A stretch of DNA of 64,000 bases, taken from an uncultured Actinomycetes bacterium (GTDB taxonomy: Bacteria > Actinomycetota > UBA4738 > HRBIN12). The position numbers and the translations under genes were made by a program. Under the pieces are notes generated by a model. It was not told where the DNA came from, did no database searches, and saw nothing but the letters and a program-made list of their open reading frames with translations. Each line of letters opens with the position of its first letter. Within the stretch, counting starts at the first letter, position 1. The stretch covers positions 384,001-448,000 of the forward strand of contig CAVPIB010000004.1 in NCBI GenBank assembly GCA_963704885.1. The letters run 5' to 3'. Below, piece by piece: positions 1-64,000 of the stretch.

Positions 1-64
1 GGATGTGCACCTGAACCCCGCCCGCGTCCTCCCAGGCGTACGGGCAAGCCAGAGCGATCCTCAC
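1..64 (-). CDS. GT4 glycosyltransferase, PimA-like (5' end only; runs off the window)
   Basis: GTG at 64 reads MRIALACPYAWEDAGGVQVHI, a typical GT4/PimA N-terminus. It overlaps the acyltransferase stop and fits the pgsA-patA-pimA order. Confidence 0.65.
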   Translation of the reverse strand, partial: MRIALACPYAWEDAGGVQVHI

Positions 65-984
65 GGATCCCAGCCGGGTTGGAACATGTGCCAGTCCGAC
101 GGCGCGGCGGAGATCGCCTCCTCGAACCCCCGCGCCATCTTGGCGGTGAGGGCCTGCACGTCGGCACGACGATCCCCGGTCGGCTCCACGGTGATGGGTT
201 CGCCGATGTGGAGACGCCATCCACCCGGGGTCGTGTACGTCGGGGTGACCAAGAGCGGCGCGCCCGTGGTGATCGACAGTAGGGCGGGTCCGGCAGGAAG
301 CCGCCTGGGTCGGCCGAACATCTCCACGTCGACGCCGCGTCCGCTGAAGTCTCGGTCGGCGACGAGCGCGACCACCTGGTTAGCCGCGATCGCTCTCACC
401 AGGCGGCCCCCCACGTTCGCATCCGAGAGACCGATGATCTGCATCCCCAGCGCTTGCCGGTGACTCAGGAAGAGCTCGTACAGCCGCCGGGGATGGAGCT
501 CCTCCGCCACGGCGACCAAGGGCAGATCGATCGCTTTCATCCAGCGACCCACCGCATCCCAGTTGCCGAGGTGTGGCAGGACCGCGATCACGCCGGTGCC
601 GGCGGCCAATGGAGCGCGGAGCCGGTCGACGGTCTCGCACTCCATCCTGTCCATGATCTGCGCATCCGAGAGCTTGGTGAGATGGAACGAGTCCACCCAA
701 TAGCGCGAGTAGAGGGCGAAGGCTTCCTCCGCCGACGCGCGTACGAGAGGATCCTCGATGGGTCTCCCGAGCACCTGGGCCTGGTTCGCTAGCACGACCG
801 CACGGGCACGGGGAGCTATGTGGAACGCCATCCGTCCTGCCCGCGTGAAGATCGCCCTGCCCGTCTTCTCGGGAAGGACGAGCGCCAAGCGTTCGAGCGC
901 CTGATAGGCGAGGACGATCGCGCGCTCCTTCGGGGTCTCTGGCGCAGCTCCGGTGACCGTCGGCTCGTCGAGCGCTTGGGTCAA
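61..984 (-). CDS. patA: Phosphatidylinositol mannoside acyltransferase (PatA / lipid A lauroyl acyltransferase family)
   Basis: PHLGNWD (HxxxxD), LVADRD and DWHMFQPGW motifs. TTG start chosen from the TTGA overlap with the upstream stop. Confidence 0.85.
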   Translation of the reverse strand: MTQALDEPTVTGAAPETPKERAIVLAYQALERLALVLPEKTGRAIFTRAGRMAFHIAPRARAVVLANQAQVLGRPIEDPLVRASAEEAFALYSRYWVDSFHLTKLSDAQIMDRMECETVDRLRAPLAAGTGVIAVLPHLGNWDAVGRWMKAIDLPLVAVAEELHPRRLYELFLSHRQALGMQIIGLSDANVGGRLVRAIAANQVVALVADRDFSGRGVDVEMFGRPRRLPAGPALLSITTGAPLLVTPTYTTPGGWRLHIGEPITVEPTGDRRADVQALTAKMARGFEEAISAAPSDWHMFQPGWDP

Positions 985-1511
985 GCGCGTTCCTCCTTCG
1001 CCACCTGGCTCGTGCGTACCGCCACCGCCGCCACCATCAGCCCGGCGGCGACCCAAACCGTCCAGGCCAGCCAACCGAACGCCAAGCCCACCACGATCAG
1101 CGCGTACCGGACGCCTCGCGTCACATGGCTCTCCTCGACCGTGTATCGGAGCGCTGCCCCCCGCGCGCGCACGTAGGAGGAGAGGAAGCTCGCGCCAAGC
1201 GCCACCAGCGCTCCCGCGGCGATGGCCGGCGCCGGTTCGCGAGCGGCCCAGGCGATCGGCGCCAGGACGGCCCCGTCCCACAGTCGGTCCAAGATCTCGT
1301 CCAGCATCCGGTCGAGCGCGTCGCCCGCTCCATGGTTGGCTCGGTGCCCGCCTATGAGTAGGCAGATGCCGGAGGCCCCGGCCGCCAAGGCCGCCGGGAC
1401 GTTGCGGCCGAGGAGGATCAACGCCCCGGCCATAAGAGCCAGCACGGCTCCCCCCACGAGGGACAGCCGTGTGGCGGTCGTGCGGGGACGAACCGGGAGG
1501 TGGGTGGCCAT
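981..1511 (-). CDS. CDP-alcohol phosphatidyltransferase-like membrane protein (PgsA position, degenerate motif)
   Basis: LDEILDRLWD and SYVRARG segments, multiple TM helices and pgsA-patA-pimA synteny. The first half of the signature is degenerate. Confidence 0.7.
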   Translation of the reverse strand: MATHLPVRPRTTATRLSLVGGAVLALMAGALILLGRNVPAALAAGASGICLLIGGHRANHGAGDALDRMLDEILDRLWDGAVLAPIAWAAREPAPAIAAGALVALGASFLSSYVRARGAALRYTVEESHVTRGVRYALIVVGLAFGWLAWTVWVAAGLMVAAVAVRTSQVAKEERA

Positions 1512-1571
1512 CGGGTCGGCGCGAGCGTAGCACTCTCGTAGAATCGCCCGAGTCCCGCCACTAAGGAGTCC

Positions 1572-3665
1572 GTGTTGAAGACCTACGACGCGAAGGACAT
1601 CCGCAACGTCTTGCTGGTAGGCCACGGCGGCTCCGGGAAGACCACGCTCCTGGAGGCCATGCTCTTCACCTCAGGTGCGATCACCCGCATGGGCACCGTC
1701 GAGGATGGCAACACCGTCTCGGATCACGATCCCGACGAACAGCGCAAGGGCATCTCCGTCTCGCTCTCCATGGCCCCGGTCGAATGGGAGGGAGTGAAGA
1801 TCAACGTCCTCGACGCGCCGGGCTACGCCGACTTCATCGGCGATCTGCGCTCGGCGGTCCGCGCCGTGGACGCGGTCATAGTCGTCGTCTCGGCGGTGGA
1901 TGGGGTCGAGGTCCAGACCGAGGCGGCGTGGGAGCTCGCCGTCGAAGCGGGCCTGCCCCGCGCCATCTTCGTCAACAAGCTCGACCGCGAGCGCTCTTCC
2001 TTCCAGGGCACCCTGGATCAGCTCGTCTCGTCCTTCGGTAACCAGGTGGCGCCGCTCGAGCTCCCGATCGGCGCCGAGCACGAGTTCTCGGGCGTCGCCG
2101 ACCTCCTGCACGAGAAGGCGGATCTGTACCCGAGCGGTCCTATCGCGCAGGAGGGTGAGTGGCCCGATGAGATCCACGCCATCGCCGACCCCGCCCGCGA
2201 GAAGCTCATGGAAGCCGTGGCCGAGGGTGACGACGACCTGATCGAGAAGTACCTGGAAGACGGCGCGCTCGAGGAGCACGAGATCGTGACCGGCGTCAAG
2301 ACCGGGTTCGCGAACGCGCGGATCGCGCCGGTGATCTGCGGCTCGGCCGCTAAGGCGATAGGGGTCGACCGACTGCTGGCGTTCATAACGGAGGAGTTCC
2401 CCTCCCCGCTCGACCGCGCACCCGTCGAGGTGAGCGGGAAGACCGGCGACCCCAAGGAGCGCGCGAGCGATCCCGGTGGACCCACGACGGCGTTCGTCTT
2501 CAAGACGGTCTCAGACCCGTTCGTGGGACACATCACCATGTTCCGGGTCTTCTGCGGCAAGGTCCGTCCCGACTCCTCAGTGTTCAACGCGACCCAGAAC
2601 ACGGAGGAACGGGTTGGACAGCTGTTCGCCCTGCGCGGCAAGGAACACGAGAGCGTATCCGAGGTGGCCGCCGGCGACATCGGGGCGGTAGCCAAGCTCA
2701 CGCACACCCACACGGGCGACACGCTGTCCACCAAGGACGACCCCGTTCAGCTTCCCGCGATCGATCTGCCCGAGCCCTTGCTGGCCTACGCAGTGGAGCC
2801 CAAGACCAAGGGCGACGAGGACAAGCTCTCCACGGGCCTCGCGCGCCTGCGCGAGGAGGACCCCACGCTGCGCGTGGCCCGCTCGGACGAGACGCACGAG
2901 ACCGTGATGTATGGCATGGGCGAGGCGCACCTCGACGTGCAGATCGCGCGGCTCAAGCGGAAGTTCGGCGTGGAGGTGGCCACGCATCCCGCGAAGATCG
3001 CCTACCGCGAGACGATCAAGAAGAAGGCCAAAGGGCTGGGTCGACACGTGAAGCAGACCGGCGGCCACGGCCAGTACGCGGTGTGCAACATCGAGCTGGA
3101 ACCGGTGCCCCGCGGTGACGGATTCATCTACGAGAACAAGATCTTCGGTGGTGCGATCCCCTCGCAGTTCATCCCGTCGATCGAGAAGGGCATCGTGAAG
3201 ACAATGTCCGACGGCGTGATCAGCGGCAACCCCATGGTCGACATCAAGGTCACGCTAGTCGATGGCAAGTTCCACCCCGTCGACTCCTCGGACATGGCGT
3301 TCCAGATCGCGGGCTCGCTCGCTCTCAAGGATGCCGTCGAGGCCGCGGGCGTCGTGCTGCTGGAGCCCGTGGTCGACCTGGATGTCATCGTGCCCGACAC
3401 ATACACCGGCGACATCATGGGTGACCTCAACACCAAGCGCGGCAAGATCGGCGGCATGGAGCAGATCGGCGGAGGGAAGCAGCGGATCCATGCCCAGGTG
3501 CCGCAGGCCGAAGTGGCCCGGTACGTGATCGACCTCCGTTCCATGACCGGCGGCAGGGGCGCGTTCTCCATGGCCTTCTCTCACTACGAAGAGCTCCCGA
3601 GCCATCTGACACAGAAGGTCATCGCGGCGTATCAGACGGCCCGCGAGGAGGCACACAAGAAGTAG
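1572..3665 (+). CDS. fusA2: Elongation factor G-like protein (EF-G2/FusA2)
   Basis: GHGGSGKT, DAPG, NKLD, GMGEAHL, KQTGGHGQY and LRSMTGGRG motifs; AAGGAG Shine-Dalgarno. Confidence 0.93.
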   Translation: MLKTYDAKDIRNVLLVGHGGSGKTTLLEAMLFTSGAITRMGTVEDGNTVSDHDPDEQRKGISVSLSMAPVEWEGVKINVLDAPGYADFIGDLRSAVRAVDAVIVVVSAVDGVEVQTEAAWELAVEAGLPRAIFVNKLDRERSSFQGTLDQLVSSFGNQVAPLELPIGAEHEFSGVADLLHEKADLYPSGPIAQEGEWPDEIHAIADPAREKLMEAVAEGDDDLIEKYLEDGALEEHEIVTGVKTGFANARIAPVICGSAAKAIGVDRLLAFITEEFPSPLDRAPVEVSGKTGDPKERASDPGGPTTAFVFKTVSDPFVGHITMFRVFCGKVRPDSSVFNATQNTEERVGQLFALRGKEHESVSEVAAGDIGAVAKLTHTHTGDTLSTKDDPVQLPAIDLPEPLLAYAVEPKTKGDEDKLSTGLARLREEDPTLRVARSDETHETVMYGMGEAHLDVQIARLKRKFGVEVATHPAKIAYRETIKKKAKGLGRHVKQTGGHGQYAVCNIELEPVPRGDGFIYENKIFGGAIPSQFIPSIEKGIVKTMSDGVISGNPMVDIKVTLVDGKFHPVDSSDMAFQIAGSLALKDAVEAAGVVLLEPVVDLDVIVPDTYTGDIMGDLNTKRGKIGGMEQIGGGKQRIHAQVPQAEVARYVIDLRSMTGGRGAFSMAFSHYEELPSHLTQKVIAAYQTAREEAHKK

Positions 3666-3673
3666 CGGGTCTC

Positions 3674-3698
3674 AGGTTACTAGTCTGCCTCAGACTAC
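3674..3698. repeat. 25-bp semi-palindromic element, copy 1 (AGGTTAC-TAGTCTG-cct-CAGACTA-C)
   Basis: 23/25 identical to 40191-40215; lies at the fusA2/hydrolase convergent junction. Confidence 0.85.
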
Positions 3699-4508
3699 CT
3701 CCGCCAGGAACCCGAGCAGGAGCCGGTCGAACTCCTGTGGGACGCGTAGGTTGACGACGTGATCCGCCCCGGGAACGGTCACCTTCCGAGCACCGAGGAT
3801 GCCCAGGGCGATCAGCTCACTGACCCGGCGCGCGTACGGCGGATCATGCTCGGGTAACAGCACCAGGGTGGGGACGTCGATCTCGGAGAGCCTGTGCGCG
3901 GCCGGCGGATCCAGCTCCTCGTGCGCGGCCTCGTCCATGGTCATCTCGTGCAGGTTGTCGAAGGCGATGCTGCGGATCCGGCTCCCGGGCTCATCCTGCG
4001 TGCCGAGCGGCGCCCATATCCGCAGACGTAGTTCCTCCGCCGCCACCAGATCGCCGGCATCGATCGCGGCGTCGATGGGCGCCGAAACCTCCTCCCACCA
4101 GTCGTCCTCCTCCTGGAGCGCCTCGAACCCACCCAACGCCGAGGCCACCGGCACCAACGCGCTGACGCGATCCGGGTGCTCCAGCGTGAAGTCGATCGCG
4201 ACCCCGCCGCCCATGGAGCAACCGACCAGCACCGTCTGCTCTGATCCTGCGGCATCCAGGACTGAGACGAGGTCCCGGACGTTCGAGTAGGGCTCTCCGG
4301 TGAGGCGGCTGGATCGCCCGTAACCACGCAGGTCGTACCTGATGACCCTGTAACCCGCGTCGGCCAGGACGGGGACCTGTGGGTTCCAGGTCCTGGAGTC
4401 CCAGAGTCCCGGATGGATGAGTGTCACGTCCCGGCCGGCACCCGTCACCTCGTAGTAGAGGCGACCGCCGGGAACCTCGAGGAACGACGACCCTTCGGGC
4501 TCGCTCAC
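3690..4508 (-). CDS. Alpha/beta fold hydrolase
   Basis: HPG, DLRGYGRS, GCSMGG nucleophile elbow and C-terminal ADH. Confidence 0.9.
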   Translation of the reverse strand: MSEPEGSSFLEVPGGRLYYEVTGAGRDVTLIHPGLWDSRTWNPQVPVLADAGYRVIRYDLRGYGRSSRLTGEPYSNVRDLVSVLDAAGSEQTVLVGCSMGGGVAIDFTLEHPDRVSALVPVASALGGFEALQEEDDWWEEVSAPIDAAIDAGDLVAAEELRLRIWAPLGTQDEPGSRIRSIAFDNLHEMTMDEAAHEELDPPAAHRLSEIDVPTLVLLPEHDPPYARRVSELIALGILGARKVTVPGADHVVNLRVPQEFDRLLLGFLAEVV

Positions 4509-4993
4509 GGATCGAACCTGGGTTTCAGCCGCGCGAACGTCTCGGCCAACAGCTGCGGTAGCACGCGCGTCTCCCCCACGACCGGCATGAAGTTCGAGTC
4601 GCCCCCCCAGCGCGGCACGATGTGCCAGTGGAGGTGGTCGGGGATACCGGCCCCGGCGACTCTGCCGAGGTTAACCCCGACGTTGAAGCCGTGAGGATCG
4701 GATTCGGCACGCAGCGCTCGGACCGATCGCTGCATGAGATCCGCGATCTCCGCGTTCTCGCCGGCGGTAAGGGCGTCCAGCTCGCCGACGTGCCGGAGCG
4801 GCAGCACCAGCAGGTGGCCGGGGTTGTACGGGTACTTCGCCAAGGTCACGAACGCGAGCTCGCTCTGCGCGAGGATCCGCTCCTCGACCGGCCCCACGCC
4901 GGCCACGATCGCGCAGAAGACGCAGCCACCGTCCTCGGCTTCCTTGGCGGACTCGATGTACTGCATCCGCCAGGGACTCCAGAGGTGCTCCAC
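4505..4993 (-). CDS. HIT family hydrolase (Ap4A phosphorylase-like)
   Basis: LWSPWR, CVFC, YPYNPGH and HLHWH; adjacent to thrS. Confidence 0.92.
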   Translation of the reverse strand: MEHLWSPWRMQYIESAKEAEDGGCVFCAIVAGVGPVEERILAQSELAFVTLAKYPYNPGHLLVLPLRHVGELDALTAGENAEIADLMQRSVRALRAESDPHGFNVGVNLGRVAGAGIPDHLHWHIVPRWGGDSNFMPVVGETRVLPQLLAETFARLKPRFDP

Positions 4994-5000
4994 CCCGCCG

Positions 5001-6935
5001 TCAGCCCCCGAAGCGTGTCTGCTCGATAGCCCGCGACCCAACCTCTTGCACGAGCGCAGCCACCACGTCGTCGAACGCGAGCCCCGGGGTCTCGGTCCCC
5101 TCTCGATCGCGAACGGTGAAGGATCCGGCTTCGATGTCCCGGTCGCCCACCACGAGCGTGTACGGCGCCTTCATGAGCTGGGCGGCCCGGATCTTCTTGC
5201 CTACGGTCTCCTTCGAGTCGTCGACGAACGGGCGGAGGCCCGCCGCCCGAGCCTTTCCCGCGAGCTCCTCGCAGTGACCGACATGTCGGTCGGCCACAGG
5301 GACGAATCGGATGTGCTCGGGCGAGAGCCAGAGCGGGAACGCGCCAGCATAGTGCTCGATCAGCACCGCGCTGAATCGTTCCAACGTCCCCAGGATCGCT
5401 CTGTGCACCATCACCGGCCGGTGCCGCTTGTTGTCCTCGGCGGAGTACTCCATGTCGAATCGCTCGGGCAGCGCGAAGTCACACTGCACGGTCGTGAGCT
5501 GCCAGAGCCTCCCGATCGCATCCTTGAAGTGGAAGTCCACCTTCGGGCCATAGAACGCGCCCTCGCCCTCGGCCACCTCGTAGGCGAGCCCGCTCTTATC
5601 GAGCGCCTGCCGCAGCGCCTCCGTGGCGCGCTCCCACATCTCCGGCTCGCCGATAGCGAGCCCCGGCTTGGTGGACAGGTTCACTATCGGCTCGGAGAAC
5701 CCGAACGTGCGATGGATCTCGAGCGTCAGGTCGAAGACCGCGAGGATCTCATCCACCAACTGCTCCGGCGTGCAGATGATGTGTGAGTCGTCCTGGGTGC
5801 CGCCGCGGATCCGGAGCAACCCGTGGAGCGCACCCAGACGCTCGTATCGGTAGATGGTTCCGAGCTCGGAGATGCGCATCGGCAGGTCGCGATAAGAACG
5901 CACCTGCGACTTGTAGATCAGCACGTGAAACGGGCAGTTCATGGGCTTGACGAAGTACTCGTTGCCCTCGCCGTCGTCCATGACCGGATACATGTTGTCG
6001 ATGTACTTCGCGGTGTGACCGCTTGTATCCCACAGGTTCCGGCGTGCGAGGTGAGGGCTCACCACCAGGTCATAGCCGCGCTCCAAGTGCAGCTCGCGGA
6101 CGTAGTCCTCCAGCTCTTTACGGAAGATCCCGCCGCGGGCATGCCAGAGCCAGAGACCGGGACCCAGCTCGTCGGGCGAAGAGAACAGGTCGAGCTGTCG
6201 CCCAAGCTTGCGATGGTCCCGCCGCTCGGCCTCCTCCAGCCGCACCAGATAGGCGTCCAGGTCCGCCTGTTCGGCCCACGCCGTGCCGTAGATCCGAGTG
6301 AGCATGGGCCGCGACTCGTCGCCGCGCCAATAGGCCCCCGCCACGCTGGTCAGCTTGAACGCGCCCAGCCTTCCGGTGGAAGGAACATGCGGTCCGAGGC
6401 ACAGGTCGGCCCACCCGTCGTTCTGATACAGGGTGACGGAGTCACCCGAGCCAACTTCGCCCTCCTCGGCGCTCAGCCCCTCGACGATCTCGATCTTGAA
6501 CGGCTGATCCGTGAGGCGCTTCAGAGCCTCGGCCCGTGGGACCTCCTCGCGAACGAAGGGCTGATCCGACGCGACGATCTCACGCATCCGTTCCTCGATC
6601 GCCGGAAGGTCGTCGGATGACAGCGGCTGGGGCAGCTCGAAGTCGTAGTAGAAGCCGTCGTCGATCGCCGGGCCGATCGCGTACTTCGCGTCCGGGTACA
6701 GAGCACACACCGCCTGGGCCATGACGTGGGCCGTGGAGTGGCGCAGCACGTGCAGGCCATCTGCGTCCGTAAAGTTCACCGGGATGACGTCCGCATCTGC
6801 GTCCGGAACGAACGACAGATCGCGGAGCTCTCCATCCACCACGGCCGCGATGGCCTCGGCCGACAACCCGGACCCAACCGGCTCCCCCTCGGGAAGCTCG
6901 ATGTGCGATGCGTCGGGCAGGGTCAGGCGTGGCAT
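5001..6935 (-). CDS. thrS: Threonine--tRNA ligase
   Basis: HSTAH, DLCLGPH, DHRKLG, KPMNCP, GAFYGPK and HRAILG. Start set at 6935 because TATCAT (-10) lies 7 nt upstream (leaderless). Confidence 0.97.
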   Translation of the reverse strand: MPRLTLPDASHIELPEGEPVGSGLSAEAIAAVVDGELRDLSFVPDADADVIPVNFTDADGLHVLRHSTAHVMAQAVCALYPDAKYAIGPAIDDGFYYDFELPQPLSSDDLPAIEERMREIVASDQPFVREEVPRAEALKRLTDQPFKIEIVEGLSAEEGEVGSGDSVTLYQNDGWADLCLGPHVPSTGRLGAFKLTSVAGAYWRGDESRPMLTRIYGTAWAEQADLDAYLVRLEEAERRDHRKLGRQLDLFSSPDELGPGLWLWHARGGIFRKELEDYVRELHLERGYDLVVSPHLARRNLWDTSGHTAKYIDNMYPVMDDGEGNEYFVKPMNCPFHVLIYKSQVRSYRDLPMRISELGTIYRYERLGALHGLLRIRGGTQDDSHIICTPEQLVDEILAVFDLTLEIHRTFGFSEPIVNLSTKPGLAIGEPEMWERATEALRQALDKSGLAYEVAEGEGAFYGPKVDFHFKDAIGRLWQLTTVQCDFALPERFDMEYSAEDNKRHRPVMVHRAILGTLERFSAVLIEHYAGAFPLWLSPEHIRFVPVADRHVGHCEELAGKARAAGLRPFVDDSKETVGKKIRAAQLMKAPYTLVVGDRDIEAGSFTVRDREGTETPGLAFDDVVAALVQEVGSRAIEQTRFGG

Positions 6936-6963
6936 GCGCGCCATGATATCGGCCGCCGCCCCG

Positions 6964-9516
6964 CTACTCGTAGGTGATGGACTCCAAGACGTTCAACTTC
7001 GCGGCCCGTCGTGCAGGCCAGATGGCGGCCAGCACGCCGGCGAACCCAGCGAACACCACGTATGAGACGAGCTGTCCGATCGGGATCACGAGCTCGGTGA
7101 CGCCCTCAGGCGCCAGCGCCTGCTGCAGGGCCCACCCGAATCCCACACCGATCGCCACACCGAGGATGGCGCCCAGGATCGCGATGATCACCGACTCCCA
7201 CCGGATCATCCGTTTCACCTGTTTGCGGCCCATCCCCACCGCTCGAAGCAGTCCGAGCTCTCGGGTCCGTTCGAAGATCGACAACCCCAGCGTGTTCACG
7301 ATGCCGAAGAGCGCGATGAGGATCGCCATAGCCAGGAGCGCCGTCACCAGGCCGAGGAGCTGGTTTACGAACCCCGCCTGCTGTTCGCGGAAGGCGGTCT
7401 GGTCCTGGACCTGCAGGCCGCCGAAGTTCTCCGTGGCCGCTTCGATCGCGGTCTGCGCCGCGGCCGGGTCCGCGCCGGGCTCGAGCTTCACCATGGCGAA
7501 CCTGTCGAGTTGCTCGGCGAAGTAACGCTCGTACGTCTGGAGCGAGACCAGGTAGTCACCGTCGACGAGTCCCCGTTCGGCGAACGTGCCACCGAGCGTC
7601 AAGGGTTCCTCGCCGACCGAGGCGAACGCCGAGGGGATCTCGTCGCCCACCGCCCAACCGTTCTCTTCTGCCGTCTCGTCGAGGACGACTACGTGTCCGT
7701 CATCGAGCGACTCCAGCGCCCCCGGCGAGAACTCCATCGTCGCGACCTCGTCGATCGACGACGGGTCCACGGCGGTGAGGAACGCGGTCGAGCCATCCAC
7801 CTGGAACCCGCCCGATCGGAACTCCGCCACGGTCGCCACTCCTGCGACCTGACGCACTTCCTCGGCGGCGTCCGGGCTGAACGCCGTGAACGACGACGTC
7901 GTGAGCACGAAGTCGGCCTTCAGAGACTTCTGGAGCGCGACGTCGAACGACGACTTGAGCGAAGCCGAGAGGATGGACACCATCGATACGAGACCGAGAC
8001 CTATCATCAGCGCAGACGCCGTGGACGCGGTTCGGCGCGGGTTCCGCATGGCGTTCTCGCGACCGAGCTTCCCCTGAACCCCCATCCCCCGGATCGGCGC
8101 GCCGATCACGCTGGCCAGCGGCCGGGCTCCGAGCGGCAACAGGACCGCGATCCCCACGAACGTCAACGCGGCCCCTAACCCGATCAGCGTCCCCGCGTTC
8201 GACTGGTTGCCGAACAGGCCGTAGAGGAGCGCTGCCACGCCTACTCCCGCCACGATCAGGCCCGCGACCAACCTGCGGTGCAAAGACCCTCCGGGCCCCG
8301 TGTCCGCGGACTCTCGAAGGGCCTGCACGGGCGCAACGCGTGCCGCGCGCCGAGCCGGGAGGATGGCGGCGAAGACCGTGACCAGTGTGCCGACGACGAA
8401 CGCCCAGACGACGGTCCGAGGCTGGAGCTGAAGCGATGTGCTGGGCAGGTCTACCCCGAACACAGCCAGGAGACCCTGCAACCCGATCGCGATCCCGATG
8501 CCGGCCAACAGCCCGATCGCGGATGCGACCAGACCGATCACGAAAGCCTCCACCACGACCGAGGATAGGACCTGCCGGCGGCTCGCCCCGATCGCCCGCA
8601 GGAGCGCCAGCTCCCGCGTTCGCTGCGCCACGATGATCGAGAACGTGTTGAAGATGATGAAGGCCCCAACGAACAGCGCGATGAACGCGAAGACCAGGAG
8701 GGCGGTCCGGAAGAACCCGAGCGCCTCCTTCAGCTGTTTCGACTGCTCGTCGGCTACCGCGGTGCTCGTGACCGACTCGACACCTTTGGGCAGCACGTCC
8801 GCGATCCTCTGTTGAAGCTGGACCGCGGTGACGCCAGGTTCGGCAACCACGCCGATCTCGTCGAACACCCCGGTCTTTCCGAGCACGTCTTGCGCGGTCG
8901 GCGTGTCGAACAGAGCGAGCGTTGCGCCCGCCAGGTTGTCCGCGTCGCCGAAGCCCGCGATCCCCGAGATCGCGAATTCACGTGGCGGCCCCTGGAACAA
9001 GATCCGGATGACCTGTTTGATCTCGAGCCCATACTTCTTCGCGGTCCCGGCGTCGACCGCCACCTGGCCCGGGCCGACCGGCCTGGCGCCCGAGCGCAGG
9101 ACCAGGCCCGTGCTGGTGCTGCTCCAGTTAGCGCCGAGCGTGGGCGGACCGATACCGCCTATGGCGTCGCCGGTGGCCGGGTCGATCATCTGCGCGTACC
9201 CGAAGACGCCACCCTCGGCCGTCTCCACTCCCGGCACTTGTTGGATCGTCGGAAGGAGCGAGTCCGGGATGGTGCCGCGCTCGTTGCCGCTCCCTCCGCC
9301 GGGGCCACCCGCTTCCGGTGTGAAAGCCGAGGTGGCCCGCACGATCACGTCGGTCCCCGCAGAGGTCTCCGCGAACAGGTCGTCGAACGCTTTGTTCATG
9401 GTGTCCGTCAACACGAAAGTGCCGGCCACGAACCCGACGCCCAGAACGATGGACAGCGCGGTGAGGATCAGACGGAGCTTGCGCCCCAAGAGGCTCTTGA
9501 GGGTGGCTCGGAACAC
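6964..9516 (-). CDS. ABC transporter permease (FtsX/MacB-like, duplicated domains)
   Basis: QRTRELALLRAIG and ERTRELGLLRAVG repeats; many TM segments; 850 aa. Confidence 0.9.
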   Translation of the reverse strand: MFRATLKSLLGRKLRLILTALSIVLGVGFVAGTFVLTDTMNKAFDDLFAETSAGTDVIVRATSAFTPEAGGPGGGSGNERGTIPDSLLPTIQQVPGVETAEGGVFGYAQMIDPATGDAIGGIGPPTLGANWSSTSTGLVLRSGARPVGPGQVAVDAGTAKKYGLEIKQVIRILFQGPPREFAISGIAGFGDADNLAGATLALFDTPTAQDVLGKTGVFDEIGVVAEPGVTAVQLQQRIADVLPKGVESVTSTAVADEQSKQLKEALGFFRTALLVFAFIALFVGAFIIFNTFSIIVAQRTRELALLRAIGASRRQVLSSVVVEAFVIGLVASAIGLLAGIGIAIGLQGLLAVFGVDLPSTSLQLQPRTVVWAFVVGTLVTVFAAILPARRAARVAPVQALRESADTGPGGSLHRRLVAGLIVAGVGVAALLYGLFGNQSNAGTLIGLGAALTFVGIAVLLPLGARPLASVIGAPIRGMGVQGKLGRENAMRNPRRTASTASALMIGLGLVSMVSILSASLKSSFDVALQKSLKADFVLTTSSFTAFSPDAAEEVRQVAGVATVAEFRSGGFQVDGSTAFLTAVDPSSIDEVATMEFSPGALESLDDGHVVVLDETAEENGWAVGDEIPSAFASVGEEPLTLGGTFAERGLVDGDYLVSLQTYERYFAEQLDRFAMVKLEPGADPAAAQTAIEAATENFGGLQVQDQTAFREQQAGFVNQLLGLVTALLAMAILIALFGIVNTLGLSIFERTRELGLLRAVGMGRKQVKRMIRWESVIIAILGAILGVAIGVGFGWALQQALAPEGVTELVIPIGQLVSYVVFAGFAGVLAAIWPARRAAKLNVLESITYE

Positions 9517-9520
9517 TCGC

Positions 9521-10279
9521 TCAGCCCTCGAGCGACTTCAGTCGATCCAGCACGCGCTCCGCCGTCGGGTCGCGCATCTCGTCCACGATGTGCCCGTCCT
9601 CAAGGAAGATCACACGGTCGGCATAGCTCGCGGCGTTGGCGTCATGCGTGACCATCACGATCGTCTGTCCGTGGTCGTCGACCGCGGATCGAAGGAAGCC
9701 CAGGAGCTCCTGGCCCGAGTGAGAGTCCAGGTTCCCGGTGGGCTCATCCGCGAAGACGATCGCAGGTCGGGAGACGAGGGCTCGCGCGCCGGCGACACGC
9801 TGCTGCTGGCCTCCGGACAGCTGGTGCGGCCGGTGACCGAGCCGGTCGCCGAGGCCGATGGTGGCTACAACCTCGTCGAACCACGCACGATCGACGTCGC
9901 GTCCCGCGATGTCCAGCGGCAGGGTGATGTTCTCGCCGGCGGTGAGCGTGGGGACCAGGTTGAATGCCTGGAAGACGAAGCCCACCTTGTCCCTGCGGAG
10001 TTCGGTAAGCCGCTTGTCGTTCAACTCCGTGAGGTCGATGTCTCCCACGAACACCGTCCCGGTCGTCGGCGCGTCCAAGCCGGCCAGGCAGTGAAGGAGC
10101 GTCGACTTGCCCGACCCCGACGGCCCCATGATGGCCGTGAACTCGCCGGCGGCAAGCTCCACGTTCACGCCGCGGAGCGCCTCCACGGCGGCGTCGCCCT
10201 CGCCGTAGATCTTGCTCAGATCGACGGCCCTCGCGGCCACGGCGTCGACGGGGGCTATCGGCAGGGTCGTATCGCTCAT
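9521..10279 (-). CDS. ABC transporter ATP-binding protein (LolD/MacB-like)
   Basis: [25 protein letters not shown] and VTHD. Confidence 0.95.
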
Positions 10280-10322
10280 CGTTCCTCCACGTTCGGATCG
10301 GACTGCAGGACGCTACGAGATG

Positions 10323-10394
10323 TGGGCGCGGCAGGTTTTGAACCTGCGACCTCTCGCGTGTGAGGCGAGCGCTCTCCCGCTGAGCTACGCGCCC
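10323..10394 (-). tRNA. tRNA-Val(CAC)
   Basis: Cloverleaf GGGCGCG...; anticodon arm CTCGC-CT-CAC-AC-GCGAG; GGTTCAAA T-loop. Confidence 0.93.
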
Positions 10395-10463
10395 GTCTTC
10401 GGGATCCGTAGCCTAGCGGATTCGGATACGTCGGCTGGTGAGGGCTCGTGGTGGGGATAAGGT

Positions 10464-10496
10464 GACGGCGGCACGTGCCCGCGTCGTGCCGCCGTC
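10464..10496. other. Perfect 12-bp inverted repeat / hairpin
   Basis: GACGGCGGCACG-N9-CGTGCCGCCGTC. Confidence 0.6.
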
Positions 10497-10691
10497 GCAT
10501 CCGCGCTCCGAAGAGCGGGACGTTCCTGCAGTTCAGGCGGGAGTTTGGCACAGCTGATGAGGCATCCGCAAGGACGGGAGGTGGTCGCTTCGGGGCCGCC
10601 AGAGCGCCTTGGGGGTAACGTGTCGGTTGGATCGATGAAGCTACGCTTCGACCACACGGCCGCGAAGCGACGAGCAGGGAGGCGAGCGGAG

Positions 10692-10850
10692 ATGAAGCGC
10701 TTCCTTACGGACCTCTTCGGCAGGGTCCGTGCGAGATCGGAGACCGATCGCAAGCGCGCCCTTGAGCGAGCCGCCAGGGAGATGAGCCGCCGTGATCCTC
10801 ATGGCGGCAGCATCTGGAGATCTGGGAAGGGCGGTTCTCACCCCGGCTGA
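10692..10850 (+). CDS. Small basic hypothetical protein (52 aa)
   Basis: GGAG-rich SD before the ATG; MKRFLTDLFGRVR... An alternative start lies at 10635. Confidence 0.4.
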   Translation: MKRFLTDLFGRVRARSETDRKRALERAAREMSRRDPHGGSIWRSGKGGSHPG

Positions 10851-10995
10851 AAGGCGACGCTACCCCCCCACGCTCGACGCGGGGCATGCTGCAAGCAGGT
10901 GCTGAACCGGAGCTGATGTCGACAACGGAGGTCTCAGGACTTTCGACCGGGGAAGATGACGACCTCTGTCACCCCGAAACGGCCGACAGGTCCCT

Positions 10996-11023
10996 TTGAT
11001 TCACATGCATTCTTCTCTAAGTT
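10996..11023 (+). promoter_or_regulatory. Putative housekeeping-sigma promoter of a leaderless small ORF
   Basis: TTGATT-N16-TAAGTT, 8 nt before ATG 11032, within a locally AT-rich patch. Confidence 0.45.
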
Positions 11024-11031
11024 GACACCCA

Positions 11032-11241
11032 ATGGACTCCTCCTCGAAGCGCGATCCCGGACGTCGATGCTCAGCCCCAGGCTGCACCACCGTCCTATCG
11101 ATCTACAACTCCGATCATCTGTGCTTCGCACACGCTGACGCCGCGACTCGTGCTCGATTCGAACCCAGGAGGTCGGTCGGGAGCACTCCCGCCATCTATC
11201 GACAGCGGACCGACTCATCGACCTACGCGGCGGTGTCCTAG
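11032..11241 (+). CDS. Small putative zinc-binding protein (Cx4C...Cx2H)
   Basis: RRCSAPGCTTVLSIYNSDHLCFAH; promoter-like elements directly upstream. Confidence 0.65.
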   Translation: MDSSSKRDPGRRCSAPGCTTVLSIYNSDHLCFAHADAATRARFEPRRSVGSTPAIYRQRTDSSTYAAVS

Positions 11242-11503
11242 GGATCTCTCGTGCCATTGCAGGAAGACCCGCACGACGAACACGCAAGGGAGACGAGGGA
11301 AAAGGGCGAGATGCCCGGGATCTTCGTGGACCCGCTATCGATCTCGCTCGTCGAGAACCGTGCGGCAGCGGGTGAGCAAGCGTTCAAGGAGATGTTGGAG
11401 CGCCAAGGCGGCCCCGGCAGGGCAAGCGTCGCCGAGAGTGGTTGGAGCAACACATGGACGCGTTGCGCGCCGCGTTCGCGTGAGCAACGCGCGCGGTCTT
11501 GGT

Positions 11504-11578
11504 TGGTGGGCGCTAGAGGATTTGAACCTCTGACCTCTTCCGTGTCAGGGAAGCGCTCTCCCCCTGAGCTAAGCGCCC
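11504..11578 (-). tRNA. tRNA-Val(GAC)
   Basis: Anticodon arm CTTCC-CT-GAC-AC-GGAAG; GGTTCAAATCC; encoded CCA. Confidence 0.95.
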
Positions 11579-11615
11579 GTGCGGGGACTGTACCAAGGGA
11601 CCTATCGGCCTCTCG

Positions 11616-11686
11616 AGGCGGGGACCGGAATCGAACCGGTGTGCGGGGCTTTGCAGGCCCCTGCCTAACCACTCGGCCACCCCGCC
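11616..11686 (-). tRNA. tRNA-Cys(GCA)
   Basis: GGGGC-CT-GCA-AA-GCCCC anticodon arm; GGTTCGATTCC; U discriminator. Confidence 0.95.
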
Positions 11687-11722
11687 GAACCGGCCCAGTC
11701 TACGGGACCATCCCGGAACGAC

Positions 11723-11749
11723 CGAACGGCCGCCGGAGGCGGCCGTTCG
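11723..11749. other. 12-bp hairpin in the tRNA-Gly/tRNA-Cys spacer
   Basis: CGAACGGCCGCC-gga-GGCGGCCGTTCG, directly 3' of tRNA-Gly. Confidence 0.6.
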
Positions 11750-11750
11750 A

Positions 11751-11826
<76 letters not shown>

Positions 11827-11869
11827 GTACACCCCAGGCTAGCGCGGCTCCTCCGGTGCTTCAACCGCG

Positions 11870-12304
11870 CTACGCGGTCCCCGTCGAACCGAATCCCCCG
11901 GTTCCCCGGTGTGAAGGTGGGAGCAGTTCCGCCCACGTCGCCTTGACCTCGGGGATCGCGACGATGACGAGCTGCGCGATCCGGTCGCCCTTCTCGATCC
12001 GAACGGGTTCCGTCAGATCGAGATTCACGACCGCGCAGATGACCTCGCCGCGGTACCCGGAATCGATGAGCCCCGGTGCGTTCACCAGCGTGAGACCTTG
12101 CCCCGACGCCAAGCCGGACCGCGGTAGCACCATCCCGGCATGGCCTTGTGGCACGGCGACCGCCACGCCGGTTGGCACCATCGCTCGCCTTCCCGGAGCC
12201 ACCTCCACATCGACGATCGATCGCAGATCGAGACCCGCGTCCCCCGGATGTGCGGCCGTCGGCAGCTCAGCGTCCTGATGAAGCCGCTCGAACGGGACGT
12301 CCAT
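11870..12304 (-). CDS. dut: dUTP diphosphatase
   Basis: AGLDL, PRSGLA, GLIDSGYRGE and RGTGGFGSTG. Confidence 0.96.
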   Translation of the reverse strand: MDVPFERLHQDAELPTAAHPGDAGLDLRSIVDVEVAPGRRAMVPTGVAVAVPQGHAGMVLPRSGLASGQGLTLVNAPGLIDSGYRGEVICAVVNLDLTEPVRIEKGDRIAQLVIVAIPEVKATWAELLPPSHRGTGGFGSTGTA

Positions 12305-12684
12305 CAGACCGGCTCGATCAGCTCGATGCGATTGCCGAACGGATCGCGCACGTACACCCGGTGGAAGCCCTCGAGCTGCACCTCGTCGTCCACCACGCGG
12401 ATGCCGGCCGCGTCCAGGCGCGCGAGCAACTGCTCCAATCCTTCGACCATGAGGGCGGGGTGCGCCTTGAACGCGGGGCTGAACCCGTCCTCGACGCCCA
12501 GGTGCAGCTCCATGTCGCGGCCCCGGAACCAGACGCCGCCGCGAGGAGCCAGCGCGGGCGGCTTGGAGATCTGCTCGAGCCCTAGCAGGTAGCCATAGAA
12601 CTTCTCGGCGGCATCCTCCTCACCCTCGGGCATGGCCAGCTGGATGTGATGCAGCCCGACGACTCGCCCATCCCGGCGATCCAT
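12304..12684 (-). CDS. VOC/glyoxalase family protein
   Basis: HHIQLAMP, LHLG, KAHPA and DPFGNRIEL; TAGTAT (-10) 7 nt upstream. Confidence 0.88.
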   Translation of the reverse strand: MDRRDGRVVGLHHIQLAMPEGEEDAAEKFYGYLLGLEQISKPPALAPRGGVWFRGRDMELHLGVEDGFSPAFKAHPALMVEGLEQLLARLDAAGIRVVDDEVQLEGFHRVYVRDPFGNRIELIEPV

Positions 12685-12694
12685 GCCGCGGATA

Positions 12695-15427
12695 CTACGA
12701 GCAACCGCTGGTGCTGCCGCACGTCCCGCATACGTAGCACGACCCAGCCGGCTGCATCTTCGAGCCGCACTGGTAGCAGAGCGGCGCGTCGAGGATCCTG
12801 GCCGTGGGTTTCTGGGTGACCTCGATCGGCTGTGGGTCCTCCCGTTCCACCATCGGGGCCGGCTCCTGCGCATTCTCCTCCAACTCCGTCTGGGCCGCCG
12901 CCTTCCGCTCCTCGATGGAACGGATCCCAAGAGCCTCGCGTTTGTCCTCGGACAGGTAGTCGAGCGCCAGCCGGCGGAACACGTAGTCGACCAGCGAGGT
13001 GGCGAAGCGGATGTCGGGGTCGTTCGTCATCCCGGACGGCTCGAACTTCATGTTGATGAACTTGGCGACGAAGGTCTCGAGCGGCACTCCGTACTGCAGC
13101 CCGATCGAGACCGCGATCGCGAACGCATCCATCACTCCCGACAGGGTGGAGCCCTGTTTGGAGGTCTTCAGGAAGATCTCACCCAGGCCGTCGTCTGGAT
13201 ACGAACCCGCCGTGATGTAGCCCTCAGCGTCGCCGACCTGGTACGAGGTGGTCGTGGACGGGCGGGACATGGGCAGGCGCCGACGGACCGGCTGCGCGAG
13301 CTCCGCGAGAGGCGCTTCGACGGTCTTCTTCTTGTCGGCCGACAGCGGCTGCGCCACCTTGCAGTTGTCGCGGTAGATCGCCACGGCCTTCAGGCCGAGC
13401 TTCCAGGACTCCACGAACAGCTTCTCGACCTCCTCGACCGTGGCCGCCTCGGGCATGTTCACCGTCTTGGATATGGCGCCCGAGATGAACGGCTGGGCCG
13501 CGGCCATCATCCGCACGTGTCCCATGTAGTGGATCGGCTCGGCGCCCATCGCCGTGTCGAACACCGCGTAGTGCTCGGTCTTCAGGTGCGGGGCGTCCAC
13601 CACCGAGTTGTGCTCGGCGATGTAGGCGACGATGTCTTCGATCTGGGGTGCGCTGTAACCCAGCTTGTCGAGCGCCCGCGGCACGGTCTGGTTCACGAAC
13701 TGCATGGTGCCGCCGCCCACCAGCTTCTTCGTCTTCACGAGCGCCAGCTCCGGCTCTATGCCGGTGGTGTCGCAGTCCATCATCAGGCCGATCGTTCCGG
13801 TCGGCGCCAGGACCGACGCCTGCGCGTTGCGATACCCGTGGACCTCACCGAGGGAGACCGCCTCGTCCAAGGCGTTCTTGGCCGAGGAGAGCAGCCCTTC
13901 CGGAACGAGGTCGCCGTCGATCTCATCGACGGCGGCACGATGCTTGCGCATCACGCGGAGCATGGCGTCGCGGTTCGGATCGAAACCGTCGAAGGTCCCC
14001 ATCACCTCCGCGGTTCTGGCGCTGGTGCGGTACGCGTGACCGGTCATGAGCGCCGTGATCGCTCCGGCCCACGCGCGACCCCCGTCGGAGTCGTAGGGCA
14101 GGCCCCGCGCCATCAGGAGGGCGCCGAGGTTCGCGTAGCCAAGACCCAGCTGCCGGTAGGCGCGAGCGTTCTCACCGATCTTGTCTGTCGGGTAGCTGGA
14201 CTCCCCGACCAAGATCTCCTGCGCCGTGAACACGATCTCGACCGCGTGACGGAACGACGCCACATCGAAGTTCCCGTCGTCGTCCAGGAACTTCATGAGG
14301 TTCAGCGACGCCAGGTTGCACGCCGAGTTGTCCAGGTGCATGTACTCCGAGCACGGGTTCGATGCGTTGATACGACCCGACGCCGGGCAGGTGTGCCATT
14401 CGTTGATCGTCGTGTCGTACTGCATGCCAGGGTCGGCGCACTCCCAGGCGGCCTGAGCGATCTCGCGCATCAGCTCGCGGGCCCTGATCGTGTCCACGGT
14501 CTCGCCGCTGAGAACGGCCTTCAGCTTCCAATCCTGATCCTGCTCGTGCGCCCGCATGAACTCGTCGGTCACGCGCACCGAGTTATTGGCGTTCTGATAC
14601 TGGATGGAGTACGCGTCCTTGCCGTCGAGGTCCATGTCGAACCCAGCGTCGCGGAGCGCGCGAGCTTTGTGCTCCTCGACCGCCTTGCACCAGATGAAGT
14701 CGCGGATGTCTGGATGGTCGGCGTTCAGGATGACCATCTTCGCCGCCCTACGGGTCTTGCCGCCCGACTTGATCGTCCCGGCCGAGGAGTCCGCGCCACG
14801 CATGAACGACACGGGCCCCGAGGCGGTACCGCCGCCGGCGAGCGATTCCATCGACGAGCGGATCTGCGACAGGTTGATCCCCGACCCAGAGCCACCCTTG
14901 AAGATCGTGCCCTCCTCGACGTACCAGTTGAGGATGGACGACATGTGGTCCTCCACGGCCAGGATGAAGCAGGCCGAGCACTGCTGAGGAGTGTCGGGAA
15001 CGCCCACGTTGAACCACACCGGCGAGTTGAACGCAGCCTTCTGCGTGACGATCAGATGGGCCAGCTCCTCCGCGAACACCTGCGCGTCGTGGGCGGAGGC
15101 GAAGTACCCGTTGCGCTCGCCCCATCCGCGGATGGTGTCCACCACGCGGCCCGCCAGCTGACGGACGGACGATTCACGCTGCGGAGTGTCGAGGGTGCCG
15201 CGGAAGTACTTCTGGGCGACGATGTTCGTGGCGTTCTGAGACCACGAGATGGGGAACTCCACGTCGCGTTGCTCGAAGGCGTAGCCGCCCTCCTTGAAGT
15301 TGGGGATCACCGCGTCCCGGGTCTCCCACTCGATATCGTCGAACGGGTGGCGGCCCTCGGTCGTGAAGTACCGGCTGAAGGTCAGCCCCTCGCGGATGAC
15401 CTCGACATCCCCCTCTTTCGTCGCCAA
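12695..15427 (-). CDS. nrdJ: Vitamin B12-dependent (class II) ribonucleotide reductase
   Basis: FNSPVWFN, QCSACFI, NPCSEY, APTGTI, SKTVN and a C-terminal CxxC...CxxC...GCS. TTG start after a GGGAG SD. Confidence 0.95.
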   Translation of the reverse strand: MATKEGDVEVIREGLTFSRYFTTEGRHPFDDIEWETRDAVIPNFKEGGYAFEQRDVEFPISWSQNATNIVAQKYFRGTLDTPQRESSVRQLAGRVVDTIRGWGERNGYFASAHDAQVFAEELAHLIVTQKAAFNSPVWFNVGVPDTPQQCSACFILAVEDHMSSILNWYVEEGTIFKGGSGSGINLSQIRSSMESLAGGGTASGPVSFMRGADSSAGTIKSGGKTRRAAKMVILNADHPDIRDFIWCKAVEEHKARALRDAGFDMDLDGKDAYSIQYQNANNSVRVTDEFMRAHEQDQDWKLKAVLSGETVDTIRARELMREIAQAAWECADPGMQYDTTINEWHTCPASGRINASNPCSEYMHLDNSACNLASLNLMKFLDDDGNFDVASFRHAVEIVFTAQEILVGESSYPTDKIGENARAYRQLGLGYANLGALLMARGLPYDSDGGRAWAGAITALMTGHAYRTSARTAEVMGTFDGFDPNRDAMLRVMRKHRAAVDEIDGDLVPEGLLSSAKNALDEAVSLGEVHGYRNAQASVLAPTGTIGLMMDCDTTGIEPELALVKTKKLVGGGTMQFVNQTVPRALDKLGYSAPQIEDIVAYIAEHNSVVDAPHLKTEHYAVFDTAMGAEPIHYMGHVRMMAAAQPFISGAISKTVNMPEAATVEEVEKLFVESWKLGLKAVAIYRDNCKVAQPLSADKKKTVEAPLAELAQPVRRRLPMSRPSTTTSYQVGDAEGYITAGSYPDDGLGEIFLKTSKQGSTLSGVMDAFAIAVSIGLQYGVPLETFVAKFINMKFEPSGMTNDPDIRFATSLVDYVFRRLALDYLSEDKREALGIRSIEERKAAAQTELEENAQEPAPMVEREDPQPIEVTQKPTARILDAPLCYQCGSKMQPAGSCYVCGTCGSTSGCS

Positions 15428-15449
15428 TGCCCTCTCCCTTCTCGCAACC

Positions 15450-15480
15450 TGTGGACAACCTGTGGAACCTCTGTGGATGA
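15450..15480. promoter_or_regulatory. Three phased DnaA-box-like 9-mers upstream of nrdJ
   Basis: TGTGGACAA (reverse complement TTGTCCACA) at 15450, TGTGGAACC at 15461 and TGTGGATGA at 15472; 11-bp period. Confidence 0.6.
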
Positions 15481-15499
15481 ATGACACCTGTGTCATTCG
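15479..15499. promoter_or_regulatory. Operator-like palindrome upstream of nrdJ
   Basis: GAATGACAC-ct-GTGTCATTC; related to 29325-29344 upstream of recA. Confidence 0.55.
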
Positions 15500-15563
15500 A
15501 GCTTCTGGATTCTGAACCCGGACAGACGCCTCGTCAAGATGCAGTGGCCAGAAAGTTCGCCAA

Positions 15564-15579
15564 CCACTACATCTAGTAT
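15564..15579. promoter_or_regulatory. NrdR box
   Basis: CCACTACATCTAGTAT resembles the acaCwAtATaTwGtg NrdR consensus; lies upstream of nrdJ. Confidence 0.75.
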
Positions 15580-15609
15580 CTCAGGGGAAAGCCGCGATGA
15601 CCGCCTCGA

Positions 15610-16086
15610 TCAGCGGGCGCGCCGCTTGGCGGGCAACTTCTTCTCCAGGAGCACGTCCAACTCACGCTCGAAGTCCGTGATCTCTTGGAAGTCCTTGTAG
15701 ACGCTGGCGAACCTCATGTACGCCACCTGATCGAGCTTGCGGAGGTTGGCCAGCACCTCCAGGCCCACGGCCTGAGAGGTGACCTCGGGCCCCTTGCGCC
15801 GTAGCCGCTCCTCCACCCGCTCCACGACTCTTTCGACCTGCTCGGGCGAAACGGGACGGTTCTTGATGGCCTTCAGGATGCCGCCCTCGAGCTTGGCCCG
15901 GTCGAAGGCATCTTTCGACCCGTCGCGCTTCACCACGACCAGGCCGACGTCCTCGATCCGCTCGAAAGTGGTGTACCGGCGCCGGCAGGCGCCACATTCG
16001 CGTCGTCGCCGGATGGCCGCGCCGCGGTCGGCGGGACGCGAGTCGACCACGCGGTCGTCGTCGGCGCTGCACCAGGGACATCGCAT
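15610..16086 (-). CDS. nrdR: Transcriptional repressor NrdR
   Basis: CPWC...VVDSR...RRRRECGAC...TTFE; ATP-cone; AYMRFASVY. Confidence 0.96.
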   Translation of the reverse strand: MRCPWCSADDDRVVDSRPADRGAAIRRRRECGACRRRYTTFERIEDVGLVVVKRDGSKDAFDRAKLEGGILKAIKNRPVSPEQVERVVERVEERLRRKGPEVTSQAVGLEVLANLRKLDQVAYMRFASVYKDFQEITDFERELDVLLEKKLPAKRRAR

Positions 16087-16095
16087 GGTCGGGTG

Positions 16096-16142
16096 CCACA
16101 AGATGTTGTGGCGGCGCGAACCGTACCCGCACCATGTTGAGC
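16096..16142. promoter_or_regulatory. Tandem NrdR boxes upstream of nrdR
   Basis: CCACAAGATGTTGTGG at 16096 and a degenerate CCGCACCATGTTGAGC at 16127, 31 bp apart. Confidence 0.75.
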
Positions 16143-16144
16143 CG

Positions 16145-16453
16145 TCAAGCGATACGCGGGATCACGATGGACTGACCCGGAACGATGTCCCCCACATCCA
16201 TCCCGTTGCGTGCCGCGATGGCGTCCACGAGCAGCGTGGGATCCCCCGATGACATCCGCTCGGCGATCGACCAAACCGTGTCGCCGGAGCGGACCACGTA
16301 CACCCGCTCGCTTCGGATGGGTACGTCTCCCTGCCCGGGCGAGGCGTGTCGGCCGATGGCCGTGGCCACAGGGGCCGCCATCAACACCCCGAGAACGACG
16401 GCCATGGCGGCCCCCAGGAGCCTCCGGCGCCGTCGAACATCTGTTCGGCTCAT
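16145..16453 (-). CDS. Membrane-anchored LysM protein (YneA/ChiZ-like SOS cell-division inhibitor candidate)
   Basis: Basic N-terminus, one TM helix and YVVRSGDTVWSIA LysM; divergent from lexA with SOS boxes. Confidence 0.8.
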   Translation of the reverse strand: MSRTDVRRRRRLLGAAMAVVLGVLMAAPVATAIGRHASPGQGDVPIRSERVYVVRSGDTVWSIAERMSSGDPTLLVDAIAARNGMDVGDIVPGQSIVIPRIA

Positions 16454-16511
16454 AGGTGTATCCTGCTCGAACAGATGTTCGGAGTCAAGAGGTAGGTCGA
16501 ACATATGTTTG
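16434..16511. promoter_or_regulatory. Three LexA (SOS) boxes CGAAC-N4-GTTCG
   Basis: CGAACATCTGTTCG at 16434, CGAACAGATGTTCG at 16468 and CGAACATATGTTTG at 16498. Confidence 0.9.
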
Positions 16512-16566
16512 CCTGGGCCACCATGCGGTGCTAGCGTCCGGTTCATGAGGCAGGAGGGTAGCGACC

Positions 16567-17178
16567 ATGTCTGACATCACTCCCCGGCAGCAGAGGATCC
16601 TGGACGTGATCTCCAGCACCGTCCGCGAGCGCGGGTACCCGCCGACCGTTCGCGAGATCGGCGAAGCCGTCGGTCTCACGTCCTCGTCGAGCGTCCACGC
16701 GCAGCTGGGCAACCTGGAGCGGATGGGCCTGCTCACGAAGGACCCCACCAAGCCGCGGGCGATGACCCTGGCCGAGCCGAAGGTGGACGGCGTCGCGGTT
16801 CCGCTGCTCGGTCGGATCGCGGCGGGGGCTCCCGCCTTGGCGGCAGAGCACGTTGAGGACTACATCTCGGTACCTCGCAGCTTCGCTCAGGGCGACGCAC
16901 CGCACTTCGCTCTTCGCGTATCCGGCGACTCCATGATCGGGGCCGGCATCTTCGAGGGCGACCTGGTGGTCGCCCGGGCGCAAGGTTCGGCGAGCGACGG
17001 GGACGTCGTCATCGCCCTTCTTCCAGGCCCGGCGGAGGACGAAGCCACGGTCAAGCGGCTCGGTCACGACGGAACCCGGGTGATGCTGATCCCGGAGAAC
17101 CCAGCCCTAGAGCCGTTCGAGATGCGCGATGGGCGCATCCTGGGCAAGGTCGTTGCCGTGCTCCGCAAGCTCCCCTAG
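16567..17178 (+). CDS. lexA: SOS repressor LexA
   Basis: GYPPTVREIG, IAAG cleavage site, GDSM Ser and TVK Lys. Confidence 0.97.
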   Translation: MSDITPRQQRILDVISSTVRERGYPPTVREIGEAVGLTSSSSVHAQLGNLERMGLLTKDPTKPRAMTLAEPKVDGVAVPLLGRIAAGAPALAAEHVEDYISVPRSFAQGDAPHFALRVSGDSMIGAGIFEGDLVVARAQGSASDGDVVIALLPGPAEDEATVKRLGHDGTRVMLIPENPALEPFEMRDGRILGKVVAVLRKLP

Positions 17179-17219
17179 CCGGTAAGCTCCCGGGCGTCCT
17201 TCACCCGAGGAGCCCGACC

Positions 17220-18215
17220 ATGCCGCAGGAACCCAAGACTCAGCTCGAACGGCAGATCCGCGCGCAGCCCGACGCCCTGGCGGCGCTGATCGGCTCGGCC
17301 AAGGTTCGCGATCGGATCCGCGTGAGCGCCGAAGGCCTGCACCGAGCCCGTCGTATCTGGGTCGTCGGCACGGGGACGAGCCTTCACGCGGCGGAGCTTG
17401 GGGCGTCCATGCTCCAGCTCTCTGGGCGCCAGGCTCAGGCGGTCCCCTCGATGCAGTTCGTGGACTTCGCGCCGATCATGGGGCCGCAAGACGCCGTGAT
17501 AGTCATCACCCACACCGCGGAGACCGCCTACGCCCTCTCTACCCGAGCTCAGACCTTCGCGGCCGGCTTGAACCTGGTGATGATCACGAAGCAGGGATCC
17601 GGCTTCCCGGAGGCCATCGAGACCGTCGAGAAAGAGTCGGCCGAGACCTACACGATCAGCTACACGACGGCGCTGCTCGCGCTCGCGATGCTCGCGAAAG
17701 AGTTGGGCGCCGAAGGGCTGACCGAAGACGATCTGGACAGGGTTCCCGGAGCCGCGGCAGCGGCTATCGCCGACCCCGGCATCGAGGGGATCGTTGTTCC
17801 GGAACGCTTGTTGGTTCTCGTGGGAGCGGGGCCGGCCGCCGTCACGGCCCGCGAGGGCGCCCTCAAGCTGCGCGAGGGCGCCCGGTTCCTGGCCGAGGGC
17901 TACGATGCCGAGTACCTGCTCCACGGCTCCGCGGTTCCACTGGACGGCCGGGATCGCCTGATCGCGCTAGATCCGCCGGACCCGGCCGGGTTGGTCGAAG
18001 CGGTCGCGGTAGCTGCGGAGGCCGAGCGGCTCGGGGTTGACCGGTTGCACGAGACCGCGGATCTCCCACCCCTGCTCGCGCAGATCCCGTTGACCGTGAG
18101 GCTCCAGTTGTTGGCGCTCCGCGTCGCCGCCGAGCGCCGTCAGGATCCAGACACCGTCATCGTGGGTGCGTGGGCGGACCCGGCCACATGGGCCATCGGC
18201 GCTCCGCCCACCTGA
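17220..18215 (+). CDS. SIS-domain sugar isomerase/deaminase (GlmS C-terminal-like, no glutaminase domain)
   Basis: QIRAQP, GTGTSLHA, AREGALKLRE and LLHG. Confidence 0.82.
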   Translation: MPQEPKTQLERQIRAQPDALAALIGSAKVRDRIRVSAEGLHRARRIWVVGTGTSLHAAELGASMLQLSGRQAQAVPSMQFVDFAPIMGPQDAVIVITHTAETAYALSTRAQTFAAGLNLVMITKQGSGFPEAIETVEKESAETYTISYTTALLALAMLAKELGAEGLTEDDLDRVPGAAAAAIADPGIEGIVVPERLLVLVGAGPAAVTAREGALKLREGARFLAEGYDAEYLLHGSAVPLDGRDRLIALDPPDPAGLVEAVAVAAEAERLGVDRLHETADLPPLLAQIPLTVRLQLLALRVAAERRQDPDTVIVGAWADPATWAIGAPPT

Positions 18216-18224
18216 TCGGCGTTA

Positions 18225-19541
18225 TCACGACCTGACGAACTCCCGGACCGCCGCGAACCCCTGCTCATCGACGAGCGCCCTTACGATCGTTCCCTCTCCG
18301 TCGGTCTCGGTCCCGAGCACCTCCGCTTCACGATAGAGGCGCGCGGTGACGTCTTCGCGCCCCCAAGGCACGAGCAACGTGACCTCGAGCGGCGGATGCG
18401 GGACGGCCTCCTCCACGACGACCAGCAGCTCCTCGGCTCCCTCACCCGTGAGTGCTGAGACCGCGACCGATCCCGGGAAGCGTCGGGCCAGGCGCGCTCG
18501 TTCCGAGCCTGCGACCTGGTCGATCTTGTTGAGGGCCAGCACCTGTGGGATTTCGGCCGCGCCGATCTCGTCGAGCACCCGGTGGACCGCCTCGATCTGC
18601 GAGTCGATGGCCGCGGAGGACGCGTCGGCGACGTGAAGGATGACGTCGCCCAGTGCGACCTCCTCGAGCGTCGAGCGGAACGCCTCGACCAGGTCGTGTG
18701 GCAGTTTGTTCACGAACCCGACCGTGTCGGAGAGCGTGGCGGCGCGGCCACTCGGAAGCTCCAGGCGCCGCACGGTAGGATCGAGGGTGGCGAAGAGCTG
18801 GTCCGCTACCACCACCCGAGCGCCGGTCAGGAGGTTCAGCAACGTCGACTTGCCGGCGTTCGTGTAGCCGGCGATCGCGATCTGCGGCACGTTCCTTCCA
18901 CGCCGGCGCGCGCCCTTGACGTCGCGGGTCCGGGTCATGTCCTTGATGTCGCGACGGAGCTTCGTCATCCGTCGGCGGATGTGCTGGCGGTCGACCTCCA
19001 TCTTCGTCTCACCGGGACCCCGGGTGCCGATGCCACCGCCCAGCCTCGACATAGCCTCGCCCCAGCCACGCAGTCGTGGCAGGAGGTAGTTGAGCTGGGC
19101 GAGCTCCACCTGGACCCGCCCCTCTCGCGACCGGGCGTGCAGCGCGAAGATGTCTAGGATCAAAGCGGTCCGGTCGATGACCTTCACGCCCAAGCGCTCC
19201 TCCAGCGTGCGCAGCTGCCCGGGAGAGAGCTCCTGATCCAAGATCACCGCGTCCGCCCCCGCGGAGTGGACGGTGTCGTGGAGCTCTTTCAGCTTGCCCT
19301 TCCCCACGTACGTGCTGGGATCGGGCTCCGCGCGGTTCTGAACCACACGGGCGATCGGATCCGCTCCCGCCGAATCTGCCAGGGCGGCCAGCTCGTCCAG
19401 ATCCTCCTCCGCGATCCCCTTCCCGACTCCGACAAGGACGGCCCTTTCTCGAACCGCGGGCCGCCATGTGGCAGAAAGCGGCGACTCCAGCACGCGCTTG
19501 CGAGACGTTGACGGACGCGTCGGCGAGCCCTCTGGAGCCAT
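18225..19541 (-). CDS. hflX: GTPase HflX
   Basis: GIGTRGPGETK, GYTNAGKS, FATLD, DTVGF and NKID. Confidence 0.95.
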   Translation of the reverse strand: MAPEGSPTRPSTSRKRVLESPLSATWRPAVRERAVLVGVGKGIAEEDLDELAALADSAGADPIARVVQNRAEPDPSTYVGKGKLKELHDTVHSAGADAVILDQELSPGQLRTLEERLGVKVIDRTALILDIFALHARSREGRVQVELAQLNYLLPRLRGWGEAMSRLGGGIGTRGPGETKMEVDRQHIRRRMTKLRRDIKDMTRTRDVKGARRRGRNVPQIAIAGYTNAGKSTLLNLLTGARVVVADQLFATLDPTVRRLELPSGRAATLSDTVGFVNKLPHDLVEAFRSTLEEVALGDVILHVADASSAAIDSQIEAVHRVLDEIGAAEIPQVLALNKIDQVAGSERARLARRFPGSVAVSALTGEGAEELLVVVEEAVPHPPLEVTLLVPWGREDVTARLYREAEVLGTETDGEGTIVRALVDEQGFAAVREFVRS

Positions 19542-20374
19542 CACGACGCCCCGTCGGTGGGCAAGCCGAACTCCCTGAGCATGGCGTTCAACTGCACCTT
19601 GGCCTCGGTGCGGTCGTCTCGGTACCCGATGATCAGCCCGCACGGTAACCCGTAAGGCCCGGCGGGGAACTCGCGGGTGCGAGACCCCGGGACCACTACT
19701 GCTCGCGCCGGCACGCTCCCCCGCATCTCCACGGGTTCGGCTCCTGTCACATCGATGACCGGAACGCTCCCCGTGAGCACGACCCCCGGAGCGATCACGG
19801 CCTCGCGGCCGATCCGCACCCCTTCCACCAGCACGACCCGAGACCCGATGAAAGCGCCGTCCTCCACGATGACGGGCGCCGCCTGCAGCGGCTCCAGGAC
19901 GCCGCCGATGCCGACGCCTCCCGAGAGATGGACGTTCGCGCCTATCTGTGCGCACGACCCCACGGTGGCCCACGTATCGACCATGGTCCCGGGTCCCACC
20001 CAGGCTCCGATGTTCACGTAACTGGGCATCAGGATCACGCCCGGGGAAAGGAACGCCCCGCGGCGGGCCACAGCGGGCGGGACCACGCGGACGCCCGCCT
20101 CCTCGTAACCCGTCTTCAACGGCAGGCGGTCGTGATACTCGAACGGACCACACTCGAGCGTCTCGAGTCCGCGGACGCGGAAGTAGAGGAGCACGGCCTT
20201 CTTCACCCAGCCGTTGACCACCCACCCGGTGTCGGTCGGGTCCGCCACGCGGATGTGGCCTCGGTCGAGGAGGCCGATCGCCTCCTCGACGGCCCCGCCA
20301 TCCAACGCAGCGTCCGGGGCATCGAAGCTCGCCTCGATCCTGGCGGCAAGATCCGGGTATCGCTCGTCGCTCAC
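19541..20374 (-). CDS. dapD: Tetrahydrodipicolinate N-succinyltransferase
   Basis: WVKKAVLLYF, MPSYVNIGA, TWATVGSCAQIG and GGVLEPLQA. Confidence 0.93.
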   Translation of the reverse strand: MSDERYPDLAARIEASFDAPDAALDGGAVEEAIGLLDRGHIRVADPTDTGWVVNGWVKKAVLLYFRVRGLETLECGPFEYHDRLPLKTGYEEAGVRVVPPAVARRGAFLSPGVILMPSYVNIGAWVGPGTMVDTWATVGSCAQIGANVHLSGGVGIGGVLEPLQAAPVIVEDGAFIGSRVVLVEGVRIGREAVIAPGVVLTGSVPVIDVTGAEPVEMRGSVPARAVVVPGSRTREFPAGPYGLPCGLIIGYRDDRTEAKVQLNAMLREFGLPTDGAS

Positions 20375-21543
20375 GAGGTCACCGCCGGATCGGGAAGGAG
20401 GTCGAGGAGGATATCGGCGGCACGCCGGCATTCGTCAATCGTGGGCACCATGGCCATGCGAACGTAGCCCTCGCCCTCTGATCCGAAGTACGACCCAGGC
20501 GCGACCACGATCCCGTTCTCGAGCAGCTCTGAGCCCCAATCGGCGGATGGCCGCCCCGCGGGGACCTTCACCCAGAGGTAGAACGTCGCGACCGTCCCAG
20601 CCACCTGGATACCCTTCGTCCTGAACAGCTCCAGGAACAGGGCTCTCCTCTCCGCGTATCGGCCGCGCTGTTCCTCGACGTGGCGCTCGTCACTCCAGGC
20701 GGCCACCGAGGCGAGCTGGATGAACTCCTGGGGCGTCACGCCGACGGATGGGCGCTGCGCCTTCATGGCGGCGATCAGCTGGCGGTCCCCCGCCACGAAG
20801 CCCGAACGGTAGCCAGTCATCGACGACCGCTTGCTCAAGGTATTGATCGCGACCACGTTGGCGAGATCCCCGACCTGCAGGACTGATGGCGGCGGCCCCG
20901 ACTCGAACCACAGCTCGCTGTAGGCCTCGTCCGAAACCAGCAGGAACCCGTGCCGGCGGGCGAGCTCCGCGGCTCGCTCCAGGAACGGGAGCGTCGCGAC
21001 CGCACCCGTCGGATTGTTCGGGTAGTTGAGCCAAAGGATCGCGGTTCGATCCCACGTGGAATCGTCGACCCCTTCCAGGTCCGGCAGGAAGTCGTTCGCC
21101 TCCTCGAGCGGCAGGCGCATCACGTCGGCGCCCGTGGCTCTTGCTCCGCGCTCCGGGATGGCGTAGCCGGGCGCGGTTACGACCACGAGGTCGCGGCCGG
21201 CGGCGGGATCGACCACGGCCTGCGCCAGCGAGTAGATCGGCTCCTTGCTCCCCATGGTCGGGAGCAGCTCCGTCGCGGGATCCATGTTCACCCCGAACCG
21301 ACCTCGAACCCACCCGGTTATCGCCTCACGTAGCTCGGGGAGTCCCGCCGCCCGCGGGTAGGACGACACGGGTGTGATCGCATCCTTCAGCGCGTCGCGG
21401 ATGAACCCAGGCGTCTCGTCGCGAGGATCGCCCACACCGAAGTCGATCAGTTCGCGCCCGGCGTCGAGCGCCGCCCGCTTCCGTCGATCGAGCTCTTCGA
21501 ACGGGTACGGCTCAACGTCGCGGATCGACGGTGCCAGATGCAT
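20371..21543 (-). CDS. dapC: Succinyldiaminopimelate aminotransferase (class I/II PLP)
   Basis: NYPNNPTG, SDEAYSE and LSKRSSMTGYRSG; lies in the dap cluster. Confidence 0.85.
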   Translation of the reverse strand: MHLAPSIRDVEPYPFEELDRRKRAALDAGRELIDFGVGDPRDETPGFIRDALKDAITPVSSYPRAAGLPELREAITGWVRGRFGVNMDPATELLPTMGSKEPIYSLAQAVVDPAAGRDLVVVTAPGYAIPERGARATGADVMRLPLEEANDFLPDLEGVDDSTWDRTAILWLNYPNNPTGAVATLPFLERAAELARRHGFLLVSDEAYSELWFESGPPPSVLQVGDLANVVAINTLSKRSSMTGYRSGFVAGDRQLIAAMKAQRPSVGVTPQEFIQLASVAAWSDERHVEEQRGRYAERRALFLELFRTKGIQVAGTVATFYLWVKVPAGRPSADWGSELLENGIVVAPGSYFGSEGEGYVRMAMVPTIDECRRAADILLDLLPDPAVTS

Positions 21544-22652
21544 CAACCGACCTCCTGTGCCGCGAGGAAAGCCCGCAGCACCTCGTAGGAACGGACCAGC
21601 GCCTGCGCTTCCACACGCTCGTCGTCCCGATGAGCGTACTGCGGGTCGCCAGGTCCGAAGTTGATCGCGTCCACACCGACCGTGGCAAACTCCGCGACCG
21701 GGGTCCACGCCTGCTTCGGTCCGATCGACAGCTCCCCGGCCAAGCGGAGTCTCGATACGAGCGGGTTGCGGAGGGCGACAGGCCCCGGCGGCGCGTTCCC
21801 GACAACTTCGAGCTCCGCGGTAGGGTGGGAGATGAGCTCGCGCAGGCGGGCCTCAGCCTCGACGGGCGAGCGGGTGGGGGCGTACCGGAAGTTGATGCGC
21901 GCCTCGACCCGGTCCGGAACGACGTTGCCGGCGATCCCGCCCTCGATGGAGGTGACGCTTATGACTTCGCGGTACGTCAGACCGTCTATCTCGACGTCTC
22001 GGGGCGGAAGGTCCGAGAGCGGGCCGAGAGCTTCGATCGCCGAATGGATGGCGTTGCGGCCGAGCCACGGCCTTGCCGTGTGGGCGGCCTCCCCTCGGAT
22101 CGAGAGCCGCGCGTTCAGGTTGCCCAGGCATCCCACCTCGATCGCGTTCGCCGTGGGCTCCATCACGATCGCAAGATCCACGGACCGGGCGCTCTCACAC
22201 CGATCCAGCAGGGGCAGCAAGGCGCTCTCCGAGATGGGAAGCTCCTCGCGGCCGAAGAAGAGGAACCCCACGTCGAGTTCCCCTGCGCGCGGCGCCTGAG
22301 CGATCGAGAGGGCTACCTCCACCATCACCGCCAACCCTCCCTTCATGTCGGCCGCCCCCCGCCCGAAGATCGTGGCGCCCTCGAGGCGGGGAGGAGGGGT
22401 CGCATTGGGTGGGACCGTGTCTACGTGGCCAGCCAGGACCACCAGGGGAACACCGGCGCGTCGGCGCTCAGGGACGAAGAATGCGACGCCGTTACCTCCG
22501 TCCATGAGGACGAACCGTTCGACCGGCATGAGGTCGGCCACCACGCGGAGGAGGGCGTCCTCATCACCGCTCACCGAAGGGATGTCCACGAACGCCAGGG
22601 TCCGTGCGGCCAGTCGCTCCTTCAGCTCGCGATCGGCTTGGGCTCCGATCAC
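21543..22652 (-). CDS. dapE: Succinyl-diaminopimelate desuccinylase
   Basis: GHVDTVP, GRGAADMKGG, EE, AHTARPWLG and AH..DE. Confidence 0.9.
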   Translation of the reverse strand: MIGAQADRELKERLAARTLAFVDIPSVSGDEDALLRVVADLMPVERFVLMDGGNGVAFFVPERRRAGVPLVVLAGHVDTVPPNATPPPRLEGATIFGRGAADMKGGLAVMVEVALSIAQAPRAGELDVGFLFFGREELPISESALLPLLDRCESARSVDLAIVMEPTANAIEVGCLGNLNARLSIRGEAAHTARPWLGRNAIHSAIEALGPLSDLPPRDVEIDGLTYREVISVTSIEGGIAGNVVPDRVEARINFRYAPTRSPVEAEARLRELISHPTAELEVVGNAPPGPVALRNPLVSRLRLAGELSIGPKQAWTPVAEFATVGVDAINFGPGDPQYAHRDDERVEAQALVRSYEVLRAFLAAQEVG

Positions 22653-23530
22653 GCCGGGCCGGAGCTCCGCAAGGCGTCCAGATCGACCACGCCCTCGAAG
22701 ACGCGCTCCACCGCACCCGTAAGCAAGACGTTGCCGTCGTCCATCCGCTCAACCTCGAGCCGTCCCCCTGGGAAACGGACCGTGGTTCGCCGTGGCACCA
22801 GCCCGGCCTCGTTCGCCGCGACGGCGACGGCGCACGCGCCGCTGCCGCAGGCCATGGTCTCTCCTGATCCGCGTTCCCAGACGCGGGCTCGGATCTCTGT
22901 GTCTAGGACCTGCGCGAACTCCACGTTCGTGTGCTCGGGGAACAGCTCGTGTCGCTCCAGGACGGGGCCGACGTGGGACACGTGGAACCGGTCGGGATCG
23001 TCCTCGACGAATAGCACCAGGTGAGGATTCCCCATGGATAGCGCGCTCGCCTTCAAGGTCATGCCACCGCCGATATCGAACGGCTCGCCCAGGAACGTCT
23101 CCCAAGCCGGCCCTCGCATCGGGATGGCCGCCTTCGCGAACGCGGGCGCGCCCATCTCCACCGTCACTCGCCGCACCTCACCCTCGTCGGGGTGCAGGCG
23201 CAACCCCCGGACCTGTTCCCCAACCACGATCACGAGAGAGCGCCCGTCCCACAGACCCAGGTCGCCGACCAACTTGCCCACGCATCGCGCCCCGTTGCCG
23301 CACATCTCGGCGGTGCTGCCGTCTGCGTTGCGATAGTCCATCTCGAACGCCGCGTCCTCGCGGCCGCTCCGCACGACGCGGATCAGGCCGTCGGCCCCGA
23401 TCCCCGTTCGTCGGTCGCAGAGCCTCTTGACGATATCCGCGTCGAGGCGTCTCTCATCGTCGAGGTCGACGACCATAACGAAGTCGTTCCCCGTGCCCTG
23501 GTACTTGGCGAAGCGGAGCTCGTCGGTCAC
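22649..23530 (-). CDS. dapF: Diaminopimelate epimerase
   Basis: KYQGTGNDF, MCGNG, GNPH and ERGSGETMACGSG. Confidence 0.96.
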   Translation of the reverse strand: MTDELRFAKYQGTGNDFVMVVDLDDERRLDADIVKRLCDRRTGIGADGLIRVVRSGREDAAFEMDYRNADGSTAEMCGNGARCVGKLVGDLGLWDGRSLVIVVGEQVRGLRLHPDEGEVRRVTVEMGAPAFAKAAIPMRGPAWETFLGEPFDIGGGMTLKASALSMGNPHLVLFVEDDPDRFHVSHVGPVLERHELFPEHTNVEFAQVLDTEIRARVWERGSGETMACGSGACAVAVAANEAGLVPRRTTVRFPGGRLEVERMDDGNVLLTGAVERVFEGVVDLDALRSSGPA

Positions 23531-24450
23531 GCGTCCTCCAGGTACGCCCGCATGGGTTCAACGGCTTCGGCGGCGCCTTGCTCCCCTACGTCGAACCAAC
23601 GGATCCGTGGATCGCGGCGGAACCACGCCATCTGACGTCGGGCGAGGTTGCCGGTGCGCTTCACGATCACCTCGACCGCTTCTGCGAGCGTCATGTCTCC
23701 CCGTAGATGTCGGGCCAACTCAGCGTAGCCGATGGCCTGGCTAGAGGTGAGCCATCCGCCGAAACCTCGCTCCACGAGGGTTCGCACCTCGTCGAGCCAG
23801 CCGCGTTCGAACATGGCGTCCACGCGCCGCCCGATCCGCCCGGTCAGCACGTCACGGTTCATCCGGACGCCGGCAACCCTGACCGCCTCCGACGGATACC
23901 GCTCCCACGCTTGTCCGAACGTGGAGAACGGTCGACCCGTCAAAGCCGCGACCTCGAGCGCACGCACGATCCGTCGCACGTTCCCGGGTTCGATCCTTCC
24001 TGCCGCCACCGGATCCAGGGCCGCGAGTCGCTCGTACAAGCGGGCGGCCCCCAAGGCCGAAGCCTGGAGTTCGAGGTCCGCCCTGGTCGAGGCGTCGGTG
24101 CCGGGGAACTCCAGATCATCCACCACGGCGCGCAGGTACAGCCCCGACCCTCCGACCAGGATCGCCCGGGCGCCTCGACCCTCGATCCCGCCGACGGCCG
24201 CCCTCGCCTCGCGCTGGAAGGCGGCCACCGAGAACGGTTCGGAGGGTTCCACCAGATCGATCAGGTGATGGCGAACGCGAGCGCGATCGTCTGAGGTCGG
24301 CTTGGCGGTCCCGACGTCCATGCCCCGATACACGAGCATGGAATCCACCGAGACGATCTCGGCTCCGAGTGCCTCGGCGATGGCCAGCCCCGCCTCGGTC
24401 TTCCCGGATGCCGTCGGTCCCACGAGGGCGAGGAGAGGCGCGCCGGGCAC
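23527..24450 (-). CDS. miaA: tRNA dimethylallyltransferase
   Basis: GPTASGKT, DSMLVYRGMDVGTAKP and ARRQMAWF. Confidence 0.96.
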   Translation of the reverse strand: MPGAPLLALVGPTASGKTEAGLAIAEALGAEIVSVDSMLVYRGMDVGTAKPTSDDRARVRHHLIDLVEPSEPFSVAAFQREARAAVGGIEGRGARAILVGGSGLYLRAVVDDLEFPGTDASTRADLELQASALGAARLYERLAALDPVAAGRIEPGNVRRIVRALEVAALTGRPFSTFGQAWERYPSEAVRVAGVRMNRDVLTGRIGRRVDAMFERGWLDEVRTLVERGFGGWLTSSQAIGYAELARHLRGDMTLAEAVEVIVKRTGNLARRQMAWFRRDPRIRWFDVGEQGAAEAVEPMRAYLEDA

Positions 24451-24459
24451 GGCAGGACC

Positions 24460-25803
24460 TCACACCGCGATCGGTTCGGGCGCGGCAACCAGCTCCCCCG
24501 TCAAGCGGTGTGCGGCTGCCTCCGTTATCCGAGCCCAAACGAACGTACCCGGCTCGAGCTGATCGGGCAGGTGCACGATCCGATTCGTCCGCGTCCTCGC
24601 CTGGATGGAAGGACCGCGTTTACCGGCGCCCTCCACCAAGACCTCGAACCTGCGCCCCACCTGCTCACGGGCGCGCTCCAAAGAGATGCGCTCCTGGATC
24701 GCAGCCAGCCGATCGAACCGCTCCTGAACGACATCCTTCGGGACCTGCTCCGCGAAACCCGCTGCCCGGGTGCCCGGTCGCGGCGAGTACTGGAACATGT
24801 AGGCGCTATCGAACCGGGCACGTTCGACGACGTCGAGGGTGCAGAGGAAGTCGTCCTCGGTCTCACCGGGGAACCCCACTATGACGTCGGTGGAAACGGC
24901 GATATCGGGGATGGCAGAGCGGATCCGTTCCAACCACCCCAAGTACCTGTCGCGCCGGTACGACCGCTTCATCGCCTCGAGCACCCGATCCGATCCCGAC
25001 TGCAGCGGGAAGTGGATGTGCTCGCAGACCGACGGTGTCGCCACCATGGCGTCGATCACGTCCGGGGTGAAATCGTGTGGATGAGGTGAGGTGAACCGCA
25101 CACGCCGGATCCCATCGATCGCGCCGACCTCGCGGAGGAGGTCCGCGAACAGAGGCCTGCGCGAGGATCCCGGCACGGTGAGGTCGCGGCCGAACGTGTT
25201 CACGTTCTGTCCGAGCAGGGTGATCTCGACGACGCCGCGGCGGGCCAGCCCTTGGACCTCGGCCAGGATGTCTCCGATCGTCCGCGATCGCTGTGGCCCC
25301 CGGACCAGCGGGACGATGCAGAACGTGCATGCGTTGTCGCATCCCGGTGCGATGGAGACCCACGCGCGGAAGTTGTCGTGACGCGCCGCAGGAAGGGCAC
25401 CGGGGAAGACCTCGGTAGCCTCCCTGACGTCCATCTGCGGACCGTCGTGCTCCGCGGCGGCCAGCAGTTCGAGCAGCTGCGGCAGCGCGTGTGTGCCCAC
25501 GACCACGTCGACCCACGGTGCTCGAGCCTGGATCGCCCCCTGATCCTTCTGCGCCAAGCAGCCGGCCACGACGATCCGCAGACCCGGGTGCCGTTCCTTC
25601 AGCGGTTTCAGATGCCCTAGGTTGCCGTAGAGACGGTTGTCGGCGTTCTCGCGGATCGCGCACGTATTGAATACGACCACACCTGCCTGATCGAGGTCTT
25701 CGGTGGGCGTCATGCCGTCGCCCATCAACAACCCCGCGATCTTCTCCGAGTCATGCTCGTTCATCTGACACCCGAAGGTGCGGATCAGATAGGTCCGTTC
25801 CAT
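24460..25803 (-). CDS. miaB: tRNA methylthiotransferase MiaB
   Basis: TFGCQMN, CDNACTFC radical-SAM motif and TRAM domain. Confidence 0.96.
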   Translation of the reverse strand: MERTYLIRTFGCQMNEHDSEKIAGLLMGDGMTPTEDLDQAGVVVFNTCAIRENADNRLYGNLGHLKPLKERHPGLRIVVAGCLAQKDQGAIQARAPWVDVVVGTHALPQLLELLAAAEHDGPQMDVREATEVFPGALPAARHDNFRAWVSIAPGCDNACTFCIVPLVRGPQRSRTIGDILAEVQGLARRGVVEITLLGQNVNTFGRDLTVPGSSRRPLFADLLREVGAIDGIRRVRFTSPHPHDFTPDVIDAMVATPSVCEHIHFPLQSGSDRVLEAMKRSYRRDRYLGWLERIRSAIPDIAVSTDVIVGFPGETEDDFLCTLDVVERARFDSAYMFQYSPRPGTRAAGFAEQVPKDVVQERFDRLAAIQERISLERAREQVGRRFEVLVEGAGKRGPSIQARTRTNRIVHLPDQLEPGTFVWARITEAAAHRLTGELVAAPEPIAV

Positions 25804-25828
25804 GTGGATCGAGGCTACCGGACGGACG

Positions 25829-27361
25829 TCACTTGGCGTACTCCACCGCTCGGGTCTCGCGCACCACGGTGATCTTGATCTGGCCTGGGTACTGAAGCTC
25901 CTCCTCCACCTGCTTCGCGATATCCCGCGCGATCATCTGGGCCTGGACGTCGTCCACGTCCTCGGGCACCACCATCACGCGAACCTCCCGCCCCGCCTGC
26001 ATGGCGAACGTCTTCTCCACGCCTGGCTGCGCCGTGCAGATCTCCTCCAGCCGCTCGAGGCGCTTCACGTAGGTCTCGAGCGACTCGCGGCGTGCGCCCG
26101 GACGCCCGCCGCTGATGGAGTCGGCGATCTGCGCCAGGACGGCATCGACCGAATGCTGCTCAACCTCACCATGATGAGACTCGATGCAGTGGACGACCTC
26201 TGGGCTTTCCTTCATCCGGCGCGCGATCTCGGCGCCGATGATGGCGTGAGATCCCTCGATCTCGTGCGTGACCGCCTTCCCGACATCGTGCAGGAACGCC
26301 CCCCGCTTGGCGATGGTCCCATCCACACCGATCTCGGCCGCCAAGGAAGCCGCGATGTGCGCGGACTCCACCAGATGCTTCAACACGTTCTGCCCATACG
26401 AGGTCCGGTATTGGAGACGTCCGAGCAGCTTGATCATCTCGGGGTGGATGTCCGTGATCCCAACCTCCGCGACGGCGTCCTCACCGGCGCGGTGGATCCG
26501 CTCCTCCAACTCGCGCAGCGATCGCTCGTGCACCTCCTCGATCCGGGCCGGGTGGATCCTGCCGTCGGCCACGAGCTTCTCCAAGCTCATCCGCGCCGCC
26601 TCTCGACGCACCGGGTCGAAGCACGACAGCACCACGGCCTCGGGCGTGTCGTCCACGATCAGGTTCACTCCCGTGGTCGCCTCGAACGCCCGGATGTTCC
26701 GGCCCTCCCGGCCGATGATGCGGCCTTTCATATCGTCGCTTGGCAACGCGAAGACCGAGACGGTCGATTCCGCCGTCTGCTCGGAGGCGACGCGCTGGAT
26801 CGCGATCGTCACGATCTTGCGGGCCCGCTCCTCGCCGTCCTCGCGCGCCCGCTGTTCGATCTCGCGCACCTGGCTCATAGCCGCCCGCTTCGCCTCCTCC
26901 AGGACCTGGGCCATCAGGTGATCTCGAGCCTCGCTCGAGGTCATACTGGCTATGCGCTCGAGCTGGGCTCTGTGTTGCTCGGCCGACTTCTCCAACTGTT
27001 CTCTGACGTACTGCAGCTTCTCGTCACGCTCGCTCAGCTCCGCCGCCTTCGCCTCCACCCCGCTCGCCTGCTTGCGGAGATCGGCCTCGAACTCCGCCAT
27101 CCGGCGCTCCAGACGCGTGACCTCTTCGCGCCGCGCGCGGACGTCTTCCTCGGTCTCCCGGCGGATCGTCGCGGCTTCTTCGCGGGCCTGCTGGATCGCC
27201 TCGACCCGAGTTGCATCGGCCTCGCGTTCGGCTTGCAGCATCGACTTCTGGGCACGCGCCTCGACGCTCTGAGCGTTCGAGGTGGCCATCGCCTTGCGGA
27301 TCAGGAACCCCACGGCGATCCCCGCCACCAGGGCGACGACGCCGACCACAACTGGCTCCAT
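25829..27361 (-). CDS. rny: Ribonuclease Y
   Basis: N-terminal TM, coiled coil, KH ([13 protein letters not shown]) and HD (LHDVGK); GGAGG SD. Confidence 0.96.
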
Positions 27362-27380
27362 CGTTCCTCCCAACACACGT

Positions 27381-27580
27381 TGAACGCGTCTTGAGAGAAG
27401 AACCCGAAGGTCCCGCCGTTCGTTAGGGGACGGTGTGCGCGAGCACGGTCACGGTGCGCTATCGGCAAGGGGCGCCGGACGCGCCGCGGTTCGTCGGTCC
27501 TTGGTCGTTCGGTCGGTCGGACTCGCTCACATGGCCTCGTTGTTGAACGTCGGATCTTCGTGCGTTCCTCTCGTGTTCAC
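27381..27580 (-). ncRNA. 6S-like rod-shaped RNA candidate (or structured rny leader)
   Basis: Five nested end-to-end helices found by eye, with a ~13x12-nt internal bubble; TAGCAT (-10) immediately upstream on the minus strand. Confidence 0.6.
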
Positions 27581-28113
27581 GATGCTACGGCCGCTTGGTC
27601 CAGGAGGCAAGGCCGGGTCGTCGTTAGAGGGTCGAGCGCGAGCGCCCGGCGGGCCGCCCCGCGGGCTACCTCCGGCCCGAAGCCGCGTCGCATCAACAGG
27701 GACGTGAGGCGGGAGAACCCCTTCTGAGGGTCGATGGAGCGCATCCGCGCCGCCCTGCTCGCCGCCAAGGCGTCCGCTCGTGCCTCCTCCTCCTCGGCAT
27801 GCGGATCCACCGTCTCGTCGATGATCTCGCGATCCACTCCGGCCGCCGCGAGCGCGCCGGACACCGCTCGCACGCCCGAACGCTTCACCCCGAAGGCGTG
27901 CTCGGCCAGCTGTCGCGCGAACGCTCGATCGTCCACGAGCCGCACCCGCTCGAGCCGCTCTAGGACCTCACCCACCTCGGTGGAGTCGAAGCCAGCCTGC
28001 AGGAGACGTCGCTCCAATTCCCGGCGGCTACGCGCGCGCACCGCGAGCAAGCCCAGCGCGCGCTCGTGGCAACTCTTTGGATGCTTGGGCTTCCGCGAAG
28101 ACGGAGAGGCCAC
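27577..28113 (-). CDS. recX: Regulatory protein RecX
   Basis: ALGLLAVRARSRREL, LVDDRAFA and LMRRGF; directly downstream of recA. Confidence 0.9.
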   Translation of the reverse strand: MASPSSRKPKHPKSCHERALGLLAVRARSRRELERRLLQAGFDSTEVGEVLERLERVRLVDDRAFARQLAEHAFGVKRSGVRAVSGALAAAGVDREIIDETVDPHAEEEEARADALAASRAARMRSIDPQKGFSRLTSLLMRRGFGPEVARGAARRALALDPLTTTRPCLLDQAAVAS

Positions 28114-28120
28114 GACGGGC

Positions 28121-29227
28121 TCAGCCGTCGCCGTTGCGCGCCTTCGAGGCCTTCGCCGCGGCGGGGGCCGCAGGAGCCGCGTCCTCCAAGACTAGGTCAG
28201 GCACTATCTCGATCGGTGTCTCATCACCTTCGGTGCCGAAGGACGTGAGCCCGACGGCCTCGCGGACCTTCCGGTCGATCTCGTCGCGCATGTCGATGTG
28301 CTCGACGAGGAACTGCCGGGCGTTCTCGCGCCCCTGCCCCAGCTGCTCCCCTTCGTAGGTGAACCAGGCGCCCGACTTCTTGACGATCTCGAGATCGACA
28401 CCCACATCCAGCAGGGAACCCTCCTTAGAGATGCCCTTCCCGTACATGATGTCGAACTCGCACTGGCGGAACGGCGGGGCGACCTTGTTCTTCACGACCT
28501 TCACCCGCGTGCGCGAACCAACCACATCGGTACCGTCCTTCAGGTTCTCGATCTTCCGTACATCGAGACGTACGGACGAGTAGAACTTGAGGGCGCGGCC
28601 GCCGGGCGTGGTTTCTGGGCTTCCGAACATCACGCCGATCTTCTCGCGGAGCTGGTTGATGAAGATGGCGGACGTGTCGAACTTCGACAGGGTCCCCGCC
28701 AGCTTCCGCATGGCCTGAGACATCAGGCGGGCCTGCAGTCCGACGTGGGTGTCCCCCATCTCGCCTTCGATCTCGGCGCGCGGCACGAGGGCGGCCACCG
28801 AGTCGATGACCACGACGTCGAGGGCGGCCGAGCGGACCAGCATGTCGGCGATCTCGAGGGCCTGCTCGCCGGAGTCCGGCTGGGAGACCAGGAGCTCGTC
28901 GATGTTCACGCCGAGCTCACGGGCGTAGGTGGGATCGAGTGCGTGCTCCGCGTCGATGAAGGCAGCGATGCCGCCCTTGGCCTGTGCTTCGGCGATCATA
29001 TGGAGGCAGACCGTGGTCTTGCCCGAGCCCTCCGGTCCGAACACCTCGATGATGCGGCCGCGAGGGATGCCACCGACTCCGAGCGCGATGTCGAGCGCGA
29101 GGGATCCGGTGGGGATGACGGTGATGCCGGCGCCCATGGGGTGCTCCCCCAACTTCATGACAGCGCCCTTGCCGAACTGCTTCTCGATCTGCTGCAGCGT
29201 GACGTCGAGCATCTTGTCGCGATCCAT
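28121..29227 (-). CDS. recA: Recombinase RecA (no intein)
   Basis: [20 protein letters not shown] and GGRALKFY. Confidence 0.98.
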
Positions 29228-29300
29228 CCCTGAAGCCCCCTTCTGACCCCTCGGTTCGCCGGAGAGGAGGATCCGACGGCGCTCGTCTCCCATCGCAGAG

Positions 29301-29322
29301 ACCTTACCGAGTGGCTCCGACA
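29301..29322 (-). promoter_or_regulatory. RecA-NDp (PafBC-type) DNA-damage promoter motif
   Basis: Minus strand TGTCGG-agccactcgg-TA-agg-T matches TGTCGG-N10-TA-N3-T exactly. Confidence 0.78.
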
Positions 29323-29324
29323 TA

Positions 29325-29344
29325 ACTTACACCCCTGTCATTCG
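29325..29344. promoter_or_regulatory. Palindromic motif shared with the nrdJ upstream region
   Basis: ACTTACACCCCTGTCATTCG versus AATGACACCTGTGTCATTCG (16/20). Confidence 0.5.
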
Positions 29345-29378
29345 GCGGGTATAGCGCACACAGACGGACGGAGGCTAC

Positions 29379-29394
29379 TCGAACAGGTGTTCGA
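29379..29394. promoter_or_regulatory. LexA (SOS) box at the distal recA promoter
   Basis: TCGAACAGGTGTTCGA, followed on the minus strand by TAGCCT (-10). Confidence 0.9.
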
Positions 29395-29411
29395 ACACAA
29401 GGACATTCGGT

Positions 29412-29996
29412 CTATCCGCTCAGTGGGAACGCCGCGATCGGCTCGTAGAGAGGCGCCGACCTGCCCAGGTCGCTCTGGTACACCAGGAGCCGCTCGATCG
29501 AGAACGCCTCCGTAAGAAGAGCGGTGGCGCCGTACTCATGCGGTAGGTGGAGCGGCGGCTCGGATCGAGCGACCGTGAGGTGCGCGTGGAAGGCCCGTGC
29601 CTCGACCCGGAACTCCTTCGTGAGCGCAGCGTCGAGATCTCCAGCGAGCGTCCCGAGGCCGTTCGCCGAGTCGTCGATCCCCACCCATAACACCCGGGCA
29701 CGCGCGGCGGAGGGGAACGCGCCGAGCCCGTGGAGCCGCGCAGTCACAGGGACCTGCGATGTCGCCACGCCATCGACCGCCTCGAGCACCCACTCGTGCA
29801 GTCGGGGCCGCGTCGCTCCTAGGAACTTGAGCGTCACATGCCAGTTGGCCGAAGGCACCCACTTCGCGCGCGGGAAGGCGAGACGCCAGGGCTCGATGGC
29901 CTCGTGCACCATCCGCTTGGCCTCGTCGGGGATCTCCACCGCCACGAAGAGCCTGCGCGAGGCGGTCTCGGGACGTGCGGCGCGATCTCCGGCCAC
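29412..29996 (-). CDS. thpR: RNA 2',3'-cyclic phosphodiesterase (2H family)
   Basis: RLFVAV, WHVTLKFLG and AHLTVAR (two HxT motifs). Confidence 0.9.
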   Translation of the reverse strand: MAGDRAARPETASRRLFVAVEIPDEAKRMVHEAIEPWRLAFPRAKWVPSANWHVTLKFLGATRPRLHEWVLEAVDGVATSQVPVTARLHGLGAFPSAARARVLWVGIDDSANGLGTLAGDLDAALTKEFRVEARAFHAHLTVARSEPPLHLPHEYGATALLTEAFSIERLLVYQSDLGRSAPLYEPIAAFPLSG

Positions 29997-30007
29997 CAGG
30001 GATCCCC

Positions 30008-31291
30008 TTAGGCCGTGCGGTCGCCACCCGCCACGGGCGCCGCCCCCGGCAGAGGCACCCCTTCCAGGTGCCGGCGGATCAGGTCGAGCGCTGCCTGTTC
30101 GGCCCATCTGCGAACCCGATCGCGTTCGCCTGTCACCCGGACCTCCCGAGCGTGACCGATGCCGTCCGCGTCTAGCCCGATCCACACCGAGCCGGGAAGA
30201 GCACTGCCGTGCGGCTCGGGCCCGGCGGCCCCGGTCAGCGACAGGCCGACGTCTACGCCGAACACGCGGCGAACACCGGACGCCATCTCGAGCGCGCAGG
30301 TCTCGCTCACGGCGCCCGGACCATCGAGCGTTGCCCGCGAGACGCCCAACAGCTCTCGCTTCGCATGGGCCGTGTAGACGACCGCCGCCCCCGCGAAGTA
30401 GGCGGAGGCCCCCGGGACTGACGTTATCCGTGCTCCAACAGATCCCCCCGTGAGGGACTCGGCGATAGCCATCCGCCTGCCCGAGGCCAGCAACAACCGG
30501 CCGACCGCCTCCTCGAGCGTCTCGTCGGTGGTCGTGAAGACTTCGTCGCCCAAGCGGCGCCGGACCTCAGCGACCAGCGGCTCCAGTAGCGCCTCCGCCC
30601 GCTCGACGTCTGCGGCTTTGGCGGTGAGTCGCACCTTGACCTCGCTCGTGGAGGCCAGGTACGCCACGCTGGGGTTGGAGGAGGCCTCGAACAGATCCTG
30701 CAGCATCTCGGCCACTCGCGATTCGCCCAGGCTCGCGCTCCTGAGCGTCCGGGAGACGATCGTGGCCGGCCCCGCCAGTTCCGCGAGCTCCGGCAGGATC
30801 GTTCCCTCCATCATCTCCTCCATCTCCGCGGGCACCCCCGGGACCGCGTACAGACGCTTCCCCCCTGGGAGCTCGGCCACGAGTCCGGGAGCCGTTCCCC
30901 GGTCGGGGGTGATGGTCCGCATCCCGGCGGGGACGTCGGCCTGTCGGAGGTTGCTCAGGGGCATGTCACGGCCGAACGCCGCGAACTTCTCCCGGAGCAT
31001 CTCCTCTATCTCGGGATGGCGGAGCATCGGGACATCAGCCAAAGCGGCGATCGCGTCGCGCGTCAGATCGTCCTCGGTCGGTCCGAGCCCACCGGTCACC
31101 AACACGATGTCCACACGTTGCAGCGAGGACCGCAGCACGCTCACGACCCGATCCAGATTGTCGCCCACGACTTGGTGGAAGAGGACGTCGACGCCGATCG
31201 TCGCCAGCCGCTCAGAGATCCAGCGGGCGTTGGTGTTCGAGATCTGACCGAGCAGGAGTTCGGTGCCGACCCCCACGATCTCTGCGCTCAG
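30008..31291 (-). CDS. cinA: CinA family (MocF + PncC/NMN deamidase)
   Basis: AEIVGVGTELLLG, TGGLGPTEDD, AESLTGG and PGASAYF. Start uncertain: homology begins at CTG 31291, and an upstream ATG lies at 31348. Confidence 0.9.
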   Translation of the reverse strand: MSAEIVGVGTELLLGQISNTNARWISERLATIGVDVLFHQVVGDNLDRVVSVLRSSLQRVDIVLVTGGLGPTEDDLTRDAIAALADVPMLRHPEIEEMLREKFAAFGRDMPLSNLRQADVPAGMRTITPDRGTAPGLVAELPGGKRLYAVPGVPAEMEEMMEGTILPELAELAGPATIVSRTLRSASLGESRVAEMLQDLFEASSNPSVAYLASTSEVKVRLTAKAADVERAEALLEPLVAEVRRRLGDEVFTTTDETLEEAVGRLLLASGRRMAIAESLTGGSVGARITSVPGASAYFAGAAVVYTAHAKRELLGVSRATLDGPGAVSETCALEMASGVRRVFGVDVGLSLTGAAGPEPHGSALPGSVWIGLDADGIGHAREVRVTGERDRVRRWAEQAALDLIRRHLEGVPLPGAAPVAGGDRTA

Positions 31292-31305
31292 GCCTGGTTC
31301 GATGG

Positions 31306-32025
31306 TTAGGCCTCCTCGGTCGTGTCGAAGCTGAACGTGTCTGTCCATGGCTGGCCGGGTTGACCGGCGATCCCCAGGTCCACTCCGTTCACGGAGACGC
31401 GAAGTGCGCCACCGTCGCTGGCTCGCAGCTCAAGCTCTGACTGGGCCATGAAGCTGCGGGTCTCCCCCGCCTCCATGGAGTAGGCCGACTCGACGCCGTC
31501 CGCCACGACCGTGATGTCCAAGGCCGACACGGCCTCGATCACCGCGTCGATCGCGCGATCGAGGGGGTCCGGATCGGCGGCTACGGTGGGCAGCGTGGCA
31601 GGGGTTGGCGCGGAATGACCTCGAGACAGGAATCCGAACACGATCGCGAACACCAAGATCACGCCGGTCAAGAAGATCATCAGCCGTTGGTTGTCCCGGA
31701 TCCTGGTCGCGGCGATGGCCCGCTCCACGCGCCCGAGCTTCGCGGGTGGCGGTGGCGGCGCAGGCTCAGCGGCGTGTTGCGCGTACGCCCCGATCACCTT
31801 CTCTGGCGAGAGCCCGAGGTACTGGGCGTAGGTGCGGAGCGAGCCCCGAACGTAGACATCGCCGAGCAGCGCCCCGAACGATTCTGATTCGAGCGCATGT
31901 AGCTGATCTATAGGGATCTTGGTGTCGCGGCTCGCCGCGTCGAGGGTGATGCCCCGTCGTTCACGTGCCTTCCGCAACGCGGGGCCGACCCCGATCATCG
32001 GATCCTGCACGGGACCTCCGGCCAT
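31306..32025 (-). CDS. rodZ: RodZ-like HTH-TM-DUF4115 protein
   Basis: LRKARERRGITL, YVRGSLRTYAQYLGL, a single TM and a beta-rich C-terminus. Confidence 0.85.
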   Translation of the reverse strand: MAGGPVQDPMIGVGPALRKARERRGITLDAASRDTKIPIDQLHALESESFGALLGDVYVRGSLRTYAQYLGLSPEKVIGAYAQHAAEPAPPPPPAKLGRVERAIAATRIRDNQRLMIFLTGVILVFAIVFGFLSRGHSAPTPATLPTVAADPDPLDRAIDAVIEAVSALDITVVADGVESAYSMEAGETRSFMAQSELELRASDGGALRVSVNGVDLGIAGQPGQPWTDTFSFDTTEEA

Positions 32026-32256
32026 GGGTCTTCGGGGATGATAGTTGACCCGCGCTCGGTAGAGCCGCAAGTCACACCGGCCGTGGATCTACGCCCCCGA
32101 GGCCCCGAGGAGGACGAACCGATCGTCGGGGTCATGAACGTAGCGACGGTCAGCGGCGCAGGACCTAGGACCAAGAAACGTCCTGCTATCGCCTTCCGTC
32201 CGCTGCACGCCGCCGCAACGGTGACTACTGTCCCCAGCGGGAGGGACACGGGGACG

Positions 32257-32652
32257 ATGGATCGCGACGCTGAACGTACGAAGAACCAGGCTGAGAGCTC
32301 GCCGTTGGGGTCGTTCTCCGAACGGGTCCAGACGCCCGACCTTCTCTCGGAGGGGCCCGTCCGGTTCCTGCTCGTCGCGGGGGATCAGGACGACGGCGCC
32401 TGGGGACTGGTGGGGTCGTTCTGGCTCTCGATAGATGGCGAGCGGGGTGGATTCTTCGTCTCACCCCAGTCGCTTTGGCGCGGGAGCGAGATGGTGCGCA
32501 GCTACAAGAGCGCCCGCTCCCGAGGGTGGAACGACAGCGACATCTACGCTTATTGGCAGGGTCAGGTTGGCATCTCGGGGTCGTTCATGATCGACCCGCA
32601 GCAGCACGCCGACAACCTGTTCCAGGTCGCGCGGCGCGTGGGGGCACTCTAG
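32257..32652 (+). CDS. Hypothetical protein, paralog 1 of a tandem pair
   Basis: 131 aa; clearly homologous to 32758-33147; G-rich SD. Confidence 0.8.
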   Translation: MDRDAERTKNQAESSPLGSFSERVQTPDLLSEGPVRFLLVAGDQDDGAWGLVGSFWLSIDGERGGFFVSPQSLWRGSEMVRSYKSARSRGWNDSDIYAYWQGQVGISGSFMIDPQQHADNLFQVARRVGAL

Positions 32653-32757
32653 CCAGGACCTGCGCCGATGCGTCACGGCCTAGGACCAATGGAGGGGCGA
32701 TCTTTCGTTCCTCCGACGGCTGCTTTCCCTACCCGGTCGGCGTACCTTGATTGAGCC

Positions 32758-33147
32758 ATGACGCGCACGAAGGAACGCTCGAGCTGGAACCGGCTTTCGC
32801 CGTTCGCGGCGACGCCGACCGCCGCCCACGCCCCCCAGCTGGTGAGCGACGAACCCGTGAACTTCCTGCAGGTCGCGGGCGAGCAGGACGACGGCTCATG
32901 GGGGATCGTAGGAGCCTACTGGCTGTCTCTGAGCGGTCGAGACGGAGGTTTCTTCATCTCACCAACGGCGCTGTGGCAAGGGACCGAGATGGCGCGGAGC
33001 TATCGGGGGGCTCTCTCTCGCGGATGGACCGAAGAGCAGATCTTCTCCTATTGGAAGGATCTGGCGGGCGACGTGGGCACCTACAAGATCGCGTCGGAAG
33101 ACGCCGGCAGCCTGTTCGAGGTGGCCCGCCGGGTCGGTGCGCTCTAG
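32758..33147 (+). CDS. Hypothetical protein, paralog 2 of a tandem pair
   Basis: 129 aa; shares VAGxQDDGxWGxVG, GGFFxSP, SRGW and LFxVARRVGAL with paralog 1. Confidence 0.8.
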   Translation: MTRTKERSSWNRLSPFAATPTAAHAPQLVSDEPVNFLQVAGEQDDGSWGIVGAYWLSLSGRDGGFFISPTALWQGTEMARSYRGALSRGWTEEQIFSYWKDLAGDVGTYKIASEDAGSLFEVARRVGAL

Positions 33148-33166
33148 AGAGGTCCCGCCGCGGTGC

Positions 33167-35450
33167 TCAGGCGCTCCGGCGTTCCTCCCACTCTTCCCAC
33201 GTGATAAGCACGTCACGCGCCTTGGAGCCCTGACTCGCGCCGACGACCCCCTGATCCTCCAGAAGATCCATCAACCGTCCCGCTCGCGCGAAGCCGACCT
33301 TCAGCTTTCGCTGAAGCATCGACGTGGACCCTAGCTGCGAGCGGATCACCAGCTCGGCAGCCTGCTGCAAGAGATCGTCGTCGTCGCCCTGACCCGAGCC
33401 GCTCGCGCCCGAGGAGCTCTCGGTGGGCGGCCGGCCCAGGCCTTCGACGCTCTGCTCATAGATGGTCTCGCGCTGCCCCCGGATGAACGAAGACACGTCG
33501 TGGATCTCCTGCTCGGTCACCCAGGCGCCCTGCAGGCGCGTGGGCTTCGAGGCGTTCGCGGGGGCGTAGAGCATGTCGCCGTGTCCGACGAGTTTCTCTG
33601 CGCCGTTCATGTCCAGGACCACCCGAGAGTCGGCCTGGCTGGAGGTCATGAGGGCCACGCGTGAGGGGATGTTCGCCTTGATGAGTCCGGTCACCACGTC
33701 GACGCTCGGTCGCTGCGTGGCTAGCACGAGGTGGATGCCGACGGCGCGCGCCATCTGCGCGATGCGACAGATCGCATCCTCCACGTCGCGAGGCGCGACC
33801 ATCATCAGATCGGCAAGCTCATCGACGACGACGACGATGAACGGCATGTGCTCGTACTTGTCCTCCATGCCGAGCGGGATCCTGAGCGTCCCCTCGCGGA
33901 ACCCGGCCTCGTAGCTATCGATGTCACGAACGCCGACCGTGGCGAGGATCTCGTAGCGCATCTCCATCTCGCGGACGATCCACTGCAAGCGCTTCGGCGG
34001 CGCGCTTGGGATGCACGATCACGGGTGAGAGGAGATGCGGGACCTCGGCGAAGTGGCTGAGTTCCACGCGCTTCGGGTCCACCAGCACCATACGCACGTC
34101 ATCGGGGGTCGTCCGCATGAGGAGCGATGTGATGAAGGAGTTGACGAGAGAGGACTTGCCTGCTCCGGTCGCGCCCGCGATGAGCAGATGGGGCATCGCG
34201 GCGAGATTCACCATCTGCGTACGGCCGTGTACATCCTTGCCAAGCGCCACGGTGAGCGGATGTGTGGCCTCTTTCGCGGCCTTCGAGCGCAAGATATCTC
34301 CGAGCATCACGAAGTCGCGATGCTTGTTGGGGACCTCGACGCCGATCGCCGACTTGCCAGGGATCGGTGCGATGATCCGCACGTCCGGAGTGGCGAGCGC
34401 ATAGGCGATGTCGCTGGAGAGCTGCAAGACCTTGTTCACCTTGGTGCCGGCGGCGATGTCCACCTCGTACATCGACACCGTCGGCCCCCTGTGGGCGCCG
34501 GTCACCCGCGCATCCACGCCGAACGTGTGGAGCGTGCGCTCGAGGGCCGCCATGGTCTCCTCTTGGTGACGCCCGTCGGCTGTGGACGGCGGAGCCGTGC
34601 GCAGCAGGTCGAGCGGAGGGAGCTGATACGGGCCGCTAGGGGTGGCAACGGTCCTCGCCCTGGCGGCCCTAGCGGGCGCGGGATCGGACCGGTCCTCGCT
34701 CTCGTCTTCCAGCACCGGCGCCTCCGGCAGGACCACCAGGTCGTCCTGCGGCTCATCAAGCCCCAGCGCCTCGCGGACGCTCAGTCGCCGGCTAGGTCGT
34801 GGCGACCGCAGCTCCGAGTCGAGTCTCGCGCCGACCGGATCGCGTTCCGGCCTTGAGTCACGGAAGGTACGGACACGCTCGATCATCCGGGCAACCGGAG
34901 TGCCGGTGAAGATCAGTAGGCCAAGGGTGGTCAGGCCGGTGCAGACGATCGCCGAACCGATCGAGGAGAGCACCCGTGACATCGGGTGAGCGGCGGATGC
35001 GCCGATCACACCGGCGTCGTTCGAGAGCACGGCGTACCCGTCGAACGGGCTCGGGTTGCCACGGGCGAGGGAGAGCAGCCCCAGCGCTCCGAAGACGAGC
35101 ACCGTGAAGCCGATGAACATCCGCAGTCGATCCTCGACGGCCGTATCGCGAAGGAGCACGACGCCCCAGTACACACCGACGATCGGGAAGGCGTACGCGC
35201 CCACCCCGAAGGCACCTTGGAGGAACCACGAGATGCCGTGCCCGGCAGGCCCGGCCGCATCGAACCAAACCGAGAGGACCGCGAGCAGAGCGAACACCAC
35301 GAGTCCGATGCCCACGGCATCGCGGGTCCACGGAGACAGGATCTGCCTCGTTGGGGTCCGCGTCTTCGTCGGCTTCTTCTTCGCTCTCGGCTTCCGCGAC
35401 GACGGGGAAGACCGCCGGGCCGGAGCCCGGCGGGCCGTCTTCTGCGCCAC
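33167..35450 (-). CDS. ftsK: DNA translocase FtsK, interrupted by a 1-nt frameshift near 33987
   Basis: 4TM domain and GATGAGKS lie in frame 35450-33924; VVDELADL, ATQRPS and the gamma domain lie in frame 33988-33167. Confidence 0.9.
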
Positions 35451-37103
35451 CTACACCTCCATGATCACGGGCAGGATGACCGGCTTGCGCTGGGTGACCT
35501 CGTAGAAGTACTTACCCAGCACACGCCGAACGTTCTGTTGGAGGGCCGACGGATCCGTGACGTGGGCCTCCGCGCTCCCTTCGAGGGAAAGCATGACGCG
35601 TTTGCGGGCCTCTTCAAGGATGTCCCCGGAAGTCTCGTCATAGACGAACCCCCGGTTCACGATGTCGGGGCCGGCCACGATCTCGCCTGTTTGGGCCTCC
35701 ACCGTGAGTACCACCACGACCACCCCGTCCCCGGCCAGCTTGCGACGGTCACGCAGGACCGATCCCCCGACGTCGCCGATGCCGAGTCCGTCCACGAAGG
35801 TCATCCCCGCCTGAACGCGATCCACCACCTGAACGCGCTCGCCCACCTCCACGACGTCGCCGTCCTCGCACACGATCACGTGATCGCTGGGGATGCCGAC
35901 CTCGATGGCCAAGCGGGCGTGATGCTGCAGATGTCTTCGCTCGCCGTGGATCGGGATGAACCACCGCGGCCGGACCAGCGAGAGCATCAGACGGAGCTCT
36001 TCCTGGGCCGCGTGGCCGCTGGCATGCACGGCGTCCGACGGAACGTGATACACGTCGCCGCCGGTCCGATAAAGCGCATCGACCACGCGGTGGATCGCCG
36101 GCTCGTTCCCCGGGATCAACGAGGATGAGAGCACGACCGTATCGTCGGGGCCGAGCTTCACCCATTTGTGCTCGCGGGCGGCCATCAGCGACAGGGCCGA
36201 ATACGGTTCCCCCTGGCTGCCGGTGCAGATCACGACCACGCGGCTGGGATCGAGGCGATCGACCTCCTCGATGGCGACGATGTCTTCGTCGGGAACGTGG
36301 AGCATCTCGAGCCGCCGCGCGGCCTCAACGCTCTTCAACATCGACCGACCCAGGAACGCGACCACTCGCTCGTTGGCTCTCGCCGCGTTCACGACCTGCT
36401 GGATGCGGTGGATGTGGCTCGAGAAGCAGGCCACGACGACGATGTGCGGGGCCTTCTCGATGATCCGGTGAAGGACCGGACCAACGCTCCGCTCGCTCGA
36501 CGTGTATCCGACCTCTTCGGCGTTGGTCGAGTCCGAAAGCAACAGGTGGACTCCGAGCCCGCTCGCCTCCTCGGCGAGGCCGTGGAGGTCGGTGGGCCGG
36601 CCGTCCAGCGGCGTCTGATCGATCTTGAAGTCTCCCGTATGCAGGATCGCCCCCAGCGGGGTGTCCACCACGACAGCCATGCCGTCGGGGATCGAGTGCG
36701 TCACACGCAAGAAGCGCATCGAGAACGGGCCGACGGTCGTCGTGCCTTCCCCCGGCGTGACCACGTTGAGTTGGCACCGATCGGCCACGCCGTGCTCCTC
36801 GAGCTTGCCTTCGAGCAGAGCCAGCGTGAACGCGGTGCCGTAGACGGGGATGCCGGAGAGCTCACGGAGGAGGTACGGGAGCGCCCCGATGTGGTCCTCG
36901 TGCCCGTGGGTGAGGACCACGGCCTCGATCTGGTCGGCTCGTTCGCGCACGTAGTCGAAGTCGGGCAGCACCAGGTCGATCCCGAACATGTCGGCCGAAG
37001 GGAACGACAGGCCGACGTCGATCAGCAGGATCCGGTCGTCCAGCTCCAGGCAGGCCATGTTCCGGCCGACCTCGCCAACCCCACCGAGGAAGACGACGCG
37101 AAC
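35451..37103 (-). CDS. rnj: Ribonuclease J
   Basis: VRVVFLGGVGEVGRNM, THGHEDHIG, TGSQGEP and HASGH. Homology extends to ~37103, but the first canonical in-frame start is 37058. Confidence 0.94.
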   Translation of the reverse strand, partial: VRVVFLGGVGEVGRNMACLELDDRILLIDVGLSFPSADMFGIDLVLPDFDYVRERADQIEAVVLTHGHEDHIGALPYLLRELSGIPVYGTAFTLALLEGKLEEHGVADRCQLNVVTPGEGTTTVGPFSMRFLRVTHSIPDGMAVVVDTPLGAILHTGDFKIDQTPLDGRPTDLHGLAEEASGLGVHLLLSDSTNAEEVGYTSSERSVGPVLHRIIEKAPHIVVVACFSSHIHRIQQVVNAARANERVVAFLGRSMLKSVEAARRLEMLHVPDEDIVAIEEVDRLDPSRVVVICTGSQGEPYSALSLMAAREHKWVKLGPDDTVVLSSSLIPGNEPAIHRVVDALYRTGGDVYHVPSDAVHASGHAAQEELRLMLSLVRPRWFIPIHGERRHLQHHARLAIEVGIPSDHVIVCEDGDVVEVGERVQVVDRVQAGMTFVDGLGIGDVGGSVLRDRRKLAGDGVVVVVLTVEAQTGEIVAGPDIVNRGFVYDETSGDILEEARKRVMLSLEGSAEAHVTDPSALQQNVRRVLGKYFYEVTQRKPVILPVIMEV

Positions 37104-37110
37104 GGCGGTG

Positions 37111-37995
37111 TCAGAGGAGACCGGCGTCCTCCAGGGCTCGGCGGACCCGGTCGCGCTCCTCAGATGTCGCTGGAACGAGCGGCAGACGCGGTACGCCCGC
37201 AGGGAGGCCGAGCATCTCGAGCGCCGCCTTCACTGGGATCGGGTTCGAGGTGATGAACAGGGCGTTGAACAGCGGCGACAGGGCCTCGTGGATCTTCCGG
37301 GCCGCGGGAACGTCGCCCGTTTCGATGAGCTCGATCATCTGGCGGATCTGTGGCCCCACCAGGTGGCTGGCCACGGACACGATCCCGACCGCGCCCAGGC
37401 ACACATAGCCGAACGTCGCCCAGTCGTCGCCGCTGTATACCTCGAAGTCGGGCGGCGCCTCGGCCATCAGGCGCGACACGCCCTGGAAGTCCCCGGTCGA
37501 GTCCTTGACGGCGACGATGTTCGGGCGCTCAGCCAGACGCAGGAGCGTGTCGTGCTCGATCCGCGTCGCGGTCCGGCCTGGGATGTTGTAGACGATGATC
37601 GGTAGGTCAGTGGCGTCGGCCACGCGCTCGAAGTGCGCGATCAGTCCGCGCTGCGGCGGCTTGTTGTAGTAGGGCGTCACGACCAGCAGCCCATCGGCAC
37701 CGGCGTCCTCCGCCGCTTGGGTCAGCTCCAGGGTCTCGGCCGTCGAGTACGTGCCCGTCCCGCAGATCAACTGACCCCGGCCTCGGATCACGCCGCCCAC
37801 GGCCCGGAACAGCTCGGCCTTCTCCTTGTGTGTGAGGGTGGGCGATTCTCCGGTGGAGCCGGCCACCACGATGGCGTCCGATCCGGAATCGAGCAGGTGC
37901 GCCGCCAGGCGTTCCGCGCCATCGATGTCGATCGCATGGTCGTCGCGGAACGGCGTGACCATCGCGGTGATGAGCGAACCGAACCTGCCGGACAT
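37111..37995 (-). CDS. dapA: 4-hydroxy-tetrahydrodipicolinate synthase
   Basis: TAMVTPF, GSTGES, TPYYNKP, YNIPGRT and VKDS. Confidence 0.97.
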   Translation of the reverse strand: MSGRFGSLITAMVTPFRDDHAIDIDGAERLAAHLLDSGSDAIVVAGSTGESPTLTHKEKAELFRAVGGVIRGRGQLICGTGTYSTAETLELTQAAEDAGADGLLVVTPYYNKPPQRGLIAHFERVADATDLPIIVYNIPGRTATRIEHDTLLRLAERPNIVAVKDSTGDFQGVSRLMAEAPPDFEVYSGDDWATFGYVCLGAVGIVSVASHLVGPQIRQMIELIETGDVPAARKIHEALSPLFNALFITSNPIPVKAALEMLGLPAGVPRLPLVPATSEERDRVRRALEDAGLL

Positions 37996-38051
37996 CCGTC
38001 CTCCTTCGCCACCGGGGCGGTGGACGTAGACGCGCCCTATGCTAGCTCCCG

Positions 38052-38597
38052 ATGCCGCGCATCTACACCAAGACGGGGGACGACGGCACCACCGGGCTCC
38101 TGTATGGAGGTCGGATCTCCAAGGCCGACCTGGCGACCGAGGCATACGGCACCACGGACGAGGCCGTCGCCGCGCTGGGCCTGGCCCGATCCCTATGCGA
38201 AGGGCCGGCGCTACAGGAGGACATCCTGGCGCTGCAGCGCGACCTATTCGTGGTGGGTGCGGACCTCGCTACCAACCCACGTGAGCGTGCGAAGCTCAGT
38301 CCCGAGGTCTCGCTCGTGACCGATGCGATGGTTCAGCGGCTTGAGGCTCGGATCGACGACCTGGTCGCTGAGCGGCCACTGCCCGACGCGTTCATCGTCC
38401 CTGGCGTGAACCCTGGAAGCGCGGCCCTCGACCTGGCCAGGAGCGTCGTTCGCCGAGCCGAGCGGCGGGTGGTGGAGATGGAGAGGGCGGACCGCTCCGT
38501 GAACCCAGAGACCCGCAGGTACCTGAACCGGCTGTCGGATCTTCTGTTCGTGCTAGCTCGGCGGCAGGCGGGCGAGATAGAACCCCCCAGCCGATGA
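38052..38597 (+). CDS. PduO-type cob(I)alamin adenosyltransferase
   Basis: IYTKTGDDGTT, AYGTTDE, RRAERR and YLNRLSD. Confidence 0.92.
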   Translation: MPRIYTKTGDDGTTGLLYGGRISKADLATEAYGTTDEAVAALGLARSLCEGPALQEDILALQRDLFVVGADLATNPRERAKLSPEVSLVTDAMVQRLEARIDDLVAERPLPDAFIVPGVNPGSAALDLARSVVRRAERRVVEMERADRSVNPETRRYLNRLSDLLFVLARRQAGEIEPPSR

Positions 38598-38598
38598 G

Positions 38599-39048
38599 TC
38601 ACTCGACGGGCACCGGGGCGAACGCGCCGTAGTTCGAGTCGCCGAAGAGCAAGATCACCAGGCCGATCGTTCTGGGCTTTACCTCGTCGGAGAACGTCAC
38701 CTGGAAGGTGGCCGAGCCGCTGTCGGGTATCTTCGCCGCGGCGTCCACCGTGCCGTCGTGGCGCGCGCCCGTCGCATCGATCACGTAGAGCGAAGGCGGG
38801 GCGAGCTCCGCCCCTGAGGCGTTCGTGACCTCAAGCGTGGCGGTGCTGGCATCGAAGCTGAGATCCGCCGCTATGCCGCCGAACCGGTAGCTGTACTCCC
38901 CAGGCTGGAACCTTACCGGCCCGGTTGGAGGCAACGACGTGGGCGATTCGGGTGTCGGTGTTCCCTCTCCGTCGCCGCCGCTCGTACAACCGGCCGCGAA
39001 GATCGCGACCAGGAGAAGGGGTGCGACGAAGCGGCGTGGGGTGCTCAC
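38599..39048 (-). CDS. Hypothetical lipoprotein
   Basis: Signal peptide with FAAGC lipobox, Pro/Thr linker and a beta-rich domain. Confidence 0.7.
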   Translation of the reverse strand: MSTPRRFVAPLLLVAIFAAGCTSGGDGEGTPTPESPTSLPPTGPVRFQPGEYSYRFGGIAADLSFDASTATLEVTNASGAELAPPSLYVIDATGARHDGTVDAAAKIPDSGSATFQVTFSDEVKPRTIGLVILLFGDSNYGAFAPVPVE

Positions 39049-39091
39049 GGATGCGGCATGATACGCGAACCCTGGAAGGAGACCGTGGAGC

Positions 39092-39565
39092 ATGAAGTTC
39101 CTAGAGCTGCGACGGCACGCGATCCGGGACCCCGATGTAGATCGTCTGTCGGCAACCGGCCGCGCCCAGGCGGAGGACGTGGGTCGGTCCGCCGTGGTGA
39201 CCTACGACGCCGTGTTCGTCTCCCCATCGCAGCGGACCGCGGAGACCGCCGCATGGTTCCTGCGAGGCGCTGGCCAGCAGCTGCCCGAGCACGCGGTGAT
39301 CCCAGGGCTCGCGGGTAAGGACGCGTCCGGCGGCTCCCCGGAGGGCATGGCCGCCGGTGTGCGGGCGCTGCTGGATCGCCTTTCCGATGACGAGCGCGGC
39401 CTGGCCATCAGCCACACGCCGCTCGTCGAGCGCGCGGCGTACGGGCTGACGGGTCGGGAGATCCTGCCACTCAGCGAGTGCGAAGGGATCCTGGTCACAC
39501 TGTTGGATGACGGAACCATCGACGTCATCGAGCTCCGTGCGGAAGCGGGCCTTCCGTCCACGTGA
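39092..39565 (+). CDS. Histidine phosphatase superfamily protein (SixA-like)
   Basis: RRHA, LSATGRAQA, SPSQRTAETA and ISH. Confidence 0.78.
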   Translation: MKFLELRRHAIRDPDVDRLSATGRAQAEDVGRSAVVTYDAVFVSPSQRTAETAAWFLRGAGQQLPEHAVIPGLAGKDASGGSPEGMAAGVRALLDRLSDDERGLAISHTPLVERAAYGLTGREILPLSECEGILVTLLDDGTIDVIELRAEAGLPST

Positions 39566-40200
39566 GCTGGGGTGAGCACATCGGCGCGGCGTTCGCCCTT
39601 GGGTTCGCGCTGGGCGCAGCACCCGGCCCCGTTCAGCTGCTCCTGCTCACCGAGACCGCGAAGCGTGGGCTATCGGGCGGCATAAGGGTGATGATCGGTG
39701 CGAACGGCACGCTGCTCGTGGTGATGTTGGCACTAGCGTTCGGATTCTCATCGATAGCGCCTAGCGAGGGCGTGCTACGGGGTCTCCGGCTGGTCGGAGG
39801 AGCGTTCCTGATCTACTTGGCGGCGGATGAGCTGCTGCACCTGCGTCGGGAATCCTCCGACGGCCGGACGCGTCCGCACGACGATGCTCTCGGGACGGGG
39901 CCGACCATGCGCGGCATCGTCGCCGTGGTCCTCAACCCAGGCGCGTGGATCTTCTTCGCCACGACCGCGTCCGCGGTGATCGCGGAGTCGACTGCGGACG
40001 GGGGTCGGGATGCGGCGGTGGCGGCCGCCGTCGCCATGACCGTAGGGGTGTCCCTGTCGGACTTCATGTTCACCCTTCTCGGGAGCGGGGGCAGGACCCT
40101 GTTCGGCGAACGCGGTCTCCGGTGGATCCGGGGCGGGCTCTCGCTCGGCCTGGCGGCGATCGGACTGGCCTTCGTCTGGCAGGGCGTCCGAGGTTACTAG
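39562..40200 (+). CDS. LysE family translocator
   Basis: APGPV, GGAFLIYLA and LNPGAW; about 6 TM helices. Confidence 0.88.
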   Translation: MSWGEHIGAAFALGFALGAAPGPVQLLLLTETAKRGLSGGIRVMIGANGTLLVVMLALAFGFSSIAPSEGVLRGLRLVGGAFLIYLAADELLHLRRESSDGRTRPHDDALGTGPTMRGIVAVVLNPGAWIFFATTASAVIAESTADGGRDAAVAAAVAMTVGVSLSDFMFTLLGSGGRTLFGERGLRWIRGGLSLGLAAIGLAFVWQGVRGY

Positions 40201-40215
40201 TCTGGGTCAGACTAC
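40191..40215. repeat. 25-bp semi-palindromic element, copy 2 (AGGTTAC-TAGTCTG-ggt-CAGACTA-C)
   Basis: 23/25 identical to 3674-3698; lies at the LysE/Eis convergent junction. Confidence 0.85.
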
Positions 40216-41432
40216 TAGAAGAGGAACGAACACCAAGGCGCGGGATCGGTCGTGAACAGCGCGTCGGCCAGCGCCAGCGCCCCCGGCGTTTGCTCCTGGA
40301 CGCGGCCCGCTCGATGCAGGCGCCGGAACCCAGTACCGCCCAGGTAGACGGCACCCAGATCGGTCGCGGTGCAGGCGATCTGGGTGCCCGCCCTAGTTCG
40401 CTCACACGAGGCTCCCTCGCGAGCGCTCGTGATCGCGTACCGGCCCTCGTTCCACGGACAGAACGGATCGGTGACCTCGATCACGACCGTACCGTCTCCG
40501 TTGTACCCACGTGCCGCTAAGGCCGTCGGCACGTCGACCAACCGCACGTACAGGCCGTCCTTCAGGCTGAACCGCAACCGTCGCGGCTCTTGCATCAGGT
40601 CGAGCAGCGGCTCGTCGACCGGACGGTTCCAGGCGTTCAACGAGTGCACCAGGTCGATGTCGAAGAGGTAGCGCCACATGTCCGCCCACCCCTGGGGGGT
40701 CGACCCGATCAGCTGACGTACCGTGACCTCGAGCTTGGCGATCGACTCTGGCCACTCGTGCTTCACCTTGTAGGTGGCGAAAGCGTCGACCGTTCCATCC
40801 TGCTCGTGGATCACGTACTTGACGGGATCGTCCTTGTCCTTGCCCGATTCGAAGAACAGCCACTCCCACCAGCGATCGTCCAATGCGATCATCCCGGGCC
40901 GGCGAGCCTGCTCCGCGTCGTAGACGCCGCGCATGAGCGGGAGCGCCTCGGTACGATCCAGCAGGCGCATGTTTCCCGTGCTCCGGTGGCCACGGACGAA
41001 CGCCGATCGCTCGACCTCCAGATTGACCTCGCCCATGAAGGCCGCCATCCCGTAGCCGTACCTCCCGTAGATGCCACCCTCGGATGCGAAGAGCGCGGCC
41101 AGCGGCTCGCCACGCTCGCGCACGTCGTCGAGTTGCCTCCGCATCAAGGCCGTGTTGATGCCGCGGCGTCTGTGCGTGGGCTGGACACCGACGGCGGTGA
41201 TACCGGCCGTCGCCACCTGTGCCCCTCCGGGGACCGTCATCCGGTACGAGGCAGCCGCGGCTCCACCAACGATCCTGCCGTCCTCCAACGCAGCCAACCA
41301 GCGGTCGGTCTCGGCGACGAGCCGCTCTTGTCGCAGGTCGTCGTCGGTGAGCCCTCCGCTGAACGCAGCCTCGAGGGAACGCAGAGCGGGCTCGAACTCC
41401 GCTTCGGCGATAGGCCTGATCTCGATGTCCAT
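40215..41432 (-). CDS. Eis-like GNAT acetyltransferase with SCP2-like C-terminus
   Basis: VGVQPTHRRRG, LFASEGGIYGRYGYG, DPFCPWN and LGAVYLGG. Confidence 0.88.
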   Translation of the reverse strand: MDIEIRPIAEAEFEPALRSLEAAFSGGLTDDDLRQERLVAETDRWLAALEDGRIVGGAAAASYRMTVPGGAQVATAGITAVGVQPTHRRRGINTALMRRQLDDVRERGEPLAALFASEGGIYGRYGYGMAAFMGEVNLEVERSAFVRGHRSTGNMRLLDRTEALPLMRGVYDAEQARRPGMIALDDRWWEWLFFESGKDKDDPVKYVIHEQDGTVDAFATYKVKHEWPESIAKLEVTVRQLIGSTPQGWADMWRYLFDIDLVHSLNAWNRPVDEPLLDLMQEPRRLRFSLKDGLYVRLVDVPTALAARGYNGDGTVVIEVTDPFCPWNEGRYAITSAREGASCERTRAGTQIACTATDLGAVYLGGTGFRRLHRAGRVQEQTPGALALADALFTTDPAPWCSFLF

Positions 41433-41461
41433 CAGCGGAGCCTACCGTGCGCGCGGAGCGG

Positions 41462-42160
41462 TCAGTCCAGTCCGTCGAAGACGTCGCGTAGGACGGGCTC
41501 ACCCGGCCGGGGCGGCGGCCGATCGATCACGCCGTGCTCACGCGAGAACATCAGCAGCTGCTCTTCCTCGGTCATGTCTTGGACCTCATCTGCCTGGGTC
41601 TTGTGCTCCTTGAGGGCCGCCACGACGCGGGCTGCCACTGCGCTTGTATCCACGACGAGGCCGATCGTCTCGTTGGGAACGCCGCGCGGGTGGTACCGCT
41701 GCGTTAGGTCGAACGGCTCCCTCCCCGACGACACGAGTTGCTCGTTCCAGGTGTCGAGCAGCGTCTGTGGGATCGCGACGCGGATCAACCGACGGAACCC
41801 GGAGGTGCCTTCATCGCGGAGCCGATGGAACGCCACGGCGGTGGCTTCCCCCACGGTGACGTGGTCGGGATGACCCGTGATGCCTCGCTCAGGCCGTGGT
41901 TGGGATACCGGAGCCATTCGTGCCGGTCGGGTTCACGTCCCAAGGTGATCCACGATCGCCGATCCTCCTCCTCGCGAACCTGTCCTAACGTCTCCCGGGT
42001 GGCGAGAGGCGGGATCGGCGATCGGACCGGCCTCCCCGCTGGTCGCATGGATGAGCGTGAAGTGGAATCTCGGGTCTTCGGCGTGCAGCGCGATCGTGCC
42101 TGCGACGCCGAACGTGTCGTCGTCTGGGTGAGCGACGACCGCCGCGAACCTCCGGCTCAC
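41462..42160 (-). pseudogene. PIG-L/LmbE family deacetylase, disrupted
   Basis: AHPDDD and TSGEAG in one frame, REEEDR...LRYP in a second and GITGHPDH in a third; frameshift near 42005 and an apparent internal deletion near 41884. Confidence 0.75.
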
Positions 42161-42909
42161 TCCTGACCCAACAAGGGGTCGAGGCCCAAAGTGAGGCCCG
42201 GCCGCGACGCGACAGCCTTCACCGCCATAAGCACGCCCGGCATGAACGAGGTCCAGTCGCTGGAGTCGTGGCGGATCCGAAGCGTCTGTCCCTGTCCTCC
42301 AAGGATGACCTCCTGGTGTGCGACCAATCCCGGGAGCCGAACGGAGTGCACATGGATGCCGTCCACGTCCGCACCCCGCGCGCCAGACACCCTCTCTTCT
42401 CCTCTCTCGGCCCGCCCCGCTCCACGCGCCGCAGCCATCCGCCGCGCGGTCGCCATGGCCGTCCCCGACGGAGCATCGGGTTTGTCTTCGTGGTGGAGCT
42501 CGATCACCTCGGCGTCCGGCATGTACCGAACGGCCTCAGCGGCGAAGCGCTGCATCAGAACCGCTCCGATCGCGAAGTTGGGGGCGATGAAGACGCCGAC
42601 GTCGCGCTGTGCCTCCCACGCTGGGTCGGGCTCGAACCCGGTCGTGCCGCTGACCACGTGGATCTCCTGTCCGATGCACCAGGCGATGTTCTGGGGGGCG
42701 ACCGACCCGCGGGTGAACTCGACCGCGACCTCGACGTCTGCAGCAACTAGCGCCTCCATGTCCGCCGACAGCTCGATCCCCTCGACCACCGACCCCGCGT
42801 GCGAGGGATCGACAGCTGCGGCCAGCTGTAGGTCGGGATCGGCCGCTATCGCCCGGCAAGTCTGCCGACCCATGCGCCCGGCGGCGCCGACGACGCCGAC
42901 CCGGATCAC
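42157..42909 (-). CDS. dapB: 4-hydroxy-tetrahydrodipicolinate reductase
   Basis: GAAGRMG, GTTG, APNFAIG and ELHHEDKPDAPSGTA. Confidence 0.96.
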   Translation of the reverse strand: MIRVGVVGAAGRMGRQTCRAIAADPDLQLAAAVDPSHAGSVVEGIELSADMEALVAADVEVAVEFTRGSVAPQNIAWCIGQEIHVVSGTTGFEPDPAWEAQRDVGVFIAPNFAIGAVLMQRFAAEAVRYMPDAEVIELHHEDKPDAPSGTAMATARRMAAARGAGRAERGEERVSGARGADVDGIHVHSVRLPGLVAHQEVILGGQGQTLRIRHDSSDWTSFMPGVLMAVKAVASRPGLTLGLDPLLGQE

Positions 42910-44180
42910 GCCATGGCCTCCTTGAAGGCCCCGCCCGGGAACGGCCCCAGCACCGTGAGGGTCATCGGTTGCGACAGTACCCTCTCGGCCACTCGCCGCG
43001 CATCCTGCAGCGTCACATGCTCGATCCGCGAGAGTGTCTGACCCACCGTCAAGATCTCGCCGTGCGCTATCTCGGACTTGCCCAGCCGAGACATCCGCCC
43101 CCCCGGATCTTCGAGCGACAGCACCAGCGATCCTTTCACGTGACCCTTCGCCCGCTCGAACTCCTCCTCGGTGAGTCCACCCCCGGCGACGTCCGCGAGC
43201 TCGCGACGAAGGAGCCCGATCACTTCCTCCGCACGAGCGGGTGTGGTCCCCGCGTAGGTGGAGAAGATCCCGGCCTCCGTGTATTGCGAGTGATAGCTGT
43301 AGACCGAATAGGCCAGGCCCCGACGTTCGCGCACCTCCTGGAAGAGGCGGGATGACATCCCTCCGCCGAGCGCCGTGTTGACCACCAGGAATGCGAACCG
43401 GTCGGGATCGGAGCGTGCCAGCCCGTCGGTGCCGAGACAGATGTGCGCCTGCTCCGTCTTACGACGCCGGACGAGGCGCGTCCCGGAAGCGCGCGGCGGG
43501 TGCCCGGCCGCGCGCAGGTTCCAGGTGGAGATGGCGCCGTCCGGCAGAGGCCGCCCCGCATCCATGCGATCGACGAGCATGGCGAGCAGCTCCTCGTGCC
43601 GCAGGTTCCCCGCCGCTGCCACCACGAAGTTCCCTGGGACGTAGTGACGCTTGTAGAACCGGTGGACGGATCCACGCGTGGCGGCACCGATCGTCGCGGT
43701 CGTCCCCAGCACCGGACGCCCCAGCGGATGATCCGGCCACAGCGCCTCCGTGAAGACGTCATGGACCAGATCCTCCGGGGAATCCTCGTGCATGTTGATC
43801 TCTTCCAAGATCACCTGCCGCTCTCCATCCAGGTCGGCCGCGCGGATCAGCGAGTCCTGCAGCATGTCCGCCAGGTGATCGACCGCAAGCTCGAGGTCCC
43901 GGTCGCGCACGCGGGCGTAGTAGCAGGTGTATTCCTTCGAGGTGAACGCGTTGACGTCGCCACCCACCGCGTCGAACGCCTCGGCTATGTCCTGGGCCGA
44001 TCGCGTGGGCGTTCCCTTGAACAGGAGATGCTCCAGGAAATGACTAGAGCCGCTGATCCGAGGCGCCTCATCACGTGAGCCGGCCAGGACCCAGATGCCC
44101 AGCGACGCCGAACGCACGCCGGACATCCGCTCCGTGACGACGCGAAGGCCCGACGTGTATTCGGTTCGGCGGATGGTCAT
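42906..44180 (-). CDS. M16 family zinc peptidase (PepR-like)
   Basis: HFLEHLLFKGT, NAFT and SSRLFQEVRE; pnp-pepR-dapB synteny. Confidence 0.92.
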   Translation of the reverse strand: MTIRRTEYTSGLRVVTERMSGVRSASLGIWVLAGSRDEAPRISGSSHFLEHLLFKGTPTRSAQDIAEAFDAVGGDVNAFTSKEYTCYYARVRDRDLELAVDHLADMLQDSLIRAADLDGERQVILEEINMHEDSPEDLVHDVFTEALWPDHPLGRPVLGTTATIGAATRGSVHRFYKRHYVPGNFVVAAAGNLRHEELLAMLVDRMDAGRPLPDGAISTWNLRAAGHPPRASGTRLVRRRKTEQAHICLGTDGLARSDPDRFAFLVVNTALGGGMSSRLFQEVRERRGLAYSVYSYHSQYTEAGIFSTYAGTTPARAEEVIGLLRRELADVAGGGLTEEEFERAKGHVKGSLVLSLEDPGGRMSRLGKSEIAHGEILTVGQTLSRIEHVTLQDARRVAERVLSQPMTLTVLGPFPGGAFKEAMA

Positions 44181-44189
44181 CCGTGTGTG

Positions 44190-46511
44190 CTACTCCGCCG
44201 GGGGCGTGTTGCTGCTCTCGCCACCCTGGTCGCGGAAGCGCTTCCCGCGCGGCCGGTCGCCGCGGTTCCCGCCGCTGCGGTCACCACCGCCGCCTCGGTC
44301 ACCGCGGTCCTCACGGGGACGGCGCTCGCCGCCGCCACCGGTGTTCTCCGCGCCTTCCGGCACTTCCCACTCGGGACCGATCGGCTTGAGGCTGATCTTG
44401 CCCTGGGGGTCGATATCCTCGACCAGCACCGTCAGCTTGTCGCCCTCCTTGACGGCCTCCTCGACGCTGGACAGGCGCTTGCCGCGCCCCAGTTTCGAGA
44501 TGTGGACCAGTCCATCACGGCCGGGGACCAGGTTGACGAACGCGCCGAAGGTCGTGGTCTTCACCACGATCCCTTCGTAGGTCTCGCCGACCAGGACCGG
44601 ACGGGGGTTCGCGATCTCGTCGATCATGCGCGCTGCCTCATCGGCACCCTCGCCACCCGTGACGGAGCCGATGAACACGGTGCCGTCATCCTGGATGTCG
44701 ATGTCGGCGCCGGTGAGCGCGATGATCTCGTTGATCCTCTTGCCCTTCGGCCCGATCACCTCACCGATCTTCTCCACCGGGATCTGGATGGAGATGATTC
44801 GCGGCGCCTTCGAGTTGACCTCATCTCGCGGAGCCGGGATCGCTTCCTCGATAACGTCGAGGATCTTCAGCCGGGCCTCGCGTGCCTGCTTCAGGGCACC
44901 GGCCAGTACCTCGCCTGGGAGGCCGGTGACCTTCATGTCCAGCTGGATGGCCGTGACGAACTCACGCGTCCCGGCGACCTTGAAGTCCATGTCCCCCAAG
45001 GCATCCTCGGCACCCAGGATATCCGTGAGGGTAACGAAGGTCCCCTCGTCGGCGATCATGCCCATGGCGATGCCGGCCACCGGCGCCTTGATCGGAACGC
45101 CAGCATCCATCAGCGAGAGCGTCGATCCGCAGACCGACGCCATCGAGGTTGACCCGTTGGACGAAAGGACATCGCTCACCAGCCGCAGCGCGTAGGGGAA
45201 CTCCTCCTCCGTAGGGATCACCGGGACGAGGGCCCGCTCGGCGAGCGCCCCGTGGCCGATCTCGCGGCGGCGCGGTGAGCCGACGCGGCCCGTCTCGCCC
45301 GTGGAGTACGGCGGGAAGTTGTAGTGGTGCATGTACCGCTTCCCGTCCTCGAGGTCGAGCGTGTCGATCATCTGCGTCATCCGCAACATCCCGAGCGTCG
45401 AGATGTTGAGAACCTGGGTGTCGCCGCGGCTGAAGAGCGCCGATCCGTGCGCGCGTTTGAGCACGCCGACCTCGGCCGAGAGCGGCCGGATATCGGTGGG
45501 CGTGCGGCCGTCCAGCCGGATCCCCTCGTCGATCACGCGCCTGCGCATGACCTTCTTCTGGACCTGCTTCCAGGCGGCGCCGAACTCGCCCGCGCGCGCG
45601 GCAGCATCGTCGCCGAGCACGGATGCAAGGTGCTGCTTGGTCTCGAACTTCAACGCGTCGAGCTTCTCCTCGCGCTCGGCCTTGTCGGGAACGATCGCCT
45701 CGGCGAGCCGATCCTTGGCGAACGCGCTGACCGCCTCGTAGACGTCATCGCCGTAGAGCGGGCGAGGCTCCCACGACTGCTCCGTGACGCCGACCGCATC
45801 GACAAGTTCCTGTTGGAAGTCGATCAGCTCAGCGATCACGACCTTGGCGGCCTCGAGCCCCTCGGCGACCGTCTCTTCCGTTGGCGCCGTAGCACCCGTG
45901 GCAAGCAAAGCCCACGTGTTGTCGGGAGCCTCGCCTTCGATCATGAGGATGTCGATCACGCCGGAGTCGTTCCGGCGCCCGGCCACGACGACGTCGAACG
46001 TCGCCTCCTCGATCTCCTGGAACGTAGGGTTGATCACCCACTGACCGTCGATCAGCCCCATGCGGACGGAGCCGACCGGACCATCGAACGGAAGTCCGGC
46101 CAGGCAGGTTGCCACCGATGCCGCGTTCATCGCCGGGATGTCGTACGGGTTCTCGCCGTCCATCCCCAGCACGGTGATGACGACCTGGACCTCATCGCGA
46201 TAGCCCTCGCGGAACGTGGGGCGCAGCGGACGGTCGATCAGCCGGCAGGTGAGGACCGCCGTCTCGGACGGCCTTCCTTCGCGCCGGAAGAAACTGCCGG
46301 GGATCTTCCCCACTGCGTACATCCGCTCTTCGACGTCGATCGTGAGCGGGAAGAAATCGATCCCCTCGCGGGGGTTAGAGCTGACGCAGGTGCCGAGCAC
46401 CTGGGTCTCGCCGTACGTGACCATGACTGCTCCGTCGGCGAGCCGGGCCATCTTGCCCGACTCGAACGTCAAGGTCTGGTTCCCGATCTTTCGGGAAAGG
46501 GTGGTGGCCAT
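44190..46511 (-). CDS. pnp: Polyribonucleotide nucleotidyltransferase
   Basis: GSFFRREG, RREIGHG, SNGSTSMAS and GDMDFK; KH and S1 domains. Confidence 0.97.
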   Translation of the reverse strand: MATTLSRKIGNQTLTFESGKMARLADGAVMVTYGETQVLGTCVSSNPREGIDFFPLTIDVEERMYAVGKIPGSFFRREGRPSETAVLTCRLIDRPLRPTFREGYRDEVQVVITVLGMDGENPYDIPAMNAASVATCLAGLPFDGPVGSVRMGLIDGQWVINPTFQEIEEATFDVVVAGRRNDSGVIDILMIEGEAPDNTWALLATGATAPTEETVAEGLEAAKVVIAELIDFQQELVDAVGVTEQSWEPRPLYGDDVYEAVSAFAKDRLAEAIVPDKAEREEKLDALKFETKQHLASVLGDDAAARAGEFGAAWKQVQKKVMRRRVIDEGIRLDGRTPTDIRPLSAEVGVLKRAHGSALFSRGDTQVLNISTLGMLRMTQMIDTLDLEDGKRYMHHYNFPPYSTGETGRVGSPRRREIGHGALAERALVPVIPTEEEFPYALRLVSDVLSSNGSTSMASVCGSTLSLMDAGVPIKAPVAGIAMGMIADEGTFVTLTDILGAEDALGDMDFKVAGTREFVTAIQLDMKVTGLPGEVLAGALKQAREARLKILDVIEEAIPAPRDEVNSKAPRIISIQIPVEKIGEVIGPKGKRINEIIALTGADIDIQDDGTVFIGSVTGGEGADEAARMIDEIANPRPVLVGETYEGIVVKTTTFGAFVNLVPGRDGLVHISKLGRGKRLSSVEEAVKEGDKLTVLVEDIDPQGKISLKPIGPEWEVPEGAENTGGGGERRPREDRGDRGGGGDRSGGNRGDRPRGKRFRDQGGESSNTPPAE

Positions 46512-46584
46512 GGGCCGTTTCCTCCTCATCTTTCGGCGGACCACGATGGTCCGCGGAACGGTTCGGTTCGGGAGGCGGCGGGCT

Positions 46585-46663
46585 GGCCAGTTGTCAGTGG
46601 TGGGCCTCCGCGCGCACGGCTCTTCTTCCGCGTGGCTCGGGGGCTCGCTACTGATAACCGACC
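46585..46663 (-). promoter_or_regulatory. Long stem-loop in the pnp leader (RNase III-type processing site)
   Basis: GGTCGGTTATCAGT...ACTGACAACTGGCC pairing on the minus strand, at the expected rpsO-pnp position. Confidence 0.65.
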
Positions 46664-46719
46664 GCAGGTTCCATCGCCTCCGGTGGATCAGTGGGTCGTT
46701 CGCATCACTCCCTCATGCT

Positions 46720-46744
46720 GAAGGCGCCCCCGAAGGGCGCCTTC
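46720..46744 (-). terminator. rpsO terminator-like hairpin
   Basis: GAAGGCGCCC-N5-GGGCGCCTTC just after the rpsO stop; no strong U-tract. Confidence 0.6.
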
Positions 46745-46747
46745 GGT

Positions 46748-47017
46748 CTATCGGCGGAGGCCGAGCTTGGCGATGATCTCGCGGTACCGCTCGATGTCTT
46801 CGCGCTTCAGGTAGTCCAAGAGCCGGCGTCGCTGGCCCACCATCTGCAGGAGGCCCCTCCGCGAGGCATGGTCCTGCTTGTGGGTCTTGAGGTGATCGGT
46901 AAGATCCGCGATCCGTCTGGTGAGGACCGCTATCTGCACCTCCGCGGAACCGGTGTCGCCCTGGGACCTGGCGTGCTCCCCGATGATCTGGGTCTTGTCG
47001 TCCTTGGTAAGTGACAT
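46748..47017 (-). CDS. rpsO: 30S ribosomal protein S15
   Basis: [21 protein letters not shown] and LGLRR. Confidence 0.97.
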
Positions 47018-47055
47018 AGCTGGTCAAGGCTACCAAACGCCGCGTGGTGGGCGCG

Positions 47056-48126
47056 TCAGCGTAGCTCCGGGTGACCGGGCGCGGTGATGAAGGCCGGCAG
47101 AAGCCTGCCGATCACCCGGCCCTTGGGGGTCACCGTGACCTCGGCCACGGCCGTAGTCGACCCTTCTACCGAGAAGTTCGGCCACACGAAGTTGCCCAGG
47201 CTCCAGAAGATCGGACGCCCCTTGTAGACCGACATCGGCTGGAGCCGGTGCGAGTGGGCACCGAAGATCACGTCCGCTCCTGCGTCGACCAGCCGATGCC
47301 CTTCGGACACCTGGTAGTCGCGCGGCTGAGTGTCCAACTCCACGCCCCAATGGATGATGACGACGACGAGGTCTGCCACACGCTCAGCGGCCTTCACCGC
47401 CTTGATCATGAGCGAGAAATCGTGCCCGGCAGCGGTTCCCGGCTTGTTGGGGCCGGCGACCGCGTCGAGGGGATCGAGGACCTCGTCGAAGCCCAAGACG
47501 GCTATCGTCCAACCGCCCTCTTCGAACATGGCCGGCCTCAGAGCCTCCTCCTGGTCCTTGCCCGCTCCCACCGGGGAGATGCCGGCCCGCTCGAGGTTGC
47601 GACGACTGTCGACCACTCCCTGTGGCCCTCTGTCGTAGGCGTGATTGTTCGCCAGGCTCCCCACCTCTACGCCTGCGTTCCACATCGCTGGCAGCGCCGC
47701 GGGCGTCCCGTGGAAGCTGAACTCCTTGTCGAGCTGCTCGCCGTCATCCGTCACCGGGCACTCGATGTTCACGACCGTGAGATCGTCTCTGCGGAAAAGC
47801 CCGCCCAGGCCGGACCAGGCGTAGGCATATCCCTCGGAGGCATACGTGGCGATGTAGCCGGGATCCAAGCTCACATCTCCCGCGCCGTGGATGACGATCC
47901 TCTCCCGTTCGGCCGCCACGGCAGACGGCGTGGGAGCAACCGATGCCTCCGCGTCGAGCGTCGAGCTCGTCGAGGGCTGGAGGGTCGATCGATCGACCTC
48001 ATCGGACCCGGCGCCCGGCCAGGCCACGGCCACCGTGCCGACCACCGCGATAGCCAAGATCAGGGCCCAGAAGAACGGGAACCGGGCCTTGCCTGCGTGC
48101 CGGCCGCGCGACATCCGACGGGTCAT
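47056..48126 (-). CDS. CapA-family metallophosphoesterase (membrane-anchored)
   Basis: AGD, NIEC, LANNHAYD, HWG, GAHSH and SLGNF. Confidence 0.88.
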   Translation of the reverse strand: MTRRMSRGRHAGKARFPFFWALILAIAVVGTVAVAWPGAGSDEVDRSTLQPSTSSTLDAEASVAPTPSAVAAERERIVIHGAGDVSLDPGYIATYASEGYAYAWSGLGGLFRRDDLTVVNIECPVTDDGEQLDKEFSFHGTPAALPAMWNAGVEVGSLANNHAYDRGPQGVVDSRRNLERAGISPVGAGKDQEEALRPAMFEEGGWTIAVLGFDEVLDPLDAVAGPNKPGTAAGHDFSLMIKAVKAAERVADLVVVIIHWGVELDTQPRDYQVSEGHRLVDAGADVIFGAHSHRLQPMSVYKGRPIFWSLGNFVWPNFSVEGSTTAVAEVTVTPKGRVIGRLLPAFITAPGHPELR

Positions 48127-49064
48127 CCTCTCTCGGTCGGTGGCACCAGGGTCCGCGTGCGCTCGACGTCGTCGGCGATGGCGGCAACGAGCGCGTCGAC
48201 GGAGTCGTACTTAACCTCATCTCGCAGGCGCGCCCAGAACTCGACGGCCAGGTCGGCGCCATGGAGCGAATCCTCCTCGAAGTCCAGCAGGAAGGCCTCG
48301 ACGTGGAGCGGCTCGGTACCGAACGTGGGGTTGGTACCGACGTCTATCGCCGCGAGGTACCGATCGGCGCGATGCTCCGCGACGCCCGCGTATATCCCCT
48401 GACCGGGCAGGAGGAGGCGGGGCCACGTCCGAAGGTTCGCGGTTGGGTAACCGAGGCCTTTGCCGCGGCCGTGGCCAGGGATCACCTCGCCGTCGAGCAC
48501 GAAGCGCCTACCGAGGGCCTGGAGCGGCCAGTCGAGGTCGCCCGCAGCAAGCGCCTCCCGAACCGACGAGGACGAGACGGTGCGGCCGGCGAGATCGATC
48601 AGCGCCACGCCTTCCGCCGACAACCCGTAGGGCTCGCCCAGGGCCGGCAGGTTCTCGACCGTGCCGAGCGCCCGATGCCCGAAGGTGAAGTTGGCCCCCA
48701 TCACGGCGTGGACGGCATGTAGACCGCCGACCAGCACATCTCGGACGAACATCTCGGCGGTCACGTGCGAGAACTGGGATGTGAAGGGCAACACGACCAG
48801 GATGTCCAACCCTGTCGCTTCCACCAGAGACGCCTTGCGAGCGACGGTCGTCAGCAGCCGTGGCTCGCTCCCAGGTCTCAGAACCTCACGCGGATGCCGA
48901 TCGAACGTGACGGCGACCGATCGGACGCCGCGCTCGCGGGCTGCCTCCACCGTCCGGGCGAGCACGGCCCGATGTCCCAGGTGGACACCGTCGAAGAATC
49001 CAACGGTCACCACGCACGGGTCATCGTCGAGCGGCAGAGCCTGGAGCCCATCCTCGATCCGCAT
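48123..49064 (-). CDS. ribF: Bifunctional riboflavin kinase/FAD synthetase
   Basis: GFFDGVHLGH, NFTFG, SSSSVR, LGYPTAN and VEAF. Confidence 0.96.
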   Translation of the reverse strand: MRIEDGLQALPLDDDPCVVTVGFFDGVHLGHRAVLARTVEAARERGVRSVAVTFDRHPREVLRPGSEPRLLTTVARKASLVEATGLDILVVLPFTSQFSHVTAEMFVRDVLVGGLHAVHAVMGANFTFGHRALGTVENLPALGEPYGLSAEGVALIDLAGRTVSSSSVREALAAGDLDWPLQALGRRFVLDGEVIPGHGRGKGLGYPTANLRTWPRLLLPGQGIYAGVAEHRADRYLAAIDVGTNPTFGTEPLHVEAFLLDFEEDSLHGADLAVEFWARLRDEVKYDSVDALVAAIADDVERTRTLVPPTERG

Positions 49065-49123
49065 CCCCGGAGGGTATCGAAGCTCTGCTCCCTTCAGGCC
49101 CCGACCCGCTACGGTGCACCCCT

Positions 49124-50056
49124 GTGGGTCGACGACACCTGCTCCCCAAGACCGTGATGGCGCTGGCCCTGGCGTATTCGCTCTTGGTCGCCTGCGGTCA
49201 CGAAGCTGTGCCGGGACAGACGACCGCGCTCGGGGATGACTCCATAACGGTCGCCTCGTTCGACTTCCCCGAGAGCCGTGTGTTGGCCGAGATCTACGCG
49301 CAGGTGCTGGAGGGACGCGGTTTCCGGGTGGAGCGTGCCCTTGGCATCGGACCGCGCGAGCTGGTCGCGCCCGCGCTTCAGCGGGGGCTGGTCGAGCTGG
49401 TCCCCGAGTACGCGGGAAGCGCTCTCACGTTCCTCGGCGGCTCCGCGACGAGCGACCAGACCGTCACCCACCAACGGTTGGTCGTCGCTCTCGGCTCCCG
49501 CGACCTGACCGCGCTGAGCCCGGCACCCGCCCAGGATCGCAATACCTTCGCGCTGCTGGCATCGACGGCCGAGGAGCTGGGCGTCCACACGCTCAGCGAC
49601 CTCGTTCCCCACGCCGGCGAGATCGCTTTCGGAGGTCCGACCGAATGCGAGCAGCGTGATCTTTGTCTCAAGGGACTCGAGAGGGTCTACGGCCTGCGCT
49701 TCAAGGAGTTCGTCCCCCTGGATGCGGGCGGCCCGCTGACGATCCAGGCGCTCCTGGGAGGCACGATCGGCGTGGGGCTGCTGTTCACGAGCGATCCGGC
49801 GATAGAAGGCGGCGATCTGGTCGAACTGGCGGACGACCTCGGCCTGCAGCCGGCCGAGAACGTCACGCCCGTGGTGTCGCGGCCAACGCTCGAGCGGTTC
49901 GGCTCCTCGTTCGCCGATGCCGTCAACGCGGTGTCGGCGCTGCTACGCACGTCGGATCTTCGCCGGATGAACGCGGCGCTCGCGTCCGGTCGATCTCCGT
50001 TCGCCGTGGCTCGGGCCTGGCTGCTGTCACGGGGTTTCGAGGTCACCTCCGGGTAG
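49124..50056 (+). CDS. OsmF/OpuAC-like ABC substrate-binding lipoprotein (orphan)
   Basis: LVAC lipobox, FPESRVLAEIY, PEYAG, LFTSDP and ENVTPV; TACGGT (-10) 8 nt upstream. Confidence 0.87.
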   Translation: MGRRHLLPKTVMALALAYSLLVACGHEAVPGQTTALGDDSITVASFDFPESRVLAEIYAQVLEGRGFRVERALGIGPRELVAPALQRGLVELVPEYAGSALTFLGGSATSDQTVTHQRLVVALGSRDLTALSPAPAQDRNTFALLASTAEELGVHTLSDLVPHAGEIAFGGPTECEQRDLCLKGLERVYGLRFKEFVPLDAGGPLTIQALLGGTIGVGLLFTSDPAIEGGDLVELADDLGLQPAENVTPVVSRPTLERFGSSFADAVNAVSALLRTSDLRRMNAALASGRSPFAVARAWLLSRGFEVTSG

Positions 50057-50086
50057 AGTCGGGCGGCTCACGGGAGTGGGGACACC

Positions 50087-51751
50087 ATGGACACCACCAG
50101 CTCGACCCAGGATCAACCGCAAGGGGCCCCGCGACGACGACCGAGCGGAGAACCTCCCCCGCTCCCACACCAACTGGGTCGCACGGGCAAGTTCTGGCTG
50201 TTCATGACGCTGTACTTCACGGCGACCGTGATCGGGGTGCTCCTATTCCCCTCCGTCGGCGATTTCTGGGATCGGTGGGATGCCGAGCAACAGCGACGGA
50301 TCGCGACACTGCGCACTGGTTGGCTCACCGATGCGATGCTGGTCGTGAACTGGTTGACGTCCCAATGGACGATCCGGATCCTCCGCTGGTCGACGATCCT
50401 CGTGCTGATCGCTTTCCGGAGGTGGCGACACCTATTCGTCTTCTTGGGGGCGATCATCTTTCTGGAGATCGCGGCCTACCAGATGACTTTGCTCATCGGG
50501 CGCCCCAGGCCGCTAGGCGTGACCATCCTCGCTCCCTGGACCGGCTTCGCGCTCCCATCTCGTCCGGTCGCCGGACTGGGAGTCACCTTGCTCGGGATCG
50601 CCTACGCGCTGATCCTTCCCGGCCGTCATCGCTACCGCGTGAAATGGATGATCGGCGTGATCCTGGCAGTCGTTGCCTTCGCTCGCATGTATCTGGGTGT
50701 GGATCAGCCCACGAGCGCCGCATTCGCAGCCGTCTTGGGGGTGGCGATCGGGCTGACAGCGTTCCGGTGGTTCACGCCGAACGACATCTTCCCGGTTAGC
50801 TACTCGCGCCGGAAGGCGGCGCACCTGGACGTCGGCGGCCGGCGGGGCGAGGCGATCGTGAGCGCGATCAAGGACCAGCTCGGTCTGGACGTCATCGCGG
50901 CCAAGCCGGTCGGTCTGGAAGCATCCGGCGGCTCCACTCCCCTCCGCCTGACGGTTGCGGCCACGGAGGATGATCCGCAGCGCTACGTCTTCGCCAAGCT
51001 CTACGCGCAGAGCCACGTGCGCGCGGACCGTTGGTACAAGCTCGGAAGAACGATCCTGTACGGAGCGCTCGAGGACGAGACTCCCTTCAAGACGGTCCGC
51101 CGCTTCGTGGAGTACGAGGACTACACGCTCCGGCTGATGTACGACGAGGGTCTGCCGGCGCCGAGGCCTTACGGCGTGGTCGAGATCACTCCCGAACGGG
51201 AGTACATGATCGTCATGGAGTTCTTCGAGGACTCCGTCGAGATCGGAGAGGCCGACGTGACTGATCACGTCGTGGACGAAGGGCTGCAGCTCATCCGAAG
51301 GATGTGGGACATCGGCTTGGCCCATCGCGACATCAAACCCGCGAACCTGATGGTCCAACGTGGTGAGTTGCGACTCATCGACGTGTTCTTCGTGCAGGTC
51401 CGGCCCTCTCCCTGGCGACAAGCGGTGGATCTGGCGAACATGATGATGGTGCTCGCCCTGCGGACCGACTCGGCTCGGGTTTACGCCCATGCGCTGGCTT
51501 ACTTCTCGCCCGAGGAGATCTCCGAGGCGTTCGCGGCGACCCGAGGCGTCGCCAGCCCGACCCAGCTCCGGACCTTGATGAAGCTGCAGGGCCGCGATCT
51601 GCTCGCGGAGTTCAGGGCTCTCGCCCCCCACAGAGCGCCGATCCGCATACAGAGGTGGAGCGTCCGCAGGATCGCGCTCACGCTCGGCGTCGGTCTCGCG
51701 GCTCTCTTCTCCCTGGCACTGGTCATGGGGAATTGGGCGGTCTTCACATGA
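50087..51751 (+). CDS. Membrane protein: degenerate PAP2 domain fused to a protein-kinase-like domain
   Basis: N-terminal TMs with GRPRP/LPSRP/ARMYLGVD; C-terminal FAKLY, HRDIKPAN and LIDVF; terminal TM. Confidence 0.8.
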   Translation: MDTTSSTQDQPQGAPRRRPSGEPPPLPHQLGRTGKFWLFMTLYFTATVIGVLLFPSVGDFWDRWDAEQQRRIATLRTGWLTDAMLVVNWLTSQWTIRILRWSTILVLIAFRRWRHLFVFLGAIIFLEIAAYQMTLLIGRPRPLGVTILAPWTGFALPSRPVAGLGVTLLGIAYALILPGRHRYRVKWMIGVILAVVAFARMYLGVDQPTSAAFAAVLGVAIGLTAFRWFTPNDIFPVSYSRRKAAHLDVGGRRGEAIVSAIKDQLGLDVIAAKPVGLEASGGSTPLRLTVAATEDDPQRYVFAKLYAQSHVRADRWYKLGRTILYGALEDETPFKTVRRFVEYEDYTLRLMYDEGLPAPRPYGVVEITPEREYMIVMEFFEDSVEIGEADVTDHVVDEGLQLIRRMWDIGLAHRDIKPANLMVQRGELRLIDVFFVQVRPSPWRQAVDLANMMMVLALRTDSARVYAHALAYFSPEEISEAFAATRGVASPTQLRTLMKLQGRDLLAEFRALAPHRAPIRIQRWSVRRIALTLGVGLAALFSLALVMGNWAVFT

Positions 51752-52326
51752 GCCGGACGGCCGCTGCCCGGCTCCTCGCTATGTCCCTGGCCGCATCGCT
51801 CCTCGCCGGATGCAGCAGCGCTGAGTACTCTTCCACCCTGTTCTGCACGAGCCGGAACAGCGTGTTCATACTGATCGCCCAGAGCGTTCCCTCGGCCACA
51901 CTGCTTCCGTGCATCGCAGAGCTCCCATCGGGTTGGAGCTACGGGGGATCACAGATCGCGAGCGACCTATCTCGCTTCTGGCTCGACTCCGACCGCGCCG
52001 GGATCCATGCGGTCGAGATCTCGCTACGAGCCTCCTGCGACACGACCGATGCCGTCGAGCAACAACCCGCATCGGATGAGCTGGGCACGACCGTCTATGT
52101 ACGGCCGGACACGCTTCGACCGGCCTACAACGGCGAGCGCATGCTCCTGTTCCCGGGAGGCTGCATCCTGTTCTCCTTCCGATTCTCGGAAGGCGCTTCC
52201 CCCGCGCTGACGATAGAGGCGATCGAAGCCGTGTCCCTGGTGCCCCGCGACGCCGTCGTGGAAGCCGTTAGCGAGGCGGCCGGGCTGACCCTCTGCGGCG
52301 CCGGCGCTCCGCCCTGTGCCGGATAG
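51748..52326 (+). CDS. Cys-rich hypothetical lipoprotein
   Basis: LAGC lipobox and six further Cys; ATGA overlap with the kinase fusion gene. Confidence 0.75.
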   Translation: MSRTAAARLLAMSLAASLLAGCSSAEYSSTLFCTSRNSVFILIAQSVPSATLLPCIAELPSGWSYGGSQIASDLSRFWLDSDRAGIHAVEISLRASCDTTDAVEQQPASDELGTTVYVRPDTLRPAYNGERMLLFPGGCILFSFRFSEGASPALTIEAIEAVSLVPRDAVVEAVSEAAGLTLCGAGAPPCAG

Positions 52327-53023
52327 GCTCCCTTGGATGCTGACCAACCATCGACGGGCGTTCTGGTACTCGCTCCTGCTGCTGACGTCCCTCGTGTTCG
52401 TGCTCGTCGCCGTGGGGCGCCACCCCCCCGTGGCGGCTCCGCAGACCACGCTGCCGGCGGTCGGCAACCTCGACCAGTCCATCTACAACTTGATGGACGA
52501 CGTCCGCGTGACCCCCCTCACGTGGTTGTTCCGGTTCCTGAACGTGGTTGGCGGCGGCCTGGTCACGATCCCCGTTCGGGCCGCGGCATCGCTCGTCCTG
52601 CTCTTCCGAAAGCGCTGGCGGCGCGCGGCCGCGTTCATCCTGACGTGGGCCTCAACCGAGCTGATCCTGGTCTTCCTGAAGGACTGGTTCCATCGGGGGC
52701 GGCCACCGGCGGGACTGGTGGACGTGGTGGGGTTCTCGTTCCCTTCGGGGCACGCGACGGCAGGGGCAGCCACCGCCGTGGCGCTGGTGCTGGCGTTCTT
52801 CCCCCAGGGTCCTCGCCGACGCAAGTGGGAGTGGATCGCGGTCGTGTTCGCGTTCGTCATGGCGCTCTCACGTGTGTACCTGCGAGCCCACTGGTTCTCA
52901 GACGTCGTGGCAGGCGTCCTTCTCGGCGCCGGAATAGCCCTGGGATCGGCGGCCCTCGTGACGGAGATCGCGTCTCTCGCTCTCGGACGTCGTACCGATC
53001 AGCCGGAGACCATCGACATCTGA
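52316..53023 (+). CDS. PAP2 family phosphatase (intact motifs)
   Basis: KDWFHRGRP, FPSGH and SRVYLRAHWFSD. Confidence 0.9.
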   Translation: MPDRLPWMLTNHRRAFWYSLLLLTSLVFVLVAVGRHPPVAAPQTTLPAVGNLDQSIYNLMDDVRVTPLTWLFRFLNVVGGGLVTIPVRAAASLVLLFRKRWRRAAAFILTWASTELILVFLKDWFHRGRPPAGLVDVVGFSFPSGHATAGAATAVALVLAFFPQGPRRRKWEWIAVVFAFVMALSRVYLRAHWFSDVVAGVLLGAGIALGSAALVTEIASLALGRRTDQPETIDI

Positions 53024-54081
53024 GCCTCGTCGCCGACCGGCCGGCGCCAGCTCTTGTTGCTCTTCCAGATCAGGTAGGTGAAGCCTCCTAGCGGGATCTG
53101 GATCCCGAACGTCAGGGAGCGGAACATCAAGACGGCAGCGACGATCGCGGGATCGTTCCCCGCTGCGGCGACCAGCCCACCGATGTAACCGAGCTCGATC
53201 ACGCCGAGGCCTCCCGGGGTGATCGGAAGTGCAGAGATCAGTCGTCCGAACGAGAACACCGCGAAGGCTTCGGCGGTCCTGATCTCCGCCTCAGAGACCC
53301 CCATGTGACGGAGACACAATAGAAGTACGAAGAACAGCGCCACCTGACTGAGGATCGTGGTCAGCGTCAAACGGATCCATCGAAGCGCGACCAGTGAGAT
53401 CGTGTCGGCGCGGAAGCGCACCGCGCGATCGCCGCCGTCGGTCATCGGCAGCTTGCGGAACCGGCGCCGGATCCAGGTGATCACCCGTCCGACCCCATCG
53501 CCCACCCGTCGCGCCAGACGCTCGCTTCGGAAGACCGCCGCGAGGAGCGTAACCGCCATCGCCAATACCGCCAGGCCCACGAGAGCAGCCGACACGAACG
53601 CGGCGCTCCGGCTCTCCTGCAGCACCAGGAACACGACCGAGAGCAACGGCAGGGCAAGCTTGATGAAGATGTTCCAGATGCCGGTCACCCCAACGTAGAG
53701 CGCTACGTTCGTCCCGGTGGATCCCCAGGAGCGAAGGATGCTGTAGGTGAGCCCCACGGCGATGGCGCCGCCCCCCGGGAGCGTGTTCGCGACCGACGTC
53801 GTCGTCTGCGTCAAGACGGCCGCGGGCCACAGGCGGAGCCCGGGCAGCGCCGCCATGTTCGCTAACCAATACGTGAACAGGTTGAAGACCGTGGCGGCGA
53901 TCAGCGAGCCGACCTCGAGCGGCGTGAGCGTCCTGATCGCAGCCCAGACGTCCTTGTAGTCCGCGAACCGTGGGATCGCGAACGCGAATATCCCGACGAC
54001 TATCGCCAGCGAGATGCCGAAGGAGACGTAGCGCCAGGCGGACCTCTTCTTGGTCGCGGTCGAGATCCCGGGCTCGCTCAC
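52999..54081 (-). CDS. Lysylphosphatidylglycerol synthase TM / UPF0104 (YbhN-like) flippase-type membrane protein
   Basis: ANTLPGGG, PITPGGLGVIE and AAVLMFR; multi-TM. Confidence 0.85.
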   Translation of the reverse strand: MSEPGISTATKKRSAWRYVSFGISLAIVVGIFAFAIPRFADYKDVWAAIRTLTPLEVGSLIAATVFNLFTYWLANMAALPGLRLWPAAVLTQTTTSVANTLPGGGAIAVGLTYSILRSWGSTGTNVALYVGVTGIWNIFIKLALPLLSVVFLVLQESRSAAFVSAALVGLAVLAMAVTLLAAVFRSERLARRVGDGVGRVITWIRRRFRKLPMTDGGDRAVRFRADTISLVALRWIRLTLTTILSQVALFFVLLLCLRHMGVSEAEIRTAEAFAVFSFGRLISALPITPGGLGVIELGYIGGLVAAAGNDPAIVAAVLMFRSLTFGIQIPLGGFTYLIWKSNKSWRRPVGDEAQMSMVSG

Positions 54082-54111
54082 GCGCGGAGCCTATCCCACC
54101 GACCCCCGTGC

Positions 54112-54963
54112 TCAGACCTGACCGGACAAGATCATCTCCGGGCGGGCCTTGGGCCCGTCGTCCGCATAGATGCCGATCAATCGCCCGTCGGGCGCGAACA
54201 CGGCGTAAGGGCCCCTTATCCCCGCCGGTCCCAGGACCCTCCCGTGCCCCGCGGCAACAGCCTCCTCGTGCCCGAGTTCCAGACGTGGGAGGTGGGCCAC
54301 CGCCCGATCGAGCGGCAGGGGATCACCCGGCTCCTCTGGATCGGCCCCGTCTTCGGCCGAGAACGGCCCGATCACGGTCCGCCGGAGCGCCGTGAGGTGA
54401 GCGCCGCACCCGAGGGCGGATCCTACGTCGGCGAGGAGCACCCGCACGTAGGTCCCGCCGGAACAGGCCACCCGGAAGTCGAGGTCGGGACCCCGCATGG
54501 CCAGCAACTCGAACGTCTCGACCCGGATCTTCCGGGGAGGTGCTTCCAGACGTTCTCCCTTCCGCGCAGCCTCGTAGAGCTTCCTGCCCGCCACCTTGAC
54601 GGCCGAATACGCGGGAGGGCTCTGCATCGAATCACCGACCCGGGATGTCATGGCCACCCGGACATCGTCCGCGGTAGCCGCGACGGGACGCTCCGAGGTG
54701 ATCACGCCGTCCGCGTCGAGCGTGGTCGTCTGGACGCCCAGGCGCGCCGTCCCCTCGTAGGTCTTGAGCAGGTCTCCCAGGAAGCGCAGCAGCCTGGTGG
54801 CGCGACCGACGCCGAGGATGAGCAGACCGCTTGCCATCGGATCGAGCGTTCCAGCGTGCCCCACCTTGCGTGTCCCGAGGGCGCGTCGCACCATGTCGAC
54901 CACGTCGTGAGAGGTCACCCCGATCGGTTTGTCGACCAGGAGCAAGCCTTCTGGATCGCTCAC
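54112..54963 (-). CDS. truB: tRNA pseudouridine(55) synthase
   Basis: DKPIGVTSHD, GHAGTLDP, PPAYSAVK and GTYVR. Confidence 0.96.
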   Translation of the reverse strand: MSDPEGLLLVDKPIGVTSHDVVDMVRRALGTRKVGHAGTLDPMASGLLILGVGRATRLLRFLGDLLKTYEGTARLGVQTTTLDADGVITSERPVAATADDVRVAMTSRVGDSMQSPPAYSAVKVAGRKLYEAARKGERLEAPPRKIRVETFELLAMRGPDLDFRVACSGGTYVRVLLADVGSALGCGAHLTALRRTVIGPFSAEDGADPEEPGDPLPLDRAVAHLPRLELGHEEAVAAGHGRVLGPAGIRGPYAVFAPDGRLIGIYADDGPKARPEMILSGQV

Positions 54964-55937
54964 CGATCGACGGGGTCGTCCTGCAGCGCTTCGACCAGCC
55001 TGGCGATCGTGCCCGCCGGGCCGTGACCCGAGGTGTAGCCTGCCGCCAACCTGTGACCGCCGCCGCCGAAGGCGGCGGCGACTGTCGCCAGATCGTGTTG
55101 GCCTCTTGAACGCACGCTCACCTTGAACCGACCGTCTCGCTGTTGCTTGAGCACCGCGGCCACGTCCACGTCGCGCGCCGTGCGGATCAGGTCGATGAGA
55201 TCGTCGGTCTCCCCGGGATGCACACCTGCGTCCGCCATGTCCGCCTGAGTCAGATAGGTCCACACCAGATCCGCCTCGGGTACGAATGTCGATCGAGAGA
55301 GGGCCGTGCCGGCCAAGCCCAGATACTCGCGCCGGTTGTCCTCGTACAGCGCCTGCACCAGCGCGGAGTGATCGAACGCATGCTCACGCAGGGTGGCGGC
55401 CACGCGGAGCGTCTCCGGAGTCGTGGCCTCGTATTGGAATCGCCCGGTGTCGGTGACCAGCCCCGCGTATAGACAGGCTGCCGTCCCGTCTGGGATCGCA
55501 CCTCCCATCGCAGTGATCAGTCGGAAGACGACTTCACATGTGGATGACGCCTCAGGGTCGATCAATGCGATGGTCCCCAACCCGTCGTTCGAGCGATGGT
55601 GATCTATCCAGATCACCTCGCCAGCGCTCGACGCGTTCTGGCTCAGTCCGCCGAGGCGATCGAGCGATGCGCAGTCACAGGTGACCATCACTTCGGGAGC
55701 TTCCGGGAAGGAGCCCATCGGTACCAGCTCCTCGGCCCCGGGGAGGAAGGCCGTCCATCGGGGCGGATCGAGCGGTTCGTTGGGGTACGAACACACGGTT
55801 CGCGTGCCCCGAGACCGGAGGAACCCCGCCAGGCCCAGCATGGAGCCGAGGGCGTCGGCGTCGGGGTTCAGGTGGCAGACGAGCGCCACCTCGTCGGCAG
55901 CGGCCAGCACCTCCGCGGCGCGGTTCAGTTCATCCAT
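54960..55937 (-). CDS. nrnA: DHH/DHHA1 oligoribonuclease / PAP phosphatase
   Basis: HLNPDAD, IDHH, TDTGRF and GGGGH. Confidence 0.9.
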   Translation of the reverse strand: MDELNRAAEVLAAADEVALVCHLNPDADALGSMLGLAGFLRSRGTRTVCSYPNEPLDPPRWTAFLPGAEELVPMGSFPEAPEVMVTCDCASLDRLGGLSQNASSAGEVIWIDHHRSNDGLGTIALIDPEASSTCEVVFRLITAMGGAIPDGTAACLYAGLVTDTGRFQYEATTPETLRVAATLREHAFDHSALVQALYEDNRREYLGLAGTALSRSTFVPEADLVWTYLTQADMADAGVHPGETDDLIDLIRTARDVDVAAVLKQQRDGRFKVSVRSRGQHDLATVAAAFGGGGHRLAAGYTSGHGPAGTIARLVEALQDDPVDR

Positions 55938-56289
55938 CGCCGTGCTCCTCGGAGTGGAGCTCCTCTATCAACAGATCGATCCGTGCTCCCTGTTCGATCG
56001 TGATGTCCTCCTCGAACTCGAGCTCGGGCAGGTACTTCAGCCGTATCTGCATTCCGAGAACGGCGCGGAGATGCGGGCCCGCGGACCGTAGACCTGCTCG
56101 CGTGCCGGACTTCGCCTGCTCATCGCCATAAGTGGTGTAGAACACCCACGCGCGACGCAGGTCGGGCGTAACCTTCACGCCCGTCACCGTCACGAATCCC
56201 ACGCGAGGATCCTTGAGCTTCAGGATCGCCTCGGCGAGCACTTCGCGGAACTCCTCGCCGACGCGTGCGGCCCGTTGTCCTTGCGGCAT
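55930..56289 (-). CDS. rbfA: Ribosome-binding factor A
   Basis: LKDPRVGFVTVT and PELEFEED. Confidence 0.95.
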   Translation of the reverse strand: MPQGQRAARVGEEFREVLAEAILKLKDPRVGFVTVTGVKVTPDLRRAWVFYTTYGDEQAKSGTRAGLRSAGPHLRAVLGMQIRLKYLPELEFEEDITIEQGARIDLLIEELHSEEHGDG

Positions 56290-56325
56290 GCATCAAGCCT
56301 ACCCGCGGCAGGGACCGACACGGTG

Positions 56326-56619
56326 TCAGTCCTCCGGGTCGTGGAGCGTGAGATCGGTTCCTATCACCTCGACCTCCCCCCAGGCCTCCACGAACCGCTC
56401 CACCCGTTGCATGACCGCGCGAACGTGGTACCCCTCGGCACCGGTCGCGGCCACGGCCAGGGTCGTCCGCTGCCAGAGATCCTGATGATCTACCTCGGCG
56501 ACCGACACGTTGAACTTCGAGCGGACGGCACCGCTGAGCGACTTCACCACGTGCCTCTTCTGCTTCAGCGAGTGAGCGTCTGGGATGCGAAGGTCGAACC
56601 GCATGAGCGCGACCAGCAT
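56326..56619 (-). CDS. DUF503 (YlxP) protein
   Basis: HSLKQKR and FNVSVAEVDHQDLWQR; lies between infB and rbfA. Confidence 0.9.
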   Translation of the reverse strand: MLVALMRFDLRIPDAHSLKQKRHVVKSLSGAVRSKFNVSVAEVDHQDLWQRTTLAVAATGAEGYHVRAVMQRVERFVEAWGEVEVIGTDLTLHDPED

Positions 56620-56623
56620 GGGC

Positions 56624-58771
56624 TCAGATGGAGCGAGCCACCTCGCGGACCTCGAAGGCCTCGATGAGGTCGCCCTCCTTGATGTCCTGGAAGTTCTCGA
56701 TGCTGATGCCGCACTCGTAACCCTGAGCGACCTCGCGAACATCGTCCTTGAAGCGCCGGAGCGAGCCGACCTTGCCTTCGTAAACGACGACACTGTCGCG
56801 AACCAGCCGCACGCGTCCGTCGCGCGGGATGGTGCCCTGCGTGACGTAACAGCCCGCGATCACCCCTAGCTTCGGCACGCGGAACATGGCCCGGACCTCT
56901 GCGGTGCCGAGATCCTTCTCGAGCTTCTCAGGCGCCAGCATGCCGGACAGCGCCAACTTGATGTCGTCGATCGCGTCGTAGATGACGCGGTACAGGCGGA
57001 TATCGACGCCTTCCTTCTCGGACAACTCGCGGGCCTGCTTGTCCGGACGTACGTTGAAGCCGATCACGATGGCATTGGATGCCATGGCGAGCGAGACGTC
57101 GTCGGCGGTGATCCCTCCGGCAGCGCTTCGCACGAGGTTCACGCGAACCTCTTCCTGGGGAAGCTTCAAGAGCGCATCCGAGAGGGCTCCGAGTGACCCC
57201 TGCACGTCGGCCTTCACGACGAGGTTCAGATCCGGGACTTCGGCACGCTCTTGGCGGCGCATCAGGTCCGACAGCGTCGGCGGACGCGAGACGACCAGCT
57301 CGGCCGCACGCGTCTTGGCCTCGCGCTCCGACGCGATGTGTCGAGCCTCCCGCTCGTCGTCCACCTGGCGGAAGTCGTCGCCGGCGCTCGGCACGTGGCT
57401 CCATCCGAGGATCTGCACGGGCTTGGACGGTCCGGCGTACACCAACGAGACACCGTTCTCGTCCATCATGGCGCGGATCTTGCAGAAGGCGGTCCCGCAC
57501 ACCAGGGCATCGCCGACGGACAACGTCCCCTGCTGCACGAGGACCGTGGCCACCGGCCCCCGACCCTTGTCAAGGTGCGCCTCGATAACCGCTCCCCGCG
57601 AGCGACCGCCCGGGTCGGCCTTCAGCTCCTCCAGGTCGGCCACGAGGAGGATCGTCTCGAGCAGCGAGGCAAGATTCGTCTTCGCCTTCGCGGACACATC
57701 CACGAACTCGTACGTGCCACCCCATTCAGCCGGGACGACCCCTCGCTCAACCATCTGCTGCCGGACCTTCGTGGGATCGGCATCTTCCTTGTCCACCTTG
57801 TTGACCGCGACGATGATCGGCACAGCCGCCGCCTTCGCGTGGTCGAGGGCCTCAACGGTCTGGGGCATCACTCCGTCGTCGGCCGCGACCACCAGGATGA
57901 CGATGTCGGTGATCTTGGCGCCGCGCGCGCGCATGGCGGTGAACGCCTCGTGGCCCGGTGTATCGATGAACGTGATCTCTCGCTCGCCCACGTGCACCTG
58001 GTAGGCGCCGATGTGCTGGGTGATGCCACCGAACTCACCCGCCACCACGTCTGTCTCGCGGATCGCGTCCAAGAGCTTGGTCTTGCCGTGATCCACGTGG
58101 CCCATCACCGTCACCACCGGGGGTCTTGCAAGCAGCTTGGACTCGTCTATCTCCTCCTCTGGCTGGTCCTCCAACTCTTCCTCGACGCCGATGATCTCCG
58201 CCTGGAATCCCAGGTCGTCGGCGATCAACCCGATCCCCTCATCGGACAGGGAGGTGGTTGCCGTGCCCATCTCGCCAGCCATGAAGAGCACCTTCACGAT
58301 GTCGGCAGGGGACTTCCCGAGCTTCTCGGCGATCGTTTGCGGCGTAGAACCCCGGACGAACTGCATGATGGGCAACACAGACTGCGCCGGAGCGGGCGTG
58401 GTGCCTTGAGCTGGGGCCGCCTCCGGCCTCGGCGTTAGCGCGGCCGGAGGCACCTTCCCCACCGCTTCGGCGAGGGTGGCATCGGTCGTAGGGGCCGACT
58501 CAGCCGTCTCGACGGCCGGCTCGACTATCGCGACAGCCGGCTTCGGCTTCGGTTTCGGCTTCGGTTTGCGGGGCGCCGGCGGTGGTTCCAGCACCTCGCG
58601 GCGCTTCGCGGTCACCGTGGTGCCCTTGCCGCCGCTCGCCCGGAGTCGAGGGATCAGGTCCTCGGGCACGCTGGAAGACGCCGTCCGCCCGGTCGCCCCC
58701 ATCTGCTCGAGGGCGGCCACGAGCTCTTTGCTCGTGACGCCCAGCTCCTTCGCAAGCTCGTGAACCCTCAC
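56624..58771 (-). CDS. infB: Translation initiation factor IF-2
   Basis: [24 protein letters not shown] and NKVD. Confidence 0.97.
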
Positions 58772-59049
58772 ACCGCTCCCATCAGTCGACCCAGGTCGGC
58801 CCTTAGCCTAGCGGCTCCCTCGGGGGCCAGGCCCACTCGGAACCCCCGGGCGAGCCCTCCCCGATCAAGGGCCGCATCGATACACGTCTCGTCGAGATGC
58901 ACGTAGGCGCCCCGCCCCGGAGACGTCCCCGAAGGATCGACCTCCATCTCTCCCGCCGGCGATCGCACCACCCGAACCAGGTCGCCCTTGGCCCCGCGTG
59001 CTCGGCAACCAACGCACGTCCGCTCGGGGACCGCGAGGGTCCTCATCAC
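58768..59049 (-). CDS. ylxR: YlxR (DUF448) RNA-binding protein
   Basis: PERTCVGC and GRGAYV; lies between nusA and infB. Confidence 0.9.
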
Positions 59050-60197
59050 TCGGGCGAGCTCGGGGCCTCCGCCACCTCGCCCTCCGCCACCTCGGCCTCC
59101 GAGGCCGGCTCATCTGCCGGAACAGAGGGGGCGGGGACGCGCGACTCGTCAACCACCTGGGTCTCGGACTTGATGTCGATCCGCCAGCCGGTCAGGCGCG
59201 CGGCCAAGCGAGCGTTCTGTCCCTCCTTGCCTATCGCGAGCGAGAGTTGGTAGTCGGGCACGATCACCAGGGCGGTACTGGTCGCCTCGTCGATCCTCAC
59301 TTCCTTGACCTTCGCGGGCTGCAGTGCGTTCGCGACCAGCTCACCGGGGTTCGCGCTCCACGGGATCACGTCGATCTTCTCGCCTCGAAGCTCGTTCACC
59401 ACCATGCGGACACGAGAGCCCTTGGGGCCGACGCAGGCCCCCACGGGATCCACGCCCGGCTCGTTCGACGAGACGGCCATCTTCGAACGATGTCCCGGCT
59501 CGCGCGCCACTCCCCTGATCTCCACGATGCCCTCCTCGATCTCGGGCACCTCGAGCGCGAACAGCGCCTTGAGCAGACCCGGATGCGAGCGTGAGACGAC
59601 GATCTGGGGACCCTTGGTGCCCTTGCGGACCTCCGTGATGTAGGCCTTCAGGCGTTCGCCATGCCTGTACGGCTCGGACGGCACCTGTTCTGCTTGTGGG
59701 AGCAGCGCCTCGACCTTGCCTAGATCCAGGAGCGTGTACCGGCGCTCCTGCTGTTGCACGATGCCCGTCACGACGTCGCCTTCGCGACCCGCGAACTCCT
59801 CGTAGGTCATCTCGCGCTCCGCATCGCGCAGCTTCTGGAAGATCACTTGTTTCGCGGTCTGGGCTCCGATGCGGCCCTTGAATTCGTCCGTGACCTCGAC
59901 CTGTTCCTCGGAGATCACCTTCATCTCCAGCGCAGGCTGCTCGCCCTCTGCGACCTCACCCTCGCGCTCGACCTCGACCTCCTCCAGTTGCTGGAGCCAG
60001 ACGCTCAGGTCGCCCGTCTCGGGGTCGATGTGGGCCCGGACACCGACGAAGTCGTCGTCGGCGTCGGGATGCTCCTGCTTCCACCAGGTCTTGTAGGCGG
60101 AGGCCATGGCCTCCTCGAGGCCGGCGAGGATCGTCTCGAACGCGATGCCCTTCTCGCGTTCGAGCTCGCGCAAGGCGGCGATCATCTCGGCATTCAT
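59046..60197 (-). CDS. nusA: Transcription factor NusA
   Basis: AQTAKQVI, S1 domain, GACVGPKG and [14 protein letters not shown]. Confidence 0.97.
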
Positions 60198-60661
60198 CGT
60201 GTGCTCCCCTTCAGCTCCGCGTCCCAGTCGACGACGGTCCGCGCCGATGCGATGCCGCTGTACCGAACATGCAGCTCCTCGTCGCCGGCGGCGATCGTGA
60301 CGCCGGCGTCATCGGCGGCCACCAGCCTGCCCGATAGGGACGCCCTGCCCTCGATCGGGGTAGTGGTCTTCAACCGAACCGTGTCACCCACGCGGCGCCG
60401 GTATTCCGCCGGGGTCCGCAGGGTCCGCTCGATCCCCGGCGAAGAAACTTCGAGCGCGTACGGACCGGGGGCGAAGCCCTGCAGATCGAGGCGCCGCGAC
60501 ACCTTCTCGGACAGGTCGGCGATGGTGTCGAGGTCGACGCCGCCGTCGCGGTCGACCACAACCCGCAGGACCCGGCGACCGGACTCGCGTCGGAACGCCA
60601 CCTCCACGAGCTCCAGACCGGCCCCTTCGATCACAGGCCTGACCAGTGTCTCCGCTTCCAT
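60194..60661 (-). CDS. rimP: Ribosome maturation factor RimP
   Basis: YALEVSSPGIERTL; first gene of the nusA-infB operon. Confidence 0.93.
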   Translation of the reverse strand: MEAETLVRPVIEGAGLELVEVAFRRESGRRVLRVVVDRDGGVDLDTIADLSEKVSRRLDLQGFAPGPYALEVSSPGIERTLRTPAEYRRRVGDTVRLKTTTPIEGRASLSGRLVAADDAGVTIAAGDEELHVRYSGIASARTVVDWDAELKGSTR

Positions 60662-60688
60662 CGCGCCGACCGTCCCCTTCGACAAAGA

Positions 60689-60708
60689 AAGTGGGCGCAG
60701 GCCCACTT
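60689..60708 (-). promoter_or_regulatory. rimP leader hairpin
   Basis: AAGTGGGC-N4-GCCCACTT followed by a U-rich run on the minus strand; the type of hairpin commonly seen upstream of rimP. Confidence 0.65.
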
Positions 60709-60769
60709 CCGCACACAACTCTGCTGACAGTTCGACGTTGAGTATAGCCGCTGTCCGCGACGCTGCTGC

Positions 60770-61054
60770 TCAGAGCGCCCTTCGCTGCCCGTCGGTGGAG
60801 TTCCACTGGTCACGGGCATTCAGCCGGCGAGCCAGGCGTGGATCGCTCCAGCCCTCGTGGCCTGGGACTCCAAGGCTCAGGCAGGCGGCCCTCGCCGCCT
60901 CTTCCGTTGGGAACTCGTCGCGATCCCAGAGGCCCGACGCGTCGATAAGGAGCAGATCCCACGTTGCGAGCCCCACGTGCTGGATCACTCCCTCGACCTG
61001 GCGGTGCAGCTTCACGAACTCCGTCAGGTGGTACGGGACCTTGGAGCCGCTCAT
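60770..61054 (-). CDS. Hypothetical protein (94 aa)
   Basis: Natural-looking composition; fills the proS-rimP gap; TAGGCT (-10) 6 nt upstream. Confidence 0.7.
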   Translation of the reverse strand: MSGSKVPYHLTEFVKLHRQVEGVIQHVGLATWDLLLIDASGLWDRDEFPTEEAARAACLSLGVPGHEGWSDPRLARRLNARDQWNSTDGQRRAL

Positions 61055-61063
61055 GCAGGAAGC

Positions 61064-62770
61064 CTACGGCGCCGAGGCGAGCAGGTCGACCGCGGCTAGG
61101 GCGGCGTCGGCTAGCGGAGCCTGCGACTTCTCACCCGTAGCTCGAAGCTTCAGATCCACCGTCCCCGCCTCGACCCCGCGCTTGCCCACGACGACCTGTA
61201 CGGGGTAGCCGATCAGGTCCGCATCCGCGAACTTCACCCCAGCCCTCTGCTCGCGGTCGTCGATCGCGACATCGACCCCACGATCGCGAAGCTCCGCGTA
61301 GATCCTCTCGGCCTCCGCCACCGCACGTTCATGGTCGTGCGTCGCGACGACGATCACTACCTCGAACGGCGCCAGTACCTTCGGCCAGATCATGCCGCTC
61401 TCGTCGTGCCGCTGCTCCACTGCGGCTGCCGTGATCCGCGTGATACCGATCCCGTAGCTGCCCATCACGTAGGGCCGCTCCACATCGTCCAGATCGGCGA
61501 AGCGAGCTCCCAGGGGCTCCGAGTACTGCGTCCCCAGCTGGTAGATGTGACCGACCACGATGGAGCGGCTGATGTGCAGCTCCCCGCCGTCCAAGGGGCA
61601 ACGATCGCCCTCGCGGAACTGGACGACGTCCTCCCATCGGTCGACACGGAAGTCGCGACCGGCGTTCGCGCCCGTAACGTGGCGATCCGCCTTGTTCGAC
61701 CCGGTGACCCAATCACGACCGCCGCGAACGGTGATGTCAGCGAACACCTCGACGGATCCGTCGAACCCCTGTGGCCCCACGTAGCCCTTCACGAGTCCAC
61801 GGGCCACGAAGTCGTCGTCGTCGAGCGCTCTGACCTTCTCGGGGAAGACGATCTTCCCCAGCTTGTCCACGTTGACCTCGCGATCCCCGGGGACCAAGAC
61901 GGCTACCGTCCGACCCCCGACATCGAACATCAGGCACTTGAGCGTGCGCGAGGCTTCAACGCCCAGGAGCGCCGCGAGCGAATCGATCGTGGGCGTGTTC
62001 GGCGTATCGACTTCGGTGAGCGGCTCGATGCCCTCGCCCGCCGGCTCGGGTTCGATCGGTCGCGCCGCCTCAGTGTCCGCCAGGTAGTCGCCGTTCTCGC
62101 ATTCGACGAACAGGTCCTCGCCGACCGTCGCCCGGGCCATGAACTCGTGGTTCACCCCGCCACCGATCTGCCCCGGGTCGGCCTCGACGATCACGCAGTC
62201 CAGGCCGACGCGTTCGAAGATGCGCTCATAGGCCTCGTACATGATCCGGTAGGACTCGCGCATCCCTTCTTCGTCCCGGTCGATCGAGTAGGCATCCTTC
62301 ATCAGGAATTCGCGACCCCGAAGGAGCCCGAACCTGGGCCGGAACTCGTCGCGGTACTTCCACTCCACCTGATACACGTTCACCGGCAGGTCGCGGTACG
62401 AAGGCAGGTCGCCTCCCGCGAGCAAGGCCACTACCTCCTCCTGGGTCGGCCCCAGGATCATCTGTCGCTCGTGACGGTCGTTCAATCTGAACAGGGTGTC
62501 CCCGTAGAGGTCGTAGCGCCCGGTCGCTTGCCACGGCGCGGCCGGGAGCACGATCGGCATGCGGATCTCCGACGCACCGGTCGCATCCATCTCCTCCCGG
62601 ACGATGGCTTCGACCTTCCGCATCACGCGGAGGCCCATCGGCAGCGTTGTGTAGACGCCCGCCATGACCTGACGGATGAATCCGCCGCGGAGCAGCAGGC
62701 GATGGCTCACGATCTCAGCCTCGGCCGGATCGTCGCGGAGGGTCGGCACGAACATCTGTGACAGCCTCAT
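61064..62770 (-). CDS. proS: Proline--tRNA ligase
   Basis: LGPTQEE, RPRFGLLRGREF, INS editing domain, GSYGIG and GVKFADADLIG. Confidence 0.97.
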   Translation of the reverse strand: MRLSQMFVPTLRDDPAEAEIVSHRLLLRGGFIRQVMAGVYTTLPMGLRVMRKVEAIVREEMDATGASEIRMPIVLPAAPWQATGRYDLYGDTLFRLNDRHERQMILGPTQEEVVALLAGGDLPSYRDLPVNVYQVEWKYRDEFRPRFGLLRGREFLMKDAYSIDRDEEGMRESYRIMYEAYERIFERVGLDCVIVEADPGQIGGGVNHEFMARATVGEDLFVECENGDYLADTEAARPIEPEPAGEGIEPLTEVDTPNTPTIDSLAALLGVEASRTLKCLMFDVGGRTVAVLVPGDREVNVDKLGKIVFPEKVRALDDDDFVARGLVKGYVGPQGFDGSVEVFADITVRGGRDWVTGSNKADRHVTGANAGRDFRVDRWEDVVQFREGDRCPLDGGELHISRSIVVGHIYQLGTQYSEPLGARFADLDDVERPYVMGSYGIGITRITAAAVEQRHDESGMIWPKVLAPFEVVIVVATHDHERAVAEAERIYAELRDRGVDVAIDDREQRAGVKFADADLIGYPVQVVVGKRGVEAGTVDLKLRATGEKSQAPLADAALAAVDLLASAP

Positions 62771-62845
62771 GAGGTTCCACAGGATAGCGGTCGCTCCGGG
62801 CGCCCCGTTGACGACGCGGCTGCCCAGCGGGAGAATCGGTGCCTG

Positions 62846-62914
62846 ATGCGGACGCAAGGGACGACCTGGGTCTGGCACCGGGGCTCGCGGAGCCCGATGC
62901 CGACGCTCGTCTGA
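62846..62914 (+). CDS. trpL: Trp leader peptide (MRTQGTTWVWHRGSRSPMPTLV)
   Basis: W-V-W codons; TTGACG-N17-GAGAAT promoter at 62808-62836; directly upstream of trpE. Confidence 0.7.
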   Translation: MRTQGTTWVWHRGSRSPMPTLV

Positions 62915-62976
62915 CTCAAGCGTTCGCGTCGAGGAGCACTAGCGAGCCCCGGACCACCGGTCCGGGGTTCTCCTGT
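62878..62976 (+). promoter_or_regulatory. Trp attenuator (antiterminator/terminator switch)
   Basis: 62878-62888 is perfectly complementary to 62942-62952, which is also the 5' arm of the hairpin 62944-62970. Confidence 0.7.
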
Positions 62977-63001
62977 ATCCGGCCACCTAAGGAGCGGTCA
63001 C

Positions 63002-64000
63002 GTGGAGCCATCGCTGCAGATCCGTCCAGACCCTGAGACCTTCGACTCACTCGGAGACGAGTGGCCCATGGTGCCGGTCTGGACCGAACTGCTGGCCGAC
63101 GTCTCGACGCCGGTGGGACTGTTCAAGGCGCTCGCGGGTGACGGTCCGGGCCTGGTGCTCGAGTCGGTCGAACGCTCCGAGCGGTGGGGGCGGTACTCGT
63201 TCGTGGCCGGCGACCCCGCCGCCACGATCCTCGTGGATGAGGGCGGCGTTCGGATCGAGGACGTGGTCCGCGAGCTCCCGATCGCCTCTCGCCTGGAAGG
63301 GATGGATACCCGATCCGCGCTGATCGCGATCGCACGCTCGCTGGGCGGACCGCGACCAACCGACCTCCCGCCGCTCACCGGCGGGCTGATGGGCTACTTA
63401 GCGTATGAGGCGGCCGCGTTGCTCGATGGCCACCCCGCCCCCGAGCCTGCCTCCGCGCCCTGTCCCCCGATCGGATTGCTGGTGATCGATCGAGCGGTGG
63501 TGTTCGACCACTGGCGGCAACGGCTCCTCCTGGTGGCGCACGTTCCAGCGGGCCACTACGAGGAGGGTGTGGCGGCCGTCGAGGATCTGGTCGCGCGCGT
63601 GTCGAGCGCCGAGCTCCCCTCGCTCGCTCCGGTCGTCGAGCACTACACGTCGGTCGACGGCCGGGCCAACATGGAGGACGAGGCATACCGATGGACCGTC
63701 TCGGCCTTCAGGGAGCACATCCTGGCCGGAGATATCTTCCAAGGTGTTCCCTCGCGCCAGGTCTCGTTCCCGGCTCCCGAAGGCGGCTTCCCGATCTACC
63801 GGCGACTACGGGTGACGAACCCCGCGCCATACATGTTCTTCGTCCGGACACGAGGCATGGAACTGGCTGGCTCGTCCCCAGAACCGCTGGTGCGAGTGGA
63901 AGGGCGGCGGGTCTTCAGCCGGCCGATCGCCGGCACCCGTCCCCGCGGACGAACCGAGATGCGTGACCGATTGCTGGAGCACGAGTTGCTCGCCGACCCG
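63002..64000 (+). CDS. trpE: Anthranilate synthase component I (5' part; runs off the window)
   Basis: AAGGAG SD and GTG start; LESVERSERWGRYSF, GGLMGYLAYE, GDIFQ, NPAPY, GSSPE and RPIAGTRPRG. Confidence 0.92.
   Translation, partial: MEPSLQIRPDPETFDSLGDEWPMVPVWTELLADVSTPVGLFKALAGDGPGLVLESVERSERWGRYSFVAGDPAATILVDEGGVRIEDVVRELPIASRLEGMDTRSALIAIARSLGGPRPTDLPPLTGGLMGYLAYEAAALLDGHPAPEPASAPCPPIGLLVIDRAVVFDHWRQRLLLVAHVPAGHYEEGVAAVEDLVARVSSAELPSLAPVVEHYTSVDGRANMEDEAYRWTVSAFREHILAGDIFQGVPSRQVSFPAPEGGFPIYRRLRVTNPAPYMFFVRTRGMELAGSSPEPLVRVEGRRVFSRPIAGTRPRGRTEMRDRLLEHELLADP

Follow-up and report, generated by a model that had tools for sequence, protein, structure and literature searches.

A palindromic element repeated at two convergent gene junctions of an uncultured actinobacterium: a candidate site for a dimeric DNA-binding protein

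Two sequences of 25 bp, lying far apart in 64,000 nucleotides of actinobacterial DNA (this whole stretch being referred to here as the window), are nearly the same, and each lies where a gene on the forward strand meets a gene on the reverse strand tail to tail, which raises the question of what such an element may do at the ends of unrelated genes. The original prediction described the pair as identical but for two bases within a 3-nt spacer, and we find it so: the 25-mers, AGGTTACTAGTCTGCCTCAGACTAC at 3674-3698 and AGGTTACTAGTCTGGGTCAGACTAC at 40191-40215, both on the forward strand, share the pattern AGGTTACTAGTCTG-N3-CAGACTAC, which accounts for both window sites, and their surroundings are indeed convergent junctions, between an EF-G-like GTPase gene and a hydrolase gene in the first case and between a LysE-family gene and an Eis-like gene in the second. 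The two are direct repeats of one orientation, separated by 36,517 bp, with weak similarity that reaches 35 nt (83%, family D14). The tetranucleotide CTAG, singled out by that prediction as uncommon in this DNA, occurs 48 times in the window against 195 expected from base composition, a four-fold depletion.

The simplest explanation, chance similarity or an artefact of assembly or vector sequence, draws some colour from the ACTAGT (SpeI site) and the several stop codons that the element contains, as synthetic cassettes do. However, when TAGTCTG-N3-CAGACTA is searched with up to 2 mismatches, the window yields 2 matches, a number that none of 100 dinucleotide shuffles reaches, their mean being 0.04, and the 25-mer with up to 3 mismatches returns the same 2 window matches and none in any shuffle. 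The same element moreover stands in three independent MAG assemblies, where its dyad symmetry is longer; the shuffles and these assemblies refute chance or artefact for practical purposes, and we give it virtually no credence. Further or diverged copies were not found in the window with up to 3 mismatches, by a half-site scan or with a covariance model built from all five copies, and the covariance-model search with filters off over the window and the three other loci (89.6 kb) added only reverse-strand matches on the same five sites. A mini-palindrome in the 3' region of the EF-G-like gene, TCTGACACAGA at 3605-3615, repeats the inner four bases of the element arms; with a covariance-model score of 7.8 bits (E = 7.6) it is probably a chance occurrence.

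Pfam matches on the 58 ORFs of the window identify it as a segment of core actinobacterial chromosome, with genes for an acyltransferase, the EF-G-like GTPase, the alpha/beta hydrolase, a HIT protein, thrS, an ABC transporter, nrdJ, nrdR, lexA, hflX, dapF, miaA, miaB, rny, recX, recA, cinA, ftsK, rnj, dapA, dapB, pnp, ribF, truB, infB, nusA, rimP, and proS, of which thrS and all those from nrdJ through dapA lie between the two copies. GC content is 64-71% per 1-kb interval, without a compositional break, and is even between the copies. Two direct repeats of the same orientation 36,517 bp apart might be taken for attL/attR-type ends of a 36.5-kb integrated element, but the interval holds core genes and no integrase, its GC is even, and the spacers of the repeats differ; its core-gene content refutes an integrated element, a reading that we regard as having next to no chance of being right, and an island boundary, like the recombination or insertion scar suggested earlier, does not survive the same observations. 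Partner sites of site-specific recombinases share an identical central overlap, of 6-8 bp for tyrosine and 2 bp for serine enzymes; the spacer of the element has 3 nt and reads CCT in one copy and GGT in the other, and a recombinase core site was rejected.

The genome represented by the window is very compact, unusually so in its gene arrangement. Seven convergent junctions are called in the window, with gaps of 24, 9, -67, 1, 14, -25, and 532 bp, and the element is found at two of the seven. The overlaps of convergent genes, 67 bp (33127-33273) and 25 bp (52959-53063), and the other short gaps of 1-24 bp come without terminator-like hairpins. The features of the two junctions and the palindromes of the other genomes are collected in the table.

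Table. Features at the two element-bearing junctions of the window, and the corresponding palindromes at three loci in other genomes
Feature	Position	Strand	Sequence or evidence	Remarks
EF-G-like GTPase gene	1572..3665	+	Pfam; NCBIfam NF009381, 928 bits	stop 3663-3665, 8 nt before copy 1
Alpha/beta-hydrolase gene	3690..4508	-		stop TGA 3690-3692 and last codons within right arm of copy 1
Element copy 1	3674..3698	+	AGGTTAC + TAGTCTG-CCT-CAGACTA + C	covariance-model score 40.5 bits
Copy 1 palindrome core	3681..3697	.	perfect 7-3-7	holds hydrolase stop TGA and last two codons GTA GTC (V V)
LysE-family exporter gene	39562..40200	+		stop TAG 40198-40200 and last two codons within left part of copy 2
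Eis-like GNAT/SCP2 acetyltransferase gene	40215..41432	-		stop shares base 40215 with copy 2
Element copy 2	40191..40215	+	AGGTTAC + TAGTCTG-GGT-CAGACTA + C	covariance-model score 40.6 bits
Copy 2 palindrome core	40198..40214	.	perfect 7-3-7	first three bases are LysE stop TAG
L001 palindrome			GTTACTAGTCTG-GGC-CAGACTAGTGAC	
L002 palindrome			...-ACT-CAGACTAGTGTC	
L003 palindrome			...-AGG-CAGACTAGTCCT	

All four flanking genes end at the element, with 24 bp between the convergent stops at the first junction and 14 bp at the second, and neither window copy lies near the promoter of a flanking gene. The claim that the copies overlap stop codons of the unrelated genes around them stands for one gene at each site, since the hydrolase stop falls within copy 1 and the LysE stop within copy 2, whereas the EF-G stop is placed outside its copy and the Eis-like gene touches copy 2 with a single base. 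The GGT TAC ahead of the core of copy 2 encodes the last LysE residues, G-Y. Both window copies carry the same asymmetry, a right arm CAGACTAC in place of CAGACTAGT, so that each keeps one full half-site and 7 of the 12 bases of the other.

The longer form of the element emerges from other genomes. Absence of copies elsewhere had been named as grounds for discarding the element, and a scan with the exact pattern TTACTAGTCTG-N3-CAGACTA over 185,579 species-representative genomes (596 Gb) located three more exact copies (L001, L002, and L003), all of them in Actinomycetota MAGs of 69-74% GC, the carriers of the element being uncultured high-GC soil and water bacteria. At 50% GC, a base-composition model predicts about 0.03 matches per Gb, and at 70% GC about 0.001; with so low an expectation and all three matches confined to high-GC Actinomycetota, they are not due to chance. 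The scan found one exact copy on a contig of 1.82 Mb; as its pattern demanded TTAC, with variants such as GTCAC outside it, it gives no copy numbers of variant sites. In the MAGs, the palindrome is longer than that of the window, GTTACTAGTCTG-N3-CAGACTAGTG, with a dyad symmetry of 9-12 bp per arm.

The positions of these copies differ from those in the window. The L001 and L002 copies separate divergent genes, a setting without any gene 3' end, and stand immediately upstream of metG, the first gene of a metG-tatD-rpf-like-ksgA cluster; the other neighbour of the element is, in L001, a DUF222-HNH gene and, in L002, one for a cupredoxin. The MetRS proteins of the two loci are 73% identical and the DNA on either side of the element cannot be aligned, with the element itself identical except in its spacer. 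Because all three loci were found by exact match, the identity of the arms is partly there by construction; the common location ahead of metG owes nothing to the search. The L003 copy is flanked by tandem genes, a molybdopterin-oxidoreductase gene that ends 90 nt before it and a radical-SAM gene that starts 45 nt after it, so that the five copies together occupy two convergent, two divergent, and one tandem intergenic region. As to the neighbours themselves, the L001 gene at 3618-4847 on the reverse strand encodes a DUF222 + HNH endonuclease of the 13E12-repeat type of actinobacteria and starts 154 nt from the element, and the L003 gene downstream of the element (5067-6419, forward strand) encodes a CUAEP/CCAEP-tail radical-SAM (seleno)protein (NF040546, 547 bits).

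Measured from the start codons (metG twice and the radical-SAM gene once), the palindrome centres in these genomes are 38, 50, and 54 bp upstream, and the start codons are preceded at 7-10 nt by TATCAT, TAGAAT, or TAGCAT, hexamers that fit the actinobacterial -10 consensus TANNNT and that suggest leaderless transcripts. A promoter-proximal position is thus seen at all three MAG loci as against neither of the two window copies, and the placement outside promoters that had been read from the window is not a general property of the element, given its location 38-54 bp upstream of a start codon in each of the three other genomes. The arms themselves may be back-to-back -10 elements, as TAGTCT also fits TANNNT; a search for a sigma-70-type promoter consensus gave 0 matches at both window sites.

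What is conserved among the five copies bears on whether the element is recognized as a sequence or works as a structure. Nineteen columns are invariant, the spacers all differ (CCT, GGT, GGC, ACT, and AGG), and of the 12 possible stem pairs 7 are the same in every copy, 3 differ in one of their two bases, 2 show only a loss of pairing, and in none have both bases changed. With arms that stay fixed, a spacer that does not, and no covariation, the element bears the marks of sequence-specific recognition and not of a purely structural hairpin. A structural reading, a transcribed hairpin serving as a compact bidirectional terminator or as a 3'-end stabilizer common to two convergent mRNAs in a tightly packed genome, would suit the window, where both copies sit exactly at convergent 3' ends with 14-24 bp between the stops, and perhaps L003, where the element follows a stop by 90 nt between tandem genes; the MAG hairpins have stems of 9-12 bp and -11.1 to -15.6 kcal/mol, and the L001 context extends to -29.9 kcal/mol (z = -6.8 against shuffles). 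However, the window hairpins, whose stems are 7 bp long with G-C at 3 of the pairs, are worth no more than -7.0 and -7.1 kcal/mol as RNA (-4.2 as DNA), and in their 47-nt contexts they are not stabler than shuffles (z from -0.2 to -1.7). No terminator-like site was found at 3400-4000 or 39900-40500, nor a T run after the stem on either strand, and an intrinsic (Rho-independent) terminator was rejected for the window sites for want of a stable G+C-rich stem and a U-tract; the original judgement that the hairpin is too weak for a typical terminator was sound. Against the hairpin there is also the invariance of a stem with 0 compensatory changes, which a purely structural element would not need, its occurrence at only two of the seven convergent junctions called, and the divergent setting of L001 and L002: a position at the 3' end of a transcription unit applies to both window copies and possibly to L003, but not to the other two. 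We therefore consider a transcribed hairpin unlikely as the function of the element.

Whether the element persists at the window's junctions in related genomes can be approached through the proteins, as the element carries stops in several frames and a gene that runs into it gains predictable last residues. The expected tails are Y or H before the stop, from (T/C)AC TAG, and LV or VV before the stop, from (C/G)TA GTC TGA. In a set of 120 hydrolase homologues that contains the window protein itself, LV or VV is the ending of 42, and one hydrolase subgroup combines the same protein body with the terminal sequences FLTDAR, FLADARY, FLADARVV, and FLADARLV, of which the endings ARY, ARVV, and ARLV fit the frames CGT TAC TAG, GTA GTC TGA, and CGA CTA GTC TGA, respectively. 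The last LysE residue is H or Y in 11 of the 16 nearest homologues (identity of 83% or more, the window protein among them), at a position that is variable in the wider family. The EF-G C-termini, which end in a conserved KK, are uninformative on the motif. These tails suggest, indirectly, that the element persists at the hydrolase and LysE junctions in relatives; the VV/LV pattern may in part reflect conservation of the protein itself. Eleven longest-contig values are common to the match lists of the EF-G-like and hydrolase proteins (22457, 33952, 10874, 27349, 6367, 76954, 1677817, 11263, 9961, 5513, and 5923), which implies that this gene pair is kept together in relatives; a twelfth common value, 2577, is too short for both genes and was discounted. 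If the element does persist at the hydrolase junction, as the tails suggest, this speaks for a function there.

The same comparison exposes a step in identity across the first junction (1572-4508), where the EF-G-like protein is 98.9% identical to that of a relative (8 differences) and the hydrolase 74.8% identical to one on a contig of the same length, evenly along its length; in four further contig-matched pairs, EF-G identities of 95, 94, 91, and 91% go with hydrolase identities of 74, 74, 73, and 71%, and the database searched held no hydrolase homologue above 81% identity. EF-G evolves slowly, but the flat hydrolase identity suggests that the hydrolase allele of the window came from outside that clade, with a breakpoint near the element.

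Another explanation sees in the element a small palindrome that is selfish or associated with recombination, either REP-like, with a Y1 transposase acting on a single-stranded hairpin and adjacent guide tetranucleotide, or a preferred target or breakpoint for the exchange of accessory genes. REP elements with their RAYT proteins and the sub-terminal hairpins of IS200/IS605 elements are short extragenic palindromes with a conserved tetranucleotide by the stem, often at convergent 3' ends, and the element resembles them in being an extragenic palindrome with an adjacent tetranucleotide at convergent 3' ends: the hairpin has TTAC immediately on its 5' side, with GTAG on the opposite strand, words that may resemble the IS608 target and REP head sequences. 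The identical asymmetric form of the window copies, with weak similarity over 35 nt, the supply of stop codons to unrelated genes, the presence in every kind of intergenic region, the change of neighbour from L001 to L002, the sharp drop across the first junction, and the shifts in register of the hydrolase tails among close relatives would all sit well with mobility or recombination. In the DNA covered, the element appears to depart from these families in having few copies (2 in 64 kb, and the single exact one on the 1.82-Mb contig), in lacking decayed copies in the 89.6 kb searched, and in keeping the same sequence across genera at an orthologous position, upstream of metG, despite 73% MetRS identity. 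No Y1 (RAYT) transposase gave a Pfam match among the 58 window ORFs or the 21 ORFs of L001-L003, nor was any transposase or integrase gene seen among them; there is no target-site duplication, and a 3-nt spacer that differs between copies is unsuited to strand exchange by tyrosine or serine recombinases. Searches by blastn with 33-nt and 37-nt queries found no match in the plasmid collection, and the phage collection gave only a 17-nt match (E = 6), present in two records of the same Vibrio phage. A mobile or recombination-associated palindrome accordingly strikes us as improbable, on a par with the transcribed hairpin.

The explanation that we place first, and hold tentatively, is that the element is an operator-like recognition site of a putative dimeric, sequence-specific DNA-binding protein, much as the original prediction had proposed on the strength of the conserved arms and free spacer. 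What marks operators is visible here, namely an inverted repeat with conserved half-sites and a variable spacer, without compensatory change, and the low copy number and the absence of decayed copies in the DNA scanned also count for a protein site; counting against it are the shared asymmetry of the window copies, which could mean copying and not independent selection, and the spread over convergent, divergent, and tandem regions, which is typical also of small mobile palindromes. The putative binder would be a two-fold symmetric dimer from a clade of uncultured high-GC Actinomycetota, and its site in double-stranded DNA would be in full the 12-3-12 palindrome GT(T/C)ACTAGTCTG-N3-CAGACTAGT(G/A)AC, with one subunit per half-site and the 3-bp spacer not read. 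In the three MAG genomes, the genes concerned appear to be leaderless and the site is found overlapping, or a little upstream of, their -35 region; the bound protein would there control initiation. In the window, a protein bound in the convergent gaps of 14-24 bp could not act on the promoters of the four flanking genes, and we infer that the copies may there form a roadblock or boundary that holds back antisense transcription or read-through between the convergent genes; alternatively, they may be non-regulatory, functionally silent sites of a protein with few targets.

The operators of dimeric helix-turn-helix regulators (TetR, GntR, and XRE types) provide the nearest likeness, with their 17-27 bp, two-fold symmetry, invariant half-sites, unread spacer, low copy number, and, in the three MAG genomes, a position of -38 to -54 from start codons; unlike them, the element has two copies between convergent genes, overlapping stops and without a promoter of a flanking gene, and no candidate for a cognate protein was found. 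No regulator gene was found next to any of the five copies. The regulators called in the window, NrdR, LexA, and a RodZ-like HTH protein, are known to use other sites. Two unannotated ORFs near copy 2, considered as a local regulator, were dismissed as not DNA-binding, the ORF at 38599-39093 being a putative lipoprotein and that at 41462-41917 a weak match to MshB deacetylase (22.6 bits, cut-off 224 bits).

Among described sites, two share words with the element. The McbR regulon is linked to methionine metabolism, a link that would fit the metG sites, and its operator is likewise an actinobacterial palindrome of similar words (TAGxC...GxCTA). The McbR operator of Corynebacterium glutamicum is given as TAGAC-N6-GTCTA (PMC2723105, PMC9210681); compared with that form, the element, TAGTC-N7-GACTA, has the inner bases swapped and a spacing of N7 and not N6, so that the same protein contacts cannot read both, and the McbR operator was set aside. 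The C-boxes of restriction-modification controller proteins consist of GACT-N3-AGTC twice with a TGTA spacer (PMC2647307); they have the words AGTC and GACT in common with the element, and the string TAGTCTG occurs in the PvuII C-box region shown there (PMC2647307). Relative to the C-box so described, the half-sites of the element are inverted (AGTC-N7-GACT) and form a single palindrome, and no restriction-modification genes were found in the window, and so this candidate too was rejected. In the literature text covered, which included that on REP elements and Actinobacteria and had subscription journals outside its coverage, the motif was not found described, the matches to sequence strings being cloning primers and the PvuII C-box paper. 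At gathering thresholds, Rfam recognizes only four tRNAs in the window, and the element matches no family; the tRNA genes form a cluster at 10322-11826 on the reverse strand, Val-CAC, Val-GAC, Cys-GCA, and Gly-GCC.

A more specific and, in our estimate, decidedly unlikely version of protein recognition would assign the element to a dedicated bacterial boundary factor, one that binds it and halts RNA polymerase at the borders of genes where a genome is too tightly packed for hairpin terminators, the factor sitting between convergent genes in the window and just upstream of the promoters of metG and the radical-SAM gene elsewhere. Protein roadblock terminators and boundary factors are exemplified by mitochondrial mTERF, yeast Reb1, and Tus-Ter, and a protein site at gene borders, both convergent and upstream of promoters, would fit all five contexts; we know of no dedicated roadblock system against RNA polymerase in bacteria. 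If real, the factor would be a functional analogue of roadblock termination by mTERF or Reb1. More broadly, if the element is bound by a protein, it would define a regulon or a boundary system in a lineage known only from metagenomes, and were that protein to act as a roadblock where genes converge, it would reveal how transcription units are kept apart without classical terminators in very compact, high-GC genomes; a 27-bp bait would offer a handle for finding the putative binding protein, and the C-terminal tails imposed on neighbouring genes make a non-coding element traceable in relatives.

Several observations concern the genes of the window in their own right. The HflX ORF at 18225-20431 (reverse strand, 666 aa) shows HflX domains only from residue 273 and is overlapped by an ORF at 19541-20431 with gene-like GC3, and on these two grounds hflX probably starts further downstream, and there may be a second gene ahead of it. 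In ftsK (33167-35450, reverse strand), the overlapping ORFs 33924-35450 and 33167-33988 cut the FtsK_SpoIIIE domain at about profile position 110, which indicates a frameshift, real or due to assembly error. Between the RodZ-like HTH gene and ftsK lie two tandem paralogous ORFs on the forward strand (32038-32652 and 32758-33147), 49% identical over 131 aa (E = 4e-42) and without a Pfam or NCBIfam match. Finally, in this actinobacterial context, a gene for RNase Y (25829-27376, reverse strand) keeps company with those for RNase J (35451-37058) and PNPase (44190-46544).

Follow-up and report, generated by a model that had tools for sequence, protein, structure and literature searches.

The spacer between recX and rny probably encodes a structured 5′ leader of the rny mRNA, about 215 nt long and read from the minus strand of the window (the whole 64,000-nucleotide stretch of DNA that was analyzed). 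The leader represents an RNA family that is well supported and not yet catalogued, of a functional kind already known, and it most likely tunes the amount of RNase Y. Where it occurs in bacteria, RNase Y initiates a large part of mRNA decay, and control of its dosage therefore sets global mRNA lifetimes. To our knowledge, this control has been dissected so far only in B. subtilis, and our search of the literature found no description of an actinobacterial rny leader.

Pfam domains and the open reading frame list place the spacer in a run of minus-strand genes ordered thpR-like, recA, recX, spacer, rny, and miaB, confirming the recX–spacer–rny arrangement claimed in a preliminary description of this DNA. 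An RNA-repair gene, recA–recX, rny, and miaB make up one co-directional block.

29412–30185, minus strand: LigT/2′-5′ RNA ligase-like (ThpR-type) gene, directly upstream of recA
28121–29323, minus strand: recA, identified by Pfam
27577–28113, minus strand: recX, with Pfam RecX_HTH1, 2, and 3 domains; its frame crosses the rny promoter and is closed by a TGA where the transcript is predicted to start
25829–27361, minus strand: rny (RNase Y), ATG at 27361–27359, with Pfam RNase_Y_N, KH_1, and HD domains
24460–25803, minus strand: miaB, identified by Pfam

The nearest relatives of this RNase Y in public genomes are 84–77% identical and belong to Actinomycetota and uncultured Actinomycetes MAGs. 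The recX tails of relatives are variable and rich in indels; matches to them end earlier, and they appear to stop further upstream than the tail seen here.

Judging from the sequence, the promoter of the rny leader sits in the 3′ end of recX.

27605–27610, minus strand: −35 element TTGCCT, 17 nt upstream of the −10 element and invariant in 12 of 12 same-genus genomes
27582–27587, minus strand: −10 element TAGCAT, inside the invariant CCGTAGCAT and itself invariant in 12 of 12 genus members
27574–27577, minus strand: predicted transcription start, placed by promoter geometry alone 5–8 nt past the −10 element

Conservation of the spacer sets in exactly at the −35 element, at CCTTGCCTC, while the 17-nt stretch between the two boxes is less conserved and varies within the genus. 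Among 34 leaders from other genera, nearly all keep the TTG of the −35 element. The TAGCAT that had been noticed just upstream of the RNA is present at 27587–27582, with the invariance given above. A generic sigma-70 promoter scan returned no sites because the rny boxes score 8 of 12 and the threshold is 9, so the promoter call rests on conservation. Of 201 genomes sampled from the family, 31 (in 5 of 33 genera) carry a single copy each of a pattern consisting of the −10 element and the first leader bases, and its reversed control had no match in the same 201 genomes.

Downstream of the promoter, the fold is described here from the RNAalifold consensus of the 12 genus leaders, which contains 11 helices. 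The first three long-range helices (H1–H3) form a closing rod of about 25 bp, whose pyrimidine-rich 3′ strand ends 24 nt before the rny Shine-Dalgarno sequence.

27564–27572, minus strand: 5′ strand of H1, GAGAGGAAC, Shine-Dalgarno-like, pairing with 27395–27403
27556–27559, minus strand: 5′ strand of H2, GAAG, pairing with CUUC at 27406–27409
27545–27553, minus strand: 5′ strand of H3, CCGACGUUC, pairing with GAACGGCGG around a kept A mismatch
27532–27544, minus strand: 5′ strand of the internal loop (the ‘bubble’), size kept, sequence not
27522–27531, minus strand: 5′ strand of H6, UGUGAGCGAG, pairing with CUCGCGCACA in a 10-bp helix
27444–27521, minus strand: apical variable domain, a C/A-rich single-stranded linker and a G+C-rich side hairpin
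27434–27443, minus strand: 3′ strand of H6, CUCGCGCACA, seen in the 25-leader model alignment
27422–27433, minus strand: 3′ strand of the internal loop, size kept, sequence not
27413–27421, minus strand: 3′ strand of H3, GAACGGCGG; H3 pairs CCG.CG(UUC) with (GAA)CG.CGG
27406–27409, minus strand: 3′ strand of H2, CUUC, with compensatory changes in the 25 leaders
27395–27403, minus strand: 3′ strand of H1, GUUCUUCUC, a pyrimidine tract whose last 3 nt can instead pair with the Shine-Dalgarno core
27370–27394, minus strand: local hairpin H11, touching the Shine-Dalgarno sequence; 10 pairs, 4 of them compensatory (AU:15/CG:9; GU:13/UA:9)
27365–27371, minus strand: rny Shine-Dalgarno sequence GGGAGGA, invariant in the genus

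All eight helices that had been paired by eye in the preliminary description were found on the minus strand where it had drawn them. The outermost of these, UGAACACG/CGCGUUCA, is not supported; it includes an A-C mismatch, the predicted start site falls within its 5′ half, and its 3′ half belongs to the covarying hairpin H11 (27394–27370). The apical CAAGG/CCUUG helix is likewise unsupported, as it is not kept in relatives.

The spacer as a whole is found at 77–80% identity in 11 of 12 other genomes of the genus, and the single genome in which it was missed is a 75%-complete assembly in 510 contigs. Within the genus, mean pairwise identity is 91% for the promoter, 89% for the first 47 nt of the leader, and 94% for its last 59 nt, with 72% for the apical part. 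Second codon positions are 86–92% identical, and third codon positions are 52% identical in recX and 61% in rny. The two ends of the spacer (89–94%) are thus far more conserved than third codon positions (52–61%), a pattern that reveals selection on the spacer sequence. A coding spacer was ruled out, as no reading frame would survive the one-base gaps seen in the alignment.

The fold itself is real and lies far beyond chance, with the case carried by sequence comparison, as a single sequence folds no better than its shuffles. Namely, the minus strand folds at −84.0 kcal/mol (z −0.65, with 53 of 200 shuffles folding as well) and the plus strand at −95.0 kcal/mol (z −0.46, 65 of 200 shuffles). 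The preliminary description had suggested folding both strands as a check, and on neither does the single sequence beat chance. The genus alone likewise shows no compensatory change, with RNAalifold counting it in 0 of 55 pairs among the 12 leaders. We built a covariance model (R1) from the 12-leader genus alignment, and its matches in other genera are full-length, with E-values of 1e-9 to 1e-17.

In a model alignment of 25 leaders, 92.9% of 1204 cells pair, and 31 of the 55 pairs show changes on both sides, compared with 15.3 ± 1.9 in shuffles and 9–16 in slid controls; this alignment was fitted to the model, which favors the structure and on which the covariation count rests, and the leaders are kin, so that they do not count as independent observations. 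The covariation score reaches 0.265 vs at most 0.076 in the slid controls, and none of 500 shuffles reached the observed pairing and covariation values. Covariation across the recX–rny spacers of relatives, the other comparative check proposed at the outset, is accordingly borne out, together with the constant size of the loop. The alignments also take in genomes G008 and G178.

H2 is the clearest covarying helix, with pairs distributed as GC:14 UA:9 CG:1, AU:12 CG:11 GC:2, and AU:12 CG:10. The same exchange can be read directly from the sequences, where the H2 site has GAAG/CUUC in this genus, one other genus has CUUCCG/CGGAGG there, and a further one has CACUCC/GGAGUG. In H1, the stretch CACGAGA(A/G)GAAC around the 5′ strand is invariant across 5 genera, and pair 5 occurs as AU in 9, GU in 13, and GC in 3 of the leaders in the model alignment. 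H6 has 94.7% of its cells paired, several of them as G-U.

The loop between H3 and H6 measures about 12 × 12 nt (12–14 by 11–14), and its size is kept in 24 of the 25 leaders while its sequence is not conserved between genera. The bubble described earlier is therefore recovered, both strands included. Up to three weak G-C pairs could form across the loop in this genus, and some members allow several cross-loop pairs. The apical domain is the least conserved part of the leader, differing in both length and sequence between genera, and the apical fold of this genome departs from its own genus consensus.

When 30 leaders were instead aligned with MAFFT and no fitting to the model, gaps displaced H2 by one column and RNAalifold therefore no longer recovered the long-range helices; H1 and H2 are not countable there, and the helix between the pyrimidine tract and the Shine-Dalgarno sequence is the only one kept.

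Several lines of evidence place the leader on the minus strand. It was held earlier that some helices pair equally well on either strand, so that the strand assignment rested on the promoter. The first part of this claim stands: the covariance model scores the opposite strand of the same spacer at 20–33 bits (L004, L007, L009, L011, and other genus loci), as the rod is nearly symmetric, which explains the pairing of helices on both strands. The second part was too narrow, since the minus strand is also backed by the share of paired cells in the 25 model-aligned leaders (92.9% vs 88.8% for the reverse complement) and by an excess of G-U over A-C cells (80 vs 30) in the 25 leaders when read on the minus strand. 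Read in this direction, the leader runs into the Shine-Dalgarno sequence and ATG of rny.

The leader is single-copy, with one strong match per genome, this one included, and the genomes in which it was seen, about 36, belong to one uncultured Actinomycetota family. Across 151 genomes sampled from the order, R1 matched 23; leaving aside the genome under study (G000), these matches fall in 21 of 79 genomes of this family and 1 of 71 from the other seven families. Two weak matches, L143 and L144, one of them outside the family, lie nowhere near rny or recX and were treated as false. All 61 motif or strong-match loci (L001–L013 and L095–L142), which are redundant and stand for the approximately 36 genomes, are flanked by recX on the upstream side and directly followed by rny. 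Presence in genus g45 comes solely from the unpublished genomes G059 and G079. The leader is limited to part of one family, and sister genera have other leader types. A curated model (R1 or the alignment A4) could be used to annotate the rny leader in these MAGs.

With good confidence, we regard the leader as cis-regulatory. A structured autoregulatory leader of rny had been the second of two readings in the preliminary description, and it fits the promoter, the unbroken conservation up to the ATG, the lack of a terminator, and the strict placement before rny. A more specific arrangement is suggested by the two ends of the leader. The invariant 5′ strand of H1, GAGAGGAAC, resembles the Shine-Dalgarno sequence GGGAGGAAC, and either one is able to pair with the pyrimidine tract. 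If H11 is lengthened by three pairs across the Shine-Dalgarno core, it does so at the expense of the last three pairs of H1. This sharing of one pyrimidine tract between a Shine-Dalgarno-like 5′ strand and the real Shine-Dalgarno sequence suggests a testable design.

In thermodynamic predictions, the mean cost of opening the Shine-Dalgarno sequence was 7.1 kcal/mol in the full leader, 11.3 kcal/mol once the first 45 nt were removed, and 10.5 kcal/mol when those 45 nt were scrambled. The cost was lower in the full leader for 30 of 34 leaders, with removal of the H1 strand adding roughly 4 kcal/mol, and the other 4 leaders showed no gain from the 5′ strand. The mean unpaired probability of the Shine-Dalgarno sequence was 0.17 in the full leader, 0.05 in the truncated one, and 0.17 in an apical-deletion control, and the Shine-Dalgarno sequence is thus predicted to be mostly paired in all states, the full leader included.

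The H1 duplex is clearly stronger than composition gives, averaging −12.9 kcal/mol vs −8.2 kcal/mol with a shuffled tract (n = 34). The duplex between the tract and the Shine-Dalgarno sequence, at −12.5 vs −11.3 kcal/mol for shuffled tracts, is not above what composition gives, and in only 18 of 34 leaders does the best partner of the Shine-Dalgarno sequence share 3 nt or more with the H1 strand. Among 7 leaders folded by minimum free energy, some adopt one state and some the other, and the helix between the tract and the Shine-Dalgarno sequence that RNAalifold keeps in the unfitted 30-leader alignment also speaks for two states. From these models, we tentatively propose that the leader could work as a switch that masks the Shine-Dalgarno sequence.

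In the mechanism that we propose, the intact 5′ strand would hold the pyrimidine tract and bury the 5′ end in a duplex, so that the Shine-Dalgarno sequence stays relatively accessible and the mRNA is shielded. Endonucleolytic cleavage of a single-stranded part, either the loop or the linker, would then remove the 5′ strand; candidates for the enzyme are RNase Y itself (its role in B. subtilis), RNase III, which would attack the 25-bp closing rod, and RNase E/J. Once free, the tract would extend the H11 hairpin over the Shine-Dalgarno core, translation would fall, and the message would decay, giving negative feedback on RNase Y synthesis. We put the chance that the leader mediates such RNase Y feedback at slightly below even. 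The leader may also answer to a factor other than RNase Y activity. The apical linker is a candidate nuclease entry or standby site. C/A-rich words recur in it (GACC, CGAC, CCGA), G and U are scarce, and it is unusually unstructured for a leader of 63% G+C.

The 5′ UTRs of E. coli rne (Rfam rne5) and of rnc and pnp are structured and are thought or have been shown to sense the activity of their own enzyme. These leaders and Actino-pnp (RF01688), listed as an actinobacterial cis-regulatory motif in Table 1 of PMC2864571, resemble the present one in being structured 5′ UTRs of RNA-decay genes; they belong to other genes, have unrelated folds, and none of them matched. The nearest precedent is B. 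subtilis rny, which according to the account in PMC10303841 has a 164-nt 5′ UTR with its own promoter. In that account, RNase Y feeds back by cutting the rny 5′ UTR and the start of the open reading frame, RNase J1 trims, and control is exerted mainly within the first 100 nt of the open reading frame (PMC10303841).

As described there, the B. subtilis leader shares with ours a considerable length (164 vs about 215 nt), a housekeeping-type promoter of its own directly before rny, a structured ribosome-binding region, and a proposed role as the target of feedback through nuclease cuts in the 5′ part. A long UTR reaching from its own promoter to the start codon of the RNase, which one would look for in a feedback leader, is found here, with the promoter at 27610–27582 and about 215 nt from the predicted start to the ATG. 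The two leaders, compared by description only, differ in that the first 50 nt in B. subtilis are A/U-rich with a single stem-loop, whereas the leader described here has a G+C-rich rod that closes the 5′ end onto the tract beside the Shine-Dalgarno sequence.

We also considered readings in which rny translation or stability is set in some other way. The leader might be a sensor for a metabolite, as in a riboswitch, or for an RNA-binding protein that is not a nuclease, which we think unlikely. Such a sensor would account for a covarying multi-helix fold with alternative pairings before the Shine-Dalgarno sequence, and for invariant stretches that exceed the needs of pairing (CACGAGAGGAAC across 5 genera; ACGUUCA and CUGUGAGCGAG across most leaders). 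However, the unpaired regions, which are the usual home of ligand pockets, are the least conserved, and the narrow distribution of the leader, which occurs in part of a single family while sister genera carry leaders of other types, also speaks against a sensor. Furthermore, rny is the only gene associated with the leader at the 61 loci, which suggests that no metabolite is involved.

Another reading, which we judge distinctly unlikely, is that the leader is a constitutive 5′ stabilizer, in which the rod buries the 5′ end and the hairpin blocks 5′-to-3′ exonucleases, yielding a long-lived rny mRNA and no regulation. H1 begins about 2–5 nt from the predicted start and a covarying hairpin stands directly before the Shine-Dalgarno sequence, both as this reading would have it, and trimming of the B. 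subtilis rny leader by RNase J1 is described as halting near −15 (PMC10303841). Yet a 215-nt element of 11 helices with a loop of kept size far exceeds what a 5′ stem would need. The tract common to the 5′ strand and the Shine-Dalgarno sequence, moreover, suggests a choice between states.

The headline of the preliminary description was a divergent 6S or RNA polymerase (RNAP)-binding RNA. 6S RNA is a discrete, abundant RNA of about 180–200 nt that binds the RNAP holoenzyme and templates product RNAs, and in E. coli it is co-transcribed with the downstream gene. In the present case, the loop would mimic an open promoter, either within an RNA of about 190 nt cut from the rny transcript or with RNAP binding inside the mRNA itself. 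The leader does resemble 6S RNA (RF00013) in having a covarying closing stem made of its 5′ and 3′ parts (about 25 bp here) and a large loop about as far from the 5′ end; in the rny leader this loop, about 12 × 12 nt in size, starts some 30–35 nt from the predicted 5′ end. Co-transcription, as in E. coli, would likewise be no obstacle.

The structures diverge past the loop, where 6S RNA continues as an extended double-stranded stem, whereas in the rny leader the 10-bp H6 helix gives way to an unpaired C/A-rich linker, variable and 30–40 nt long, and then to a side hairpin instead of a continued rod. They also differ in their ends: 6S is a free RNA with its own 3′ end, and the rny leader is part of an mRNA leader that carries no 3′ end signal, with conservation continuing into the Shine-Dalgarno sequence. 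The terminator scan found none on the minus strand before rny, its two terminator-like sites lying on the plus strand inside rny, and the H11 hairpin before the Shine-Dalgarno sequence has no U run. The loop sequences are unconserved between genera and, among the 3′ strands inspected by eye, keep no −10-like element. Finally, a link between the Shine-Dalgarno region and the 3′ strand of the closing stem argues for a role in cis.

Database searches agree with this picture. The spacer (27200–27750) had no match at E ≤ 10 among 4227 Rfam families. Eight related leaders gave 4 chance-level matches to Rfam, all outside the leaders and none to 6S, and 20 other rny loci gave no match at gathering scores. 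The search with the Rfam 6S and Ms1 models that had been proposed as a check thus produced no Rfam match of any kind, the presence of an Ms1 model in Rfam 15 being unconfirmed. The 6S model (RF00013) also had no match in the genome as a whole, which would leave the place of a 6S RNA vacant; since the same search was positive in only 5 of 14 control genomes, this absence says little.

Ms1, for its part, is described as lying beside genes for an oxidoreductase and a HAD-IB hydrolase in the material presented in PMC9130861, whereas the rny leader lies between recX and rny in all 61 loci. The two HAD-IB (TIGR01490) genes of this genome are on contig C1 and the window is on C4; the gap beside the first of them is about 212 nt, and no RNA match lies beside these genes, the only Rfam match of that search being a tRNA-Sec. 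This tRNA-Sec gene (L145:76–166 on contig C1 of MAG G000, 70.9 bits) indicates that selenocysteine is probably used.

One further observation bears on RNAP. According to the RIP-seq results reported in PMC11077062, RNAP co-precipitates the full-length rny mRNA of B. subtilis about 64-fold, an association that its authors call species-specific. Taking all of this together, we consider a 6S-like RNA highly improbable here, and we are just as doubtful that the leader is an RNAP-binding mimic of an open promoter inside the rny mRNA, with free RNAP holding or releasing the 5′ strand. If true, an RNAP-binding leader would couple synthesis of the main mRNA-decay nuclease to the state of the transcription machinery, and it would offer a structural basis, from another phylum, for the RNAP–rny mRNA association that stands unexplained in the B. 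subtilis report (PMC11077062). An attenuator or riboswitch of the terminator–antiterminator type was rejected, as there is no intrinsic terminator between the promoter and rny.

Beyond the cis-regulatory leader described here, long recX–rny spacers are found in many lineages. Structured rny leaders may be widespread and change fast in sequence, and such turnover would explain their absence from Rfam. Two rny leaders from other Actinomycetota MAGs (L020:929–1140 and L017:987–1195) have terminator-like hairpins just before the Shine-Dalgarno sequence. In L020 the hairpin is a G+C stem followed by UUUUUU, and a start-proximal strand is complementary by eye to its 5′ arm, as in an antiterminator, although the minimum free energy fold does not contain that pairing. 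The hairpins of L020 and L017 suggest attenuation, in contrast to the leader studied here, which has no terminator and ends at the Shine-Dalgarno sequence. It therefore seems that rny is under attenuation in some lineages and Shine-Dalgarno masking in others.

In a sister genus whose RNase Y is 76% identical, the leader (L018:950–1160) has a different −10 element (TAAGGT) and a different sequence. Its 5′ GAGAGG pairs with CCUCUC beside a CCCUG...CAGGG hairpin over the Shine-Dalgarno sequence, and the same logic is kept with a different sequence. As for other RNAs in the window, a scan of its full length against Rfam at gathering scores found four tRNAs and nothing else, and these tRNA genes form a cluster on the minus strand at 10323–11826.
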